Origin: a virus
Length of the DNA: 42,906 nucleotides
Strand: one strand, 5' to 3'
IMG/VR virus record: IMGVR_UViG_3300045988_069513
Span: 1-42,906 of that record
Both the position numbers and the translations under genes were made by a program. Positions within the stretch are counted from its first letter, which is position 1. The number at the start of each line of letters is the position of its first letter. Positions 1 to 42,906 of the stretch are shown in pieces. The notes below the pieces were generated by a model. That model ran no database searches. It was given only the letters and a program-made list of their open reading frames with translations, and had not been told where the DNA came from.

Positions 1-119
1 TCTGCACCCGTGAGGAAATGGTACAGATGCTATTCAACAGGGAGGGATAATATGACCCCCAACAAGGTAATTGAAACCATCGACAGGCTGAAGCCCAACG
101 TGTACACCGATGAGGACAA
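1..119. repeat. Terminal direct repeat, copy 1 (identical to 42788..42906); circular-assembly overlap
   Basis: The first 119 nt (tctgcacccgtgaggaaatgg...gatgaggacaa) reappear exactly at the window end. The repeat spans the endolysin 3' end and the start of the next gene, so the contig closes on itself. Confidence 0.95.
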
Positions 120-402
120 GTACGACTGGATCTACCGCCTGGACGCCATGATCGCCCGGACGGTGTACGAAACAGAGCCGGCTCCTGCGGTGGGGGCGGA
201 CGAAGAGCTGCCCGTCCCTGCTCCCTGGGACGACATCTACGGACTGTATGTGGCGTCCATGATCGACTTCTACAACAGGGAGTACGGGCACTACAACAAT
301 TCCGTCATGATGTTCCAGGAGCGGCTGGAGCAGTACCGGGCATGGTATATCCGGAACCATATGCCCAAAGGGGCGGACAATTTCCGGAATGTAATGGGGT
401 GA
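52..402 (+). CDS. Hypothetical virion-associated protein (116 aa)
   Basis: ATG at 52 overlaps the endolysin stop (TAATATG) and is preceded by GGAGGG at 41-46. The 10..402 track ORF is an upstream extension that lies inside the endolysin coding end. No family recognised. Confidence 0.7.
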   Translation: MTPNKVIETIDRLKPNVYTDEDKYDWIYRLDAMIARTVYETEPAPAVGADEELPVPAPWDDIYGLYVASMIDFYNREYGHYNNSVMMFQERLEQYRAWYIRNHMPKGADNFRNVMG

Positions 403-403
403 T

Positions 404-1915
404 GTGATGCTTCCGTTTTTGAACGAGACCAGCGAGAACACAAAGAAATACGTGGTCAACTTCCGGGGGCTGAATTTGGGGGAGGGGTACCAGGACGGAG
501 ATTTCTCCAACACGGAGAATGTGTCCTCCGTTCTGGCCCCGTGCCTCACGCAGCGCTACGGGCGAACCCTGGAGGCTACCTACGGGGTTCCCAGGGCGCT
601 CCACGCGAAGGATGGCCTTGTGGTGATAGACGGAACCGCCGTCAAGTACAACGGCGCTGTGGTGGGCACTGTCACGGACGGCCGGAAGCAGATTGCCACC
701 GTGGGGAATTACGTTGTGATCTTCCCGGACAAGGTGTACTACAACGTGGCGACGGGCGAGTTCGGCAGTATGGACATAGCATACTCCGGGACTGCGACGT
801 TCACAGACTCCACGATCAAGGGCGCATCTGCGTTTGGCTTCCGGGCGGGGGACGCTGTGACCATCTCCGGCTGCAGCACCTCTCCGGAGAACAACAAGAC
901 CGTAATTATCCGCGGCGTCAACGGAGACACGCTGACCTTCTATTCCAACACCTTTACGGCAGGCACAGAGGACGCTGTGACGATAAAGCGCGAAGTCCCG
1001 GATCTGGACTACATCTGCGAAAGCAACTACCGCCTGTGGGGCACGAAGGGGAACACCATCTACGGCAGCAAATACTCCGATCCGTTCAATTTCCAGGTGT
1101 TCGACGGACTGACCGGCGACAGCTATTACATTGACGTAGGCTCAGACGGCGAGTTTACGGGGTGTATTCCCTACTCCAGCCACATCTGCTTTTTCAAAGA
1201 GCACACCCTGCACAAGTTGTACGGCTCCAAGCCGAGCAATTTCCAGATCGTCACCTCCCAGGTGTACGGCGTGCAGGCGGGCAGCGAGAGGAGTATGCGC
1301 GTCATCAACGAAACCCTGCTGTACAAGGGCGTGGGCGGCGTATATGCCTATGCCGGCGGCGTTCCGGAGCTGATCTCCTCCTGCTTTGCCACGACCCGCT
1401 TCTCCGACGCCTGCGCAGAGTCCGACGGGGAGCGCTATTACATCTCCATGCGGAACGGCAGCGAGTGGTCGCTGTTCGTGTATGACGTTCTCCGGAACCT
1501 GTGGCTGCGGGAGGATGATACAAACTGCGTGGATATGGCCTTCTGCAACGGCTACGTCTATTTGCTGTCCGCAGACGGCGGACTGTACAAGGTGGATCCG
1601 GCAGCCGGCAAGGCGGATATGGCGTGGAGCGCAACGTTCTGCCCCTTTACGGAGACCATCAACGAGCGCAAGGTGTACTCCAAATTCCACCTGCGGATGG
1701 AGCTGGGGGCGGGTGCCTGGCTGAAGGTAGAGACCAGGCTGGACAATTCGCCCAGGTGGCAGACGGTGTTTACCACGCATAACGAGCGATCCAGGACTGT
1801 GACTGTTCCTGTGATGCCGGGGAGATGCGACAGCGTGGAGATCCGCCTGAGCGGAAAGGGCGAGTGCCTGCTCCGGACATTCGTGCGAGAGTTCCAGGTG
1901 GGGAGTGATGTGTAA
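404..1915 (+). CDS. Putative tail or nozzle structural protein (503 aa), function not recognised
   Basis: Long ORF with GC-rich third positions, abutting the previous stop (GTG 404 or ATG 407). The structural call rests only on position among virion genes and the lack of other tail genes. Confidence 0.6.
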   Translation: MMLPFLNETSENTKKYVVNFRGLNLGEGYQDGDFSNTENVSSVLAPCLTQRYGRTLEATYGVPRALHAKDGLVVIDGTAVKYNGAVVGTVTDGRKQIATVGNYVVIFPDKVYYNVATGEFGSMDIAYSGTATFTDSTIKGASAFGFRAGDAVTISGCSTSPENNKTVIIRGVNGDTLTFYSNTFTAGTEDAVTIKREVPDLDYICESNYRLWGTKGNTIYGSKYSDPFNFQVFDGLTGDSYYIDVGSDGEFTGCIPYSSHICFFKEHTLHKLYGSKPSNFQIVTSQVYGVQAGSERSMRVINETLLYKGVGGVYAYAGGVPELISSCFATTRFSDACAESDGERYYISMRNGSEWSLFVYDVLRNLWLREDDTNCVDMAFCNGYVYLLSADGGLYKVDPAAGKADMAWSATFCPFTETINERKVYSKFHLRMELGAGAWLKVETRLDNSPRWQTVFTTHNERSRTVTVPVMPGRCDSVEIRLSGKGECLLRTFVREFQVGSDV

Positions 1916-2290
1916 ATGATCTTTACGACACAGTTAGGCAGAATTGACTACACCAACGCCCCGGAGGCCCTGAAGAAGATGACGGATCACATCCGGTACA
2001 TTCAGGAGCAGCTGGAGTGGACGCTGCAGAACCTGGACTCCTCCAATATCACGGAGATCAACACCAGCGATACCAAGATTTCGTCTGACACCGTGGACTT
2101 TTCCGGCAACAACATTGTGCTGAATGGGCGCAACGGGGAACGGTTCGAGGTGGGTATTGACGAGGGCAGCGGAGACTTTGTCTTTGGCCTGTATGGCAGA
2201 GACGGCGCCCAGATCTTCTACCTGACGAACGACGGAAACCTGGTTATCACAAGAAATGCCACCATCACCGTTGATGGCGGCACATGGTAA
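1916..2290 (+). CDS. Hypothetical structural protein (124 aa)
   Basis: ATG immediately follows the TAA of the previous gene (TAAATG), in the same operon. Confidence 0.65.
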   Translation: MIFTTQLGRIDYTNAPEALKKMTDHIRYIQEQLEWTLQNLDSSNITEINTSDTKISSDTVDFSGNNIVLNGRNGERFEVGIDEGSGDFVFGLYGRDGAQIFYLTNDGNLVITRNATITVDGGTW

Positions 2291-2301
2291 GGAGTGAATT
2301 T

Positions 2302-3879
2302 ATGGGATATGTAATTGGTTCCACGAAGGGCCAGGCCATCGCCAACCTTTTGAAGGAGGACGAGACGTACAAGGCGTCTGACGGCTCCACCTGGAAAAAG
2401 AACGCAGACGGCACCGTGACCGTCACCGACAAGGCCGGCGGCGTCACGCAGAACGCACTCCCCGCGGACAGCTTCAAGGGCAGCGCCACCGGCGTTGTGG
2501 CGAACAATGCGACACAGCAGGCCCAGGTGGATATGCTGAACAAAAACTCTCTGCAATGGTGGACGGCGGATGACGCCGGGAAGCAGGCCCTGTCCGCAGC
2601 CAACCAAGCTCTTGGAGCGGCCCTGGGCGGCTCTGTGGCATATGATCCTACCACCGGCACCTGGTCTGGCGTAGCGGGTACGACGCCTGCCACGCAGAGC
2701 GCTGACGTGCTGAGCAACATCGGCAGCTTTTCCTACGACGTGGCACAGCCTACGTATGAAAGCCAGTACAGTGACAGGATCGACGCCATGCTGAATGAAA
2801 TCCTGAACCGGGAGAAGTTCAGCTATGACGTTGAGGCGGATCCCCTGTACCAGCAGTACAAGACACAGTACCTGCGGGAGGGCGACCGCTCCATGCGGGA
2901 CACGCTGGCGGCGGCTGCGTCCGGTGCCGGCGGCATGAACAGCTACGCGGTGACTGCGGCACAGCAGGCCAACGACTACTACGCGGCGCAGCTGGGGGAC
3001 AAGATCCCGGAGCTGTACCAGCTTGCCTACGAGATGTACCTGACGGACATTGACAACCAGGTGAGAGACTTGGGTCTGCTGCAGGATATGGACAACACCC
3101 AGTACGGACGCTATCGGGACACCATGAGCGACTGGCGCAATGACCGGGACTTCGCCTACGGGCAGTACCGGGATAACGCAGCCGACCTCAAGTGGGGCGC
3201 AGAATTTGACGAGTCTATCCGGCAATGGCAGACCGACTACGAGCGGAACGCACTGGAAAGTGACCGGAACTACAACCGCGACGTGTACGAGAGCGACCGG
3301 AAATATAACCGGGGTGTGTACGAGTGGGACACCAGCTTTGACTACGGCAAAGACCGCGACGCAGTCAAAGATCAGAACGACGCGTGGGACAAGGCTCTTA
3401 CCATCCTCCAGAACGGCGGATACCCCAGCGACGAGCTGCTGGAAGCTGCCGGCATGAGCGCAGCGGAGGCTAACTCCATCCGGGAAGCGCAGACTATTGT
3501 CTTTACCGGAGGCGGTGGTTCAGATGGTACTGGTGGTTCCGGTGGATCTGGCGGCGGCGATGAACCGGATGACACCCCCGTGTTCAACAACGATAACGGC
3601 AGTGGTTTCACAGAAAAGCATGCAGCCGCAGTCAAGGCAGCGCCTGACCGCACCTCCGCCGACGTGTCTGATCTCAGCAGCAAGGGTAAGAGCGCCTTGC
3701 AGAGCCTGAGTATGATGTACGACTCCATCAGTAATCAGTACCCTGCAAAAGACGGTATGTATCCCGTGGAAAAGACCATCCTTGCGATGGCTGCAGAGGG
3801 CAGCATCACGGCGGACGATGGGTACATTCTGATGCAGCATTTTGGCTACGACGGAGAGAAACACTTCCCTGAAGGGTAA
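2302..3879 (+). CDS. Hypothetical virion protein (525 aa) with a Tyr/Arg/Asp-rich repeat region and a Gly/Ser linker
   Basis: AAGGAG at about 2289 with ATG at 2302. Contains repeated R-N/D-Y-N-R-D/G-V-Y-E motifs (SDRNYNRDVYESDRKYNRGVYEWD) and the linker GGGGSDGTGGSGGSGGG. Confidence 0.7.
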   Translation: MGYVIGSTKGQAIANLLKEDETYKASDGSTWKKNADGTVTVTDKAGGVTQNALPADSFKGSATGVVANNATQQAQVDMLNKNSLQWWTADDAGKQALSAANQALGAALGGSVAYDPTTGTWSGVAGTTPATQSADVLSNIGSFSYDVAQPTYESQYSDRIDAMLNEILNREKFSYDVEADPLYQQYKTQYLREGDRSMRDTLAAAASGAGGMNSYAVTAAQQANDYYAAQLGDKIPELYQLAYEMYLTDIDNQVRDLGLLQDMDNTQYGRYRDTMSDWRNDRDFAYGQYRDNAADLKWGAEFDESIRQWQTDYERNALESDRNYNRDVYESDRKYNRGVYEWDTSFDYGKDRDAVKDQNDAWDKALTILQNGGYPSDELLEAAGMSAAEANSIREAQTIVFTGGGGSDGTGGSGGSGGGDEPDDTPVFNNDNGSGFTEKHAAAVKAAPDRTSADVSDLSSKGKSALQSLSMMYDSISNQYPAKDGMYPVEKTILAMAAEGSITADDGYILMQHFGYDGEKHFPEG

Positions 3880-3896
3880 CAAAGGAGGTCTGCCGC

Positions 3897-6800
3897 ATGG
3901 CACGTAAAATGAGCCAAAGCTCCAGAGACAAACTGAACGCCTACTATGACGAAATAGGGGTAAAAAGAAACGACAGAGAGGACGAGGGGAAACCCTCGCC
4001 CTCCTCCGCCGCTTCCAATCCTTCCACCGCTACCAATTCCAGCAGCGGCGCAACGACTTCAAAGCGGAAAATGAGCCAAGAGTCAAGAGATAAGCTCAAC
4101 GCCTATTATTCGCGCGTTGGAGCGGCGGCGCCGACATACACGCCGACAAAGGAAGATGACAAAGCACAGACTTCGTCCTCTGCGGCGGACACCAACAAGA
4201 CGAACCCTTTTTCTGAGGTTTGGAGGGGGTTTACGGATTTTTGGTGGTATGGTCGCGGTGATGCGTATGATGCGGTTACTAAGGCCAACCAGATCTACGA
4301 CACCAAGTTTGAGGAAGATAAGAAGGCTGTTGAGGAGTACAAGCAAAAGGAGCTCGACAAGTGGCTTGTGACCGAAACTGAGGCAGATGCGAGAGTATCT
4401 ACCGAAAAGACGAAACTTTCCACAAAGGCCGCAGATATTGCCGCGCTGGAAACAACCCTTTCTACGATGGCGGCAGAGTTTGAACAAACCCGCGACCCTG
4501 CCAAGTATTCCGCATACGAGGTAAAATACAACGAGTACGAGAAAGCGATTGCCGACTATGAAAAGTCTGTTGCAGCGTACACCGAATTGTGGAACAATGT
4601 CGCGCAGGAGAAAATTGCTGGTCGCAAAACGGACGATAGCGGATGGGAAACCGCAGGAAAGACTTTATGGGCCGGTGTTACTGGCCTTTCGGATGCTGTT
4701 GGCAAAACGCTCGATTATGTTTTCCCGACGGAGTTTTTGGGGAAATATGACCCGTTCACATGGATGAGCGACCAAGCAAGGCGGGAGAATTACGACGCGC
4801 AGATGGCACTTTCGGAGTCATTGGAAGGTCGCGGCTGGGTAGCAAAGACGGCGTCCGAACTTGGCATAGGCCTCATTCAGATGCTTCCTGACGTTGCGGC
4901 GACCGTGGCTTCCGGTGGCACAAACGCCACCACTTATGTGGATGATTTGTACCGCGCGGGATCATCTGCCGTTGCAGCCGCCAACAAGGCTGATAACCTC
5001 TGGGACTCCTTCAAAACAGCAAACGCGAAAATGTTTAGCAATCCCGGTTTCTATGTTGCCGCAGCGAGGACACTTGGCACCGACTACGAAACTGCAAAGG
5101 AAGCCGGAGCAACTGACGCACAGGCAACGGCCTATGCGCTGATTACCACCTACCTGAACGCCGGTATTGAGATTAGCGGTGGTATTCAGGCCTTGCCGGA
5201 TGCCCTTCAAACAGGAGACAAGAGCGCTATTCTTGACTGGATCCTTAGCGCACACGAGGAAGGCCTGGAAGAAGTTGTGCAGCGCTTTGTATCGGGATCT
5301 ATGGAAAAAGCTGTCTATGATCCCGACAAGGAGTGGTTTTCTACAACAAACGAGGACGCTATCATCCACCCGGAAACGATGGCAAAGGACTACGGCATGG
5401 GTACCGCTATTGGCGGCATTGCCGGTGGCGGGCAGACGGTAGCAATTAGCGTTCTGAACAGGATCGCACAGGCGAAAACACCCGACGTTCAGGCGCAGGT
5501 GATTGATGCTGTGCGGCACGATCCTGAAACTGTGAACGCCTTGGTGCAGGAGGCCAAAACCGCAGGCGAGACCGAGATCACGGAGCAGGTGGAGCAGAAA
5601 ATTGCCTCTGGCGAAGAAGTCACCCGACAGGAAGTTGTGCAGTTGGTCGCTGCCAGCGGCGCACAGGTGCAGGAAGAAACCACCGAGGCGGCAACGGAAC
5701 CCGAGGCGCAGACCGTCCCGCAGCAGGAAGAACCGGCAACGGAAGTAAAGAGAAGTGAATCGCTTGCTGAGGAAATGACGCTGGAGGGAGCGGTGGAAAA
5801 CGGCACCGTCACCGAAGCTGCGGTAGATACCGAAGGCGCAACCCGCAACGGCGTGGCCGTCCTGACCAACTACGCCAAGCAGGCGCACATGGGCGAAAAC
5901 GGCCTGAAAGCAATCGCTGATTTTTACGATGCCAACGAGAACCCGGAAACGGCACCGTTCTATGGCACCTTCGCAGCATATTGGAACGCCGGTTACAACG
6001 GAAAAGCGTTTGAGGAAGTCCGCGCCACCAACCGCGGTAACGTGTCCGATGTGGTTATGCGGGCCGCCTACAACGCCGGGCAGATGGACGCGATCCAGGG
6101 AAGTGGCAAAAAGGCCGTTGACAAAACAGCAGGCCAGACCGATAATATTTCCGGAAAAACCCAGAAAACTGCGAAGCCGAAAACTGTTCGAACCCAAAAG
6201 AGCGATTGGTCTGCGCACGATGTAACGTGGACGCTTCCTGCCGGCAGCCCCAACAAGGCTACTGTCGTTGCATACAGCACGAAGGCAACCAGCGACACAA
6301 TCGATGTTATGGCGGACGAGAATCCGACGGCCACCATCAGTCAGCTCCGCGACCTTATTCTCTATGATCAGGACGCGAAGAAGGTGCTGCAGCAGTACAT
6401 CGATGCGGGGTACGGAGATCAGGTGGCGAGCGAGTGGTTCAGCTATGACCGCAAGCGCGGCATTGGAAAGCCTGTCACAAAGTGGGTGTCGGGGGTAATA
6501 AACACTGAAGCGGACAATAAGGAGGCAACCGAACATGGCAAAGAGACCTTGGGAGAAGTTTCTGACGAAGGACGAGTACTGGAGCCTGACACGCGAGGGG
6601 CGGATGCAGGCGGACTACTGGACGGAGTGGCTTCCCAAAATGTGCAAGAGAATGCAGAAGGCCGGGACGCTGTATCCGACGCTGAAAGAGGAAGGGGAAC
6701 GCCTGTCGGAGCTGTTGTGGGAACTGATGCAGGTGCACAAGTACCCCGAGGACGGAGCGATGGAATTCATCAAGGAAGAAGTGTACGCACTTCCTCCGGA

Positions 6801-9800
6801 GTAAGCGAACAGGAGGTAAACGACGATGGCGATGTCGAAGGAAACTATCGAAAAGACCAAGCAAGCACTGCTGGCAGCGAAAGAACGGTGGGAGAAGATG
6901 CCACCGGAGGAGAAGAAGCGCCTGCAGGAAGAATACGAGAAAAATCCGGAGGAACGGATCCTGATACCGGACTGAGCGACGAAGATCCGCATCCGTGGGC
7001 AACGAAAAACGCCGTTGAGCCCGAACCCGGAAGCATTTCTGCAGAAGCAAAGCACGAAGCCGAAAGTTACGACGTTAAGTGTGTTGTCGTTTCGGACGAC
7101 GCGTGGGATGCAAATCATCCCTCTGCGCAGGCTTTTTCGCGGAATGGTGTGGTCTATGCCCGTGAACACATTGACGAAGTTTTCCGCGGCGTGGTGGCCC
7201 CGCATGAATTGACCCACGTTATGAAACAGCTTGGGTATAAGCCGTATCTGGATTTTCTTGATCGGACGAGCGATATGCTCAATTATGAAATCGAAGATGC
7301 ACAAGCACTGATGCAACACGTGGCGGAGCACGCACGCATTGACCTTTTTGGCATGGACGAGTCCGCCTCCCAAAAATTGTACGACGAGCTTAATGCCTCT
7401 GTTTACGGGCATATTGTTCGGGGAGATGTTGAGGGTAAATCCAGGTTTGGTCACGTAGATTTCCGCGATGCCTTCAACGACTTCGACGCTTATGCAACCG
7501 AACTGGCAGAAATTCACCGGCAGTTTAAAAACCGAAACCATCCCGGCGCGTCCGACACAGTTGCCCAGGAGCAGATCGAGCAGATATCCGACCTTGCAAA
7601 TCAGGAGGAGCCGAAAGGCACGAACTTTGTAATTGGCGCGAATGGTGCGAAGATGCCCACGACCCCGAAGGCGCGATACAAAGCCAACGCCGACGCTATC
7701 AAGACCCTGCGCGCCATTATGGCGGAAAACCGCATGGCAACCCCGCAGGAGCAGGAGACCCTTTCCAAATACACCGGCTGGGGCGGCCTGTCTGACGTTT
7801 TCAACGAGAAAAACGAGAGCTGGGCGAAAGAGTACAAGCAGCTTAAAAAGTTGCTGGATGACGGCGAGTATAAGACGGCAAAGGGATCTATCCTTGATGC
7901 GTACTACACTGACCCGTCGGTCATTCGCGGTATGTATAACGGCCTTGCGTCGCTTGGCTTCACCGGCGGCCGTATGCTGGAGCCTTCCTCCGGTGTTGGT
8001 CGTTTCATTGGCGCAATGCCGCAGGAAATGCTTGGCGGCGTGAAATCTTGGACGGCTGTTGAACTGGACAAGATCACCGGCAATATCGCAAAGTACCTTT
8101 ACCCCAACGCCGACGTGCGCGTGCAGGGCTATGAGACGGCAAAAATCCCTGACGGGTATATGGACGTTGTTATCGGGAACGTCCCCTTTGGTAATATTCC
8201 CATCGCGGACAAGGCTTATCCCGCAAGCGTTACGAAATCTATCCACAACTACTTTATCGCTAAGAGCCTTGATAAGCTGCGTCCCGGCGGCATTGCCGCC
8301 ATCATCACCAGCAGCGGCACACTGGACGCTATGGGCACTGAGGCGAGAAGCTATTTTATGAAGCAGGCGGACTTGATCGGCGCTATCCGTCTGCCGAACA
8401 CCGCATTTGAGGGCACCGGAACCAACGTTGTTTCTGACATTTTGGTGTTCAAGAAGCGGGAACCCGGCACGGCCTACAAAGGCGAAGCGTTTATTGAGGT
8501 TGGCAGAAAGCCTTGGACGGGCGAAAACCAATGGGGCGGTTACGAAATCAACGAGTATTTCCTAAAGCACCCTGAAATGGTGTTGGGTACGGCAGCTTAC
8601 GGAAAGGGACAGTACGGGCGCAATGTTGTGACCTACAATCCCCTTGACAGCAGACTTAGCCTGCAGAAGCAGATCGAGAAGGCTTTCGGCAAAATCAAGG
8701 CTAAGATGGACTACCCCGTGCAGCGCACGCAGGAGGAGATCAGAGCCGAGATCCGAGAAGCCTCCGGGAAGGTGAAGCAGGGAGGCCTTGTAAGCAAGGG
8801 CGGCAAGCTGTACCGCAATAACGGCGGTGTTCTTGAACACGCTGCGGAGATCAGCGAAAAGGACGCTGCTGCAGTTACTTCCATTCTTGAAATACGCGAT
8901 GCGGCACGAAACCTACTGAACCTCCAGATTGACGACGGCGGGGAAGCTGCCATCACGGCGGCACGGAGCAATCTTAACAAGCTCTATGACGCTTTTGTGA
9001 AAAAGTACGGCAGCCTGAACCTTCCGAAAAACAAGAAACTGGTGCAGAATGACGTGGACAGTCCCTTCATTCTGGCGCTGGAGGACTACAACAACGAGAC
9101 CCGCGTTGCAAAAAAAGCGGCCATCTTCAGCAAGAACACCATCACCGCGACGAAGGTTGTCACCCATGCGGACACCGTGGAGGAAGCGTTGACCGTTTCC
9201 CTGAACGAGACCGGCACCGTGGACATTCAGCGCATCGCCCAACTGACAGGCCAGCAGGCGGCAGCGGTAGAGCGGGAAATGCTGGAACGCGGTTTGGCGT
9301 TTAAGAACAGGAACGGCAACTTGGAAACCGCTGAAACCTATCTGTCCGGCAACGTCCGCGCGAAACTGCGCGACGCGGAAGCCCTGGCAGAGGGCGATGC
9401 GGACTACAACCGCAACGTGGAAGCCTTGAAAAAGGTAATTCCTGCCGACATTCCTGCCGAGGAGATCAAGGTGCGCCCTGGTGCAACGTGGATCCCCGAC
9501 AGCATCTATTCCGCCTTTGCTGGTGAAATGCTTGGCGGTGCCGGCATGACTTGGCGTAGCGGTCAGCGCGTTCCCGCTGTGGAGGTTGTCTATAACCGCG
9601 CCGTGGGCAAATTCTTCATCGAGGTCAACGATCCGTGGCTGAAAAGCCGCCCCGAGAATACCTCTACGTGGGGCACTTCTGACCGGCCTTTCGTCGGCGG
9701 TCAGAACAGCATCCTTGAAGCTGCACTGAATAATAAGATGGTTAGCGTGTATCGCACCGTCGGAGATAGCCGCGTGCTGGATAAGCAGGCCACGGCAGCA

Positions 9801-12800
9801 GCGCAGGAGAAATTGGAGAAGGTGCTGGCAGAATTCCAGAGCTGGATTTGGAAAGACGAGGCCCGGCGCACGGAATTGGGTGGTCTGTATAACGAGGTTT
9901 TCAACAACACCGTTACGCCGAAGTATGACGGCACGCACCTGACTGTGATCGGCAGCAATCCCGAGAAGCCTATGCGTCCTCACCAGAAGAACGCAGTGCA
10001 GAGAGTTATCAACAGCGGCGGCAACACCCTGCTTGCACACCGCGTTGGCGCAGGTAAGACCTACGAAATGGCGGCGGCAGCCATGAAACTGCGGCAGCTT
10101 GGTATTATCAAGAAGCCTCTGTTTGTGGTGCCGAAGCACCTTGTTGCACAGTGGGACAGCGAGTTCCGCGACTTCTTCCCTGCGGCGAAGATCCTTCCGC
10201 TTGAACACAAGGACTTCACGCCTGCCAACCGCAAACTGTTTGCAAACCGCATTGCCACCGGCGACTATGACGCGGTGATTATGAGCTATGAGCAGTTCGG
10301 CATGGTGCCTATGAGTCAGGAGCACCAGGAGGCGTTCTATCAGGAACAGATCGACGCGCTGGAAATGGCAATCCTTGAAAGCAAGCGTGCCAGCGGCAAG
10401 CGCGACCCGTCCGTGCGGGACATGGAGCGCAGCAAAAAGACCTTTGAAACGAAGCTCAAAAAGCTGGGTGACGGCAAAAAAGACGTTGACAACATCAACT
10501 TTGAGCAGTTGGGCATTGACGCACTGTTTGTGGACGAAGCTCACAACTTCAAAAATCTGTTCTACAATACGAAGATGCAGGGTGTGGCCGACCTTGGCGA
10601 TAAGGACGGCAGTATGCGGGCCTTCGACCTGTATATGAAGGTGCGCTACCTGCAGCGGCTCAACGGCGGGCGTGGCATCGTCTTTGCCACGGCAACACCG
10701 GTTATGAACAGCGTTGTTGAGCTTTACACCATGCAGCGGTATTTGCAAGGCGATCTTCTGGACGCGAAGGGCTTGACCAACTTCGACGCATGGGCGAACC
10801 AGTTTGGCGACGTTGTGACTATCCGCAAGATGAAAACCGGCGGCAACGGGTACGAGCTGAAACAGAGTCTTTCCAAGTACAAGAACCTTAGCGAAATGCA
10901 GCAGATGTTCCGCAGCTTTGCAGACGTTATCACCGACGCAGCAGACCTGCCCTATCTGAAAATCCCGAAGATGAAGGGCGGCAAGCGCATTGTTGTGGAA
11001 TGTGAGCCGAGTGCGTTCCAGGAGCAGTTCATGGAAGAGCTTGGCCAGCGTGCCGAGGCTTTGCGCGGTGCAGGCAAGGGCGGCAGCGAAGATCATATTT
11101 TTAAGGTTTTCGACGACGGTAAGAAGATCAGTTTTACACAGCGCATGATTGACAGCGACCTTCCTTATGAGGACGGCGGCAAGATTATGAAGTGCGCGGA
11201 GAACGTGCTGGAAATCTGGAAGCGCACCAAGGCCAACAAGGGCACGCAGCTTATCTTCTGCGACCGAGGAACCCCAGGCGGCGCAGAAGCGCAACGCGGC
11301 GTTTCTCTGTATGAGGACGTTAAGAACCTGCTCGTGGCGGGTGGGGTGCCCGCAAATCAGGTAGCTTTTATCCACGACGCAGACACCGAAGAGGCAAAGT
11401 CCAAACTGTTCAAGGATGTCAAGGCTGGCAACGTCCGCGTGTTGATCGGCTCCACGGCGAAGATGGGCACCGGCATGAATGTGCAGGATCGCATTGTAGC
11501 TATGCATGAGCTGAACGCTCCCGACCGTCCCGGCGATCTGGAACAGAACGAAGGGCGTGCCTTGCGGCAAGGCAATATGAACGAAGAGGTTGAGGTTTAC
11601 GCCTACGTAACCAAAAAGACCTTTGACAGCCGCCAGTGGGACAACCTGAAACGAAAGGCGACCTTCATTCATCAGATCATGGCCGGCGAGTACAACGGGC
11701 GCGAGGCGGACGGCGACGGCGACCTTGCATTGTCCGCGGCGGAAATTTCCGCGATTGCCTCCGACAACCCGCTTATCATGGAGCAGTTCGAAGTTTCCGA
11801 AAAGATTTCCAATCTGGAAAACCTGGAACGAGCGCATACGAAGGAAGTAGCCGAGGCCAAGCGGCGTATTGCAACCGCCGAAAAAGAGATCGAGAGCGAC
11901 ACGGAGTATCTGGAACGCTACAAGAAAGACCGTGAGAGCCGGCAGGAGACCGCAGGAGACAAGTTCCGTGCTTCCATAGGCGGTAAGACCTTTGCAGAAA
12001 GAAAAGCCGCAGGTGAGGCGCTGATTGCGGCTGCGAAGAGGACGCTTAACCTGAGCGCAGAGGCCGAGACCTACACTGAGGTTGGTAGCTTTGCCGGTTT
12101 CAAGCTGTTCGTTACCAGCAAGGGCGATATGATCCTGCGCGGCAAGGCGCAGTATCGCGGTACGGTCAATATGCAGAGCGCGGTTGGCACGATCCAGGCT
12201 CTGGAAGCAATCCCCAAGAGGATCGACGCCATTATTTCTGCTACCGAGACCCGACTGGCGGAGAATAAGGCGGCAATCACCAAGCTGCGGAAAACCGCTG
12301 CCTCCTCTTTCGACAAGGCGGAGGAGCTGATTGCAGCACGCGTGCGCGAGGCAGAGATCATGGCAGAACTGAACCCCCCGAGCGAGCAGCAGATGGCGGC
12401 GCTTGATGACGGCGACGATGTGGATAACGATGTTTCTTCTGTTGCCGATGCCGAACGGTGGACAGCAAAGCGAGTGGGCGGTAGCGAGAAAGCCCCCAAA
12501 TCGCTGAGCGAGATTGTAGAACAAATCCGGCAGGACTTTGGCGTTCACATCACCACCGGACACGTTCGCGGCAAGGGCACACGAGGACAGTACAACCACC
12601 AGAACCAGGGGATCAGAACCAAGGTCGCAAACAACCTCCCCACGATTGCGCATGAGTTGGGGCACCACCTGACGCAGAAGTACAACCTGCTTTCCGGCCT
12701 AGAGGCTTCCGTCAAGACAGAGTTGGAGGACGCGCTGGGTGAAGGCAAAGAGAACTACCCGGAGAAGAAGTGGCATAGTGAAGGCTTCGCTGAATATCTG

Positions 12801-15800
12801 CGCAAGTTCTTGCAGAACCGGGAGACGGCGGCCATTGACTATCCCGAAGTAACCAAATTGTTCTTGAACGCGCTCTCCGGCAAAGACCGCGCCCAGCTCG
12901 AAGAGTTGGCCGACGAGGTGAACGCCTATTACTCTCTGGACGCGGACACCGCAACTAGCGCTATCAGGCTCCGCGAGGAAGGCGCACCGGATGCACGAAC
13001 CGTTAGCCAGAAGATCCGGGCCAAGATGAGCGCTCTGTATCAGGCGTGGGTGGACAGCAACGAAGGCATAAAGCAATTCGACCGGGCAACCGGGGCAAAC
13101 ACCTACAAGATTGCCTCCAATGCTGCCTATGCAGATGCGATTGCCGGGCAGATCATCACCGGGGACCTGACTGGCACGAATGGACAGTACGTTGGCCCCG
13201 GTCTGAAAACCGCATTGTATGGCCTGGACATGAACAACAAGCAGGAGTACCGGCTGTTTGGCGAATACCTGACCGTGAAGCACGGCCCGGAACGCCTTGC
13301 AGAGGGTATGCGGATCTTCGCGGATGACAGAAAGAACAGTACGGGATGGATGCAGCGCAGGCAGGCAGAGTTGGAAGCCCAATATCCGCAGTTTGCGGAA
13401 ATCTCTGACCGGCTGTATGAGTTCATCACGGCTTTCCACGAGGCATGGGGCGTGGAAACTGGCCTGATCGGAGAGGATACGTTTGAGGAGTGGAAGGTGC
13501 GCTGGCAGCATTACGTTCCCCTAAACCGCGCCGTCGGCGTTGGCAACCGGGGCATTGGTGCGAAGCGCGGCTTTGCGAACCAAACCAGCACCATCAACAA
13601 GGCTCGCGGCAGTGGTTTGGACATTGTGCATCCCGTGGACAACCTGATTAACAACATCGTTAAAATGGTTAGTGCAGGCGTGCGGAACAATGTTATGGCT
13701 ACGATCACCGAGCAGGCGACGCAACTTGGCGCTAACGCAATGTTCCTTGAAAAGGTTCCTATGCCCTTGAAGGTGACGAAGGTGGATATGACTGGAGTAA
13801 AAGACCAGCTCACCGAGATGCTGGAAGGTAGTGACCTGGACGCAAAGAGCAAAGCGAAAGCCGGCGAAGTTGTCAGCAATCTGGACGACATTCTGTTCCA
13901 GTACGGCAGAGGCAAAGCATACGGAGACGTTGTTACCGTTCTAAAGGACGGCAAGCCTGAGTTCTGGAAAATCAACGATCCCCAGCTCCTCAGCTCCATC
14001 ACAAACATGGCACCTAAAACGATGGACGGTATTCTGGACGCTTACGCAGTTGTCAGCCGGTTCATGACTTCGAACATCACCGGGAACAATGTGATCTGGT
14101 CTCTGTTCTCCAACTTCCCCCGCGATATGATGACGTTCTTTACCTACTCCAAGGATAAGAACCCTAAGCGGATGATTAAGGGCGTGAGCGATGCGTTTAT
14201 CAACCGCGCTAAAGGAGACAAGGCTGATCCTCTCTACAAGGAGTTCCTTGCGATGGGCGGCGGCAAGACCAGCGCATACACCGCGGACAGAGATCTTGCC
14301 AAGAGGGCAAGGGAGAAACTTTCTGGCAAGAAAATCAACGCCAACCCCCTTGACTGGATCGCATATGTCAGCGATACGATCGAGAACGGCCCGCGATACG
14401 CTACCTACAAGCTCATGCGTGACCACGGCATGAACCCGCAGGAGGCTTTCTACGAGGCTATGGACATCACGGTTAACTTCCGGCGCGGCGGTAGAATTGC
14501 CCGGGAGTTGAACAAGGTGGTTCCGTTCTTCAATGCGAATGTTCAGGGCCTCGACAAATTCCGGCGCTGGATTACAGCAGAGGGAGTGCCTGCGGAGCAT
14601 CGCAAAAAGGTCATTAAAACCAGAACGACGTACTACGTTGCGGCAAGCGCCGCGCTGGCTGCGATGATCTACGCGCTGAACATGGGCAGCGGTGAAAGAG
14701 AGAAGGAGTATGAGCAGCTCTCCACATATACCAAGAACAGCTTTTGGTGCATCCCGCTTGGCGACGGCAAGTTTTTTGCCATCCCCAAGCCCCGAGAGAT
14801 CGGCGTGCTGAGTTCGTTCTTTGAGTCAACGCTGGAATATGTGATCGGAGAGAACGACCATGCGTTTGACGACTTCTACTCCTACGCAATGGAAAACTGC
14901 CTTCCCTCCATTGCAAACGACATTGCCCAGATCCCCAACAAGGGCCTTGTCGAAACCGGAATGAACATCATAGGCAGTTTTGGCGTTATCGGCGTAATTG
15001 GTTATCTGGGCGCAAACCGCGACTTCCTTGGGCGGCCCATCGTCTCTAGCGGCTTGCAGAACCTTGAACCCAAGGATCAGTACACCGAGCGCACAAGCAA
15101 GATTGCCTATTGGCTTGGGCAGGCGTATGGCGGCAGCCCTCAGCAGATCGACTACTTTTTCCAGCAGGTGCTTGGCGGTTGGTGGAAAGCCCAAAAAGCG
15201 CTGTTCCCCGTTGGCCAAGAAAACGTGGACTATACGCTTGGCGTGCAGAACACCTACGTGAAGGACAACCAGTATTCCACCGACCTTACCAACTGGCTGT
15301 ATGACCGGAAAGACGCAACCAGCAGGGCAAATGCAAGCGACCCGGCCAACATGGAGAAGGCCATCTCTGCGAAGTGGGATAGCAACATGACCGATTTCTA
15401 CGGCTCCTACTACAAGCTGGCGAAGAACAAGGCAGAGACCGTTGCTACACGGTCTACCCGGCAGCTTGTATTGGAGATGATCTTGGAATATCAGAAGGCA
15501 ATCGACACAAACGCCAAAACGGAGACGCAGCGAGCTGTTGAGGAAGTCTGCACGAGCAAGAGCAGCACCGAGTTCCTTCCTTCTGTTATGCCTGTAGAAG
15601 TGACAGACGGTAAGGGCGTGAAGCACGTATTGTCTGATATTCAGTATGTTGAATTCCAAACGGACTATAACCGCCTGTACTGGGAGATCGTAGAGGAGAC
15701 TCTATCCGGCAATGTGAATGAGCGAGCAGAAATTTTGAAGGCCGCTAAACGTGTCGCAAAAGAGGAGGCTGTGGAACGTGTTCTTGCGCGCATCGGGGCG

Positions 15801-16244
15801 CCGAAGTCTGCCTACACAACTACGTATGGCAACGTGTCCGCCGACAACGTGACGGAGTTCTTGGCAAGTGTTTCCGCGGCGGACGATGATGGCAGCGTTA
15901 AACAGGCTGAGGTGATTGACATTATCACGGGAATGGGCCTTAGTGACTCTGATGCATGGACGCTGTATTTCAGCAAGTACGACGGCAAAGCCGCAACTGC
16001 TGCGGAGGAGCACGGCATTCCTGCTGAGTTGTTTATGAACACGAAGCTGGAGCTGGACAACATCAAGCCGGACTACCGCAGCGACGGAACAGTTATCCGC
16101 GACAGCCGGCGCAGGAAGGTGGAATCCTATCTCGCAACTGTCTGCAGCGACTACAAGGAGTACCTGTTCTTCCTCGGGATGGAGTTCAGCTCTGTCAAGG
16201 ACGACGCGGACTACATCGCGTATTTCGGCAGGGAAGATGATTAA
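3897..16244 (+). CDS. Giant polyvalent protein (4115 aa): zincin + N6-adenine methyltransferase + SNF2 helicase + second zincin + C-terminal hydrophobic region (DarB-like core)
   Basis: Uninterrupted ORF with AAAGGAGG 8 nt upstream of ATG 3897. Motifs read directly: HELTH, EPSSGVGRF...GNVPFG, GAGKT, DEAH, ATATPVMNS, QNEGRALRQGN, HELGHH. See the finding on the cryptic internal boundary at 6491-6975. Confidence 0.8.
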   Translation: MARKMSQSSRDKLNAYYDEIGVKRNDREDEGKPSPSSAASNPSTATNSSSGATTSKRKMSQESRDKLNAYYSRVGAAAPTYTPTKEDDKAQTSSSAADTNKTNPFSEVWRGFTDFWWYGRGDAYDAVTKANQIYDTKFEEDKKAVEEYKQKELDKWLVTETEADARVSTEKTKLSTKAADIAALETTLSTMAAEFEQTRDPAKYSAYEVKYNEYEKAIADYEKSVAAYTELWNNVAQEKIAGRKTDDSGWETAGKTLWAGVTGLSDAVGKTLDYVFPTEFLGKYDPFTWMSDQARRENYDAQMALSESLEGRGWVAKTASELGIGLIQMLPDVAATVASGGTNATTYVDDLYRAGSSAVAAANKADNLWDSFKTANAKMFSNPGFYVAAARTLGTDYETAKEAGATDAQATAYALITTYLNAGIEISGGIQALPDALQTGDKSAILDWILSAHEEGLEEVVQRFVSGSMEKAVYDPDKEWFSTTNEDAIIHPETMAKDYGMGTAIGGIAGGGQTVAISVLNRIAQAKTPDVQAQVIDAVRHDPETVNALVQEAKTAGETEITEQVEQKIASGEEVTRQEVVQLVAASGAQVQEETTEAATEPEAQTVPQQEEPATEVKRSESLAEEMTLEGAVENGTVTEAAVDTEGATRNGVAVLTNYAKQAHMGENGLKAIADFYDANENPETAPFYGTFAAYWNAGYNGKAFEEVRATNRGNVSDVVMRAAYNAGQMDAIQGSGKKAVDKTAGQTDNISGKTQKTAKPKTVRTQKSDWSAHDVTWTLPAGSPNKATVVAYSTKATSDTIDVMADENPTATISQLRDLILYDQDAKKVLQQYIDAGYGDQVASEWFSYDRKRGIGKPVTKWVSGVINTEADNKEATEHGKETLGEVSDEGRVLEPDTRGADAGGLLDGVASQNVQENAEGRDAVSDAERGRGTPVGAVVGTDAGAQVPRGRSDGIHQGRSVRTSSGVSEQEVNDDGDVEGNYRKDQASTAGSERTVGEDATGGEEAPAGRIREKSGGTDPDTGLSDEDPHPWATKNAVEPEPGSISAEAKHEAESYDVKCVVVSDDAWDANHPSAQAFSRNGVVYAREHIDEVFRGVVAPHELTHVMKQLGYKPYLDFLDRTSDMLNYEIEDAQALMQHVAEHARIDLFGMDESASQKLYDELNASVYGHIVRGDVEGKSRFGHVDFRDAFNDFDAYATELAEIHRQFKNRNHPGASDTVAQEQIEQISDLANQEEPKGTNFVIGANGAKMPTTPKARYKANADAIKTLRAIMAENRMATPQEQETLSKYTGWGGLSDVFNEKNESWAKEYKQLKKLLDDGEYKTAKGSILDAYYTDPSVIRGMYNGLASLGFTGGRMLEPSSGVGRFIGAMPQEMLGGVKSWTAVELDKITGNIAKYLYPNADVRVQGYETAKIPDGYMDVVIGNVPFGNIPIADKAYPASVTKSIHNYFIAKSLDKLRPGGIAAIITSSGTLDAMGTEARSYFMKQADLIGAIRLPNTAFEGTGTNVVSDILVFKKREPGTAYKGEAFIEVGRKPWTGENQWGGYEINEYFLKHPEMVLGTAAYGKGQYGRNVVTYNPLDSRLSLQKQIEKAFGKIKAKMDYPVQRTQEEIRAEIREASGKVKQGGLVSKGGKLYRNNGGVLEHAAEISEKDAAAVTSILEIRDAARNLLNLQIDDGGEAAITAARSNLNKLYDAFVKKYGSLNLPKNKKLVQNDVDSPFILALEDYNNETRVAKKAAIFSKNTITATKVVTHADTVEEALTVSLNETGTVDIQRIAQLTGQQAAAVEREMLERGLAFKNRNGNLETAETYLSGNVRAKLRDAEALAEGDADYNRNVEALKKVIPADIPAEEIKVRPGATWIPDSIYSAFAGEMLGGAGMTWRSGQRVPAVEVVYNRAVGKFFIEVNDPWLKSRPENTSTWGTSDRPFVGGQNSILEAALNNKMVSVYRTVGDSRVLDKQATAAAQEKLEKVLAEFQSWIWKDEARRTELGGLYNEVFNNTVTPKYDGTHLTVIGSNPEKPMRPHQKNAVQRVINSGGNTLLAHRVGAGKTYEMAAAAMKLRQLGIIKKPLFVVPKHLVAQWDSEFRDFFPAAKILPLEHKDFTPANRKLFANRIATGDYDAVIMSYEQFGMVPMSQEHQEAFYQEQIDALEMAILESKRASGKRDPSVRDMERSKKTFETKLKKLGDGKKDVDNINFEQLGIDALFVDEAHNFKNLFYNTKMQGVADLGDKDGSMRAFDLYMKVRYLQRLNGGRGIVFATATPVMNSVVELYTMQRYLQGDLLDAKGLTNFDAWANQFGDVVTIRKMKTGGNGYELKQSLSKYKNLSEMQQMFRSFADVITDAADLPYLKIPKMKGGKRIVVECEPSAFQEQFMEELGQRAEALRGAGKGGSEDHIFKVFDDGKKISFTQRMIDSDLPYEDGGKIMKCAENVLEIWKRTKANKGTQLIFCDRGTPGGAEAQRGVSLYEDVKNLLVAGGVPANQVAFIHDADTEEAKSKLFKDVKAGNVRVLIGSTAKMGTGMNVQDRIVAMHELNAPDRPGDLEQNEGRALRQGNMNEEVEVYAYVTKKTFDSRQWDNLKRKATFIHQIMAGEYNGREADGDGDLALSAAEISAIASDNPLIMEQFEVSEKISNLENLERAHTKEVAEAKRRIATAEKEIESDTEYLERYKKDRESRQETAGDKFRASIGGKTFAERKAAGEALIAAAKRTLNLSAEAETYTEVGSFAGFKLFVTSKGDMILRGKAQYRGTVNMQSAVGTIQALEAIPKRIDAIISATETRLAENKAAITKLRKTAASSFDKAEELIAARVREAEIMAELNPPSEQQMAALDDGDDVDNDVSSVADAERWTAKRVGGSEKAPKSLSEIVEQIRQDFGVHITTGHVRGKGTRGQYNHQNQGIRTKVANNLPTIAHELGHHLTQKYNLLSGLEASVKTELEDALGEGKENYPEKKWHSEGFAEYLRKFLQNRETAAIDYPEVTKLFLNALSGKDRAQLEELADEVNAYYSLDADTATSAIRLREEGAPDARTVSQKIRAKMSALYQAWVDSNEGIKQFDRATGANTYKIASNAAYADAIAGQIITGDLTGTNGQYVGPGLKTALYGLDMNNKQEYRLFGEYLTVKHGPERLAEGMRIFADDRKNSTGWMQRRQAELEAQYPQFAEISDRLYEFITAFHEAWGVETGLIGEDTFEEWKVRWQHYVPLNRAVGVGNRGIGAKRGFANQTSTINKARGSGLDIVHPVDNLINNIVKMVSAGVRNNVMATITEQATQLGANAMFLEKVPMPLKVTKVDMTGVKDQLTEMLEGSDLDAKSKAKAGEVVSNLDDILFQYGRGKAYGDVVTVLKDGKPEFWKINDPQLLSSITNMAPKTMDGILDAYAVVSRFMTSNITGNNVIWSLFSNFPRDMMTFFTYSKDKNPKRMIKGVSDAFINRAKGDKADPLYKEFLAMGGGKTSAYTADRDLAKRAREKLSGKKINANPLDWIAYVSDTIENGPRYATYKLMRDHGMNPQEAFYEAMDITVNFRRGGRIARELNKVVPFFNANVQGLDKFRRWITAEGVPAEHRKKVIKTRTTYYVAASAALAAMIYALNMGSGEREKEYEQLSTYTKNSFWCIPLGDGKFFAIPKPREIGVLSSFFESTLEYVIGENDHAFDDFYSYAMENCLPSIANDIAQIPNKGLVETGMNIIGSFGVIGVIGYLGANRDFLGRPIVSSGLQNLEPKDQYTERTSKIAYWLGQAYGGSPQQIDYFFQQVLGGWWKAQKALFPVGQENVDYTLGVQNTYVKDNQYSTDLTNWLYDRKDATSRANASDPANMEKAISAKWDSNMTDFYGSYYKLAKNKAETVATRSTRQLVLEMILEYQKAIDTNAKTETQRAVEEVCTSKSSTEFLPSVMPVEVTDGKGVKHVLSDIQYVEFQTDYNRLYWEIVEETLSGNVNERAEILKAAKRVAKEEAVERVLARIGAPKSAYTTTYGNVSADNVTEFLASVSAADDDGSVKQAEVIDIITGMGLSDSDAWTLYFSKYDGKAATAAEEHGIPAELFMNTKLELDNIKPDYRSDGTVIRDSRRRKVESYLATVCSDYKEYLFFLGMEFSSVKDDADYIAYFGREDD
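6535..6804 (+). CDS. Nested +1-frame ORF (89 aa) inside the giant ORF; possibly TnpV-like (recollection only)
   Basis: AAGGAGG at 6519-6525 lies 9 nt before ATG 6535. Third codon positions are mostly G/C and the translation is globular-looking (MAKRPWEKFLTKDEYWSLTREG...). The giant frame over the same bases reads as G/R/D/E/A low complexity. Confidence 0.55.
   Translation: MAKRPWEKFLTKDEYWSLTREGRMQADYWTEWLPKMCKRMQKAGTLYPTLKEEGERLSELLWELMQVHKYPEDGAMEFIKEEVYALPPE
6826..6975 (+). CDS. Second nested +1-frame ORF (49 aa), coiled-coil-like
   Basis: AGGAGG at 6811-6816 lies 9 nt before ATG 6826. Translation MAMSKETIEKTKQALLAAKERWEKMPPEEKKRLQEEYEKNPEERILIPD. The TGA at 6973-6975 forms CTGA with giant-frame codon CTG 6972-6974. 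Confidence 0.45.
   Translation: MAMSKETIEKTKQALLAAKERWEKMPPEEKKRLQEEYEKNPEERILIPD
7203..7217 (+). other. HExxH zincin metallopeptidase motif 1 (HELTH) within the giant ORF
   Basis: Translation VVAPHELTHVMKQLGY in the giant frame. Confidence 0.6.
7758..8460 (+). other. Gamma-class N6-adenine DNA methyltransferase domain (approximate bounds)
   Basis: SAM-binding motif I LEPSSGVGRF at 7977-8006, and a catalytic motif IV variant NVPF (GNVPFG) at 8178-8189 about 60 aa downstream. This is the order typical of gamma-class amino-MTases. Confidence 0.75.
9975..11650 (+). other. SNF2-family helicase/ATPase domain (approximate bounds)
   Basis: Motif I GAGKT at 10047-10061, Ia PLFVVPKHLVAQW, II DEAH at 10533-10544, III ATATPVMNSVVELY, VI QNEGRALRQGN at 11544-11573. 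Confidence 0.85.
12651..12668 (+). other. HExxH zincin motif 2 (HELGHH) within the giant ORF
   Basis: Translation PTIAHELGHHLTQKYN in the giant frame. Confidence 0.55.
14628..15015 (+). other. Two hydrophobic, TM-like segments near the C-terminus of the giant protein
   Basis: YYVAASAALAAMIYAL and IIGSFGVIGVIGYLGA are uncharged hydrophobic runs of 16-17 residues. Confidence 0.45.
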
Positions 16245-16249
16245 AAACG

Positions 16250-16290
16250 AGAGGAGGCTCCCGTGTGGGGCCTCCTCTTTGTTTTTATTT
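16250..16290 (+). terminator. Rho-independent terminator ending the late operon
   Basis: GAGGAGGC(t)CCC - gtgt - GGGGCCTCCTC hairpin (16251-16277) followed by TTTGTTTTTATTTT, 6 nt after the giant ORF stop. Confidence 0.85.
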
Positions 16291-16312
16291 TGCGTGGTTT
16301 TTCGTCTTGTGG

Positions 16313-16341
16313 TTGACATTTATTTCCCGGAATGTTAGAAT
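16313..16341 (+). promoter_or_regulatory. Near-consensus sigma-A/70 promoter reading towards the candidate attP and the integrase 3' end
   Basis: TTGACA (16313-16318), a 17-nt spacer, then TAGAAT (16336-16341). No plus-strand ORF lies downstream. Confidence 0.6.
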
Positions 16342-16375
16342 GTCGGCGCACGCGAGACGTGAGCTGTGGGACTTT

Positions 16376-16425
16376 CCATGTACTAACTGAGTTTGTCCCG
16401 AAGGCTATGCTTAGTTAGGACATGG
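16376..16425. other. Candidate attP: 50-bp imperfect palindrome next to the serine integrase gene
   Basis: CCATGTACTAACTGAG (16376-16391) and CTTAGTTAGGACATGG (16410-16425) are inverted repeats matching 14/16, separated by 18 bp. The site lies 7 bp from the int stop. Size and symmetry fit large-serine-recombinase att sites. Confidence 0.45.
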
Positions 16426-16431
16426 TATGGG

Positions 16432-17859
16432 CTAAAAAAATTTAATGGACTTTATTCGCTTGACGTCGCTTGTCCATTCAACCTCTATGCTCTCAATGAT
16501 GGATCGCCAGAAGGAACGCTTGTGCTCATCGTCAAGGGCCTTGTAGATCTTCTTCCATCCGCCCGAAAGGACTTCCCTGATGTGTGTGTAGTCTCGCACC
16601 TCGTCGTGCTCGCTGCCCACCAGCGCGTCATGCAGCTGCTTGTTCAGCTCCTCAAAGTCTTTTTCGTATTGCTCTATGGTGCGGATCTTCCCGGTTCGCC
16701 ATGAATAGTTCAAACGGTCAATCTGTTCGTTGATTTTATCAACGTCCGGCTTGGCCTTTTTTGCGTTTTTGGCGGCTACTTTCACGCTTTGCACTTCTGC
16801 GTCCTTCAGCAGATCCTCGATGTTGGAGAGCAGCATTCTTTCGAAGGTGTTCTCAAAGATCGATTTTCCGAAGGAGCATCTGCCGGCGGAAAAATGCTTG
16901 TTCTGGCAGCGGTACTGCTTGTAAACGTAATGGCCTCCGCCCTTTCTCGTTCCGGTATAGACACCGCCTTTGAGAAGCCTTCCGCATTCCGGGCACCGGA
17001 TAAGCCCGCTGAACCAATACGCGCGGTTTTCCGTGGTGTTCTGCCGGACGTTACGGCGGGTGACGTTCTGCATCTTGTCCCATTCTTCCTTGGTCATGTA
17101 CCCCTCGCAGAAATTGGAGTTTCCCCGGTAGCTTCCGTAGAGGATCGGCTTCTTCAGGTACTTGGAGAGGTTGCTGTAGTGCATGTCAATGCCGTAGGTC
17201 TCTTTGAGATGCCACATTGTGGACTTTATGCTTTGGTGCAGCATCACATGGCGGAGCATATCCTCGACAATATGCTGGGTTTTCGGGTCCTTCATTACGC
17301 GGCGCTTTCCGGTCTCCTTGTCCAGGGCATAGGTAAAACCGAAGGTGCAGTTACCGGACAGCCATTGGCCGTTGGCGATCTTGTAATCGTTGACCATGCG
17401 CACGCGCTCGCTGCCGGTGTCCGCCTCCATTTCCGCAATGGTGATCTTCATGTTCACCAGCATGCGGCCCTGGGCGGTTGTGAGATCGTAGTCCTCCTCG
17501 GTGGCTACCCATTCCACCGGCTCGATCCGGCGCATGCACTCGTGGTATTCCCGGACGGAGCGGAAAAATCTGTCCAGCTTGACGAAGATGATCTGCTCGA
17601 ATTTGCCCTTCTCTGCGTCCTGGATCATCCGCTGGAGTTCAGGGCGCTTTGCGATTGGCTTTCTGCCGGACACGCCCTCGTCCACATACCATTCAACGAT
17701 TTTCATGTTGTGTTCTTGCGCGTATTTCTCCAGGTGCATTCTCTGAGAGTCCAGGGATATGCCCCGGAGCTTCTGCTCATCCGTTGACACGCGGATGTAT
17801 GCTGCCACAAGAAGGATTCTTGCAACGCTTGAGACTGTTGCAAAGGATGTTTCTTCCAT
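16432..17859 (-). CDS. int: Large serine recombinase (integrase), 475 aa
   Basis: N-terminal resolvase-type catalytic motif AAYIRVSTDEQ...GISLDSQ, a recombinase domain, the zinc-ribbon motif CPECGRLL...YRCQ, and a C-terminal coiled coil. Confidence 0.9.
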   Translation of the reverse strand: MEETSFATVSSVARILLVAAYIRVSTDEQKLRGISLDSQRMHLEKYAQEHNMKIVEWYVDEGVSGRKPIAKRPELQRMIQDAEKGKFEQIIFVKLDRFFRSVREYHECMRRIEPVEWVATEEDYDLTTAQGRMLVNMKITIAEMEADTGSERVRMVNDYKIANGQWLSGNCTFGFTYALDKETGKRRVMKDPKTQHIVEDMLRHVMLHQSIKSTMWHLKETYGIDMHYSNLSKYLKKPILYGSYRGNSNFCEGYMTKEEWDKMQNVTRRNVRQNTTENRAYWFSGLIRCPECGRLLKGGVYTGTRKGGGHYVYKQYRCQNKHFSAGRCSFGKSIFENTFERMLLSNIEDLLKDAEVQSVKVAAKNAKKAKPDVDKINEQIDRLNYSWRTGKIRTIEQYEKDFEELNKQLHDALVGSEHDEVRDYTHIREVLSGGWKKIYKALDDEHKRSFWRSIIESIEVEWTSDVKRIKSIKFF

Positions 17860-17943
17860 GATGTATCACTTCTTTCGCTAGTTTTATTGTGGTGTCCAAT
17901 TTTTCGGACTGGTGATGTTGATAATGATATTCGAACGGTTGTT

Positions 17944-18432
17944 CTATTTCTTGCGCTTGAACAGGGAGGCGATCAACTTAAATAGAGGAATTACCAGTAG
18001 GGCTATTATAGAATAAAGTGCAACGCCACAGCCTACGCCATAGACGAGAAGTACAACAAATAAAACCCAACCAATGATGTATTTAACAATTACCCACACG
18101 CGTTTCTCGCTTCCCGTAGGCTTTTCTTCTGCTAGCGCCGCTTCTATCCTATCGTAGTAGGCGTTGAGCTTATCCTTTGACTCTTGGCTCATTTCCCGCT
18201 TTGACGTTGTGCTGCTTTCACCGGTTTTGCCATCGAAGTCATACGGGCAGACGCCGCCGGGGTGCTGGTGTTCCGGATAACCGTGATGGTAGTGGTATTC
18301 CCCCGTTGAATGGTTTGTGTGGCCCCCTTTGCTATCTGTGCGGCCCGGATGGGCTAGGGCAACAACCGCGAGAAGAGCGGACAACACAACGGCGATGATC
18401 CTCTTTCTCATTTTTGGTGCAGCGTTCTCCAC
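17944..18432 (-). CDS. YHYH-domain protein with N-terminal signal peptide and C-terminal membrane anchor (162 aa)
   Basis: RKRIIAVVLSALLAVVALA leader, GRTDSKGGHTNHSTGEYHYHHGYPEHQH (YHYH motif) and a C-terminal hydrophobic stretch of about 45 aa. Carries the SKREMSQESKDKLNAYY motif shared with the giant protein. Confidence 0.75.
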   Translation of the reverse strand: MENAAPKMRKRIIAVVLSALLAVVALAHPGRTDSKGGHTNHSTGEYHYHHGYPEHQHPGGVCPYDFDGKTGESSTTSKREMSQESKDKLNAYYDRIEAALAEEKPTGSEKRVWVIVKYIIGWVLFVVLLVYGVGCGVALYSIIALLVIPLFKLIASLFKRKK

Positions 18433-18896
18433 GCTTTCAACTCGTCCTTGAGGAAGTTGATCTGCTCCTGGTACTCGTCCTTGATGGCGCGGATGTCTTT
18501 GCGGTGCTGCTCGTCGATCATCGCCAGGCGCAGCTTCATTTCCTCGTTTTCCTTTTCCACGGCGGATAGAGTAGCGGTCTGCCTCTCCAGCTGCTCCATC
18601 TGCCGAAGCTCCCTCTCAACCTGTTCGGTGCAGGAAAATTCATCTGTGGTGCCGCCGATCAGGGCGATGAGGATGTTTTTGATTGTTGAATACTTGCAGT
18701 CGATGTAGTCGCCGGCTTTAATGCGGTTGATTGTGCCGATGGGAACTTTGCTCTTGTCCGCAAGGGTCTGATTCGTCCATTCCAGATGCTTTTGCCGCTT
18801 GCCGCACCATTGCAGCAGATCCGGAAAGGAAAGGAGCATTAGGTTTGGGACACAGCTTTCTCCTATGCGGGTGCATTTAATGCATTTTTCAAACAT
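18408..18896 (-). CDS. HTH DNA-binding protein with C-terminal coiled coil (162 aa)
   Basis: XRE-like segment WTNQTLADKSKVPIGTINRIKAG followed by heptad-rich ERELRQMEQLERQ...EEMKLRL. Overlaps the downstream gene by 25 nt. Confidence 0.7.
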   Translation of the reverse strand: MFEKCIKCTRIGESCVPNLMLLSFPDLLQWCGKRQKHLEWTNQTLADKSKVPIGTINRIKAGDYIDCKYSTIKNILIALIGGTTDEFSCTEQVERELRQMEQLERQTATLSAVEKENEEMKLRLAMIDEQHRKDIRAIKDEYQEQINFLKDELKAWRTLHQK

Positions 18897-19202
18897 TTCT
18901 TTCTCCTACTATTCACTTTTGATATTGATTTTGCAGAAGTAATAAGCCTTGCGTTTAAGTGATGTGAAAGTATCACTTCTGCTTATTGAAAAAGATTTTC
19001 GTGAATGATAGGCTGAATGCGGGTCAAGAAAGCCCATCATTCCTCGCAACGGTGCAGGTCGTTCATGTTGGCGCATCTGCGGCCTGCACCGCAATTTAAA
19101 CATTTACAACCAATAATTCCCTGGCAAGTTTTCCTTGTTTTCGACATTGGCTGTGTACTAAAATTGACAACGATTCCCGCCCCAAACGAAAGGACTGATT
19201 AC

Positions 19203-19337
19203 ATGAGAAATCAAGCTGCTTCTCCCGTCCCCCTCACGAATGAGGAACTCATGGCGTTTTCCGAGGCTATCCAAGACCCGGAGACCCGGCAGGCAATCAT
19301 CACAATTTTAGAAGAAGCCGGATTGCTGCCCTTGTAG
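19203..19337 (+). CDS. Small convergent ORF (44 aa) overlapping the repressor 3' end; uncertain
   Basis: ATG 19203 with weak AAAGGA upstream. Peptide LTNEELMAFSEAIQDPETRQAIITILEEAGLLPL resembles the repressor C-terminal tail (LVEAFYNADEATRAAIRLLLKL). The 38-nt antisense overlap is with 19300..19650. Confidence 0.3.
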   Translation: MRNQAASPVPLTNEELMAFSEAIQDPETRQAIITILEEAGLLPL

Positions 19338-19650
19338 CTTCATCAGCATTGTAAAAGGCTTCTACCAAATCAGCATCCGGATAGTTGCGCTCACCTCCTT
19401 GTGGGGTGGGCGCTTTTTTTGTTTCCTCGTGCCCGAGCAGATAGTCCATTGAAACATCGAAGTAAACGGATATTTTGCTCAGTGTTTTTGTGGAAAGCTC
19501 CGCTGTTCGGTTCATTTTCAGATCAGTGAGATTGCCGCGTGGAATTTCTGTGTCCCGGCACATTTGGGTCATGTTCACCCCCTTGCCGTTGCACAAAGCT
19601 TCAATGCGTTTGTACATTTCGTTCAATTTCGTCACCTCGTTTTTGGGCAT
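19300..19650 (-). CDS. XRE-family HTH repressor (CI-like), 116 aa, no peptidase domain
   Basis: HTH segment MTQMCRDTEIPRGNLTDLKMNRTAELSTKTLSKISVYFDVSMDYLLG. Divergent or convergent placement relative to the early operon. Confidence 0.8.
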   Translation of the reverse strand: MPKNEVTKLNEMYKRIEALCNGKGVNMTQMCRDTEIPRGNLTDLKMNRTAELSTKTLSKISVYFDVSMDYLLGHEETKKAPTPQGGERNYPDADLVEAFYNADEATRAAIRLLLKL

Positions 19651-19654
19651 AGTG

Positions 19655-19672
19655 ACGAAATTACTTCGTTCC
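19655..19672 (+). promoter_or_regulatory. Operator-like site 1 (ACGAAATTACTTCGTTCC)
   Basis: Matches the reverse complement of 19729-19746 at 16/18 positions. Sits just upstream of the repressor start codon. Confidence 0.5.
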
Positions 19673-19684
19673 TTATTTTCCCTA

Positions 19685-19713
19685 TTGACTCTTAAGGATT
19701 GCCGTATTATTAT
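19685..19713 (+). promoter_or_regulatory. Early (lytic) promoter candidate
   Basis: TTGACT (19685-19690), a 17-nt spacer, then TATTAT (19708-19713), pointing to the Cro-like gene at 19863. Confidence 0.6.
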
Positions 19714-19728
19714 AAGTCCGGGCGTTAA

Positions 19729-19746
19729 GGAATGAAGTAATCTCGT
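19729..19746 (-). promoter_or_regulatory. Operator-like site 2 (inverted copy of site 1)
   Basis: The reverse complement ACGAGATTACTTCATTCC matches site 1 at 16/18 positions. Lies between the two predicted transcription starts. Confidence 0.5.
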
Positions 19747-19764
19747 GTTTGTTTGGTCACTTAC

Positions 19765-19793
19765 ATAATATTACTTTGTCCCGTAATTGTCAA
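19765..19793 (-). promoter_or_regulatory. Repressor (lysogenic) promoter candidate, facing the early promoter
   Basis: The minus strand reads TTGACA (complement of 19788-19793), a 17-nt spacer, then TATTAT (complement of 19765-19770). A third ATTACTT-core site (19765-19782, 13/18 to site 1) overlaps the -10. Confidence 0.6.
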
Positions 19794-19862
19794 TCGTGCA
19801 CATATGGTGGTCATGGGAAAACCTGGCACAACATATTGTGCGCAAACAGGTAAATAGGAGGA

Positions 19863-20093
19863 ATGAAGTTGGCAAAAACGAGCGAATTTGGCAAGGCGGT
19901 GAAGATCCGGCTGATCGAGCTGGAGAAAACCCACGAATGGCTCATTGAGCAGGTAAAGGAGCGAACCGGAGACTACTTCGACAGCTCGTTCCTGCACCGC
20001 ATCCTGTCCGGCAAGCTGCCTGCGGAAAGCGGCAGAGGAGACAAGCCGGGCAAGGCGCAGGTCATCCGTGAGATCCTGGGAATGGAGAAGTAA
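19863..20093 (+). CDS. Cro-like small DNA-binding protein (76 aa)
   Basis: GGAGGA RBS. First gene of the rightward early operon opposite the repressor. The HTH-like segment is FGKAVKIRLIELEKTHEWLIEQV. Confidence 0.6.
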   Translation: MKLAKTSEFGKAVKIRLIELEKTHEWLIEQVKERTGDYFDSSFLHRILSGKLPAESGRGDKPGKAQVIREILGMEK

Positions 20094-20096
20094 GAC

Positions 20097-20210
20097 ATGA
20101 AGCCCAGGGGAAAGGACATTTTGGCGCGGCTTATCGAGCTTTACGCAGAGCAAGAGGGCGTAACGATCCAATGCGTAATCAAGCAACGGGAGGAGGCGCG
20201 GAATGGCTGA
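20097..20210 (+). CDS. Small ORF (37 aa), hypothetical
   Basis: ATG 20097 lies 4 nt after the previous stop, and its stop overlaps the next ATG (ATGGCTGA). Below the ORF-track threshold, so translated by hand. Confidence 0.4.
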   Translation: MKPRGKDILARLIELYAEQEGVTIQCVIKQREEARNG

Positions 20211-20817
20211 GAACAAAGAGTATGTCAAGCTGTGGCTGAGTTACAAGGACTACTTCGAGTCTTACAGTGCTGCTGAGGTGGGGCGTCTGGTGCTGGCGAT
20301 GATGGACTATCATGCGTCGGGAGTGGAGCCTGAGTTCAGCGGGAGTGAAAGGTTCGTGTGGCCTGCGATCCGGCGAGACATTGACAACTCCAAGGACACG
20401 CTTGAAACCGCAAGGGAGAACGGGAAAAAGGGCGGCAGACCAAAAGGGTCAATAACCCCCGGAAACCCAACAAAACCCCCCGAAACCCAAAATAACCAAG
20501 GAAAAGGAAAAGGAGAAGGTAAAGGTAAAGGAAAAGGTAAAGGTAAAGGAGATATATATCCGCCCACACGACACGAATACGGCGAATACAACAACGTTTT
20601 GCTCTCCGACACGGACTTGGACAAGCTCAAAGCCGAGTTTCCCGATTGGGAGGCTAGGATTGAGAGGCTTAGCGGCTACATGAAGTCCACGGGCAAGGCG
20701 TACAAGGATCATCTTGCTACGATCCGCAACTGGGCGAGGAAGGACAAGGAGGTAAAGGCCAATGGAGAGCCTGAAAAGCCTACTGGGGCAACGGTTGAAT
20801 ACGGACTTGTTCTCTAA
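20203..20817 (+). CDS. Replisome-organiser / DnaD-like replication protein with a (GK)n linker (204 aa)
   Basis: The C-terminal YGEYNNVLLSDTDLDKLKAEFPDWEARIERLSGYMKSTGKAYKDHLATIRNWARKD resembles the DnaD-like phage replication-protein C-terminus. It precedes a DnaC-like ATPase. Confidence 0.6.
   Translation: MAENKEYVKLWLSYKDYFESYSAAEVGRLVLAMMDYHASGVEPEFSGSERFVWPAIRRDIDNSKDTLETARENGKKGGRPKGSITPGNPTKPPETQNNQGKGKGEGKGKGKGKGKGDIYPPTRHEYGEYNNVLLSDTDLDKLKAEFPDWEARIERLSGYMKSTGKAYKDHLATIRNWARKDKEVKANGEPEKPTGATVEYGLVL
20500..20550 (+). repeat. Gly-Lys dipeptide tandem repeat (GKGKGEGKGKGKGKGKG)
   Basis: Direct reading of gga aaa gga aaa gga gaa ggt aaa ggt aaa gga aaa ggt aaa ggt aaa gga. Confidence 0.9.
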
Positions 20818-21622
20818 CCTGCCGAAGTACGGGACGCTGGAATACGAGCAGATGCGTGTGGATGGCCTGAACAACGAGAAGGGCGAGCTGAACCTGGAGG
20901 ACGGATATGACTGCCCTCTGTGTTTTAACAAGGGCGTTATGTACGGCGTGACAGAGAGGAGCGGCGAGTACGGCTTCTCTGCAAGGGACTGCCAGTGCAT
21001 GCCGGTGCGCAATTCCATCATGCGGATGCGAAGAAGCGGACTGGAGAAGGTCATCAAGGACTTGACGTTTGACAAGTACGAAGATACGGAGCCCTGGCAG
21101 AAGCACCTGAAGGATCTGGCTATGAACTACGCCCAAAACCCGGTGGGGTGGTTCTTCCTGGGTGGGCAGCCGGGGTGCGGCAAGACGCACTTATGCACGG
21201 CGATCTGCCGGAAGCTGCTGCACAGAGGAAAGCCGGTGGTCTACATGCGGTGGCGCGAGGAGGTCTCCAAACTGAAGGCGCTGTCAATGGAGGGCGACGA
21301 GCGGCAGAAGGAGATCGACCGCTACAAGCACACGCCGGTGCTGTACATCGACGACCTGTTCAAGACGGGCAGGGGGCCGGACGGGAAAGACCCGAGACCG
21401 ACCAGCGCAGACGTCTCCCTGGCGATGGAGATCCTGGGGCACAGATACGGAGACCCGGACTTGCTGACCATCATATCCACGGAGCTGTCCATCGGGGAGA
21501 TCACGGACATAGACGAGGCCCTGGGCAGCCGCATCGTGGAAAAGGCCAGAGAGAACTGCATTGCAAGCATCAAGAAGGACAGAAAGAAAAACTACCGCCT
21601 GCGTGGCGTAACGGAATTGTAG
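20762..21622 (+). CDS. DnaC/IstB-like AAA+ helicase loader (286 aa)
   Basis: Walker A GGQPGCGKTHL and Walker B VLYIDDL. AAGGAGG lies 11 nt upstream of ATG 20762 and overlaps the previous gene. Confidence 0.8.
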   Translation: MESLKSLLGQRLNTDLFSNLPKYGTLEYEQMRVDGLNNEKGELNLEDGYDCPLCFNKGVMYGVTERSGEYGFSARDCQCMPVRNSIMRMRRSGLEKVIKDLTFDKYEDTEPWQKHLKDLAMNYAQNPVGWFFLGGQPGCGKTHLCTAICRKLLHRGKPVVYMRWREEVSKLKALSMEGDERQKEIDRYKHTPVLYIDDLFKTGRGPDGKDPRPTSADVSLAMEILGHRYGDPDLLTIISTELSIGEITDIDEALGSRIVEKARENCIASIKKDRKKNYRLRGVTEL

Positions 21623-21633
21623 GAGGGCAAAGA

Positions 21634-21819
21634 ATGAAAGGTTTTTTTAGATTGCTGGTTGTGGCCGGCCTGCTGTTCACCGTTGGGACTGTGGGCGCGT
21701 TAGAGTGCGAGACCATCGGCGTAGGCCAGTTTTGGCTGCAGAGCGCCGCAGGCATTGCGGCGATGTGGGTAGGGGCTCACTTCGGCGGACTGTTCTATGT
21801 GGGAGGTGACGAATGTTGA
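21634..21819 (+). CDS. Small membrane protein (61 aa, two hydrophobic segments)
   Basis: AGGAGGG then ATG 21634. Translation MKGFFRLLVVAGLLFTVGTVGAL...AAGIAAMWVGAHFGGLFYV. The longer 21148..21819 track ORF overlaps the DnaC-like gene and is rejected. Confidence 0.55.
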   Translation: MKGFFRLLVVAGLLFTVGTVGALECETIGVGQFWLQSAAGIAAMWVGAHFGGLFYVGGDEC

Positions 21820-21995
21820 GAGACCATCCAGACATCGAGCGGATCGAGAGATACGGGCACATCGAAGAGCCCCGGTGGCCCCGCTGTCCCGTGTGCAACG
21901 AGGAGTGCGAAACGATCTACCTCAACGGCCACGGAGAGCCCGTTGGGTGCGATGAGTGCCTGGAAAGCATTGACGCCGCAGACTACGAGGAATAA
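21813..21995 (+). CDS. Small zinc-ribbon protein (60 aa)
   Basis: CPVCNEEC...CDEC four-Cys arrangement. Its start overlaps the previous stop. Confidence 0.55.
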   Translation: MLRDHPDIERIERYGHIEEPRWPRCPVCNEECETIYLNGHGEPVGCDECLESIDAADYEE

Positions 21996-22084
21996 AAAAA
22001 GCGCCCTCCGGTGGACAAGACCGAAAGGGCGCAACGGAAAAAATTGCTACACCCATTATACGGGAAGAAAGGAAAAAAATCAAG

Positions 22085-22513
22085 ATGGCACAAGCAAAAA
22101 TTGATACCGGCGCCCTGAGAGCCTGGGCCGCGAGTGAGGGACTGAGATTCTGTGATGTTGGCGAGAAAATCGGCCGGGGCAAAAGCTATATCAGCAACTG
22201 CCTTCTGACTGGCTCGATGGTAGAAAGCGCGTACAAGATGTTGTGCAATGTGTTTTGCCTGCCCGGAGGCGCGTTCATTCCTGCACCCTGTGTGCCGGAG
22301 AAGTCGAAGGAAGCAGAAGGCTACACCATCGGCATGGACGTGAGGCCCGACCGTGTCCGCCTCTGTGTGAAGTATGATGGTGTGGAAGTCCACCGGGCAC
22401 ACGCCCTTATCAAAGGGGACACCGAGCTTGACCTGCTGCAGGCCGTGAGCTATGCCGCGCACATGATCTACAAGCTGGCGCAGCAGAATGTTTTGGGAGG
22501 GGACGAAAAATGA
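22085..22513 (+). CDS. Hypothetical protein (142 aa), possible N-terminal HTH
   Basis: ORF follows an intergenic stem-loop. N-terminal CDVGEKIGRGKSYISNCL resembles an HTH. Confidence 0.55.
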   Translation: MAQAKIDTGALRAWAASEGLRFCDVGEKIGRGKSYISNCLLTGSMVESAYKMLCNVFCLPGGAFIPAPCVPEKSKEAEGYTIGMDVRPDRVRLCVKYDGVEVHRAHALIKGDTELDLLQAVSYAAHMIYKLAQQNVLGGDEK

Positions 22514-22677
22514 AAAAAAGTGAAATCTTCCGCAGGGCAGCCGTCGCTGTTCTGGACAGCGAATATCTGAGCGGCAAGGAAAAGGTGGAGATCATCGAGG
22601 AACTTCTGGATCAGCGGTACCTTGCGAAGCTGGTTGAGGACGCCGCGGAAAAGAGGGCGCGGGATGAAGCACGTTGA
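22510..22677 (+). CDS. Small hypothetical protein (55 aa)
   Basis: ATGA overlap with the previous stop, translated by hand (MKKSEIFRRAAVAVLDSEYLSGKEKVEIIEELLDQRYLAKLVEDAAEKRARDEAR). Confidence 0.45.
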   Translation: MKKSEIFRRAAVAVLDSEYLSGKEKVEIIEELLDQRYLAKLVEDAAEKRARDEAR

Positions 22678-22888
22678 CAATGCGGTGAGCGCCTTTGAAA
22701 GCGGCGTGAAGTTTTACACGACCGCAACAGTAAAAATCAGCTTTCCGGAAAACCGCGTGTGCTGTAAATTCTGCCCCTTGCTGGAGACCTACGCACGGAT
22801 GCAATGCAGAAGAACCGGTGAGTACATTGCGGATGACAGAAGTATTGGCGGGATGTGCCCGCTGGTGTTTGAGGAGGTAAACGAATGA
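22664..22888 (+). CDS. Small Cys-rich protein (74 aa)
   Basis: ATG 22664 (MKHVDNAV...). The Cys pattern CCKFCP...C...C suggests metal binding. Confidence 0.5.
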   Translation: MKHVDNAVSAFESGVKFYTTATVKISFPENRVCCKFCPLLETYARMQCRRTGEYIADDRSIGGMCPLVFEEVNE

Positions 22889-23517
22889 TGAGTATGGAGC
22901 TTTGGCAGAAGTTTACGCAGACGCCCACCGAAGCGCAGAAACCTATTGAGGCAGGACGGCTCAAAGGTTTTACGGACATCAATCCCATGTGGCGACTGAA
23001 GCGGCTGACGGAGGTATTCGGCCCCGTTGGGTTCGGATGGAAGTATGAGATCACTAAGACGGAGATCATCCCTGGGGCAGACGGCGTTATATCCGCCTTC
23101 GTGGACATCCTGCTGTACTACAAGTGGGGCGGTGAATGGAGCGAAGGCATCCCCGGCACCGGCGGCAGCTCCTTTGTGGCGAAGGAGAGGAACGGCCTTT
23201 ACACCAGCGATGAGTGCTTCAAGATGGCTCTTTCCGATGCCATCGGCACGGCCTGCAAAGCCTTGGGCATGAGCGCAGACATCTACTTCTCCAAGGATCG
23301 GAGCAAGTACAACTCCGCGGAGCCGGTTGGCGATCCGGCACCGAAAAAGCCTGTCTGCACAGACTGCGGAGGCAACATCGTGCCAGTGAAGGCGGGCGAA
23401 AAGGTGTTTGCGGCGGACGACATCATCGAGAACACCACGTCCACCTACGGAGTGCCCCTGTGCTGGAAGTGCGCAAAAGAGCGGGCGAGGGCTGCGATGG
23501 GCGGCGATCATGGATGA
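22885..23517 (+). CDS. Putative single-strand annealing protein (Rad52/Sak-like) with C-terminal zinc ribbon (210 aa)
   Basis: N-terminal FTDINPMWRLKRLTEVFGPVGFGWKYE and SDECFKMALSDAIGTACKALG resemble Rad52-type phage annealases by recollection. Also carries CTDCGG...CWKC. Neighbours include SSB, RusA and an HNH-motif protein. Confidence 0.5.
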   Translation: MMSMELWQKFTQTPTEAQKPIEAGRLKGFTDINPMWRLKRLTEVFGPVGFGWKYEITKTEIIPGADGVISAFVDILLYYKWGGEWSEGIPGTGGSSFVAKERNGLYTSDECFKMALSDAIGTACKALGMSADIYFSKDRSKYNSAEPVGDPAPKKPVCTDCGGNIVPVKAGEKVFAADDIIENTTSTYGVPLCWKCAKERARAAMGGDHG

Positions 23518-24206
23518 AAACACCCTGTGACACTGTAAAGGGGAACATTGTAGGCTACGACGAGAAAAGGGGTGAGGTGCTTATCCGCGCCCCATACTCG
23601 GACTGGCCGACCATGCTCCGCAGGGAGTACAAGCATTGCCTTGTGCAGATGGTGGACTCCAGGCCGCTATCCGACCAGCAGCGGAAGATGTGCTATGCCC
23701 TGCTCCGGGAGATTGCAGACTACACCGGTCAGGGGATAGGCCCCACGAAGGAATGGATGAAGATCAAGTTCCTGGCTGACGATCTGGAACAGACGGCGGA
23801 CAAGATATTCTCCCTGAGCAACGCGCCCATGAGCCTGGTGTGCGCCTTTCAGAGATACCTGATCCGCTTTGTCCTGGACTTTGACATCCCCTGCCGGTTC
23901 TCCCTGCTGGAGTACGCGGACGACATCCCGGATTATATCTACCACTGCCTCATGACCAAGAAGTGCTGCATCTGCGGCGCACATACCGACTTGCATCACG
24001 TGGAGCGGGTGGGCATGGGCAGAAACCGCAACGAGATCATTCACGAGGGGATGGAAGTGCTTCCCCTTTGCCGGGAACACCACCAGGAGGCCCACACGAT
24101 GGCGGACGAGGACTTTTTTGCGAAGTACCACTTACCGGGTGGCATTGTGTTAGACAAGACGCTGTGCCGCCTGTACGGGCTGAAGAAGAGAGGAGACAAG
24201 GCGTGA
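23514..24206 (+). CDS. HNH-motif protein (DUF968-like), 230 aa
   Basis: ATGA-coupled start. The C-terminal CCICGAHTDLHHVERVGMGRNRNEIIHEGMEVLPLCREHHQEAH carries a Cys/His HNH-like signature. Confidence 0.55.
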   Translation: MKTPCDTVKGNIVGYDEKRGEVLIRAPYSDWPTMLRREYKHCLVQMVDSRPLSDQQRKMCYALLREIADYTGQGIGPTKEWMKIKFLADDLEQTADKIFSLSNAPMSLVCAFQRYLIRFVLDFDIPCRFSLLEYADDIPDYIYHCLMTKKCCICGAHTDLHHVERVGMGRNRNEIIHEGMEVLPLCREHHQEAHTMADEDFFAKYHLPGGIVLDKTLCRLYGLKKRGDKA

Positions 24207-24490
24207 ACATTCTGGACTATATCCCACAGGGGCGGGCGAATGCCGTAACCCGGCGGGAGCTGGGACTGATCTTGAACCTGCCGGACAGAACGATCCGGAA
24301 CATGATCGAGGACGCCCGGCGAGAGGGTGCGATCATCATCAACGACGGCTCCGGCATTGGGTACTACCGAAGCGACAACCTGCAGGATCTGCACCGGCAG
24401 TACAAGATGAACCAAAGCAGGGCCATGAGCGTGCTGGTGCAGCAGAAGCATCTGCGGCGCCGGATCAAGGAGCTGGGTGGTGAAGCGTGA
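24203..24490 (+). CDS. Winged-helix-like DNA-binding protein (95 aa)
   Basis: GTGA-coupled GTG start. AVTRRELGLILNLPDRTIRNMIEDARREGAIIIN resembles a wHTH. Confidence 0.5.
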   Translation: MNILDYIPQGRANAVTRRELGLILNLPDRTIRNMIEDARREGAIIINDGSGIGYYRSDNLQDLHRQYKMNQSRAMSVLVQQKHLRRRIKELGGEA

Positions 24491-24852
24491 GAGAGCTGAC
24501 CATCACCCTGCAAGGGGTGCCGCCAAGCCTGAACCGATTTGCCGGGAGGCAGAACGCCTGGGAATACCGGCAGGCCAAGCAGCAATGGACAAGCGCGGTC
24601 TACTACACCTGCAAGGCAAGCAAGGACAGGCCGGCGCAGCCATTTAAGCGGGCGGTGGTGGAGATCACCTATTATTTCCCGGACAAGAGGCGAAGGGACA
24701 GCGATAACTTTGCCGGGAAATTCCTGCTGGACGGGCTTACACAGGCGGGCGTGATCGCAGACGACGACTTTGCCCACATCCGTCTTGTGTTGGCCGGGGC
24801 ATACGACAAGAACAATCCACACACGGAAATCAGAATAACAGAAACAGAATAA
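24487..24852 (+). CDS. rusA: RusA-family Holliday junction resolvase (121 aa)
   Basis: PPSLNR..., RRDSDNFAGKFLLDGLTQAGVIADDD matches the RusA acidic catalytic motif. GTGA-coupled start. Confidence 0.8.
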   Translation: MRELTITLQGVPPSLNRFAGRQNAWEYRQAKQQWTSAVYYTCKASKDRPAQPFKRAVVEITYYFPDKRRRDSDNFAGKFLLDGLTQAGVIADDDFAHIRLVLAGAYDKNNPHTEIRITETE

Positions 24853-24894
24853 GCGGCCTGTCGGTGGAAGGTAAACCGACGGAAAGGAATTATT

Positions 24895-25206
24895 ATGAAC
24901 ACCACTATCAACACCGCCGTTATCGGAAAATTCTGCGTCATCCGCTGCAGCCGAGCCGGGGTCTTTGCCGGTACTGTTGAGGAAATGGACGGCCAGACCG
25001 TCCTTGTGAGAAATGTCCGCAAACTGTGGCGGTGGTACGGGGCCACGGAAACGATGCAGATCGCGCTGGAGGGCGTGAAGCGCCCCCGCGACTGCCGCTT
25101 TACCGTGTCCGTGGACAGCCTTGTGCTGACGGACGCTATCGAGGTCACGCCCGCTACCGAGGCCGCAAAAGCCTCCATCGATGGGGTGAAGGTATGGAAG
25201 ATCTGA
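24895..25206 (+). CDS. Hypothetical protein (103 aa)
   Basis: ORF with RBS GGAAAGGA and good third-position GC. No family recognised. Confidence 0.55.
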   Translation: MNTTINTAVIGKFCVIRCSRAGVFAGTVEEMDGQTVLVRNVRKLWRWYGATETMQIALEGVKRPRDCRFTVSVDSLVLTDAIEVTPATEAAKASIDGVKVWKI

Positions 25207-25775
25207 AAACCAAAATCCGTGAGTTTCTGAACGGCTCCGGCGACGACTCCGGCTACGGCTACGGCTCCGGCGACGGCTATGGCTACGGCGACGGCTCCGG
25301 CGACGGCTTGAAAGAATATAACGGGCAGGCGGTCTACTTTGTGGACGCTGTTCCGACCCTCATAGACCATGTCCACGGCAGCTTTGCCAAGGGCAGGATC
25401 GTAAAGGGCGATTTGACTACAGAGACCTGCTATATCGTCAAGCGCGGCGGCCTCTTTGCCCACGGTGAGACCCTAAAAGAAGCCACGGAGGCGGTGCGGG
25501 AGAAGGTGTTCGATGATATGCCGGAGGAGGATCGGATCGCCGCCTTTGTGGAGGCGTACCCGAACCCCGAGCAGGCGGTGGACAATCGGGAGCTTTTCGA
25601 CTGGCACCATCGGCTCACCGGCTCCTGCGAAATGGGGCGAAAGGCGTTTGTGGCGGATCGTGGGCTGTCTCTTGACGGCAAAACCACCGTGGCGGCGTTT
25701 ATCCGCCTCACGGAAAACGCCTACGGCGGCGAGACTATACGAAAGATGAAAGCACACTACGAGGAGGATATTTGA
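25194..25775 (+). CDS. Hypothetical protein with N-terminal Gly/Tyr/Asp/Ser repeat (193 aa)
   Basis: ATG 25194. The N-terminus reads GSGDDSGYGYGSGDGYGYGDGSGDG, followed by a globular domain. Confidence 0.6.
   Translation: MEDLKTKIREFLNGSGDDSGYGYGSGDGYGYGDGSGDGLKEYNGQAVYFVDAVPTLIDHVHGSFAKGRIVKGDLTTETCYIVKRGGLFAHGETLKEATEAVREKVFDDMPEEDRIAAFVEAYPNPEQAVDNRELFDWHHRLTGSCEMGRKAFVADRGLSLDGKTTVAAFIRLTENAYGGETIRKMKAHYEEDI
25231..25308 (+). repeat. About 2.5 copies of a 30-nt tandem repeat (cggctccggcgacg...)
   Basis: cggctccggcgacg recurs at 25231, 25261 and 25291 and encodes the GSGD-GYGYG repeat. Confidence 0.85.
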
Positions 25776-25776
25776 C

Positions 25777-26181
25777 ATGGCACTGAACAGAACCTGCATC
25801 CAGGGGCGGCTTACGCGAGACGTGGAGCTGCGAACCACCGGCACCGGCGTCCCTGTTACGTCCGGCACGATTGCATGGAGCGAGAAGCACGGCGAGACGG
25901 AAACGAAGCTGTTCCTTCCCTTTGTCGCCTGGCGCGGCACGGCGGAAATGCTTGCCCGGTGGTTTTCCAAAGGGCAGGAGCTTTTGCTGGAGGGCAAGCT
26001 GACCACACGGGCCTGGACAGACAAGACCGGGCAGAAGAGAGAAGTTGTTGAGCTGGTGGTAGACAGCGTACACTTCTGCGGAAACAAACTCACAGACCGC
26101 CCTGCGGCCTCTCCGGCATATGAGGAGCCCGGAGAGCAGTATGCCGTCATTGACGATACGGACGAGACGCTGCCGTTTTGA
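25777..26181 (+). CDS. ssb: Single-stranded DNA-binding protein (134 aa)
   Basis: OB-fold-type N-terminus (NRTCIQGRLTRDVELR...FLPFVAWRGTAE) and an acidic C-terminal tip DDTDETLPF. Confidence 0.85.
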   Translation: MALNRTCIQGRLTRDVELRTTGTGVPVTSGTIAWSEKHGETETKLFLPFVAWRGTAEMLARWFSKGQELLLEGKLTTRAWTDKTGQKREVVELVVDSVHFCGNKLTDRPAASPAYEEPGEQYAVIDDTDETLPF

Positions 26182-26396
26182 TTGCCAGAAAGCCGCTGCC
26201 GCCTTGCGTTTTGGGCAGTCCTTCACGCAAGGCCGGCTGTGCGGCAGGCTGTGAGGCGTGGGCGGCATATGAAGAACAGAGGAACGAGTTTTACCACAGC
26301 AAGCACCAGGACTTTGAGGCGGAGATGCTGAGCGCGGCAGAGCGCCGCCGGGTAAGACAAAAGGCGTGGAAGAACCCACGATACAGGAGGGTGTAA
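26178..26396 (+). CDS. Small hypothetical protein (72 aa)
   Basis: Start overlaps the ssb stop. Basic C-terminus. Coding status moderate. Confidence 0.45.
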   Translation: MIARKPLPPCVLGSPSRKAGCAAGCEAWAAYEEQRNEFYHSKHQDFEAEMLSAAERRRVRQKAWKNPRYRRV

Positions 26397-26740
26397 TGAT
26401 TTTAGACTCAGGAGACCGCCGGAGGTTTGATACCGGCGCGGTACGCGATATGGCCGAGGGGAAGGGACGGATGGACTTGCTTCCCTGGGCGGCGATCATG
26501 GAAGTGTCCAAGCATTGCGAGAACGGAGCACAAAAGTACGGAGAGCACAACGTTGACAAGGGAATACCGACGCACAGCCTTTGCGACTCCGCCGCACGGC
26601 ATCTTGCAAAGTACCTGGACGGCATGACGGATGAGCCGCATCTGCTGGCGGCTGCGTGGAATTTGCTCTGGGCGATCCAGATGGAGCTGAAGCACCCGGA
26701 GATGGTGGACACGCCCTGGAGGGACCCGAATGCGGAGTAA
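26396..26740 (+). CDS. DUF5664-like domain protein (N-terminal domain of dATP/dGTP diphosphohydrolase MazZ-type), 114 aa
   Basis: DSGDRRRFDTGAVRDMAEGKGRMDLLP...KHCENGAQKYGEHNVDKGIP...DSAARHLAKYLDGMTDEPHLLAAAWNLLWA matches my recollection of this conserved phage domain. TAATG-coupled start with AGGAGGG. Confidence 0.6.
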   Translation: MILDSGDRRRFDTGAVRDMAEGKGRMDLLPWAAIMEVSKHCENGAQKYGEHNVDKGIPTHSLCDSAARHLAKYLDGMTDEPHLLAAAWNLLWAIQMELKHPEMVDTPWRDPNAE

Positions 26741-27155
26741 CGAGTTTCACAACCGGCTGCGATACCTCCGGGAATATCGGGAGATGACATCCGCGGAAAT
26801 GGCAAGGCATACCGGACTGTCAAAGGCGCAATACTGCAACTATGAGATGGGGAAGCATACCCCGAACATCGAGATCGCGCACAGGATCGCCAAGACCCTC
26901 AACGTGCCGCTGGCCTTCCTGTTCGAAGGCGAGCTGCCGAAGCAGAAAACACCGGAGTGGGTGCGGGAGGAGTGCGTGCTGGGCAAGAAGAATGTCAACG
27001 ACTCCGCCGCATACCGGTGCGGGATCGACTGCAAGCGGTGCGGCTGGAATGCGTATGTTGCGGCGCAGCGGAAGCAGGCGATTCGGGAAGGGCGGATGGT
27101 GTGCGACGACCGGGGCCTCCAGACCCTGCGTGTGGGCAGAATGGGGGTGCGGTAA
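26730..27155 (+). CDS. XRE-family HTH protein with Cys-rich C-terminal extension (141 aa)
   Basis: RLRYLREYREMTSAEMARHTGLSKAQYCNYEMGKHTPNIEIAHRIAKTLNVPLAFL is a canonical XRE HTH. Confidence 0.75.
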   Translation: MRSNEFHNRLRYLREYREMTSAEMARHTGLSKAQYCNYEMGKHTPNIEIAHRIAKTLNVPLAFLFEGELPKQKTPEWVREECVLGKKNVNDSAAYRCGIDCKRCGWNAYVAAQRKQAIREGRMVCDDRGLQTLRVGRMGVR

Positions 27156-27412
27156 TGGCGGTTATCAAAGTCCGGGACAGCTACAAGGTGTGGACAAGGG
27201 AAACCATGAAGAACCGCATGATAGCTTGTGCCTTCGTCCATCACAATGTTACAAACCCGGAGAAGCTGCTGAACCGCACATACCGCTCCATGTTCATCGA
27301 GTGGTATCTGCACAACATCGGGTACTATGTGACATTGCCGTTTACGAGGATCGAAGCATTGCGGAAAATCAATCTGCGGTGCAAGGATGTTGATTTGGAG
27401 GAATGGAAATGA
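27155..27412 (+). CDS. Hypothetical protein (85 aa)
   Basis: TAATG-coupled ATG 27155. The longer track ORFs are upstream extensions in a frame that overlaps the previous gene. Confidence 0.5.
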   Translation: MAVIKVRDSYKVWTRETMKNRMIACAFVHHNVTNPEKLLNRTYRSMFIEWYLHNIGYYVTLPFTRIEALRKINLRCKDVDLEEWK

Positions 27413-27717
27413 CTGACAGAGAAAAGCTGATTAAGTTGCTGAAAAGTAACCCATATGCAAATACCCCATATTCGATTGCCGACCACCTTCTTGCCAACGG
27501 CGTAATCGTACTGCCCTGTAAGGCGGGAGATACGGTGTATGTCTTGCGAGAGGTATACGAGTATGGTGGAAACTATTATAGAGAAATATCTGAGGAAACG
27601 GCAGAAGTGTTCTCTTTGGGAACGGATGAGGATTTTTATTCGCTTGAACAATTCGGCAAAACCGTCTTTCTCACCCGTGAGGAAGCAGAAGCGGCGTTGA
27701 AGAAGGGGCAGGAATGA
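27403..27717 (+). CDS. Hypothetical protein (104 aa)
   Basis: RBS GGAGGAA. Lies in the lower-GC segment. No family recognised. Confidence 0.55.
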   Translation: MEMTDREKLIKLLKSNPYANTPYSIADHLLANGVIVLPCKAGDTVYVLREVYEYGGNYYREISEETAEVFSLGTDEDFYSLEQFGKTVFLTREEAEAALKKGQE

Positions 27718-28019
27718 AAACTTGCGGAGATTGCATCCACGCAGATATTTGCGAAAATGACCCAAGCATTCCCGGTTTCAACCGAGATAATCTTGCCTAC
27801 TGCCAAGGCTTCCGTGCAGAGCAGAAGTGGATTCCTGTGACGGAGAGGTTGCCGGAGGAAAGGCATTGGGTGCTGGTGTGGCACACCGGATATGGGACAG
27901 CAAAGAAAGCGAAGTACAAGGACGAGGGTTTGCCTATGTTTGTGCTTGATGGACACTGCGATAACAACGGAGAAGTCACCCATTGGATGCCGCTTCCCGA
28001 GCCGCCGAAAGGAGAATGA
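27714..28019 (+). CDS. DUF551-like protein with N-terminal Cys cluster (101 aa)
   Basis: WIPVTERLPEE...THWMPLPEPP is the DUF551 signature as I recall it. ATGA-coupled. Confidence 0.6.
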   Translation: MKTCGDCIHADICENDPSIPGFNRDNLAYCQGFRAEQKWIPVTERLPEERHWVLVWHTGYGTAKKAKYKDEGLPMFVLDGHCDNNGEVTHWMPLPEPPKGE

Positions 28020-28021
28020 TT

Positions 28022-28264
28022 ATGGGATTGTGCGAAAACTGCAAGATCACGATGTGCCGAGCTGAAAGGGATGATGTAATCGGGTGCGCTGAATTTGTTG
28101 CAAAGGACACAAATGTCCTTACCAACGCAGACCGCATCCGGGCGATGAGTGATGAGGAATTGGCAACCGAACTGCTTCCTTTGTTTGAGGCATTGTGTGA
28201 GGACGGTATACCAAGCCCGGAGTATATGCGATTCTGGCTCAAACAGCCGATGGAGGGGGAATGA
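28022..28264 (+). CDS. Small Cys-containing hypothetical protein (80 aa)
   Basis: AAGGAGA lies 7 nt upstream of ATG 28022 (MGLCENCKITMC...). Confidence 0.5.
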   Translation: MGLCENCKITMCRAERDDVIGCAEFVAKDTNVLTNADRIRAMSDEELATELLPLFEALCEDGIPSPEYMRFWLKQPMEGE

Positions 28265-28407
28265 TGACACTAAAGGACAAGGAAACAATACAGAGAATGC
28301 TTGGAAAAATCGAAGCAGTAGCCTTTGTGTTGAATGAAAAATATTCCACCGTGTTGCTTGATGCTTTGGAGGTAATAGACAACATACTTGATAAGGAGGG
28401 TGAATGA
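28261..28407 (+). CDS. Small hypothetical protein (48 aa)
   Basis: ATGA-coupled at both ends, translated by hand (MMTLKDKETIQRMLGKIEAVAFVLNEKYSTVLLDALEVIDNILDKEGE). Confidence 0.4.
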   Translation: MMTLKDKETIQRMLGKIEAVAFVLNEKYSTVLLDALEVIDNILDKEGE

Positions 28408-28565
28408 TGGCTCTTGACAAAGCGATAGAACACGGCAAAGAAAAGCGAAAGCCTTATCGTGGTGCAAAAGCGATAGACCCTCATTGTAGAAACCACGGAA
28501 ATTGTCCGTGGTGTCAACGCAAGGTGAAGTATAAGGACAAGAAACGGAGAGTGAATGATGGCTGA
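28404..28565 (+). CDS. Small basic Cys/His protein (53 aa)
   Basis: AAGGAGGG precedes ATG 28404. The peptide contains HCRNHGNCPWC. Confidence 0.45.
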   Translation: MMALDKAIEHGKEKRKPYRGAKAIDPHCRNHGNCPWCQRKVKYKDKKRRVNDG

Positions 28566-28839
28566 TGAAAAACGGCTGATTGATGCCAATGCGTTAATTG
28601 AAGAATTGGATAAAATAAATCTATATGACCCAATTCACATACTGCGAGATACAAAAATGGCTGTAAGAAAAGCACCTACAATAAAAGTCCAGCCTGTCAA
28701 GAATGGTAATTGGGTGTATTATTCCGCAACGATGCAAGAATGTTCAAATTGCAAACAACACACAGCACGGCACAAGTTCAAGTATTGTCCGCACTGCGGA
28801 GCAACAATGGGGGATAAATTACATTATGCGATTGACTGA
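28555..28839 (+). CDS. Zinc-ribbon protein (94 aa), paralogue of the next gene
   Basis: C-terminal CSNCKQH...YCPHCGATM. Confidence 0.55.
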   Translation: MMADEKRLIDANALIEELDKINLYDPIHILRDTKMAVRKAPTIKVQPVKNGNWVYYSATMQECSNCKQHTARHKFKYCPHCGATMGDKLHYAID

Positions 28840-29125
28840 CAAACGATTTCTTTCTCAAGGTTTTTATCAGCCAAAAAACAAAGAAGAACGGAAAGAAATA
28901 TTAAATATGGAAAAGCCGTCCTATGAGGAAATCTACAGAAAGCTCGGCGAGTACGAAAACAGAGAATGCCATGGAAAGTGGCTATTTATTGACATTGACG
29001 GTTATTGGTATAATGAGTGCTCTGTTTGCGGACAAAGAACGGAAAACAACACAGGCCATCCTCCCGATTTTAACTATTGCCCTTATTGCGGTGCGAAGAT
29101 GGACGGAGGGAATGACGATGGCTGA
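28826..29125 (+). CDS. Zinc-ribbon protein (99 aa), paralogue of the previous gene
   Basis: C-terminal CSVCGQR...YCPYCGAKM. Start choice (28826) is uncertain. Confidence 0.5.
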   Translation: MRLTDKRFLSQGFYQPKNKEERKEILNMEKPSYEEIYRKLGEYENRECHGKWLFIDIDGYWYNECSVCGQRTENNTGHPPDFNYCPYCGAKMDGGNDDG

Positions 29126-29396
29126 TGCAGACCGCTGTGTTATGTGCGGGGCAATTATCCCCGAAGGAAGCCATGTGTGCGAAATGTGCGGGAAAACGGA
29201 GTTTCCCTATGAGCCAGACGGCAAGGCTCACAAGTGCAGGAGCGGATGCGTGTATGCCGGGAAGCTGGTTGATATGCCATGCTGCAACTATCTCTTTGAC
29301 GCAGGACACCCGCGGCCATGCCCCGCCGGGAAAGGCTGCACAGCGTACAAGCGGGGCAAACGGAAGAAGCCGGTATGGATGGAGGTTGTAGAGTAA
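29118..29396 (+). CDS. Cys-rich small protein (92 aa)
   Basis: GGAGGG lies 7 nt upstream of ATG 29118. The peptide has CVMCG...CEMCG plus further Cys pairs. Confidence 0.55.
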   Translation: MADADRCVMCGAIIPEGSHVCEMCGKTEFPYEPDGKAHKCRSGCVYAGKLVDMPCCNYLFDAGHPRPCPAGKGCTAYKRGKRKKPVWMEVVE

Positions 29397-29668
29397 TGGA
29401 TTACGAGAAGGAATACAAGCGGTGGAAGGCCAGAGCGGAACGGCTGGACAAGGACCTGAAGAAGCGGAAAGAGGATGAAGCCGGCTGGCAGGAGCTGCTG
29501 CAGGCAAATAACGCCATTGTGGCGGCTGTTCTCCGATGTATAGGGGCAGGCAAGGGCGATCCGCTGAAAGTGCCCCAGCAGGCCGTGAGGGAGGAGCTGG
29601 CGGGCAAGCACAGAGTATGCGTCGGCGGAACTGCGGACAACTATCTGCTGTATGTTGAGGAAGCATAA
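29396..29668 (+). CDS. Hypothetical protein (90 aa)
   Basis: TAATG-coupled ATG 29396 (MDYEKEYKRWKARAERLDKDLKK...). Confidence 0.5.
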   Translation: MDYEKEYKRWKARAERLDKDLKKRKEDEAGWQELLQANNAIVAAVLRCIGAGKGDPLKVPQQAVREELAGKHRVCVGGTADNYLLYVEEA

Positions 29669-29677
29669 ACAGGGGGG

Positions 29678-29887
29678 ATGCTTATGCAGGAGTTTTCCCG
29701 GCGGCTGCAAGCGCTGCGGGAAAGGCGGAGAATTAGCAGGCGGGTATTGAGCGAGCTGTGCGGACTATCCTCCGATGCGGTAAGGCGGTATGAACGGGGA
29801 GAAGCGGAGCCAACGCTCACGTCCCTGCTGGCGCTGGCAGACTTTTTTGAAATATCCCTGGATGAATTGGTCGGGGAAAAGAAATAG
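29678..29887 (+). CDS. Small XRE-family HTH protein (69 aa) immediately upstream of the packaging genes
   Basis: RLQALRERRRISRRVLSELCGLSSDAVRRYERGEAEPTLTSLLALADFFEISLDELV is a canonical XRE HTH. Confidence 0.75.
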   Translation: MLMQEFSRRLQALRERRRISRRVLSELCGLSSDAVRRYERGEAEPTLTSLLALADFFEISLDELVGEKK

Positions 29888-29914
29888 GGAGAGCTTCGGC
29901 TCTCTCTATTTTTT
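29887..29914 (+). terminator. Rho-independent terminator separating early and late regions
   Basis: GAGAGC-ttcg-GCTCTC hairpin (29889-29904) followed by TCTATTTTTT. Confidence 0.75.
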
Positions 29915-30018
29915 GTGTGAAAAAGTTATAAAACTGTACAATCTGCCACTTTTAAGTGGAGCTTTTTTCTGCGGATGGTGTACGTTGCATATGTAAAACA
30001 ACGGAGAGGAGGGGGAAT

Positions 30019-30348
30019 ATGGCTGGAAAAGGCCCGCAGAAGCGGGACGATACCGGAGCGAACAGAGACGCAAAGGGAAGGTTTGGCAAGGGGAACAATG
30101 CGAACCCTGGCGGCAGACCTAAGAAGCCTGTGGAGCTGGAGCTGTACGCCAAGGACGCACCGGCAAAGCTGAGAGCCATTGCGGATGATCCTGCCACTCC
30201 CGTGAAGATCAAGGCGGACATTGAGAAGTTCTTCTTTGAGGCTGTGTACGGCAAGGCTACGCAGGCCGTGGACATGGAGGGCAAGATGGAGAGCATTGGC
30301 TCGACGGTGATCGAGTTCAAGGGAGAGATCGCTGAATGGGCGAAGTAG
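30019..30348 (+). CDS. terS: Terminase small subunit candidate (109 aa)
   Basis: GGAGGGGG RBS and ATG 30019. The basic N-terminus carries GNNANPGGRPKK, the GNPxGRP motif common in small terminases. Lies directly upstream of TerL. Confidence 0.6.
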   Translation: MAGKGPQKRDDTGANRDAKGRFGKGNNANPGGRPKKPVELELYAKDAPAKLRAIADDPATPVKIKADIEKFFFEAVYGKATQAVDMEGKMESIGSTVIEFKGEIAEWAK

Positions 30349-31754
30349 AGCCTTTGATCTTCAAACATCTGCGAGAGGAAGTACCGAACCCCAAGCAGAT
30401 CGAGTTCTTCAAGGCGCAGGCCAAGCACATAGGCTACGGCGGCGCGAGAGGCGGCGGCAAGAGCTGGAGTGGTCGGCGTAAGGGTGTAATGCTCTGCATG
30501 AATTACGAAGGGCTCAAAGGGCTGCTGTTGCGCCGCACAATGCCTGAGCTGCGGAGCAACCACATTATCCCGCTTATGCGCGAGCTATACGGCTACGCCA
30601 AGTATAACAGCGACCAGCGCGCCTTCCTCTTCCCCAACGACAGCCGGTTTATGATGGGCTACTGCGACAACGAGGGGGATCTGCTCCAATACCAGGGCCA
30701 GGAGTTCGACTTTATCATCTTTGAGGAGGCGACACAGTTCCCGGAAGAGTGGATCACGTTCATCTGCACCTCGCTGCGTACCACCAGGACGGACTTCAAA
30801 CCCCGCGTGTACTACACCATGAACCCTGGTGGGGTAGGTCACGAGTACATCAAGCGGATCTTCATTGACCGCAACTATAAGGACGGCGAGAACCCGGAGG
30901 ACTATGTGTTCATTCAGGCCACGGTCTACGACAACAAGGTGCTGATGGACGCGAACCCGGAGTACATAGACATGCTGAAGGCTCTGCCGGAGCACAAGCG
31001 CAGGGCGCACCTGGACGGCTGCTGGGACGTGTACGAGGGGCAGGTGTTCGAGGAGTTCCGGAATGACCCGGAGCACTACGATGACCGGCTATGGACGCAC
31101 GTGATCGAGCCGTTTGATATACCGGCGACATGGCCGATCTGGCGCAGCTTTGACTTTGGCTACAGCAAGCCGTTCTCCTGTGCCTGGTGGGCGGTGGATT
31201 ATGACGGGCGGCTGTACCGGATCCTGGAGCTGTACGGCTGTGTGCCCAATGAGCCGGACACCGGTGTCAAGTGGAGCCCGGACGATATATTCCGGGAGAT
31301 CCACCGGATCGAGGAAGAACATCGGTGGCTGAAGGGCAAGCACATCCAGGGTGTAGCTGACCCTGCCATATGGGACGCCTCGCATGGTGTGAGCATTGCA
31401 GAGACCGCAGAGAAGCAGCGGGTCTACTTTGAGCCAGGCGACCACAAGCGCCTGCCCGGCTGGATGCAGATGCACTACAGGCTGCAGTTCGACGAGGACG
31501 GCGTCCCCATGATGTACATCTTCTCCAACTGCAAGGCGTTCATTCGCACAATCCCGCTGCTCACCTATGACGAGCACAAGCCGGAGGACATCGACACAAA
31601 GCAAGAGGATCATGTGGCCGACGAGGCGCGTTATCTGTGCATGGCTAACCCCATGAAGCCTGTAAAGGTGAAAGAGCGCAAGCCTGCTGTCTACGATCCT
31701 CTGGCGGATGATGAGCAAACCGTGGATCGGTACGCATTCTACAGGAAGTATTAA
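30336..31754 (+). CDS. terL: Terminase large subunit (472 aa)
   Basis: Walker A-like GYGGARGGGKSW and Walker B FDFIIFEEA, with a C-terminal nuclease-type region. Followed by the portal gene. Confidence 0.85.
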   Translation: MGEVEPLIFKHLREEVPNPKQIEFFKAQAKHIGYGGARGGGKSWSGRRKGVMLCMNYEGLKGLLLRRTMPELRSNHIIPLMRELYGYAKYNSDQRAFLFPNDSRFMMGYCDNEGDLLQYQGQEFDFIIFEEATQFPEEWITFICTSLRTTRTDFKPRVYYTMNPGGVGHEYIKRIFIDRNYKDGENPEDYVFIQATVYDNKVLMDANPEYIDMLKALPEHKRRAHLDGCWDVYEGQVFEEFRNDPEHYDDRLWTHVIEPFDIPATWPIWRSFDFGYSKPFSCAWWAVDYDGRLYRILELYGCVPNEPDTGVKWSPDDIFREIHRIEEEHRWLKGKHIQGVADPAIWDASHGVSIAETAEKQRVYFEPGDHKRLPGWMQMHYRLQFDEDGVPMMYIFSNCKAFIRTIPLLTYDEHKPEDIDTKQEDHVADEARYLCMANPMKPVKVKERKPAVYDPLADDEQTVDRYAFYRKY

Positions 31755-31765
31755 GGAGGCGACGT

Positions 31766-33772
31766 ATGCCGGATATGAATACGCCCAACGCAAAGGGCAA
31801 GACCATCAAGGACTATCTTCCCCTGGCGGCACAGAAGCTGATGGGCAGAGGCCCGCAGAGAGCGCAGCAGGAGGAAGAAGCAGTCAGAGCCGATACAAGT
31901 CCTGCTATCGACAAAAAGGTGCTGGAGAAGGTCATGCAGACTCTCAAGGACTACAAGGCAGGCAAGGCTAATCTGGAGGCGCGGATCGTGGAAGAGGAGC
32001 GCTGGTGGAAGCTGCGCCACTGGGACATTATCCGCGGGCACAAGAGCGGGCAGATCAAGGGCGAAGAGGAGCGGCCTGAGCCTATTTCTGCATGGCTGTT
32101 TAACTCCATTGCCAATAAGCACGCTGATTTCATGGACAACTTCCCGGAGCCCAACGTGCTGCCGCGGGAGCTGAACGACGAGCAGGACGCCCAGGCGCTG
32201 TCCTCCATCCTGCCGGTGATCTTTGAGCGCAACGAGTACGAGCAGACCTACTCCCGTGCTGCGTGGTACAAGCTGAAGCATGGCGTTGTGGCAAAGGGTG
32301 TGTTCTGGAACAACGCCCTGGAGAACGGACTGGGCGACATCGACATCCGGTTCATTGACGTGCTCAACCTGTTCTGGGAGCCGGGCATCACGGATCTGCA
32401 GGTCTCCCGCAATCTGTTCAACGTGGATCTGGTGGACAACGATCTGCTGGAGCAGAGATACCCGCAGCTCAAAAACAAGCTGGGCGGTCAGGTGATCGAC
32501 GTAAAGCAGTACGTCTACGATGACAACGTGGACGTGAGCAAGAAGTCCCTTGTGGTGGACTGGTACTACAAGAAGCAGACGCCGGAAGGCAAGGACATTC
32601 TGCATCTGTGCAAGTTCGTGGGCAGTGAGGTGCTGTTTGCCTCGGAGAACGAGCCGGACAAGTACCCTGACGGCTTCTATGCACACGGCAAGTACCCCAT
32701 CGAGCTGGACGTGCTGTTCCCGGAGGAAGGCACCCCTACCGGCTTTGGCTACATTGCCATTATGAAGTCCCCCCAGCTCTACATTGACAAGCTCTCCCAG
32801 GTCATTCTGGAAAATACGATGATGAGCGCAAAGGTGCGCTTCCTGTGCAAGAAGGGCAGCGGCATCAATGAGGAGGAGTTCCTGGACTGGAGCAAGCCTC
32901 TGGCGCATTACGAGGGCGATCCCAACAATATCATTCCCATCAAGGTGGAGCAGGTGGGCACCAACGTGCTGAACGTGCTGCAGATGAAGATCGACGAGCT
33001 GAAGGAGACCTCCTCCAACCGCGACGTATCGCAGGGCAGCTCCTCCGGCGGTGTCACCGCTGCGGCAGCCATTGCGGCGCTGCAGGAGGCAGGCAACAAG
33101 ACCTCCAGAGACATGATCTCCGCTGCTTATCGCTCCTACACGCAGGAGTGCTACCTGGCTATTGAGCTGATCCGTCAGTTCTACGATGATACCCGCTCCT
33201 TCCGCATTACCGGCGAGACGGGGTATGAGTTCGTGCAGTACAACAACGCCACCATCAAGGGGCAGGCTATTCCTCCTGCATTCGCCGGACAGGCAATGAT
33301 GCCGGGATATACGCCCGCCATGCGTGTGCCGGTGTTCGACGTTGTGGTACGGCCTCAGAAGCGCAGTCCCTACAGCAAGATGGCGCAGAACGAGCTTGCT
33401 AAGGAGCTGTACCAGCTGGGCTTCTTCAATCCGCAGCTGGCAGAGCAGAGCATGACCGCCCTGGAGCTGATGGACTTTGACGGTGAGGAGAAGGTCAAGG
33501 AAAAGGTACAGCAGGGACAGACCTTGCTGAACCAAATGACCATGATGCAGCAGCAGATGCAGAAGATGGGCATCATCATTTACAAGCTCACCGGCAACGA
33601 TGTTCTGGGCCTCCTTGACGGCCAGAACGCTCCTGCGCCCCAGGTGGCGCGGGAAGGCAGCGCAGAGGGCAAGAGCATGGGGAGCGCGGCAACAGACGCC
33701 GCCAAGGCCACCATGACGAGCTACGGGGAGCGGCTGGCATCGAGAGCCAAGCCAGACATGAATAACACATGA
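31766..33772 (+). CDS. Portal protein (668 aa)
   Basis: Size and position directly after TerL, with AAGGAGG RBS. The family call is by synteny and general resemblance. Confidence 0.75.
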   Translation: MPDMNTPNAKGKTIKDYLPLAAQKLMGRGPQRAQQEEEAVRADTSPAIDKKVLEKVMQTLKDYKAGKANLEARIVEEERWWKLRHWDIIRGHKSGQIKGEEERPEPISAWLFNSIANKHADFMDNFPEPNVLPRELNDEQDAQALSSILPVIFERNEYEQTYSRAAWYKLKHGVVAKGVFWNNALENGLGDIDIRFIDVLNLFWEPGITDLQVSRNLFNVDLVDNDLLEQRYPQLKNKLGGQVIDVKQYVYDDNVDVSKKSLVVDWYYKKQTPEGKDILHLCKFVGSEVLFASENEPDKYPDGFYAHGKYPIELDVLFPEEGTPTGFGYIAIMKSPQLYIDKLSQVILENTMMSAKVRFLCKKGSGINEEEFLDWSKPLAHYEGDPNNIIPIKVEQVGTNVLNVLQMKIDELKETSSNRDVSQGSSSGGVTAAAAIAALQEAGNKTSRDMISAAYRSYTQECYLAIELIRQFYDDTRSFRITGETGYEFVQYNNATIKGQAIPPAFAGQAMMPGYTPAMRVPVFDVVVRPQKRSPYSKMAQNELAKELYQLGFFNPQLAEQSMTALELMDFDGEEKVKEKVQQGQTLLNQMTMMQQQMQKMGIIIYKLTGNDVLGLLDGQNAPAPQVAREGSAEGKSMGSAATDAAKATMTSYGERLASRAKPDMNNT

Positions 33773-34089
33773 TCCGGGCGAAGTACAGCACAGACGGCGA
33801 GAGCCATTCCCTTGTGATGGCAGGGCACGCCGGGTATGCGGATAAGGGCGACGACATTGTGTGCTCTGCGGTGTCGTCCCTGATATACGCCCTCCTGGGA
33901 TGGCTGGAGAACAACCCCGAGGACTTGGAGTGGAGCAATGCAAGCGTGGACAGCGGAGACGTGCATATCGTCTGCTTTGGCGGGGAGCGCACGTCTGCCG
34001 TGTTCGATATGACCGCCATCGGTCTGGAGCAGATCGCAATGAAGTATCCGGACTGTTTGGAGATTGAAATAGCCGGTATTGCCGGATGA
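33769..34089 (+). CDS. prp: Prp-family cysteine protease (ribosomal-processing protease homologue; prohead protease candidate), 106 aa
   Basis: The His/Cys dyad context AGHAGYADKGDDIVCSAVSSL matches Prp (GHA...DIVCAxVS). Sits between portal and scaffold. Confidence 0.75.
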   Translation: MIRAKYSTDGESHSLVMAGHAGYADKGDDIVCSAVSSLIYALLGWLENNPEDLEWSNASVDSGDVHIVCFGGERTSAVFDMTAIGLEQIAMKYPDCLEIEIAGIAG

Positions 34090-34127
34090 CTCACGGGAAC
34101 AGACCGCGAAGAAAGGAGCATGAAACC

Positions 34128-35126
34128 ATGCACAAGAAAACCTTGCTTGACATCAACCTGAAACTGTTTGACGGCACAGCAGGCGGAGCTGCCCCTGCCG
34201 GGGGAGGCTCTGCACAGGGGATGGAAGGCGCAACGCCAAAGGCTGACGTGAAACTGCCCGGAAGCAGCCGCCGGGCAAAATCGGGCGCATATGACAACGT
34301 GGTGTTCGGAAAGCAGGAGGACGCTCCCGCTGCCGGCAACACTCCCGCCGCCGGGGAGGACAAGGGACAGGGCGTGTCCAAATCCGGAGTGTCTACCACT
34401 TCGGACGCTCTTGAAGCCAAGCGGAAAGCATTTAAGGAAATGATCGAAGGCGAGTACAAGGACGTGTACGCCGAGAATTTCCAGCAGGCTTTTAACCGCC
34501 GCTTCAAGGAAGTAAAGGGGATGGAGACCAGTCTAAGCGAGCAGAAGCCGATCCTGGATATGCTCATGCAGCGGTACAAGATCGCAGACGGCGACATGAC
34601 GAAGCTCCAGACCGCAATCGAGCAGGATGACCGTTATTATGAAGAAGCCGCGGACGAGGCCGGACTGACTGTAGAGCAGTTCAAGGCCATGCAGAAGCTG
34701 GAACGTGAGAACGCCGAGCTGAAGCTGCTGCGGCAGCGGCAGCAGGGCGAGCAGCAGGCGCAGCAGAAGCTCAACGAGTGGTACGCCGAGAGCGAGAAGG
34801 TGAAGGCGATCTACCCCACCTTTGACCTGAAGGCAGAGACCGCCAACCGCGATTTTGTTGGCCTACTGAAGTCCGGACTTAGCGTGCAGCAGGCATATGA
34901 GCTTGTGCACATGGAGGAGATCAAGGCAGGCGCTGCCCAGGCTGCGGCACAGACCGCCGGGGAGCAGATGAAAGCCAGGATCCAGTCCAGAGCCGCGAGA
35001 CCCGCAGAAAATGGTACGTCCTCTCAGGGTGCCGTAATCGTGAAGAGCGACGTCCACAACCTGACCCGCGCAGACCGTGCGGAGGCTGTGAGACGAGCAC
35101 AACGAGGGGAAACTATTCGCTGGTAA
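34128..35126 (+). CDS. Scaffolding protein (332 aa)
   Basis: GAAAGGAG RBS and ATG 34128. Ala/Gly-rich N-terminal region, then long charged coiled-coil segments (QRQQGEQQAQQKL). The N-terminus is MHKKTLLDINLKLFDG. Precedes the capsid gene. Confidence 0.7.
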   Translation: MHKKTLLDINLKLFDGTAGGAAPAGGGSAQGMEGATPKADVKLPGSSRRAKSGAYDNVVFGKQEDAPAAGNTPAAGEDKGQGVSKSGVSTTSDALEAKRKAFKEMIEGEYKDVYAENFQQAFNRRFKEVKGMETSLSEQKPILDMLMQRYKIADGDMTKLQTAIEQDDRYYEEAADEAGLTVEQFKAMQKLERENAELKLLRQRQQGEQQAQQKLNEWYAESEKVKAIYPTFDLKAETANRDFVGLLKSGLSVQQAYELVHMEEIKAGAAQAAAQTAGEQMKARIQSRAARPAENGTSSQGAVIVKSDVHNLTRADRAEAVRRAQRGETIRW

Positions 35127-35133
35127 GATTAGC

Positions 35134-35156
35134 TTCCCCTGCACATGAAAGGGGAA
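35134..35156 (+). other. Stem-loop between scaffold and capsid genes
   Basis: TTCCCCT - 9 nt - AGGGGAA. The 3' arm contains the capsid gene RBS (AAGGGGA). Confidence 0.4.
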
Positions 35157-35163
35157 ACCACAA

Positions 35164-36156
35164 ATGAGAAAACTTTACAATGTAAACCTGCAGCTTTTTG
35201 CAAACATGAACACCCAGACCACTCTTCTGAACGCCACGGGCACCAACGACCTGTCTCCCGAGATGAAGGTGTTCTACTCCGACTACCTGATCGACAACGC
35301 CGTGCCCAAGCTGGTGCACGATCAGTTCGGCCAGAAGCACCCCATTCCGAAAAATGGCGGTAAGACCATCGAGTTCCGGAAGTACAGCCCCCTGCCCAAG
35401 ATGCTGACTCCTCTGACCGAGGGCGTCACTCCTGACGGCCAGAGCCTCAATGTGACCACCATCGAGGCGACCGTGGCTCAGTACGGCGGCTACGTGACCC
35501 TGTCCGATATGCTGCTGCTGACCGCCATTGACAACAACCTGGTGCAGGCTACCAAGCTCCTGGGCAACCAGGCCGGTGCTACCCTGGACACTATCACCCG
35601 CGAAGTGCTCAACGGCGGCACCAACGTTATCTACTCCGGCGGCAACGAGGACCGGTCCGGCCTGTCCGGCGCAGGCGACAAGCTGACCGTGCAGGACATC
35701 AAAAAGGCAGCCCGCGCTCTGAAAACCCAGAACGCCGAGAAGATCGGTGACAGCTTTGTGGCCATCATCCATCCCGACGTGTCCTTTGACCTGACCAACG
35801 ATCCCGAGTGGAAGGACGTGCGTACCTACTGCGACCCCAAGGACTGGTACGAGGGCGAGATCGGCAAGATCGCCGGTGTCCGCTTCGTGGAAACCACCGA
35901 GGCCAAGATTTTCAAGGACAATGGCGTTTCCATCTACTCCACCCTGGTTCTGGCTGACAACGCCTACGGTGTTACCGAGATCGAAGGCGGCGGCCTGCAG
36001 CACATCGTGAAGCAGCTGGGCTCTGCCGGTACTGCTGACGCCCTGGATCAGAGAGCAACCGTTGGCTGGAAGGCCACCAAGGTTGCTGAGCGTCTGGTGG
36101 AGCAGTTCATGGTTCGTATCGAGTCCTGCAGCACCTTCAACGCAGACCTGAACTAA
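35164..36156 (+). CDS. Major capsid protein, HK97-fold (resembles the N4 gp56-like family by recollection), 330 aa
   Basis: GGKTIEFRKYSPLPK...LTEGVTPDGQSL...ATVAQYGGYVTLSD...LLGNQAGATLDTITREVL pattern. The N-terminus is MRKLYNVNLQLFAN. Follows the scaffold gene. Confidence 0.8.
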   Translation: MRKLYNVNLQLFANMNTQTTLLNATGTNDLSPEMKVFYSDYLIDNAVPKLVHDQFGQKHPIPKNGGKTIEFRKYSPLPKMLTPLTEGVTPDGQSLNVTTIEATVAQYGGYVTLSDMLLLTAIDNNLVQATKLLGNQAGATLDTITREVLNGGTNVIYSGGNEDRSGLSGAGDKLTVQDIKKAARALKTQNAEKIGDSFVAIIHPDVSFDLTNDPEWKDVRTYCDPKDWYEGEIGKIAGVRFVETTEAKIFKDNGVSIYSTLVLADNAYGVTEIEGGGLQHIVKQLGSAGTADALDQRATVGWKATKVAERLVEQFMVRIESCSTFNADLN

Positions 36157-36192
36157 TGTCATTCTTCCTCTCAGAGGATAGATAGGCATAAA

Positions 36193-36223
36193 GGGGAGGG
36201 GAGTTACCTCCTCTCCCCTCCCT
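36193..36223 (+). other. GC-rich stem-loop after the capsid gene (partial terminator or mRNA stabiliser candidate)
   Basis: GGGAGGGGAG (36194-36203) pairs with CTCCCCTCCC (36213-36222). No T-tract follows. Confidence 0.5.
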
Positions 36224-36244
36224 GAAACAAAAGGAGGATTTATC

Positions 36245-36655
36245 ATGGCTACCGAAAAGAAACCCGTGGCAAAAGAGCAGACCCTGGCAGATATGCAGGC
36301 CGAGATCAAGGCCATGCTTGCAGAGGCGCAGGCTGCCCGTGACGAGGCAAAGAAGCTCCTGGACGAAGCCAAGGAGACCGCCGGGAAGAAGTCCGGCCAG
36401 ACCCCCGAGGAAAAGGCTGCCGCCAAGGCCCGCGCCAATGAGCTGGTGGAGGTCAAGCTGTTCAAGGACGCCAACAAGTACAAGGATGACATGTTTGTTG
36501 GCGTAAACGGCGAAAACGTGGTCATTAAGCGCGGCGAGCGTGTGAAGATCAAGCGCAAGTACGCTGAAGTGCTGGACAACAGCGACCGCCAGGACTACGA
36601 GACCGCAATGCTCATTGAGGCCAAGACCAGTGAGTTTGCCAAGAGCGGCCTGTAA
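36245..36655 (+). CDS. Hypothetical head-associated protein (136 aa)
   Basis: AAGGAGGA RBS. Charged helical N-terminus followed by a beta-rich C-terminus. Position after the capsid gene. Confidence 0.6.
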   Translation: MATEKKPVAKEQTLADMQAEIKAMLAEAQAARDEAKKLLDEAKETAGKKSGQTPEEKAAAKARANELVEVKLFKDANKYKDDMFVGVNGENVVIKRGERVKIKRKYAEVLDNSDRQDYETAMLIEAKTSEFAKSGL

Positions 36656-36697
36656 CTGAATATTCCGCGATAAAGAGCAAGGGCTCTATGACACGGC

Positions 36698-36735
36698 ATA
36701 GGGAGACACGTCACAGCGTCTCCCTATTCTTATAG
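36698..36735 (+). terminator. Stem-loop or weak terminator between head and fibre modules
   Basis: ATAGGGAGAC (36698-36707) pairs perfectly with GTCTCCCTAT (36718-36727), followed by TCTTAT. Confidence 0.5.
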
Positions 36736-36747
36736 CGAGGTGACAAT

Positions 36748-37023
36748 ATGGCAGACGCAATACGGTTCCGCTCCGGCAACAAGGACGGTATGCCGCACCT
36801 GGCAGACCGGGAGCCTGCCTATGTGAGAGACGAGAACGCCTTCTACATCGGCACGCCGGCGGGGAATAAGAAGGTCGGCGCAGAGGAGCTGGAAAAGAAG
36901 CTGACAGCACGCCCTGCGGCTTCCCAGGCGGCTCTGGCTGCCGAAGCAACGCTGACCCAGGTGATCGAGGCGCACAATGCGCTGATCGCTGCGCTGAAGG
37001 CCGGCGGGATCATGAGTAACTGA
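36748..37023 (+). CDS. Small tail-fibre-associated protein with FR(R/S)G-type N-terminal fibre motif (91 aa)
   Basis: IRFRSGNKDGMPHLADREPAYVRDENAFYIGT resembles the N-terminal motif of phage fibre and hyaluronidase-type proteins (also seen at the Mtd N-terminus). Confidence 0.55.
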   Translation: MADAIRFRSGNKDGMPHLADREPAYVRDENAFYIGTPAGNKKVGAEELEKKLTARPAASQAALAAEATLTQVIEAHNALIAALKAGGIMSN

Positions 37024-37034
37024 GAGGTGAGACA

Positions 37035-39272
37035 GTGGATAGAATTATCGAGGTAAAGGTAAACGGCAACCGCCTCACAAAAGATAACCGATATGCCGGT
37101 GTGCAGGGAGAGTCCAACGTGACGTCCCTGCGGATCGAGTTTGACGCAGGCTGGGACGGCTACGCCAAGAAGGTAACGTTCTGGAACGCCCTGGGGGAGA
37201 ACCCCGTGGAGCGTACCCTGACCACCAACCTGCTGGAGGACATCACCAAGAGCACACGGATCTACCTGTGCCCCATTCCCGGTGAGCCCCTGGAACACGC
37301 CGGAGACATTGACTTTGTCGTTGACGGCTACATGGACGGCAAGCGGCAGAGAAGCGCAGGCGACAAGCTGACGGTGAAGCCTTCCCCTTATACGGACAAC
37401 GCAGGAGAGCCTGCAGATCCCACGCCCACACAGGCGGAACAGCTCCAGGGGGAAATTGACCAGATTATCGGCACAATCCAGGAGGCAACACAGTCCGCGG
37501 CTGCGGCAGCGGCCTCTGAGGCGGCGGCTAAGGCCAGCGAGGAAGCAGCCGAGGACAGCGCTGACAGCGCGGGGAATGACGCCCGTGTGGCCGCAGAGAG
37601 CGCGAGAACGGCGAAGGAATACAGCGGCAACCCGCCAATCATCCAGAACGCAACGTGGTGGATATGGGATGCAGAGGCAAAGGCATACGTTGACACCGGC
37701 GAGACCGCCTCCGCCGTAGCGGTAGAAGCAAACGGCCTGTGGGGCGTTGATGTGGTGGAGGATGACCTGGTTCTTTTCTATACCGGGAATGAAGCGCCGC
37801 CCCTGGCGGTGGAAGACGGCGAGCTTATCAGCGAGTTTTCCGGTGCCAGAGTCAACCTTGGCAACGTACAGGGCCCGCAGGGTGAACGCGGCCCCATCGG
37901 CGTGAGAGGCCCGAAGGGCGAGCCTGGCGTGTACTACGGCACGGAAGAGCCTGCAGACCCGGACATTACCGTGTGGATCAACCCGGACGGCGATGAGACA
38001 ACCCTCGTGGATGAGGAAGTGAAAGACATCCGTGTGGGTTATGACGGCACGGAATACCCCACGGCAGGAGAAGCAGTCCGCAGCCAGGCGGAGACCGCAG
38101 TCCGCTATGTTGCGCAGACATTGACTATGGAACAGCAGGAGCAGGCGAGGAACAATATCGGCGCATTTGACGGTGTTGTGTTAAGCGCAAGCGGTGAGGT
38201 TATCCGTGTGGCAGACAGCGCAGAACGCCCGTTGAAGGGGCTGCGGCTGTTCGGCAAGACCACGCAGGACGGAACACCCACACCGGACACACCTATTGAG
38301 CTGGTCAGCGTGGGCAGCGGCGGGACTGTGGAAGTTACGGTGGCGGGGAAGAACCTGTGGGACGAGCAGGTTCGTGTTGGCCACTATTCCGACACAACAG
38401 GCGAACCGGCTACAAATAACGCCATTGCCTCTGCCAATCCTATCTCCGTGACTTCTGGAATGGTGTTGTACAATTCCGGCTCTGTTACCTTATACGCATG
38501 CTTCTATGATGCCGATGGGAAATGGATTGCTCCACAAGTTGTATTTAATGTGGGGCAAAGTGTTACAGTCCCCACGAACGCTAAGACTATGCACTTCAAC
38601 ATCTCCAGCTCGTATGGTACAACTTATAAAAATGACATCTGCATCGCATTGGAAGCAACAACATACGAGCCGCACAAGGAACAAACCCTCACCGTCCAGA
38701 CCCCCAACGGTCTACCGGGTATTCCTGTCACTAGCGGCGGCAACTACACCGACGAGAACGGACAGCAATGGGTTTGTGACGAGGTGGACTTCGCCCGGGG
38801 CGTGTTGGTACATAGAGTTGTAAAAGTGGCACCTACCCAAGCGAGTGAGGGAGTCGGGCAACATTCCAACGGGACGAAGTATGTTGAAACCTCCGCAAAT
38901 GGTGTGGTTGGCGGAAAGGCACCGGTATCAACGCATTATGCGGGTGCAGGATGGACTATGAATAATAACCATGCGTACCAACTTGTCAACAAAGTCATTG
39001 TAAATGATAACCGTTTTACGGATTTGTCTACTGCAAACGCAATACTGGCAGCGGAAAAACCGGAGTTTATCTGTATCCTTGCAGAACCCATTGAAACGCC
39101 GTTGTCTGCTGAGGAACTGGCTGCATATCGTGCATTGCACAGCAATTATCCCAACACCACCGTGGTCAACGGCGACGGAGCCGGGATGGAGCTGTCCTAT
39201 GTGGCAGACACCAAAAACTACATCGACAACAAGTTCGCCGCACTTGCAGCATCGCTTGCACAAAACAGTTAA
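37035..39272 (+). CDS. Tail fibre / receptor-binding protein: BppU-like N-terminus, Ala-rich coiled coil, collagen-like segment (745 aa)
   Basis: GTG start with GAGAGG RBS. N-terminal AGVQGESNVTSLRIEFDAGWDGYAKKVTFWN resembles the BppU N domain. GPQGERGPIGVRGPKGEPG lies at 37872-37928. Confidence 0.7.
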   Translation: MDRIIEVKVNGNRLTKDNRYAGVQGESNVTSLRIEFDAGWDGYAKKVTFWNALGENPVERTLTTNLLEDITKSTRIYLCPIPGEPLEHAGDIDFVVDGYMDGKRQRSAGDKLTVKPSPYTDNAGEPADPTPTQAEQLQGEIDQIIGTIQEATQSAAAAAASEAAAKASEEAAEDSADSAGNDARVAAESARTAKEYSGNPPIIQNATWWIWDAEAKAYVDTGETASAVAVEANGLWGVDVVEDDLVLFYTGNEAPPLAVEDGELISEFSGARVNLGNVQGPQGERGPIGVRGPKGEPGVYYGTEEPADPDITVWINPDGDETTLVDEEVKDIRVGYDGTEYPTAGEAVRSQAETAVRYVAQTLTMEQQEQARNNIGAFDGVVLSASGEVIRVADSAERPLKGLRLFGKTTQDGTPTPDTPIELVSVGSGGTVEVTVAGKNLWDEQVRVGHYSDTTGEPATNNAIASANPISVTSGMVLYNSGSVTLYACFYDADGKWIAPQVVFNVGQSVTVPTNAKTMHFNISSSYGTTYKNDICIALEATTYEPHKEQTLTVQTPNGLPGIPVTSGGNYTDENGQQWVCDEVDFARGVLVHRVVKVAPTQASEGVGQHSNGTKYVETSANGVVGGKAPVSTHYAGAGWTMNNNHAYQLVNKVIVNDNRFTDLSTANAILAAEKPEFICILAEPIETPLSAEELAAYRALHSNYPNTTVVNGDGAGMELSYVADTKNYIDNKFAALAASLAQNS

Positions 39273-39284
39273 GGAGGTGGCACT

Positions 39285-39962
39285 GTGGCAGGCATTTTAC
39301 AGGTAAAAGACAAGCACGGGCGCTGGGTAGGCATACCCGCCATCGTTGGCCCGCAAGGCCCGCAAGGCCCGCAGGGGCCCGCAGGAACCGGCACGGGCGA
39401 TATGCTGGCCTCTGTGTACGATCCGCAGGGGAAGGCGCAGGACGTGTACCGGTACGCAGATAACGCTGCCGCCGACGCTGTTGCGAAAACAGGCGACACG
39501 ATGTCCGGCCCCCTGCGGCTTCAGCCGGACGGCGTGGAAGGGTATTCCCAGGTGAAGAAGAACGCGACAGCAGAAGGAGACTGGGGTCTGCAGCTCCAGG
39601 ACACAGCCGCAGACGGCTCCTTTATGGGGATGACCATTTGCGCGGCGAGTCAAAAGCTGGAGTTCAAGAAGAAGGCCGCCGGCGACGCGGAATACTCTTA
39701 TCCGAGGATTTACAGCTCCGACAATCCGCCCGAGCCAGACGAGGTGAACGCCGTTCCGATTTGGGGCGGAGAAATGACCGGGCCGCTCACCCTCTCCGGA
39801 AACCCCACCAGCGCATTTCAGGCGGCGACCAAGCGCTATGTGGACAACACGGTGGAGGAAGCGAAGCCGGAGCTGATGCCCGCGAGCCAGTTTGACGCCA
39901 AAACACAAGCGGACTGGGAGGGCTATCTCGAAGAAGGCCAGATCGTTTGGAGGTTGGGATAA
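39285..39962 (+). CDS. Collagen-like tail fibre protein (225 aa)
   Basis: AAGGAGG with GTG 39285. G-X-Y run GPQGPQGPQGPAGTGTG at 39348-39398. Confidence 0.7.
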   Translation: MAGILQVKDKHGRWVGIPAIVGPQGPQGPQGPAGTGTGDMLASVYDPQGKAQDVYRYADNAAADAVAKTGDTMSGPLRLQPDGVEGYSQVKKNATAEGDWGLQLQDTAADGSFMGMTICAASQKLEFKKKAAGDAEYSYPRIYSSDNPPEPDEVNAVPIWGGEMTGPLTLSGNPTSAFQAATKRYVDNTVEEAKPELMPASQFDAKTQADWEGYLEEGQIVWRLG

Positions 39963-40561
39963 TGAGCGGCATTGCTCTGAAAAACGGAGTCCCAATGAAG
40001 ATCAGCGTTGGGGAGGCCAAGCTCGGCGGCACGGCCTATCCTATCCACCAGGGCAAAACAAAGGTTGGCGGAGTGGTCAAGGACATTATCCTGGGCGTGA
40101 AGTGGCTGAAATACACGGCGGAAGAGGATAGTAACAGCCCGATTTACGGCAACAAATCCCGGGACAAATATGGGCAGATCGCAGACCCTACGGGCTCAAC
40201 CACTGGGTATACAAACTGTGACTTTTCTCCCCGTATAGGCTGGTACACGCACGGGGAAGAAACGCTCGTAGGATGGGACGAGGACACCGGCCTTTTCCAC
40301 ACAGGAACCGTATACGTAGGAGGCGGAACGGAGGCCGCAGAGTATGAGTATTGGGATGAGGGCGGCTACTATACTCTCACCATGTATCAGCTCACCTGTG
40401 ACATCGTCGGCTACTACTTTGCTCCTGTCGACTTTGACAGCTACGTTTATGCGCCGGAAGGAGAGCTTCCGTATGACGAAAGCAACGTTGTGGCTTCTGA
40501 TGACACCTTCACCTATGTTTACGAACAGGACAACTATTACGCATACAAGAAGGAGGGGTAG
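39962..40561 (+). CDS. Hypothetical tail or fibre-associated protein (199 aa)
   Basis: TAATG-coupled ATG 39962, within the fibre cluster. Confidence 0.55.
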   Translation: MSGIALKNGVPMKISVGEAKLGGTAYPIHQGKTKVGGVVKDIILGVKWLKYTAEEDSNSPIYGNKSRDKYGQIADPTGSTTGYTNCDFSPRIGWYTHGEETLVGWDEDTGLFHTGTVYVGGGTEAAEYEYWDEGGYYTLTMYQLTCDIVGYYFAPVDFDSYVYAPEGELPYDESNVVASDDTFTYVYEQDNYYAYKKEG

Positions 40562-40564
40562 CAA

Positions 40565-41047
40565 ATGCCCAAAATTATCCTTGGCCGGGCGACCGGCAAG
40601 AGCGCATATGAGTATGCGGTAGAGGGCGGCTATACGGGCACTGAGGAGCAGTTTGCCATCGAGACCGCCTCCTGCCCCATGCACGCAAGAAACAAAAACA
40701 ACCCTCACGCGGTGACTGCGGCACAGACCGGGGCGGCGGAAGCGGGACACAGCCACGTTGGCGGCGTAATCTCCCCGGCGGCAATCGAGCTTACGCCCGG
40801 AATCGGGGCCGGACACGGCGGGTACATCGACTTCCACTTTGACGGGAGCGCCGCAGATCACACGGCGAGGATCATTGAGTCCGCCGCAGGGCAGTTGAAT
40901 ATTGTTGGGATCGTGATGGAGAACGGCAACAGGGTATATTCCCCCGGCAACAAACCCACGCCCGCAGACATCGGCACCATGACCACGGCGCAGATCAATG
41001 GGGCGATCTCCGCGGCCATCACCGGCGCGATAGAGGGGAGTTACTGA
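40565..41047 (+). CDS. Tail fibre-like protein (160 aa)
   Basis: GKSAYEYAVEGGYTGTEEQF and NPHAVTAAQTGA are motifs recurrent in phage tail fibre proteins. Confidence 0.6.
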   Translation: MPKIILGRATGKSAYEYAVEGGYTGTEEQFAIETASCPMHARNKNNPHAVTAAQTGAAEAGHSHVGGVISPAAIELTPGIGAGHGGYIDFHFDGSAADHTARIIESAAGQLNIVGIVMENGNRVYSPGNKPTPADIGTMTTAQINGAISAAITGAIEGSY

Positions 41048-41048
41048 T

Positions 41049-41543
41049 ATGGCGAGACGTAGCCTTTCCGGACTGTTTTCCGCCATTGCGGGAGCAATCC
41101 GGGCCAAGACCGGCAGCACGGCGCCCATTGTGGCGGACAATTTCCCGGAAGCCATTGCGGCCATCCGCACCAAAGACCCCAATATCATCACGGAGCCTAC
41201 GCTGGAGCGGGTGACTGACTACTCCTTCCGGATCGCGGTGAACACCGCAAACCTTGCTGCCTACACAAGATACATTCTGGAAGCGGCCTGGAAGGATGCC
41301 TCCGGACGGCAGTACCGCCTGATGACGGTATTCGGAACCACTTACGGCGGCGCTGTTGGCAATGTATCGTGGGAAGGCGCCTGTGTGATCTGCGCCGAGT
41401 CTGCCACAAATTCGTACTACACCCCGATCACAGGCGGCACGGTGGAAAACGGGTATATCACATTCTCAACCGCCGGCTATTATCTGGCCAACGGCGGTCT
41501 TTCACAGATCAGCAGTGCGGTTTATCCGACGCACGGGCTGTAG
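41049..41543 (+). CDS. Hypothetical tail-associated protein (164 aa)
   Basis: Tightly packed after the fibre gene. No family recognised. Confidence 0.5.
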   Translation: MARRSLSGLFSAIAGAIRAKTGSTAPIVADNFPEAIAAIRTKDPNIITEPTLERVTDYSFRIAVNTANLAAYTRYILEAAWKDASGRQYRLMTVFGTTYGGAVGNVSWEGACVICAESATNSYYTPITGGTVENGYITFSTAGYYLANGGLSQISSAVYPTHGL

Positions 41544-41561
41544 TTAAGGGGTGATGAGGAA

Positions 41562-41843
41562 ATGGATTTATCTACATTCCTTGCTTTGACGGGGGAGCTT
41601 GCCGCGCTGGTTGCAATGGTCGCTCCGCTGTACAAGAACATAAGCAAGGTGAAAGAGGGGCAGAAATGCCAGCTTAGAAGCGAGATGCTGCGGATCTACT
41701 ACCGCCACCAGGGCGATGAGCGGATCCGGCAATACGAATATGAGAATTTTGTTGCCCTGTATTACGCCTACAAGGCGCTGGGCGGCAACTCGTTCATCGA
41801 CAAGATATACAAAGAAGTCCAGACCTGGACTGTGCTGCCGTAA
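41562..41843 (+). CDS. Small protein with N-terminal hydrophobic segment (93 aa); lysis-associated candidate
   Basis: FLALTGELAALVAMVAPL hydrophobic N-terminus. Lies immediately upstream of the holin. Confidence 0.5.
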   Translation: MDLSTFLALTGELAALVAMVAPLYKNISKVKEGQKCQLRSEMLRIYYRHQGDERIRQYEYENFVALYYAYKALGGNSFIDKIYKEVQTWTVLP

Positions 41844-41854
41844 GGAGGAACAAC

Positions 41855-42115
41855 ATGAAGGACAGACTTAGCAAGCTCATGACCATTAAGAGCATCGTGA
41901 CCATCATCCTGACCGTGGTTTTCGCGTACCTCTCCATTGTGGGCGTCATTGGCGCAGAGCAGTTTATGCTGGTATTCACCACGGTCATCGCCTTCTACTT
42001 TGGAACCCAGAAGGAAAAGAAGGATCAGGCAGCGGAGAGCACCACCACCGTTATGTGCCCTCTGGCAGATACCGAAAGCAATACTCTGGGCATTGAAGGC
42101 GGTGAGGCGAAATGA
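41855..42115 (+). CDS. Holin (86 aa, two TM segments, charged C-terminus)
   Basis: IVTIILTVVFAYLSIVGVI and FMLVFTTVIAFYFG segments. AAGGAGG RBS. ATGA-coupled to the endolysin. Confidence 0.7.
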   Translation: MKDRLSKLMTIKSIVTIILTVVFAYLSIVGVIGAEQFMLVFTTVIAFYFGTQKEKKDQAAESTTTVMCPLADTESNTLGIEGGEAK

Positions 42116-42837
42116 CAGAAGCACAGGCACGGCAGAAAATCGTAAGCATTATGCAGGGGTGGATCGGGCGTAAGGAGGCTGACGGCAGCCACAAGGCGAT
42201 CATTGACATCTACAACGCCCACAAGCCCCTTGCCAGAGGCTACAAGGTCACCTACACGGACGCCTGGTGCGCGACCGCCGTCTCCGCAGCGTTTATTGCG
42301 GCGGGTATGACCGACATCGGCCCCACGGAGTGCTCCTGCATCAAGATGATTGAGCGGCACAACGCCCTGGGGCAATGGATGGAGGCGGACAACTACGTTC
42401 CCAAGCCCGGCGACATCATCATGTACGACTGGCAGGACACCGGCAAGGGCGACAACGCCGGCACTCCCGACCATGTGGGCATTGTGGAGCGGGTGGACGG
42501 CGAGGCCATTATCGTCATCGAGGGCAATATCAACGACTCCGTAGGACGGCGTGCAATGCCCGTAAACGGACGAAATATCCGGGGGTACTGTTTGCCGAAC
42601 TATGCCGCAAAAGCCACCACAGAGCCGCCTCTGCTGTCCCAGGAGGATTTTGACGCCATGATGGACAACTATCTGTCCAGACTGGCAGAAAAAGAGCCCT
42701 CTGCGTGGAGCAAGGAGGCCCGGGCGTGGGCGGAGAAGAACGGCATTGTCAAGGGTGACGAGTGCGGAAAGAAGAAGTACAAGGCATTCTGCACCCGTGA
42801 GGAAATGGTACAGATGCTATTCAACAGGGAGGGATAA
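42112..42837 (+). CDS. Endolysin: CHAP-type amidase/peptidase with C-terminal SLH-like wall-binding motif (241 aa)
   Basis: DAWCATAVS (Cys) ... PDHVGIVERV (His) ... EGNIND spacing is typical of CHAP domains. The C-terminus reads SKEARAWAEKNGIVKGDE...FCTREEMVQMLF. Confidence 0.75.
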   Translation: MTEAQARQKIVSIMQGWIGRKEADGSHKAIIDIYNAHKPLARGYKVTYTDAWCATAVSAAFIAAGMTDIGPTECSCIKMIERHNALGQWMEADNYVPKPGDIIMYDWQDTGKGDNAGTPDHVGIVERVDGEAIIVIEGNINDSVGRRAMPVNGRNIRGYCLPNYAAKATTEPPLLSQEDFDAMMDNYLSRLAEKEPSAWSKEARAWAEKNGIVKGDECGKKKYKAFCTREEMVQMLFNREG

Positions 42838-42906
42838 TATGACCCCCAACAAGGTAATTGAAACCATCGACAGGCTGAAGCCCAACGTGTACACCGATGA
42901 GGACAA
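42788..42906. repeat. Terminal direct repeat, copy 2; includes a duplicated partial copy of the CDS that starts at 52 (ATG at 42839)
   Basis: Exact match to 1..119 by direct comparison. The unique genome length is therefore 42,787 bp. Confidence 0.95.

Follow-up and report, generated by a model that had tools for sequence, protein, structure and literature searches.

Does the 4115-codon open reading frame (ORF) of this phage represent a single gene, several genes joined by error, or a gene that contains others? The window analysed is a stretch of 42,906 nucleotides of viral DNA that also encodes a terminase, a P22-like portal, a capsid, a CHAP lysin, and a serine recombinase. The original prediction drew attention to a run of five guanines (G5) and an out-of-frame TAATAA inside the giant ORF, followed by two small ORFs in the +1 frame, each led by a Shine-Dalgarno (SD) sequence, and by a CTGA junction; every one of these elements was found where it had been placed (Table 1). 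Three explanations had been offered, namely a homopolymer indel in the assembly, a recent evolutionary fusion with overprinted small genes, and regulated slippage at G5. The frame of the giant ORF is referred to below as frame 0.

Table 1. Features of the giant ORF and of the predicted genes embedded in it (window coordinates).
Feature	Position	Strand	Evidence and remarks
Giant ORF, 4115 aa, no interruption	3897..16244	+	ORF list and translation; DarB-like polyvalent protein
N-terminal module, ~860 aa, frame 0	3897..6470	+	GC by codon position; normal coding signal
G5 run (6491-6495), then TAATAA (6496-6501; two +1-frame stops)	6491..6501	+	Sequence; closes the small-ORF frame upstream
Frame-0 linker, residues ~868-1026	6498..6974	+	Composition, dN/dS, T3 depletion; stop-free, G/R/D/E/A/P/S/T-rich
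SD of small gene 1, AAGGAGG	6519..6525	+	9 nt 5' of ATG 6535
Embedded gene 1, +1 frame, 89 aa	6535..6804	+	Small all-helical protein family, perhaps distantly TnpV-like
SD of small gene 2, AGGAGG	6811..6816	+	9 nt 5' of ATG 6826; 21 nt past gene 1 stop
Embedded gene 2, +1 frame, 49 aa	6826..6975	+	Motif W-x3-(M/K)-P-E-E-K-K; codon score favours +1
CTGA junction	6972..6975	+	Gene 2 stop TGA overlaps frame-0 CTG (Leu 1026); TTGA in L002
HELTH (HExxH) motif	7203..7217	+	First frame-0 domain past the linker; module co-occurring with gene 2
N6_Mtase/Eco57I domain	~8151-8468	+	Pfam
SNF2/ResIII (SNF2-rel_dom) domain	~10017-10556	+	Pfam
Helicase_C domain	~11352-11573	+	Pfam
LPD38 domain	~14703-15188	+	Pfam, E=8.5e-30

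The giant protein was assigned by profile search to PHROG 10089, 'DarB-like antirestriction' (E=5.8e-225), and carries several unrelated enzymatic domains, among them those of an N6-adenine methyltransferase and an SNF2-type helicase. This core and the phage-type LPD38 domain are features that it shares with large polyvalent proteins and with DarB, the anti-restriction protein of phage P1. LPD38 is restricted to phage-type polyvalent proteins, which were proposed to be delivered with the DNA and then processed into units (Iyer et al., 2017; PMC5512222). By analogy with its relatives (PMC5512222; PMC4819975), the giant protein is probably carried in the virion and may enter the cell with the DNA and protect it against restriction. 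Searches of the N-terminal module against Pfam and PHROG returned zero matches; the motif SEWFSYDRKRG, the last one conserved in it, extends to 6461 and is common to L001 and to L002, a 90% identical relative. In the linker that follows, the residues G, R, D, E, A, P, S, and T account for 73% of positions compared to 53% in the remaining giant protein, and hydrophobic residues account for 18% compared to 29%.

Codon-position composition and a codon scan bore out in quantitative terms the earlier impression that the small ORFs have G/C-rich third positions and that the giant frame reads like an off-frame over the same region. Between 6498 and 6974, the GC1/2/3 values of frame 0 were 0.73/0.53/0.38, compared to ~0.57-0.59/0.38-0.46/0.61-0.70 elsewhere, and both small ORFs showed the normal pattern when read in the +1 frame. 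When the 12.3-kb ORF was scanned from end to end for codon log-odds in segments of 40 codons, frame 0 failed to score best only in segments starting at 6537-6927, the last of which reaches about 7046. Purifying selection was then compared per frame across homologues, as the original prediction had proposed. The codons changed relative to L002 were divided 22/22 between synonymous and non-synonymous in the +1 frame and 7/37 in frame 0. For close gut-phage pairs, the Nei-Gojobori dN/dS ratio was 0.12-0.22 for the +1 frame as against 1.5-2.4 for frame 0; for pairs of proteobacterial phages, the respective values were 0.26-0.28 and >1. Conservation of giant-frame residues among homologues had been named as the sign of spurious small ORFs; the reverse was seen, as it is the +1 protein and not the giant-frame peptide that homologues conserve, yet the giant frame is never interrupted. 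These patterns indicate that protein-level purifying selection acts on the +1 frame and that the giant frame changes as an off-frame would.

Homologues of the predicted gene 1 product, with 83-63% identity, have been predicted elsewhere as separate genes. The family forms 67 clusters at 50% identity, nearly all of 75-140 aa, and its members are small stand-alone proteins that in none of these 67 clusters form an in-frame domain of a giant protein. In cultured phages, the family profile also matched embedded ORFs, with E values of 1e-9 to 1e-12. The product was modelled by AlphaFold2 with five helices (pLDDT 74.6), a search for its structural neighbours found none, and the protein of this phage had no above-threshold match in Pfam, NCBIfam, or PHROG. 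TnpV (Pfam PF14198) is a small protein of clostridial transposons whose known genes are free-standing. Four members of the gene 1 family aligned in the same register to TnpV positions ~15-86 with E values of 9.6e-6 to 0.065, all below threshold; the best of them scored 26.0 bits against a gathering threshold of 27 bits, and the 89-aa protein of this phage gave no match. Both TnpV and the gene 1 family are small and helical, whereas gene 1 is embedded here in a giant ORF. Gene 1 was always located upstream of the Eco57I/N6 methyltransferase domain, by about 200-450 codons, and we tentatively suggest that its protein might cooperate with the DarB methyltransferase-helicase module next to it, serving, for instance, as a partner or chaperone translated from the same mRNA.

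The second small gene has a narrower range. An SD sequence and an ATG likewise follow gene 1 in L002, L007, L008, and L023; the L002 counterpart was predicted as a 49-aa gene, and the relatives in the other three loci are 60, 56, and 46 aa long, respectively. The gene 2 family comprises only two clusters in a collection of 5.8 billion proteins. It is confined to loci in which an HExxH domain comes next in frame 0, and a related HExxH region was found 3' of the second small ORF in the same four loci. Loci that lack gene 2 carry an ADP-ribosyltransferase-like domain at this place instead of the HExxH module.

A small +1-frame ORF of the gene 1 family inside a stop-free giant frame was observed in 88 of the 89 loci examined (20/21, 3/3, 6/6, and 59/59 in four sets). 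The surrounding open frames are usually longer than 1000 codons and reach 4123, and the layout extends from Firmicutes-type phages of the gut to cultured proteobacterial phages. It is shared by the RefSeq phages Pavtok (of Erwinia), VvAW1 (of Vibrio), SopranoGao and LASTA (both of Klebsiella), and Atu_ph08 (of Agrobacterium), where the annotation consists only of one giant "DarB-like" CDS; the family match lies at offset 1 (mod 3) within the single annotated giant CDS in Pavtok, Stean, VvAW1, SopranoGao, and Atu_ph08. Annotators left the small ORF uncalled in 14 GenBank and RefSeq records. The proposed recent fusion with overprinted small genes is upheld by these data as to the overprinting, but the breadth of hosts from Firmicutes-type to Proteobacteria phages speaks against its being recent. 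The words 'frameshift', 'overlapping', and 'linker' are absent from the text of Iyer et al. (2017; PMC5512222). In the experimentally studied relative, P1 darB, no member of the small-protein family was found in any frame, and Ulx, the small partner of P1 DarB, is not homologous to this family.

The stop-free run of about 160 codons that the giant frame makes over the small ORFs is real and, by resampling, exceeds chance. Off-frame reading of the solid coding parts of the same gene met 0.0457 stops per codon, and the longest open run there was 106 codons. Under synonymous resampling with the gene's own usage, the giant frame would be free of stops with a probability of 0.015-0.018 across the 89-aa ORF and of 0.077 across the 49-aa ORF. 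When each locus was resampled with its own codon usage, using lineages with saturated synonymous sites, 2.5-8.3 stops were expected, and the probability of none ranged from <0.00025 to 0.059 per lineage. The frequency of T at third codon positions (T3) in the small ORFs was 0.057; the genome-wide value is 0.19, and the lowest among 348 control windows was 0.10. G occupied 57% of third positions. Permutation of synonymous codons inside the ORF did not by itself reject chance (P0 0.15-0.5). The resampling results indicate that frame 0 is open across the small ORFs more often than chance allows; the signal resides in the T3-depleted codon composition, for which another cause could in principle be conceived.

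Based on these results, we consider it quite likely that the 4115-codon ORF is one real, uninterrupted DarB-like gene that is dual-coding over 6498-6974, with two small genes started internally. This reading draws on sequence comparison, in which both frames are open in 88/89 loci, the +1 protein is under selection, its SD and ATG are conserved, and T3 is depleted. Frame 0 would serve here only as a stop-free hydrophilic spacer between the N-terminal module of ~860 aa and the modules that follow it (HExxH, methyltransferase, SNF2-helicase, and LPD38), and the +1 frame would hold the two small genes of 89 and 49 aa, both of which open with an ATG behind a strong Shine-Dalgarno sequence. We infer that both frames are translated: ribosomes initiating at 3897 would read through to give the fused giant protein, and other ribosomes would initiate at 6535 and 6826 to give the small proteins from the same mRNA. 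The small genes are probably the older, selected coding layer, on which the giant frame would have been superimposed later and kept free of stops by eliminating T at the third positions of their codons. The missing start of the downstream 3000-aa part would no longer be a problem, because that part would be no separate gene.

Of the competing explanations, one has ribosomes on the giant frame enter the small ORF by +1 frameshifting instead of starting there independently, so that an 'N-module + 89-aa domain' product would arise beside the full-length protein, in the manner of the phage tail chaperone G/GT. This would agree with Sinorhizobium phage PBC5, in which a 1-nt deletion relative to Atu_ph08 puts the N-terminal part in frame with the small ORF, at whose stop it ends, so that a fused 'N-module + small domain' product appears to be present in at least one record, and with the PHROG 938 profile (2185 positions), which has the small-protein domain at its C-terminus. 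The PBC5 record dates from 2002, and an error in sequencing may account for the one base by which it differs. In nearly all distinct loci, however, the domain begins at a start codon of its own, nearly always ATG, with a strong SD sequence 5-10 nt upstream; in most loci a stop shuts the +1 frame 2-16 codons before this ATG and leaves hardly any room for such an entry, and the family is represented in databases by stand-alone proteins of 75-140 aa. Programmed frameshift pairs are known from the phage tail chaperone G/GT, dnaX, and prfB. As in pairs of the G/GT type, two frames would be used here in one mRNA stretch of a phage late gene, but unlike in G/GT, dnaX, and prfB, no conserved slippery site was found, and the second frame has its own SD and ATG with stops just upstream. 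We therefore regard entry by frameshifting as unlikely.

Still less likely is programmed slippage at G GGG G into TAATAA, by which a regulated ratio of 866-aa to 4115-aa products would arise. Following a +1 shift, tRNA-Gly could pair again with GGG, and the tandem stops come directly afterwards. The motif is nevertheless limited to this lineage: L002 has TCTGGCGTGAAGAAT at that place and keeps frame 0 open anyway, and neither G5 nor any other homopolymer or shared motif was found in the 14 other distinct lineages examined. Upstream of the G5 run neither an SD nor another known stimulator was found, the sole SD being AAGGAGG, 24 nt downstream. The giant ORF as a whole contains two G5 runs, 38 homopolymers of at least 5 bases, and nine off-frame tandem stops, and a frameshift at any point of it leads to a stop within ~25-35 codons; the G5 and TAATAA element is thus unremarkable within the giant ORF. 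It is a lineage-specific feature and not a conserved recoding site, which leaves regulated slippage unsupported.

That the small ORFs arose by chance or survive as relics with no function, with the giant frame alone expressed, is highly improbable. Above-threshold matches to curated families are indeed absent, and the annotated records omit the ORF, but the dN/dS contrast between the frames holds for many pairs from two host phyla, profile-level homology connects the Firmicutes-type and proteobacterial phage copies, the SD and ATG are conserved, and the giant-frame peptide has an off-frame composition. An assembly artefact, in which G5 miscounted for G4 falsely joins four genes, namely the two small ones and flanking genes of 866 and 3000 aa, would suit a homopolymer lying beside out-of-frame stops right at the change of coding frame but is hardly credible and can be rejected, as the run and its flanks (6122-6910) are 100% identical in four independent metagenome assemblies from four read sets (L003-L006), L002 lacks the homopolymer with frame 0 still open, the same layout recurs in 88/89 loci, including finished genomes of cultured phages, and no start codon opens the downstream part (CTG at 6972).

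A DarB-like gene reading through two small genes would most likely be a new variant of phage gene overprinting in which the overprinted small genes are ancient. Overprinting is a route to new viral coding sequence, in which one frame is old and selected and the other is odd in composition and prone to disorder. As in viral overprinting, the odd frame here appears to be maintained mainly by the absence of stops; unlike in viral overprinting generally, the newer layer would be a connector, not a new protein, so that flanking genes become fused by read-through of the gene between them. Same-strand overlaps are known from phage lambda, in which Rz contains the whole of Rz1 in its +1 frame, and from phiX174, with its overlaps A/B, D/E, and K. 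The arrangement described here resembles both in that one gene, complete with a ribosome-binding site, is contained in a second gene that shares its strand but not its frame, and in that the pair is conserved across relatives. In Rz/Rz1 and phiX174, both frames encode folded functional proteins, whereas the host frame here would be a biased, unselected spacer within a 3000-5000-aa protein; the predicted embedded frame appears to bear all of the protein-level selection. A further difference from these systems is that two embedded genes may stand in tandem, like a small operon.

The giant frame, which encodes a DarB-like polyvalent protein, contains a segment in which the coding signal moves into the +1 frame. 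The original prediction had described a G5 run, an out-of-frame TAATAA, two Shine-Dalgarno-led small ORFs in the +1 frame, and a CTGA junction, and all of these were found at the positions listed in the table. The change of coding frame that it had also claimed was borne out by GC content per codon position and by codon log-odds. The GC content at the three codon positions of the giant frame is 0.73/0.53/0.38 over 6498-6974, compared to about 0.57-0.59/0.38-0.46/0.61-0.70 in the rest of the gene, and the usual pattern is present in the small ORFs when they are read in their own frame. When a codon log-odds model was run in 40-codon windows over the whole 12.3-kb ORF, the giant frame was outscored only in windows starting at 6537-6927. 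The minus strand over the giant gene (4962-13511) carries very long ORFs, among them 8913..12668 (1251 aa), 6615..8531, 4962..6536, and 6475..7050. As candidate genes these were rejected as codon-aligned "shadow" ORFs, which are long because the codons TTA, CTA, and TCA are rare (together 0.32% of codons); a 1251-codon antisense run is unremarkable, with about 0.25 expected. The shadow ORF shifts phase at 6475..7050, following the +1 small genes, and thus independently marks the frame switch.

Features of the giant ORF and its dual-coding segment (window coordinates)
Feature	Position	Strand	Remark
Giant ORF	3897..16244	+	4115 codons
G5 run	6491-6495	+	sequence
TAATAA	6496-6501	+	two stops in +1 frame; giant frame reads TCG GGG GTA ATA AAC
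Shine-Dalgarno AAGGAGG, small ORF 1	6519-6525	+	9 nt ahead of ATG 6535
Small ORF 1, 89 aa, +1 frame	ATG 6535, end 6804	+	
Shine-Dalgarno AGGAGG, small ORF 2	6811-6816	+	9 nt ahead of ATG 6826
Small ORF 2, 49 aa, +1 frame	ATG 6826, end 6975	+	
Junction CTGA	6972-6975	+	stop of 49-aa gene overlaps CTG
HELTH (HExxH) motif	7203-7217	+	giant frame

In nearly every distinct locus encoding the 89-aa family, a strong Shine-Dalgarno sequence (AAGGAGG, AGGAGG, GGAGG, GAGG, or GGAG across loci) lies 5-10 nt ahead of the ATG, which encodes the first residue of the conserved domain. The conservation of these two signals, together with a +1-frame stop that lies just 2-16 codons upstream of the ATG in most loci and leaves little space for frameshift entry, argues against the alternative that ribosomes enter the small ORF by frameshifting from the giant frame. 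This alternative has one point in its favor, namely a fusion of the small-protein domain to upstream sequence in existing annotation: in the Sinorhizobium phage PBC5 (NC_003324) a 1-nt deletion relative to the Agrobacterium phage Atu_ph08 brings the N-terminal part into the frame of the small ORF, and the PHROG 938 "endolysin" profile ends in the small-protein domain at its C-terminus. The deletion (GAGGTCG-AGC in PBC5, locus about 1440-1500, versus GAGGTCGAAGC in Atu_ph08) lies some 50 nt ahead of the ATG of the small ORF, so that the annotated 2180-aa CDS ends in the small-protein domain and the DarB part lies in another frame. It could represent either a sequencing error in this 2002 record or a natural split.

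Ribosomal slippage at the G5 run, proposed in the original prediction as a regulated event, is unsupported, since the motif is restricted to the window lineage and is not conserved, although a low level may occur in the window phage; no slippery motif is shared among the homologous loci compared. Elsewhere, the giant gene contains one further G5 run, 38 homopolymers of at least five bases, and nine off-frame tandem stops. The 90%-identical relative L002 has TCTGGCGTGAAGAAT at this site, with neither the G run nor TAATAA, and its giant frame is nonetheless open through both small ORFs. This observation, together with 100% identity to the window over 6122-6910, G5 run included, in four other assemblies from four read sets (L003-L006, with the 89-aa protein on record), refutes the suggestion that a homopolymer indel in the assembly fused separate genes.

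Protein-level selection at the locus acts in the +1 frame. Codons that differ between the window and L002 over 6535-6975 comprise 22 synonymous and 22 non-synonymous changes in the +1 frame, compared to 7 and 37, respectively, in the giant frame. For several close pairs, dN/dS (Nei-Gojobori) was 0.12-0.22 in the +1 frame, whereas the giant frame gave values of 1.5-2.4. Homologues of the 89-aa ORF with 83-63% identity have been predicted by gene callers as separate proteins. Among 1.84 billion representative proteins, the family profile matched 67 clusters, nearly all of 75-140 aa with the domain extending over the protein; in none of the 67 was it found inside a giant protein. The selection pattern and the homology across host phyla contradict the possibility that the small ORFs are spurious.

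The 49-aa ORF is a called gene in L002 and has relatives of 60, 56, and 46 aa in the homologous loci L007, L008, and L023, each located after the first small ORF and sharing the motif W-x3-(M/K)-P-E-E-K-K. DUF3106 was rejected as its assignment (21.1 bits, below the threshold of 24.3), and neither small protein has an above-threshold match in Pfam, PHROGs, or NCBIfam. The AlphaFold2 model of the 89-aa protein contains five helices at moderate confidence (pLDDT 74.6) and has no Foldseek neighbours at E<=0.001 in PDB or BFVD. Register-consistent sub-threshold matches to TnpV (PF14198), a small transposon protein, were obtained for the family members P0014, P0013, and P0047 and for the small ORF of Erwinia phage Pavtok (L029 1519-1836), the best score among family members being 26.0 bits against a cutoff of 27. 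TnpV genes are not known to be other than free-standing, and the sequence comparison suggests that the embedded gene descends from a small gene that stood alone in a transposon or ICE.

No stop interrupts the frame one base upstream across the small ORF in 88 of the 89 loci, which represent every family-encoding locus found, a few being the same phage from two collections. These comprise the window with gut-metagenome, MAG, and IMG/VR contigs of 46-90% identity (31% for L025; 20 of 21 stop-free), more distant IMG/VR members of about 35% identity (3/3), GenBank cultured phages (6/6), and further IMG/VR genomes (59/59). The open frame usually exceeds 1000 codons, with a maximum of 4123, and often extends beyond the ends of the fetched DNA. 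The sole exception, the 1-kb contig L025 (Ga0134126_10805447), has its match at 549-731 within a 235-codon open stretch, and the frame one base before it is interrupted by a stop. This is the one homologue found that is not embedded, and it may stand free or be fused in another way.

Where the giant gene is solidly coding, stops occur in the same off-frame at 0.0457 per codon, and no open run is longer than 106 codons. When synonymous codons of the small ORF were resampled according to the codon usage of the respective locus, 2.5-8.3 stops were predicted, with the probability of no stop ranging from <0.00025 to 0.059 per lineage. Permutation of synonymous codons within the ORF was not significant, since the signal lies in the codon composition, and resampling from gene-wide codon usage was used in its place. 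Synonymous sites are saturated in many lineages (dS about 0.8-1.5), and therefore the open giant frame is not simply inherited. The frequency of T at third codon positions (T3) of the small ORFs is 0.057 compared to 0.19 for the gene, the lowest among 348 control windows being 0.10, and G accounts for 57% of these positions; T3 is 0-0.11 in all 59 further IMG/VR loci. This T3 depletion, visible in the sequence, is the means by which the giant frame stays open. The giant-frame peptide over the small ORFs consists of 73-82% G/R/D/E/A/P/S/T, compared to 52-61% elsewhere, with few hydrophobic residues; the translation of 6297-7196, across the giant-frame junction, has no match among 5.8 billion proteins.

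At the DNA level, GenBank phages and PLSDB plasmids gave no blastn match to 5900-7700, and tblastn of the 89-aa protein against phages and plasmids gave none either. Locus scans with P0047 and P0009, which are longer members of the family, were likewise negative, and the 30-sequence alignment was too diverse for such scans. Cultured phages were reached only through the distant member P0014, which as a tblastn query matched 14 GenBank and RefSeq records, those of Erwinia phages Pavtok and Stean, Vibrio phage VvAW1, Klebsiella phages SopranoGao, LASTA, and SJM3, Atu_ph08, and PBC5. In all 14 records the giant CDS is the sole annotated feature under the match. The distances from CDS start to match (4963 nt in Pavtok, 4753 in Stean, 2170 in VvAW1, 4276 in SopranoGao, and 5059 in Atu_ph08) all equal 1 modulo 3, which places the match in the +1 frame. 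A 30-member metagenomic profile matched the embedded ORFs of cultured phages with E values of 1e-9 to 1e-12 (scaled to a million sequences) and had no match to their giant-frame peptides. The selection pattern and T3 depletion are as in the metagenomic loci; in VvAW1, T3 is 0.064 versus 0.31, and the expected number of stops is 8.3.

The annotation of the cultured phages checked (these 14 records) lacks a protein-coding gene that is under purifying selection and is also present in many metagenomic phage genomes. The arrangement is widespread, and its carriers in culture make it directly testable. The inconsistency of gene callers at such loci is a practical warning: short contigs were given the small genes, and complete genomes a single giant gene. 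At the stop of the 49-aa gene, L002 has TTGA (549-552) versus CTGA in the window, and the gene caller took this TTG as the start of a separate downstream gene; a single base thus decides whether one gene or several are annotated.

The window is a phage genome with terminase, P22-like portal, capsid protein, CHAP lysin, and serine recombinase, and its giant frame contains N6-methyltransferase, SNF2-helicase, and LPD38 domains and matches a DarB-like anti-restriction PHROG (E=5.8e-225). Polyvalent proteins of this kind have been described as being delivered with DNA and then processed into units, and LPD38 is listed as phage-specific (Iyer et al., 2017; PMC5512222); the words "frameshift", "overlapping", and "linker" are absent from the text of that paper. 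Full-text literature searches found no description of an embedded gene in a spacer. In phage H66, a very large methylase-annotated protein is structural, with homology to an internal virion protein (Hardies et al., PMC4819975).

The embedded gene is located about 200-450 codons upstream of the methyltransferase domain in every locus scanned. When the second small ORF is present (window, L002, L007, L008, and L023), the giant frame continues into an HExxH domain; when it is absent (L001, L009, L010, and L024), an ADP-ribosyltransferase-like domain follows directly. L012-L014, with downstream sequence resembling L009, probably run into the latter domain. L023 and L024 have the first small ORF in common, and the downstream module is swapped right after its stop, for the second small gene and HExxH domain in L023 and the ADP-ribosyltransferase-like domain in L024. 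The swap point is a recurring TAAGCGA that includes the stop of the first small gene (L023 4259-4270, L024 2897-2908, window 6802-6808), reads G-[VL]-S-E in the giant frame, and is present in many distant loci. The exchange exactly at this point suggests that modules are shuffled by recombination there.

In the most likely mechanism, ribosomes starting at 3897 would translate through 6498-6974 and produce a flexible spacer between the N-terminal module and the enzymatic modules, which would account for the lack of a start codon in the downstream 3000-aa part, while other ribosomes would initiate at 6535 and 6826 on the same mRNA and yield the two small proteins. From the selection pattern we infer that both frames are translated. 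The small genes would be the older layer, as indicated by their protein-level selection and the sub-threshold TnpV similarity of several members, with the giant frame overprinted on them and retained only as an open, hydrophilic frame. Such a joining of two modules by a spacer overprinted on the intervening gene would be an unusual evolutionary solution, its cost being the extreme T3 depletion.

With low confidence, we suggest that the small protein serves the adjacent DarB module as a partner or chaperone. Little is known about how DarB-like proteins are assembled and delivered, and the small protein is a candidate partner for them. We tentatively propose, at somewhat short of an even chance, a conserved "gene within a linker" in phages across host phyla: a giant, injected anti-restriction protein would have its N-terminal module fused to its DarB methyltransferase-helicase core via read-through, in another frame, of an intervening small gene, which would still be expressed from its own start and whose product would be a required partner (chaperone, regulator, or subunit) assembling during synthesis from one mRNA. 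If true, current annotation lacks a functional gene in every such phage, and polyvalent proteins would have a general route of growth by which neighbours are absorbed without deleting the intervening genes.

Nested genes are already known from lambda Rz/Rz1 and phiX174, and the window arrangement works alike. In contrast to these systems, its host frame is a mere spacer in a giant fusion protein and all protein-level selection is in the embedded frame. P1 darB is without an embedded small gene and P1 Ulx is unrelated to the small protein; both Ulx and a hidden copy in P1 darB were rejected as counterparts, a six-frame search of the darB-ulx region having given no match.

Inside the giant ORF, the sequence at 6118-6146 (+), about 390 nt upstream of ATG 6535, matches a sigma-70-like promoter at 11 of 12 consensus positions (TTGACA, 17 nt, GATAAT) and could provide a separate transcript for the small genes and the DarB part; 5900-7400 contains three such matches versus 0.9 expected from shuffles. 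Just upstream of the giant gene, the plus strand carries ORFs at 404-1915 (503 aa) and 2284-3879 (531 aa), neither with a match in Pfam; on a circularly permuted genome they would come after the CHAP lysin (42112-42837). Related contigs of 42,433, 42,402, and 42,718 bp are near the window's length, and thus the window is probably a complete genome.

Follow-up and report, generated by a model that had tools for sequence, protein, structure and literature searches.

A giant DarB-like polyvalent protein with a C-terminal LPD38 module, encoded at the end of the late operon of an uncultured gut phage

Genome and gene neighborhood

The window analyzed is the whole 42,906-nt stretch of IMG/VR virus record IMGVR_UViG_3300045988_069513. 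Its ends share an exact 119-bp overlap, so the unique genome is a circle of 42,787 bp. One open reading frame (ORF) at positions 3897-16244 on the plus strand, here called the giant gene, encodes 4,115 aa (453 kDa, pI 5.3) and runs uninterrupted over 28.9% of the genome, in agreement with the initial annotation, which had put it at about 29% of 42.8 kb. A Shine-Dalgarno sequence, AAAGGAGG, is located at 3881-3888, 8 nt 5' of the ATG. Coordinates of all features are listed in Table 1.

The giant gene is the final gene of the late operon and comes after the gene for a PHROG 511 internal virion protein, and the gene order upstream of it is kept in about 50 related loci. It is followed by a strong terminator and a 50-bp palindrome, as had been described from the sequence. 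The palindrome, a candidate attP, ends 6 nt from the stop codon of a large serine integrase whose gene is convergent with the giant gene; no integrated copy that would confirm the site was found, and the integrase was seen on the source contig only. Nucleotide searches returned no near-identical phage record, and the phage is known from a single metagenomic contig. We propose that it is temperate, has a short tail, and infects gut Clostridia (Oscillospirales-like).

Origin from a single contig would be compatible with an assembly or frame artefact that fused several genes into one ORF, an explanation to which we give almost no credence. The ORF contains no internal stop codon, and dozens of related contigs have uninterrupted ORFs of 3,900-5,180 aa in the corresponding place, which rules out a chance ORF or an assembly artefact; the same domain order was found in these independent contigs and in cultured phages.

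Table 1. Features of the giant gene and its surroundings (positions in the window; aa, residues of the giant protein)
Feature	Position (nt)	Strand	Evidence or remarks
Late genes directly upstream of the giant gene (n=4)	52-402, 404-1915, 1916-2290, 2284-3879	+	One is PHROG 511 'internal virion protein'
N-terminal leader	3903-4112	+	Two copies of RKMSQ(S/E)SRDKLNAYY, aa 3-18 and 57-72, with a Ser/Thr/Pro-rich linker between them
Module N2 (aa 127-735)	4275-6101	+	Coiled coil, then Gly/Ala-rich weakly hydrophobic region; recurrent core aa 236-606
Low-complexity linker (aa 871-1030), probably disordered	6507-6986	+	Composition
Z1 HExxH domain (aa 1031-1225)	6987-7571	+	HELTH aa 1103-1107 (nt 7203-7217); YDELNA aa 1162-1167
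LPD36-like helical region and gamma-class N6-adenine methyltransferase (aa 1226-1530)	7572-8486	+	EPSSGVG, motif I, nt 7980-8000; NVPF, motif IV, nt 8178-8189
Inter-domain region without named domain (aa 1531-2020)	8487-9956	+	Covered in about 130 of 152 related ORFs; no Pfam match
SNF2-type helicase/translocase (aa 2021-2600)	9957-11696	+	GAGKT nt 10047-10061; DEAH nt 10533-10544; QNEGRALRQG nt 11544-11573
Post-helicase coiled-coil-rich linker (aa 2601-2865)	11697-12491	+	Weak coiled-coil Pfam matches only; conserved to about aa 2850 in relatives
C-terminal module (aa 2866-3800)	12492-15296	+	Z2 HExxH, YVPLNR, LPD38, two weakly hydrophobic segments
Z2 HExxH domain: HELGH	12651-12665	+	EGFAEYLR about 40 aa downstream
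YVPLNR motif	13512-13529	+	Motif search
Weakly hydrophobic segments (aa 3581-3599, 3683-3706)	14637-14693, 14943-15014	+	Kyte-Doolittle means 1.3-1.5
LPD38	14703-15188	+	Pfam PF18857, 103 bits vs cut-off 27
C-terminal tail (aa 3801-4115)	15297-16241	+	Conserved to about aa 4029 in close relatives; final ~85 aa variable
Intrinsic terminator closing the late operon	about 16249-16289	+	13-bp stem, 8 G-C pairs, T-run
Candidate attP: imperfect 50-bp inverted repeat	16376-16425	.	16-nt arms 88% complementary, 18-nt spacer
Large serine recombinase (integrase)	16432-17859	-	PHROG 95, E 1.7e-95; Pfam Resolvase and Zn_ribbon_recom
Small membrane protein beside the integrase	17944-18432		Shares the duplicated N-terminal peptide of the giant protein

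Domain architecture of the giant protein

The giant protein, a phage polyvalent protein, can be divided into four parts. Its N-terminal third (aa 1-1225) is variable and is followed by a DarB-type N6-adenine methylase joined to an SNF2 helicase (aa 1226-2600). Then come a conserved C-terminal module, about 935 aa long, with an HExxH domain, a YVPLxR motif, and LPD38, and a short variable tail. As in other polyvalent proteins, multiple unrelated enzymatic domains lie in one chain (methylase, SNF2 helicase, two HExxH domains, and LPD38), the gene stands beside late/virion genes, and an LPD signature domain is present (PF18857 LPD38, 103.4 bits vs a cut-off of 27). All the motifs quoted in the initial annotation were found, namely HELTH (aa 1103), EPSSGVG (1362), NVPF (1428), GAGKT (2051-2055), DEAH (2213), QNEGRALRQG (2550), and HELGH (2919). 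Pfam matches comprised an Eco57I-type methylase, ResIII/SNF2, Helicase_C, and LPD38, and PHROG 10089 'DarB-like antirestriction' was the best family by a wide margin (E=0, 1,499 bits). Searching ten sub-segments against Pfam at E <= 10 gave nothing credible beyond the known domains, and no muralytic domain was found with Pfam. The suggested annotation by HMMs and structure prediction bore out the methylase, helicase, and LPD38; for a zincin fold it gave sub-threshold matches, none of them significant in the PDB.

Weak PADLOC and NCBIfam matches to DrmD, BrxHI, PbeA, and ZorD over the helicase motifs would fit a BREX-, DISARM-, or type ISP-like defense system, encoded by the prophage, that shields the lysogen. 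This reading is very improbable and was rejected because the scores (17-58 bits) are far under the family cut-offs (600-1,100); moreover, the PADLOC matches are local only, nuclease and partner genes are lacking, the gene is part of the late structural operon and not of the lysogeny module, and PHROG 10089 is a far better match.

Methylase-helicase pair

The motif order of the methylase and the description of LPD36 were taken from Iyer 2017 (PMC5512222). A GWGG motif about 90 aa before methylase motif I may correspond to the GxG(G/A/S) pattern described for LPD36. Over the methylase, Pfam Eco57I is borderline (24.8 bits vs a cut-off of 25.3), and BLASTP aligned the region to the methylase of phage P1 DarB at 31% identity (E 1e-23). 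The helicase matches Pfam ResIII, SNF2-rel_dom, and Helicase_C and aligns with P1 DarB colinearly after the methylase (BLASTP; 24% identity in the N-lobe, E 3e-25, and 31% in the C-lobe). NVPF is retained in 124/137 relatives and DEAH in 146/149. The best PDB sequence matches of the helicase, ISWI-type remodelers at E ~1e-3, are the sole solved-structure matches. The giant protein has the arrangement of the P1 DarB family, an EcoKI/TaqI-like gamma-class methylase with N(V/P)P(F/Y) and then an SNF2 helicase in one chain. The colinear alignment of the methylase and both helicase lobes, with the LPD38 score, supports the naming of the protein as a DarB-like polyvalent protein.

N-terminal third

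The peptide duplicated in the leader is missing from residues 1-600 of the longest ORFs at 154 loci. The small membrane protein beside the integrase, for which neither a Pfam nor a phage match was found, carries a copy; speculatively, a lysogen might use it as a decoy to stop superinfecting siblings from ejecting.

Module N2 has no Pfam or PHROG match and shares 44% identity with P0001 and 37% with P0002. It was always near the N-terminus in the 103 proteins in which it was located (median start, residue 170). Queried with the N-terminal 1,220 aa, word-indexed searches retrieved just 4 relatives, and with Z1 just 3, a misleading sign of rarity. An exhaustive HMMER search with aa 127-1225 matched 829 cluster representatives, and near-uniqueness of the N-terminal third was therefore rejected.

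In Z1, residues H1103, E1104, H1107, Y1117, D1163, and E1164 are invariant in 59 homologues. Its AlphaFold2 model (pLDDT 88.8) has three strands, the HExxH helix, and a later helix with D/E1163-1164, and Foldseek found no significant fold match to it in the PDB. The slot that Z1 fills holds an ADP-ribosyltransferase (PF03496) in the five closest relatives, and relatives with a 65-74% identical core carry this enzyme where the giant protein has its metalloprotease-like domain.

C-terminal module

The HExxH motif of Z2 is present in 36/36 relatives and YVPxxR in 35/35; in a 34-sequence alignment, P343 is invariant and Y341, V342, and R346 are kept in 90% or more. No literal PLxRFG was found, in that PL.RFG occurs nowhere in the giant protein; the counterpart is YVPLNRAVG. 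An HExxH domain, a PLxR-type motif, and LPD38 follow one another in that order, as in giant podophage virion proteins. The C-terminal hydrophobic segments noted earlier are present at moderate strength, under the usual transmembrane cut-off and too weak to be called transmembrane helices.

The AlphaFold2 model of the module (pLDDT 82, pTM 0.79) has 76 BFVD matches at E <= 1e-3, with a top TM of 0.74. Among the 50 of these 76 that were listed, the named ones are mostly C-terminal pieces of a 'large polyvalent protein,' including that of Escherichia coli phage PTXU04. Against the PDB, Foldseek gave no match at E < 0.5; several of the higher-probability local matches, all non-significant, are the zincins IrrE/PprI, selecase, and lethal factor.

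A zincin fold is suggested for both HExxH domains by their motifs, by the topology predicted with AlphaFold2 (strands, HExxH helix, and Glu-bearing helix), and by sub-threshold Pfam matches of zincin type (M9, E 0.008; reprolysin, E 0.07). Foldseek matches of the HExxH-domain models to IrrE/PprI, selecase, lethal factor, and edema factor are non-significant, and since neither model has a significant PDB match, the assignment is unproven by structure.

Elsewhere, the module is joined to other cargo, including zeta toxin, ADP-ribosyltransferase, PBECR nuclease, and RelA/SpoT, and it also occurs in podophage proteins without the methylase-helicase dyad.

Codon third-position composition

The giant gene had been described as more A/T-rich at third positions than the head and fiber genes. 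This applies relative to the terminase, portal, and capsid genes (GC3 of 0.656 vs 0.79-0.80) and fails for the fiber genes, as GC3 is equally low in the 745-aa fiber gene (0.631) and in the gene at 39947 (0.644). The recommended windowed profile confines the low GC3 mainly to the N-terminal 1,200 aa (0.46-0.64), not the methylase-helicase; the conserved core (0.68-0.72) is inside the range of other genes. The lowest 300-codon window (0.457, aa 901-1200) overlaps the low-complexity linker.

This composition had prompted the proposal of an ICE origin, which could not be demonstrated: where relatives 50-82% identical keep the upstream flank, the same internal-virion-protein genes precede the giant gene. 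Dyad-only relatives at about 40% identity are found in at least one ICE-like context.

The stretch with the exchanged slot coincides with the lowest GC3 in the giant gene. One could picture the protein as a plug-and-play carrier of injected effectors in which the slot upstream of the methylase was recently exchanged, an idea we regard as speculative and rather unlikely. If it is true, Z1 would be a host-directed effector protease and not a self-processing peptidase.

Relatives and comparison with known systems

Among uncultured temperate phages of gut Clostridia, giant DarB-like/LPD38 proteins form a very common class. Species-representative genomes contained at least 539 related stretches, and dozens of gut viral contigs of about 42 kb have ORFs of 3,900-5,200 aa. 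The giant protein had been thought unusual for its size in a small phage, and this view was not upheld, given these contigs and Vibrio VvAW1 gp01, which takes up about 28% of a 38.7-kb genome; JC1 gp69 takes up 22% of its genome. One copy of the giant protein would fill about 1% of the DNA volume, as estimated from textbook values.

P1 DarB (2,255 aa) has the same colinear order of gamma-class N6-adenine methylase (GNVPFG) and SNF2 helicase. Each virion holds about 40 copies of it in the head, and it blocks EcoB and EcoK (PMC9024508, PMC5512222); its mode of action, methylation or shielding, is unsettled in the literature (PMC5512222). Outside the pair there is no similarity, and DarB lacks the LPD38 module and the HExxH domains. 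P1 is a large myovirus in which DarB loading needs DarA, Hdf, DdrB, and Ulx. No match to DarA, Hdf, DdrA, DdrB, or Ulx at E < 0.1 was found in the window, so packaging cannot follow the P1 route, and the 30-aa N-terminal capsid-targeting signal of DarB has no evident counterpart in the giant protein.

Closer parallels are the DarB-like/PLxRFG giants of podophages: Burkholderia Bcep22 gp75 and JC1 gp69 (4,515 aa), Klebsiella SopranoGao gp06 (4,369 aa), Vibrio VvAW1 gp01 (3,640 aa), and Agrobacterium Atu_ph08 gp21 (4,877 aa). All share PHROG 10089 with the giant protein, and in their C-terminal part, as in its own, an HExxH precedes a PLxR-type motif (PLARFG in SopranoGao vs YVPLNRAVG). The pair is 35-38% identical to those of VvAW1 and SopranoGao over about 1,570 aa. 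VvAW1 gp01, SopranoGao gp06, and JC1 gp69 each end a virion gene block, like the giant gene; VvAW1 gp01 follows 'DNA ejection' genes and SopranoGao gp06 follows internal virion and structural genes. The N-terminal cargo differs, with a cell-wall hydrolase and a peptidase in Atu_ph08 and a reported lytic transglycosylase in Bcep22. Hosts of the PLxRFG giants are Proteobacteria, whereas those of the source-phage lineage are gut Clostridia.

JC1 gp69, annotated as DarB-like, had the second-highest score in the proteome of CsCl-purified virions, with 51 peptides (PMC9144972). The LPD38 protein gp47 of Stx phage phi24B (2,811 aa) is abundant in the virion proteome and invisible by cryo-EM, and it has been proposed to be an encapsidated ejection protein or conduit (bioRxiv 10.64898/2026.04.10.717836). 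The presence of these module-sharing large proteins in purified virions argues against an unpackaged giant protein that would methylate progeny DNA late in the cytoplasm, like an orphan methylase, and owe its size to gene fusions. Expression with the late genes and a methylase predicted to be active would suit such an enzyme; nevertheless, the LPD38 module, which is confined to phages, invariably lies C-terminal to varied cargo, and the gene directly follows internal-virion-protein genes, which makes this explanation improbable.

Similarity of the C-terminal module to Stx phages is low (tblastn, 27% over about 210 aa, E ~1e-10). The 933W/TL-2011c 'LPD5 domain-containing protein' (2,263 aa) has the module in common with the giant protein and is in TL-2011c the last large gene of its late block. 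PTXU04_00025 (LPD38, 2,198 aa) is a structural match to the C-terminal model (E 9e-30, TM 0.63), and its knock-down impairs infection (bioRxiv 10.1101/2023.09.18.558157). Unlike the giant protein, phi24B gp47, the 933W/TL-2011c protein, and PTXU04_00025 have other LPD domains and no annotated methylase-helicase pair.

The polyvalent proteins of Iyer et al. 2017 (PMC5512222) show an LPD36-methylase-SNF2 triad, of which the LPD36 part is putative in the giant protein, together with the phage-only LPD38 and the late-gene neighborhood found here, and zincin-like peptidases were proposed there to process polyvalent polyproteins. The giant gene does not differ from them in kind and adds one more case, in an uncultured gut phage. 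By analogy only, it resembles the N4 virion RNA polymerase gp50 (~3,500 aa), a giant, encapsidated, and ejected protein that has an HExxH zincin-like domain in its C-terminal encapsidation region and an RNA polymerase as cargo.

Proposed role

The giant protein is probably a phage polyvalent protein that is made late, packaged in the capsid, and ejected with an anti-restriction pair and a delivery module. For the source phage we infer packaging, ejection, processing, methylation, and anti-restriction by homology. The dual role put forward in the initial annotation, an internal or ejection protein that is also an injected anti-defense effector, is the literature's own reading for such modules; its support is homology, in that large proteins sharing the architecture occur in virions and PTXU04_00025 is needed for efficient infection.

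The giant protein would be packed into the capsid and expelled into the host before or with the DNA. N2 may have a delivery function and not an effector function, since it recurs at the N-termini of other giant proteins. The slot after it would be an exchangeable effector position, metalloprotease-like here (Z1) and ADP-ribosyltransferase in the closest relatives. By analogy to P1 DarB, the methyltransferase and the SNF2 double-stranded DNA translocase would track along the incoming genome and protect it in cis from restriction, probably of type I. The C-terminal module is the constant part common to giant podophage virion proteins and most likely serves in virion incorporation and in formation of, or passage through, an ejection conduit that spans the envelope. 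Cleavage of the polyprotein into functional pieces may be the task of one HExxH domain or of both.

The protein could instead be mainly a structural ejection protein in which the SNF2 part is the motor that pulls the genome in, like the T7 and N4 RNA polymerases, with the methylase secondary. The role of the PTXU04 LPD38 protein in infection (bioRxiv 10.1101/2023.09.18.558157), the conduit proposed for phi24B gp47, the translocation of SNF2 enzymes on double-stranded DNA (Iyer 2017, PMC5512222), and the nearly invariant helicase motifs are in line with a motor. We consider it unlikely, as many proteins with the LPD38 module have no helicase at all, so that DNA entry in the class needs none; the helicase is nearly always paired with a methylase (PMC5512222), the methylase motifs are equally conserved, and experiments on P1 DarB have described it as protecting against type I restriction (EcoB, EcoK), not as aiding DNA entry.

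The giant gene brings little novelty in kind. Giant podophage DarB-like/LPD38 proteins have been described since about 2011, the general framework dates from 2017, and evidence from virions and infection has come recently. The clean split between a constant delivery module and exchangeable cargo aids annotation and would be of use for payload delivery into gut anaerobes, and the swap in the N-terminal slot offers a concrete pair of natural variants for comparison.

Genome and gene

The window is a complete circular assembly (ENA contig k119_459554 of ERZ27229650) in which bases 1-119 are identical to 42788-42906, so that the unique genome is 42,787 bp. The repeat is exactly as long as the k-mer that the contig name gives for the assembler (k119), which marks it as a circular assembly overlap and not as a biological terminal repeat. 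The integrase of this genome was found on no other contig on record. The giant ORF (3897-16244, +) runs without internal stop for 4,115 residues (453 kDa), with AAAGGAGG 8 nt upstream of its ATG, and takes up 28.9% of the 42,787 bp, in agreement with the roughly 29% of the initial annotation. All of the motifs quoted there were found in the protein. Two segments near the C-terminus (aa 3581-3599 and 3683-3706) are no more than moderately hydrophobic.

Motifs of the giant protein and features of its genomic context
Feature	Position	Strand	Context or basis
HELTH	aa 1103		giant protein, motif scan
EPSSGVG	aa 1362		giant protein, motif scan
NVPF	aa 1428		giant protein, motif scan
GAGKT	aa 2051		giant protein, motif scan
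DEAH	aa 2213		giant protein, motif scan
QNEGRALRQG	aa 2550		giant protein, motif scan
HELGH	aa 2919		giant protein, motif scan
Terminase, small and large (coordinates of large subunit)	30336-31754	+	late block
Portal	31766-33772	+	late block
Capsid	35164-36156	+	late block
Fibre-like genes	37035-41047	+	late block
Endolysin	42112-42837	+	late block
Four genes across the circular junction	52-3879	+	directly before giant gene
'Internal virion protein'	404-1915	+	PHROG 511
Terminator, 13-bp stem	16249-16279		3' of giant gene's stop codon
Candidate attP, 50-bp imperfect palindrome (16-nt arms, 18-nt spacer)	16376-16425		6 nt from integrase stop codon
Large serine recombinase (integrase)	16432-17859		convergent with giant gene

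The plus strand carries a single long late block that ends with the giant gene, and HTH regulators, SSB, RusA and an IstB-like loader lie past the integrase. Together with the terminator, palindrome and serine recombinase, this arrangement bears out the description of the gene as the last late gene of a temperate phage. The palindrome has the shape expected of a serine-integrase attP and is a candidate for that site; no integrated copy was found. None of the large ORFs of the genome looked like a tape-measure gene, which is consistent with a short-tailed phage.

Three further features of the genome were recorded. Between the late terminator and the palindrome lies a strong sigma-70-like site (16313-16341, +; TTGACA, 17 nt, TAGAAT, upstream TG; 11/12 matches), which reads into the integrase gene from its 3' end and whose transcripts would run antisense to the integrase. 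The lysis genes (41562-42115 and 42112-42837) are upstream of the internal-virion-protein genes and the integrase follows the giant gene, whereas in three loci of close relatives (L082, L085 and L087) the endolysin comes after the giant gene; the flanks fetched for these three showed no homologue of the integrase. Local G+C dips to 0.43 at 28001-29000, among small early/middle genes, compared with 0.54-0.60 nearby.

Identity and relatives

The annotation as a DarB-like polyvalent protein was essentially right. The Pfam domains on the protein are Eco57I-type methylase, ResIII/SNF2, Helicase_C and LPD38, the last with a score of 103 bits (cut-off 27), and PHROG 10089 ('DarB-like antirestriction') matched aa 979-2886 with 1,499 bits. 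In direct BLASTP, P1 DarB aligned colinearly with three segments of the protein and nowhere else. These are the methylase (31% identical over 199 aa, E 1e-23) and the N-lobe (24% over 468 aa, E 3e-25) and C-lobe (31% over 93 aa) of the SNF2 helicase; P1 DarB shares the GNVPFG motif. The spacing from motif I to motif IV is 66 residues, as in gamma-class N6-adenine methylases, and a GWGG motif upstream of the methylase agrees with the description of LPD36 by Iyer et al. (2017, PMC5512222). Defence-system helicases (DrmD, BrxH, ZorD) were considered and rejected, their model matches being local and far under the cut-offs.

Using tblastn, 154 phage records were retrieved with 35-40% identity over the methylase-helicase pair, including VvAW1, SopranoGao, LASTA ('PLxRFG protein'), PEp14, Pavtok, Atu_ph08, PBC5 and human faecal phage contigs. 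A scan of one genome per species gave at least 539 related stretches, mostly in Oscillospiraceae, Clostridia and Lachnospiraceae, and IMG/VR gave 73 related loci, many on contigs of 41.8-43.5 kb. The longest ORF at related loci is commonly 3,900-5,180 aa. BLASTP hits of 152 related ORFs were mapped onto the giant protein to define conservation zones. Residues 1 to about 1,220 are scarcely conserved, even where the core of the relatives is 65-74% identical. The zone at aa 1,220-2,850, which holds the LPD36-like region, the methylase, an unnamed stretch of 490 aa, the helicase and a coiled coil, is common to about 130-150 of the 152, that at aa 2,850-4,029 to about 35, and the last ~85 aa are variable. 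NVPF is kept in 124/137 relatives, DEAH in 146/149, the second HExxH in 36/36 and YVPxxR in 35/35.

Composition

Codon third positions had been described as more A/T-rich than in the head and fibre genes. The GC3 of the giant gene (0.656) is indeed below that of terminase, portal and capsid (0.79-0.80), but not below that of the 745-aa fibre gene (0.631) or the gene at 39947 (0.644). The low values lie mainly in the first 1,200 aa (0.46-0.64, minimum at aa 901-1200), while aa 1201-4115 are at 0.66-0.72, like the integrase (0.72) and putative scaffold (0.70); the signal thus marks an exchangeable N-terminal region and not the DarB-like pair. A separate, ICE-derived ancestry is not supported as proposed. 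The pair does occur in both phages and conjugative elements (Iyer et al. 2017, PMC5512222), in agreement with a locus on a Roseburia faecis chromosome (L063, 5075-12607) encoding a methylase-helicase protein of 2,510 aa that lacks LPD38 and is ~40% identical over the pair. Its neighbours (NlpC/P60 hydrolase, sortase, SpoVG-domain protein, DUF6674 and serine recombinase) make the setting ICE-like rather than phage. In closer relatives with an upstream flank, the same internal-virion-protein genes precede the giant gene; transfer could have run in either direction.

Terminal regions

The C-terminal module (aa 2866-3800, with the second HExxH) also occurs without the pair. Vibrio phage 1.183.O has it in a protein of 2,706 aa, and it is present as well in Bacillus phage poppyseed, in Pelagibacter phage HTVC034P and in 'LPD5 domain-containing' proteins of 933W-like Stx phages (TL-2011c: 2,263 aa). 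In a large protein index, the domains that precede it are zeta-toxin, ADP-ribosyltransferase, PBECR and ART-PolyVal. The AlphaFold2 model of the module is confident (pLDDT 82, pTM 0.79) and had no significant PDB neighbour in a structure search; several of the higher-probability local matches were zincins (IrrE/PprI, selecase, lethal factor), all at E > 0.5. Against BFVD, 76 entries matched at E <= 1e-3 with TM up to 0.74. Of the 50 matches listed, those with names, among them E. coli phage PTXU04 and Ralstonia phage Alix, come for the most part from the C-terminal ends of 'large polyvalent protein' entries whose cargo is RelA/SpoT, lysozyme or methylase. The model supports a conserved fold without solved counterpart.

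Word-indexed searches had made the N-terminal third appear rare; this was overturned by an exhaustive search, which found 829 cluster representatives at E <= 1e-3 and two recurrent units. The first (N2, aa 127-735; core aa 236-606) is always near the N-terminus of long proteins (median start residue 170, median length 2,149 aa), and this position suggests a delivery-related role rather than an effector. The second (Z1, aa 1031-1225) has HExxH, Y1117 and D1163-E1164 invariant in 59 homologues, and its confident model (pLDDT 88.8) runs from strands to an HExxH helix and a helix with the acidic pair, without significant match in a PDB search. Z1 occupies the slot directly before the methylase, where the five closest relatives (L082, L083, L003, L085 and L005) have a PF03496 ADP-ribosyltransferase exoenzyme domain and others PBECR3, or a nucleotidyltransferase with a peptidoglycan-binding domain.

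The peptide (R/K)KMSQxS(R/K)DKLNAYY occurs twice at the N-terminus of the giant protein (nt 3903-3950 and 4065-4112, +) and a third time at ~18150-18215 (-), in a 162-aa membrane protein (ORF 17944-18432) adjoining the integrase. This membrane protein starts with a signal or transmembrane segment, contains a YHYHHG motif and has further transmembrane segments at its C-terminus. The DNA of the copies in the two genes is ~90% identical over ~55 nt in inverted orientation. In the 154 fetched loci, the longest ORFs lack the peptide within their first 600 residues. It could be a scar left by recombination or an interaction peptide common to the two proteins.

Proposed function

With textbook values of 1.21 cubic angstroms per dalton for protein and ~1.07 cubic nm per bp for B-DNA, we estimate that the 453-kDa protein fills ~550 cubic nm, compared with ~46,000 cubic nm for 42.8 kb of DNA. 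A single copy thus amounts to ~1% of the volume of the DNA, and size is no physical obstacle. A homologue search found none of the P1 loading proteins in the window, and loading must therefore differ from P1.

The functional case is carried, by analogy, by experiments on related proteins. Virions of JC1 purified on CsCl yielded 51 unique peptides of gp69, a protein of 4,515 aa (PMC9144972). The 2,811-aa phi24B gp47 (LPD5, LPD1, LPD38, metallopeptidase) is abundant in the proteome of the virion but does not show in the cryo-EM map, and is proposed to be an encapsidated ejection protein (bioRxiv 10.64898/2026.04.10.717836). Knock-down of the LPD38 protein PTXU04_00025 impairs infection (bioRxiv 10.1101/2023.09.18.558157), and P1 DarB, present in the head at ~40 copies per virion, gives protection from EcoB and EcoK (PMC9024508; PMC5512222). 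On these parallels, the best-supported reading is that the giant protein would be a packaged, ejected polyprotein. The C-terminal module would serve virion incorporation and ejection, the methylase-helicase pair would protect DNA on entry, the N-terminal slot would hold a variable effector, and the chain may be processed by its HExxH domains, an idea put forward by Iyer et al. (PMC5512222). The view of the gene as unusual was not borne out as stated, VvAW1 being a direct precedent for a gene of such relative size in a genome of <40 kb. The class, architecture, genome position and proposed dual role are all already in the literature, and the giant protein adds another member to this known class, from an uncultured gut phage.

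Follow-up and report, generated by a model that had tools for sequence, protein, structure and literature searches.

A short predicted helix shared by a giant polyvalent protein and a lysogeny-module membrane protein of one temperate phage

The complete, 42.8-kb genome of a temperate phage carries a short stretch of DNA that recurs, in inverted orientation and 14 kb away, within a second gene on the opposite strand, which raises the question of why two such genes should share it. The window that we analyzed is the whole stretch of 42,906 nucleotides (positions 1 to 42,906 of IMG/VR record IMGVR_UViG_3300045988_069513). The original prediction reported 46 identical positions among 51 between 4059-4109 and the reverse complement of 18154-18204, and re-alignment gave the same figure. 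The two genes in which these arms lie, a giant gene and a gene for a YHYH-domain protein, had been described as otherwise unrelated, which is correct. The features on which the following analysis draws are:

3897-16244, plus strand, giant gene encoding a large polyvalent protein (P0001) of 4115 aa with Eco57I-like methylase, SNF2/ResIII helicase, and LPD38 domains
3897-4151, plus strand, N-terminal leader of 85 residues, comprising predicted motif helix 1, a disordered linker, predicted motif helix 2, and a PTYTPTK tail
3903-3947, plus strand, motif copy 1, RKMSQSSRDKLNAYY, residues 3-17 of the giant protein
4047-4127, plus strand, motif copy 2 with homologous flanks, GATTSKRKMSQESRDKLNAYYSRVGAA, residues 55-71 of the giant protein
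4059-4109, plus strand, left arm (core) of the inverted repeat, in motif copy 2 of the giant gene
16249-16279, plus strand, terminator-like hairpin 3' of the giant gene
16376-16425, imperfect palindrome with 16-nt arms and an 18-nt center, a candidate attP only
16432-17859, minus strand, large serine recombinase (integrase) gene within the bracketed segment, with Resolvase and Zn_ribbon_recom domains
17944-18411, minus strand, YHYH-domain membrane protein gene, 155 aa from the ATG at 18411, in a reading frame open from a GTG at 18432
18136-18216, minus strand, motif copy of the YHYH gene, TTSKREMSQESKDKLNAYYDRIEAA
18154-18204, minus strand, right arm (core) of the inverted repeat, in the YHYH gene

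A repeat search extended the arms to 4053-4127 and 18136-18210 (75 nt, 80% identity), and the BLASTN self-comparison that had been proposed as a check recovered them as a match of 65 nt (86% identity, 76.1 bits). The pairing of copy 2 with the YHYH arm is by far the strongest dispersed repeat of the genome. As a control for chance, the best non-local self-match was taken from each of 40 codon-shuffled genomes, which yielded a mean of 31.8 bits and a maximum of 37.4 bits. Given the identity at 46 of 51 positions and a score of 76.1 bits against a shuffled maximum of 37.4, the repeat is far above chance. The arms were also said to flank the giant gene, the terminator, the candidate attP, and the integrase. 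They do enclose the terminator, the palindrome with 16-nt arms, the serine integrase gene, and the remainder of the giant gene, but the first 162 nt of the latter, copy 1 included, lie outside the bracketed segment.

This geometry had prompted the suggestion that the 14-kb segment inverts by way of the arms. Such an inversion, whether programmed or by homologous recombination, would swap the N-termini of both genes. The arms are inverted and in frame, such that a crossover would produce two open chimeras, one predicted at 140 aa that joins the leader to the anchor and one at 4130 aa in which the signal peptide and YHYH domain precede the giant body. The arms enclose a serine recombinase gene, fusions of YHYH domains to tail or virion proteins are known from elsewhere (PMC7824862), and the gene conversion considered below implies pairing of both loci. 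However, the anatomy of the repeat argues against an inversion substrate: the longest exact run between the arms is 18 nt, identity of 90% extends across 51 nt only, and internal dyad symmetry does not exceed 50% over arms of 10-14 nt. Moreover, the sole recombinase is of the 475-aa integrase type with an attP-like site of its own. After inversion, the giant gene would no longer belong to the late operon and the 4130-aa protein would bear a Sec signal, a chimera that we regard as implausible. Both relatives described below carry the same isomer as the window, and the phage is represented by one assembly only. As in the Gin/gix system of Mu and the Cin/cix system of P1, inverted repeats in coding sequence bracket a segment whose inversion would swap protein ends in frame. 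Unlike in those phages, the arms are 90% identical, the segment spans 14 kb and holds an integrase gene and a candidate attP, one of the chimeras is implausible, and neither the small serine invertase nor the dyad-symmetric crossover sites of a Gin/Hin/Cin-type invertible segment were found. These observations suggest that an inversion substrate is very improbable, and the inverted orientation may be a mere consequence of the late and lysogeny operons running in opposite directions, with no switch involved.

The repeat belongs to a module of about 25 codons, with the consensus (T)TSKRKMSQES(R/K)DKLNAYY(D/S)x(I/V), that occurs twice at the start of the giant, putative virion protein and once in the lysogeny-module membrane protein. 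The encoded peptide, (T)TSKR(K/E)MSQES(R/K)DKLNAYY, had been placed twice in the giant N-terminus and once in the linker of the YHYH protein, and all three placements stand, with the amendment that copy 2 spans residues 55-71 and not 55-72. Copies 1 and 2 share 80% DNA identity. Four to six motif copies from three lineages were compared over 15 codons, and all pairs bar one had pS values of 0.65-1.25 and pN values of 0.05-0.16, statistics that rest on few sites and by which synonymous differences between copies appear to be near saturation. The exception was copy 2 versus the YHYH copy of the window (pS of 0.38). Because pN is far below pS and relatives of both genes keep the motif, the peptide appears to be under selection. 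To judge from these comparisons, it is the peptide rather than the DNA that is conserved, with purifying selection in both gene contexts.

These values bear on the possibility that the repeat is a neutral remnant of one illegitimate recombination between the genes, encoding a peptide without a role of its own. Phage genomes are mosaics, the motif occurs in a very narrow lineage only, and it has no family assignment (no Pfam family was matched), all of which would fit a remnant. Against this, pN is far below pS across all copies, and the motif has been retained in the YHYH orthologue and in the leader of another protein (P0125) despite saturated synonymous change. It also forms an island of conservation within a fast-evolving linker. 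We therefore consider a neutral remnant unlikely. Roles at the level of nucleic acid were considered and rejected: the two mRNAs carry the same sense sequence and therefore cannot pair as antisense, the small hairpins seen by eye are not common to the copies, and the methionine of the motif lacks an adequate Shine-Dalgarno sequence for an internal translation start.

The motif, for which the original prediction had recommended a search of protein databases, proved to be extremely rare in public data; two relatives carry it. One relative (P0006, from loci L084/L085) lies in a syntenic lysogeny module, in which the partial integrase (L085) is 88% identical to the 475-aa integrase of the window, a homolog of P0004 is 78% identical, and the YHYH protein is 60% identical. 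This protein retains the motif as TTSNRKMSQESKDKLDAYHKEIEAAL, and the remainder of its C-terminal half has diverged. The other relative, P0125, opens with MARKMSQ, as does the giant protein, and its residues 1-80 are 73% identical to the giant-protein leader (over 85 residues) with both copies kept. Beyond the leader, its body is unrelated to that of the giant protein. Among 80 IMG/VR loci with YHYH genes that were fetched, 35 had a tblastn match, in which the match to the YHYH query (P0002) stops at residue 70-81, before the motif. A six-frame regular-expression search of the 80 loci yielded no motif copy; a KLNNYY string in one locus (L050) lies within an N/Y-rich protein and was judged to be chance. 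In YHYH proteins, the motif would thus seem to be a lineage-specific module. Its co-occurrence in a giant gene and a YHYH gene was seen in this genome only, and the motif proteins of this phage are carried by a single contig and assembly.

Exact degenerate DNA patterns of the motif had no match in collections of viral, genome, and metagenome contigs, and a looser pattern had 1, 1, and 2 matches, respectively, where about one chance match per collection is expected. All of the latter were in unrelated proteins, namely a phage structural protein, a TPR protein, and an ATP-citrate-lyase-like protein, with the phage structural protein counted in two collections from what is almost certainly one contig (36,555 bp). 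Protein homolog searches with the motif region of the YHYH protein and with residues 1-120 of the giant protein returned only the query itself. Nothing was found when the phage collection was searched with the leader (tblastn) or by related-locus searches with giant-protein residues 102-501 and with P0125. The search for longer contigs of L084-type phage through neighboring genes yielded contigs of 1-2 kb only. MT835521.1, which encodes the closest integrase of the phage collection (46% identity), has neither the giant gene nor the motif. In the other YHYH loci, comparison of each YHYH tail with the remaining genes of its own locus gave low-complexity matches only.

The additional identity of copy 2 with the YHYH copy at the DNA level is not uniform along the sequence. 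In its 5' flank, copy 2 agrees with L084 at 6 sites and with the YHYH gene of the window at 2, whereas in its core it agrees with the YHYH gene at 9 sites and with L084 at 1, a difference (Fisher p = 0.013) that rests on few sites. Four synonymous sites divide the copies in two, with one state in copy 1 and L084 and another in copy 2 and the YHYH copy of the window, a division that could partly reflect codon bias. Because this additional identity is mosaic, we propose that short-tract gene conversion between the loci, a form of concerted evolution, may have drawn copy 2 and the YHYH copy closer together in DNA sequence. Such conversion, or an exchange of modules, had been among the explanations first offered, and it is supported both by the mosaic structure of copy 2 and by the occurrence of the module in relatives of both gene families. 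At present, the locus offers a clean, small case of probable concerted evolution of a peptide motif across two unrelated phage genes.

The giant gene begins at an ATG at 3897 that is preceded by a strong Shine-Dalgarno sequence (AAGGAGG). It is placed at the end of the late operon, adjoining a gene upstream that matches the PHROG 'internal virion protein'. Like phage large polyvalent proteins (Iyer et al., 2017, PMC5512222; prototype P1 DarB), its product unites LPD38 (2e-29), an SNF2/ResIII helicase, and an Eco57I-like methylase in one chain in a virion-gene context, including the position at the late-operon end beside an internal-virion-protein homolog. For polyvalent proteins of this type, packaging into the virion and ejection into the host have been predicted (PMC5512222), and by analogy of gene position and neighborhood the giant protein may share this fate. 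No N-terminal leader like that of the giant protein was seen in the part of PMC5512222 consulted, and none was shared with other giant proteins in a set of 5.8 billion sequences. In the AF2 model of the leader, residues 7-19 and 61-74 are helical, and pLDDT is below 50 at residues 25-57 and 81-105, suggesting that each motif copy is a short helix.

The position of the leader raises the possibility that its two helices are a virion-targeting and/or processing signal, with the YHYH copy a functionless by-product of recombination. The motif lies at the extreme N-terminus, in two copies in a disordered leader, and a portable signal would be expected to recur on a different body, as the leader does in P0125. 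A Prp-like protease is encoded by the phage (33769-34089), and the N-termini of its scaffold and capsid proteins read ...INLKLF/DG and ...VNLQLF/AN, to which KLNAYY/(S,D) is loosely similar; the scaffold protein also holds QQKLNEWYAE. However, the register does not match (LN-A-YY versus NL-(Q/K)-LF, with N and L swapped), and the motif is modeled as a helix and not as an extended strand. The Prp-type (L27-like) site, (I/V)NL(K/Q)LF followed by D or A, does not accommodate the motif, and among real genes its regular expression matched the scaffold and capsid genes only; the processing site raised in the original prediction thus does not agree in register with the sites of this phage. The YHYH copy, moreover, is kept in the orthologue amid diverged surroundings and is therefore not a neutral by-product. 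Portable N-terminal leaders on virion-carried proteins are known from T4, whose internal proteins have capsid-targeting sequences, and from Firmicute phages, whose capsid and scaffold proteins have Prp-processed N-termini; the present phage has a Prp-like protease and L27-like sites on its scaffold and capsid proteins. Unlike those leaders, the motif is out of register, is present twice, and also occurs in a membrane protein. A targeting or processing signal is unlikely overall.

The domains of the giant protein permit a further reading, that the motif is a divergent minor-groove helix of the NUMOD3 type that tethers a DNA-modifying giant protein to DNA, with the YHYH copy a captured piece. 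NUMOD3 is a short minor-groove-binding helix of homing endonucleases (PMC3664794), and the giant protein bears a helicase as well as a DNA methylase. A search of 1.84 billion representative proteins with the motif profile recovered a single non-relative, P0126, which is a GIY-YIG protein that contains six NUMOD3 units (e.g., RKMSQEARDKMS and RKLSQEARDKLSA; Pfam NUMOD3 at 1e-12), with a summed E-value of 1.3e-10 that treats the six duplicated units as independent. The profile aligns to all six units at 7.5-17.8 bits each, in a protein that was picked by the same profile. The best single unit (17.8 bits) is near the level of the matches to PDB sequences, which were chance only (Sonic hedgehog, E = 0.2, 13.7 bits). 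Both the motif and NUMOD3 (PF07460; GIY-YIG/HNH homing endonucleases) are short helices (predicted, for the motif) between flexible linkers and may have in common a core of S-x-E-(S/T/A)-(R/K)-x-K-(L/I/M), and NUMOD3 units appear to be the closest resemblance of the motif. However, the motif ends in N-A-Y-Y where NUMOD3 has S-x-A-x-K-G, PF07460 misses the leader, the YHYH linker, and the L084 segment at E-values up to 10, and a six-frame search of the whole genome gave no NUMOD3 candidate. Unlike NUMOD3, the motif has no adjacent nuclease domain (Pfam detected no GIY-YIG, HNH, or other homing-endonuclease domain in P0001 or P0002), and one copy resides in an exported linker that is apparently outside the cytoplasm. 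We regard a DNA-tethering helix as distinctly unlikely.

The YHYH protein comprises a signal peptide (MRKRIIAVVLSALLAVVALA/HPG), the YHYH domain, a disordered linker, the motif helix, a C-terminal hydrophobic anchor, and a KRKK tail; its length of 155 aa agrees with that of P0005. Residues 25-49 match the NF033223 YHYH_alt model (47.9 bits against a cut-off of 30, 1.2e-12), and apart from this model no Pfam, PHROG, or NCBIfam match was obtained. Zinc binding has been predicted for the YHYH domain (PMC7824862). AF2 models a helix at 83-102 that contains the motif (pLDDT of about 89), a second helix at 107-159, and disorder at 65-77, which places the motif helix just ahead of the membrane anchor. 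The Sec-type signal peptide and hydropathy suggest that this copy lies on the outer face of the membrane, a topology that is not certain given a hydrophobic tail of about 47 residues. The gene is flanked on the same strand by those of the integrase and of an HTH protein with weak resemblance to RstR-type phage repressors.

Collectively, these observations are best explained by a short amphipathic helix module that is under selection, has been partly homogenized by gene conversion, and serves as a docking element shared by both proteins, an explanation to which we assign about an even chance. The module of about 25 codons would encode a short amphipathic alpha-helix placed in two unrelated genes of one phage, and the helix would dock to one partner common to both proteins, which is our best guess and the weakest step of the scheme. 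If the giant protein is ejected as other polyvalent proteins are predicted to be (PMC5512222), it would cross the envelope at infection. The envelope at ejection would be the sole place where both helix copies could meet the same partner, because the ejected giant protein would cross there and the YHYH helix would face outside. The copy made by a lysogen would then bind the leader of an incoming virion protein or compete with it, a mechanism for which Ltp of TP-J34, described below, is a precedent. The functional peptide tag first envisaged is thus upheld as regards selection (pN well below pS), retention in relatives, and a predicted helix, whereas a functional role goes beyond what selection conveys. 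Should the helix dock, it would provide a handle on how virions take up or release giant polyvalent proteins and on the role of lysogeny-module YHYH membrane proteins.

A more specific form of shared docking is self-exclusion by mimicry. The prophage would display the docking helix of the giant protein on the outer face of the host membrane, where the YHYH copy would bind, or compete for, the partner of the leader on incoming virions and so block ejection by the same or kin phage, while gene conversion keeps decoy and target matched. A possible analog is Ltp of TP-J34, a surface-tethered lysogeny-module protein that blocks ejection by binding the tape measure protein, an ejected virion protein (PMC3952083). 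The YHYH protein is, like Ltp, prophage-encoded, exported, membrane-tethered, and located in the lysogeny module by the integrase. Unlike Ltp, it has no lipobox (no Cys follows the signal peptide) and no Ltp repeat domains, its YHYH domain is predicted to bind zinc, and it has a peptide in common with a putative virion protein of its own phage, which is not described for Ltp. If true, a decoy that gene conversion holds identical to its target would represent a new logic of superinfection exclusion, but we consider this specific form a long shot.

A weak third match to the NAYY portion of the motif was identified far downstream in the giant gene:

12901-12934, plus strand, NAYY match, LADEVNAYYSLD, near giant-protein residues 3003-3016

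It is 71% identical over 34 nt, which is below the range of the shuffled genomes, and is probably due to chance or very old.

The record is the complete genome of a temperate phage (42,906 bp, 55.6% G+C) with a direct terminal repeat of 119 nt. Its late operon lies on the plus strand, spans the record ends, and closes with the gene of a large polyvalent protein (the giant protein); an upstream gene has a PHROG match, to the family "internal virion protein". A minus-strand lysogeny block also codes for an HTH protein with weak likeness to RstR-type phage repressors (E 0.0014, far under the cut-off).

Features of the giant gene and lysogeny block
3897–16244, plus strand: large polyvalent protein, 4115 aa (Eco57I-like methylase, SNF2/ResIII helicase, LPD38)
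16249–16279: terminator-like hairpin, 3' of the giant gene
16376–16425: palindrome, 3' of the giant gene, candidate attP
16432–17859, minus strand: large serine recombinase, lysogeny block
17944–18411/18432, minus strand: YHYH protein, lysogeny block
18408–18896, minus strand: HTH/coiled-coil protein, lysogeny block

Alignment of 4059–4109 with the reverse complement of 18154–18204 confirmed the noted identity at 46 of 51 positions. Here the peptide motif (T)TSKR(K/E)MSQES(R/K)DKLNAYY is encoded by copy 2 in the giant-protein leader and by the YHYH gene. A repeat search extended the homology to ~75 nt at 80% identity, and self-BLASTN returned 65 nt at 86% (76.1 bits). In 40 codon-shuffled genomes, the top dispersed self-match scored 31.8 bits on average and 37.4 at most; the second-best real repeat reached 39 bits. 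The near-identity originally judged unexpected is real, non-random, and mildly unusual; its inverted-repeat geometry is judged incidental. Copy 1 (3903–3947) is 80% identical to copy 2 in DNA. A third NAYY (LADEVNAYYSLD; 12901–12934) lies in the giant protein beyond its second HExxH motif (HELGHH); it is weak (71% identity to copy 2 over 34 nt, under the shuffle range) and is treated as chance.

Substitutions were counted pairwise among copies over 15 codons, RKMSQxS(R/K)DKL(N/D)AY(Y/H). Most synonymous sites differ (pS 0.65–1.25) whereas non-synonymous sites rarely do (pN 0.05–0.16); only between copy 2 and the YHYH copy of the window itself are synonymous changes few (pS 0.38). These codon comparisons show that conservation lies in the peptide, with a repeated coding module in two genes under selection at the protein level. 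AlphaFold2 modelled every copy as a short helix: residues 7–19 and 61–74 of the leader, with flanking and intervening stretches below pLDDT 50, and residues 83–102 of the YHYH protein (pLDDT about 89), between a disordered linker and a hydrophobic anchor. The proposed functional peptide tag is thereby supported as a selected peptide but not as a processing site, since the register KLNAYY/(S,D) differs from that of the phage's Prp-type sites, INLKLF/DG (scaffold) and VNLQLF/AN (capsid).

The motif appears to be extremely rare among the sequences searched. It occurred in none of 80 fetched IMG/VR loci with YHYH genes; in the 35 of these giving a tblastn match, the match to the window's YHYH protein ends at residue 70–81, directly before the motif. 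DNA-pattern scans of viral, genome, and metagenome collections returned no motif or merely chance-like matches, and word-indexed protein searches limited to the motif regions returned the query itself and no other protein. Two relatives carry it beyond the window. P0006, the orthologous YHYH protein from a related temperate phage, is encoded on short Logan contigs (L084, L085, L090) in a syntenic lysogeny module (integrase 88%, homologue of lysogeny-module protein P0004 78%, YHYH protein 60% identical); it carries TTSNRKMSQESKDKLDAYHKEIEAAL, and the remainder of its C-terminal half has diverged. A profile search over 1.84 billion representative proteins recovered P0125 (357 aa, from an ENA contig of 2.5 kb), whose N-terminus is MARKMSQSSIDKLNAYYDTIG... 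and which also contains TSKRKMSQSSRDKIDSYYSSIG; it shares 73% identity with the giant protein across 85 residues and is unrelated beyond. It follows that the two-helix, 85-residue N-terminal leader is a portable module and that the motif has a long history in both gene families. The P0125 body after the leader (3897–4151 in the window) is coiled-coil-like.

A three-way, site-by-site comparison took in copy 2, L084, and the YHYH gene of the window. In the 5' flank of copy 2 (4047–4079), six sites have the L084 state and two that of the YHYH gene in the window. Across the core (4080–4112) the balance is nine for the window's YHYH gene to one for L084; 3' of the core, the YHYH orthologues form one group, to which copy 2 is not related. 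The switch in agreement from flank to core has a Fisher p of 0.013, on small numbers. With copy 1 as outgroup, the synonymous states TCA, GAT, AAG, and CTC are common only to copy 2 and the window's YHYH copy. This mosaic suggests that, after the L084 lineage had split off, a short tract passed between the two loci by gene conversion, in line with the gene conversion or module exchange first proposed, although few sites are involved and codon bias could play a part. The feature is best classed as phage mosaicism, with a new short peptide motif evolving in concert.

Inversion of the 14-kb segment through the repeat arms had also been suggested. A crossover within the repeat would yield two in-frame chimeras, predicted as 140 aa (leader plus membrane anchor) and 4130 aa (signal peptide and YHYH domain joined to the giant body). 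The repeat is a poor substrate (longest exact run 18 nt, no dyad symmetry), the sole recombinase is a large serine enzyme of the integrase type that has an attP-like site of its own, and inversion would cut the giant gene off from the late operon. Both relatives have the window's isomer, and a single assembly of this phage exists. An inversion switch is rated highly improbable.

The sole non-relative from the profile search was P0126, a GIY-YIG protein containing six NUMOD3 units, among them RKMSQEARDKMS (1e-12 against Pfam NUMOD3). NUMOD3 is a minor-groove-binding helix of homing endonucleases (PMC3664794). The profile that had selected P0126 aligns to its six units at 7.5–17.8 bits each. The Pfam NUMOD3 model, an independent test, did not detect the window's motif; the best single unit scored 17.8 bits, near chance matches in PDB, and the summed E-value of P0126 treats duplicated units as independent. 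NUMOD3 is therefore reported as the closest resemblance of the motif, not as membership.

Gene conversion would have homogenised the two loci, and the motif might serve both proteins as a docking helix with a shared partner. With its Sec-type signal peptide and an anchor at the C-terminus, the YHYH protein should have an outward-facing helix. The giant protein belongs to a class predicted to be packaged and ejected (PMC5512222), and YHYH domains, predicted to depend on zinc, frequently occur in fusion with tail proteins (PMC7824862). A precedent is Ltp of TP-J34, a lysogeny-module surface protein whose target is an ejected virion protein (PMC3952083). On these grounds the YHYH copy could act as a decoy or competitor, a reading we regard as unlikely. 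Directly after the leader lies a Trp/Phe-rich helix, PFSEVWRGFTDFWWYG (residues 104–118), followed by ~130 residues of long helices (pLDDT 80–96); residues 104–247 (4206–4640) look like a membrane-interface segment plus coiled coil in the model.

YHYH-domain proteins are frequent phage-contig cargo, with relatives of the window's YHYH protein encoded in 107 of the matched IMG/VR stretches. Their tails are highly variable in loci L004–L083, some relatives bear extra domains (KTSC, PG_binding, SH3, topoisomerase-type zinc finger), and a serine-recombinase homologue lies within 3 kb in just 3 of the 80 kept loci. Within the phage collection, the closest integrase (46% identity) is that of a human faecal phage (MT835521.1, 42.5 kb), which also has a weaker translated match to the P0004 region (about 33% over 82 residues); the giant gene and motif are both absent from it.

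Tandem coding repeats (NRNYNRDVYE-type units, 3263–3324) occur in the 531-aa protein encoded upstream of the giant gene; another repeat, rich in Gly, Tyr, Asp, and Ser, lies at 25.2 kb (25231–25308). The scaffold protein contains QQKLNEWYAE near residue 235 (34770–34800), a weak echo of DKLNAYYDE. This may have arisen by chance, but it could be relevant should the leader mimic a scaffold helix. L27-like sites are present at the starts of the scaffold protein, MHKKTLLDINLKLF/DG (34086–34180), and of the major capsid protein, MRKLYNVNLQLF/AN (35164–35210), and a Prp-like protease gene (33769–34089; GHAG...DIVCSAVS) adjoins these genes.
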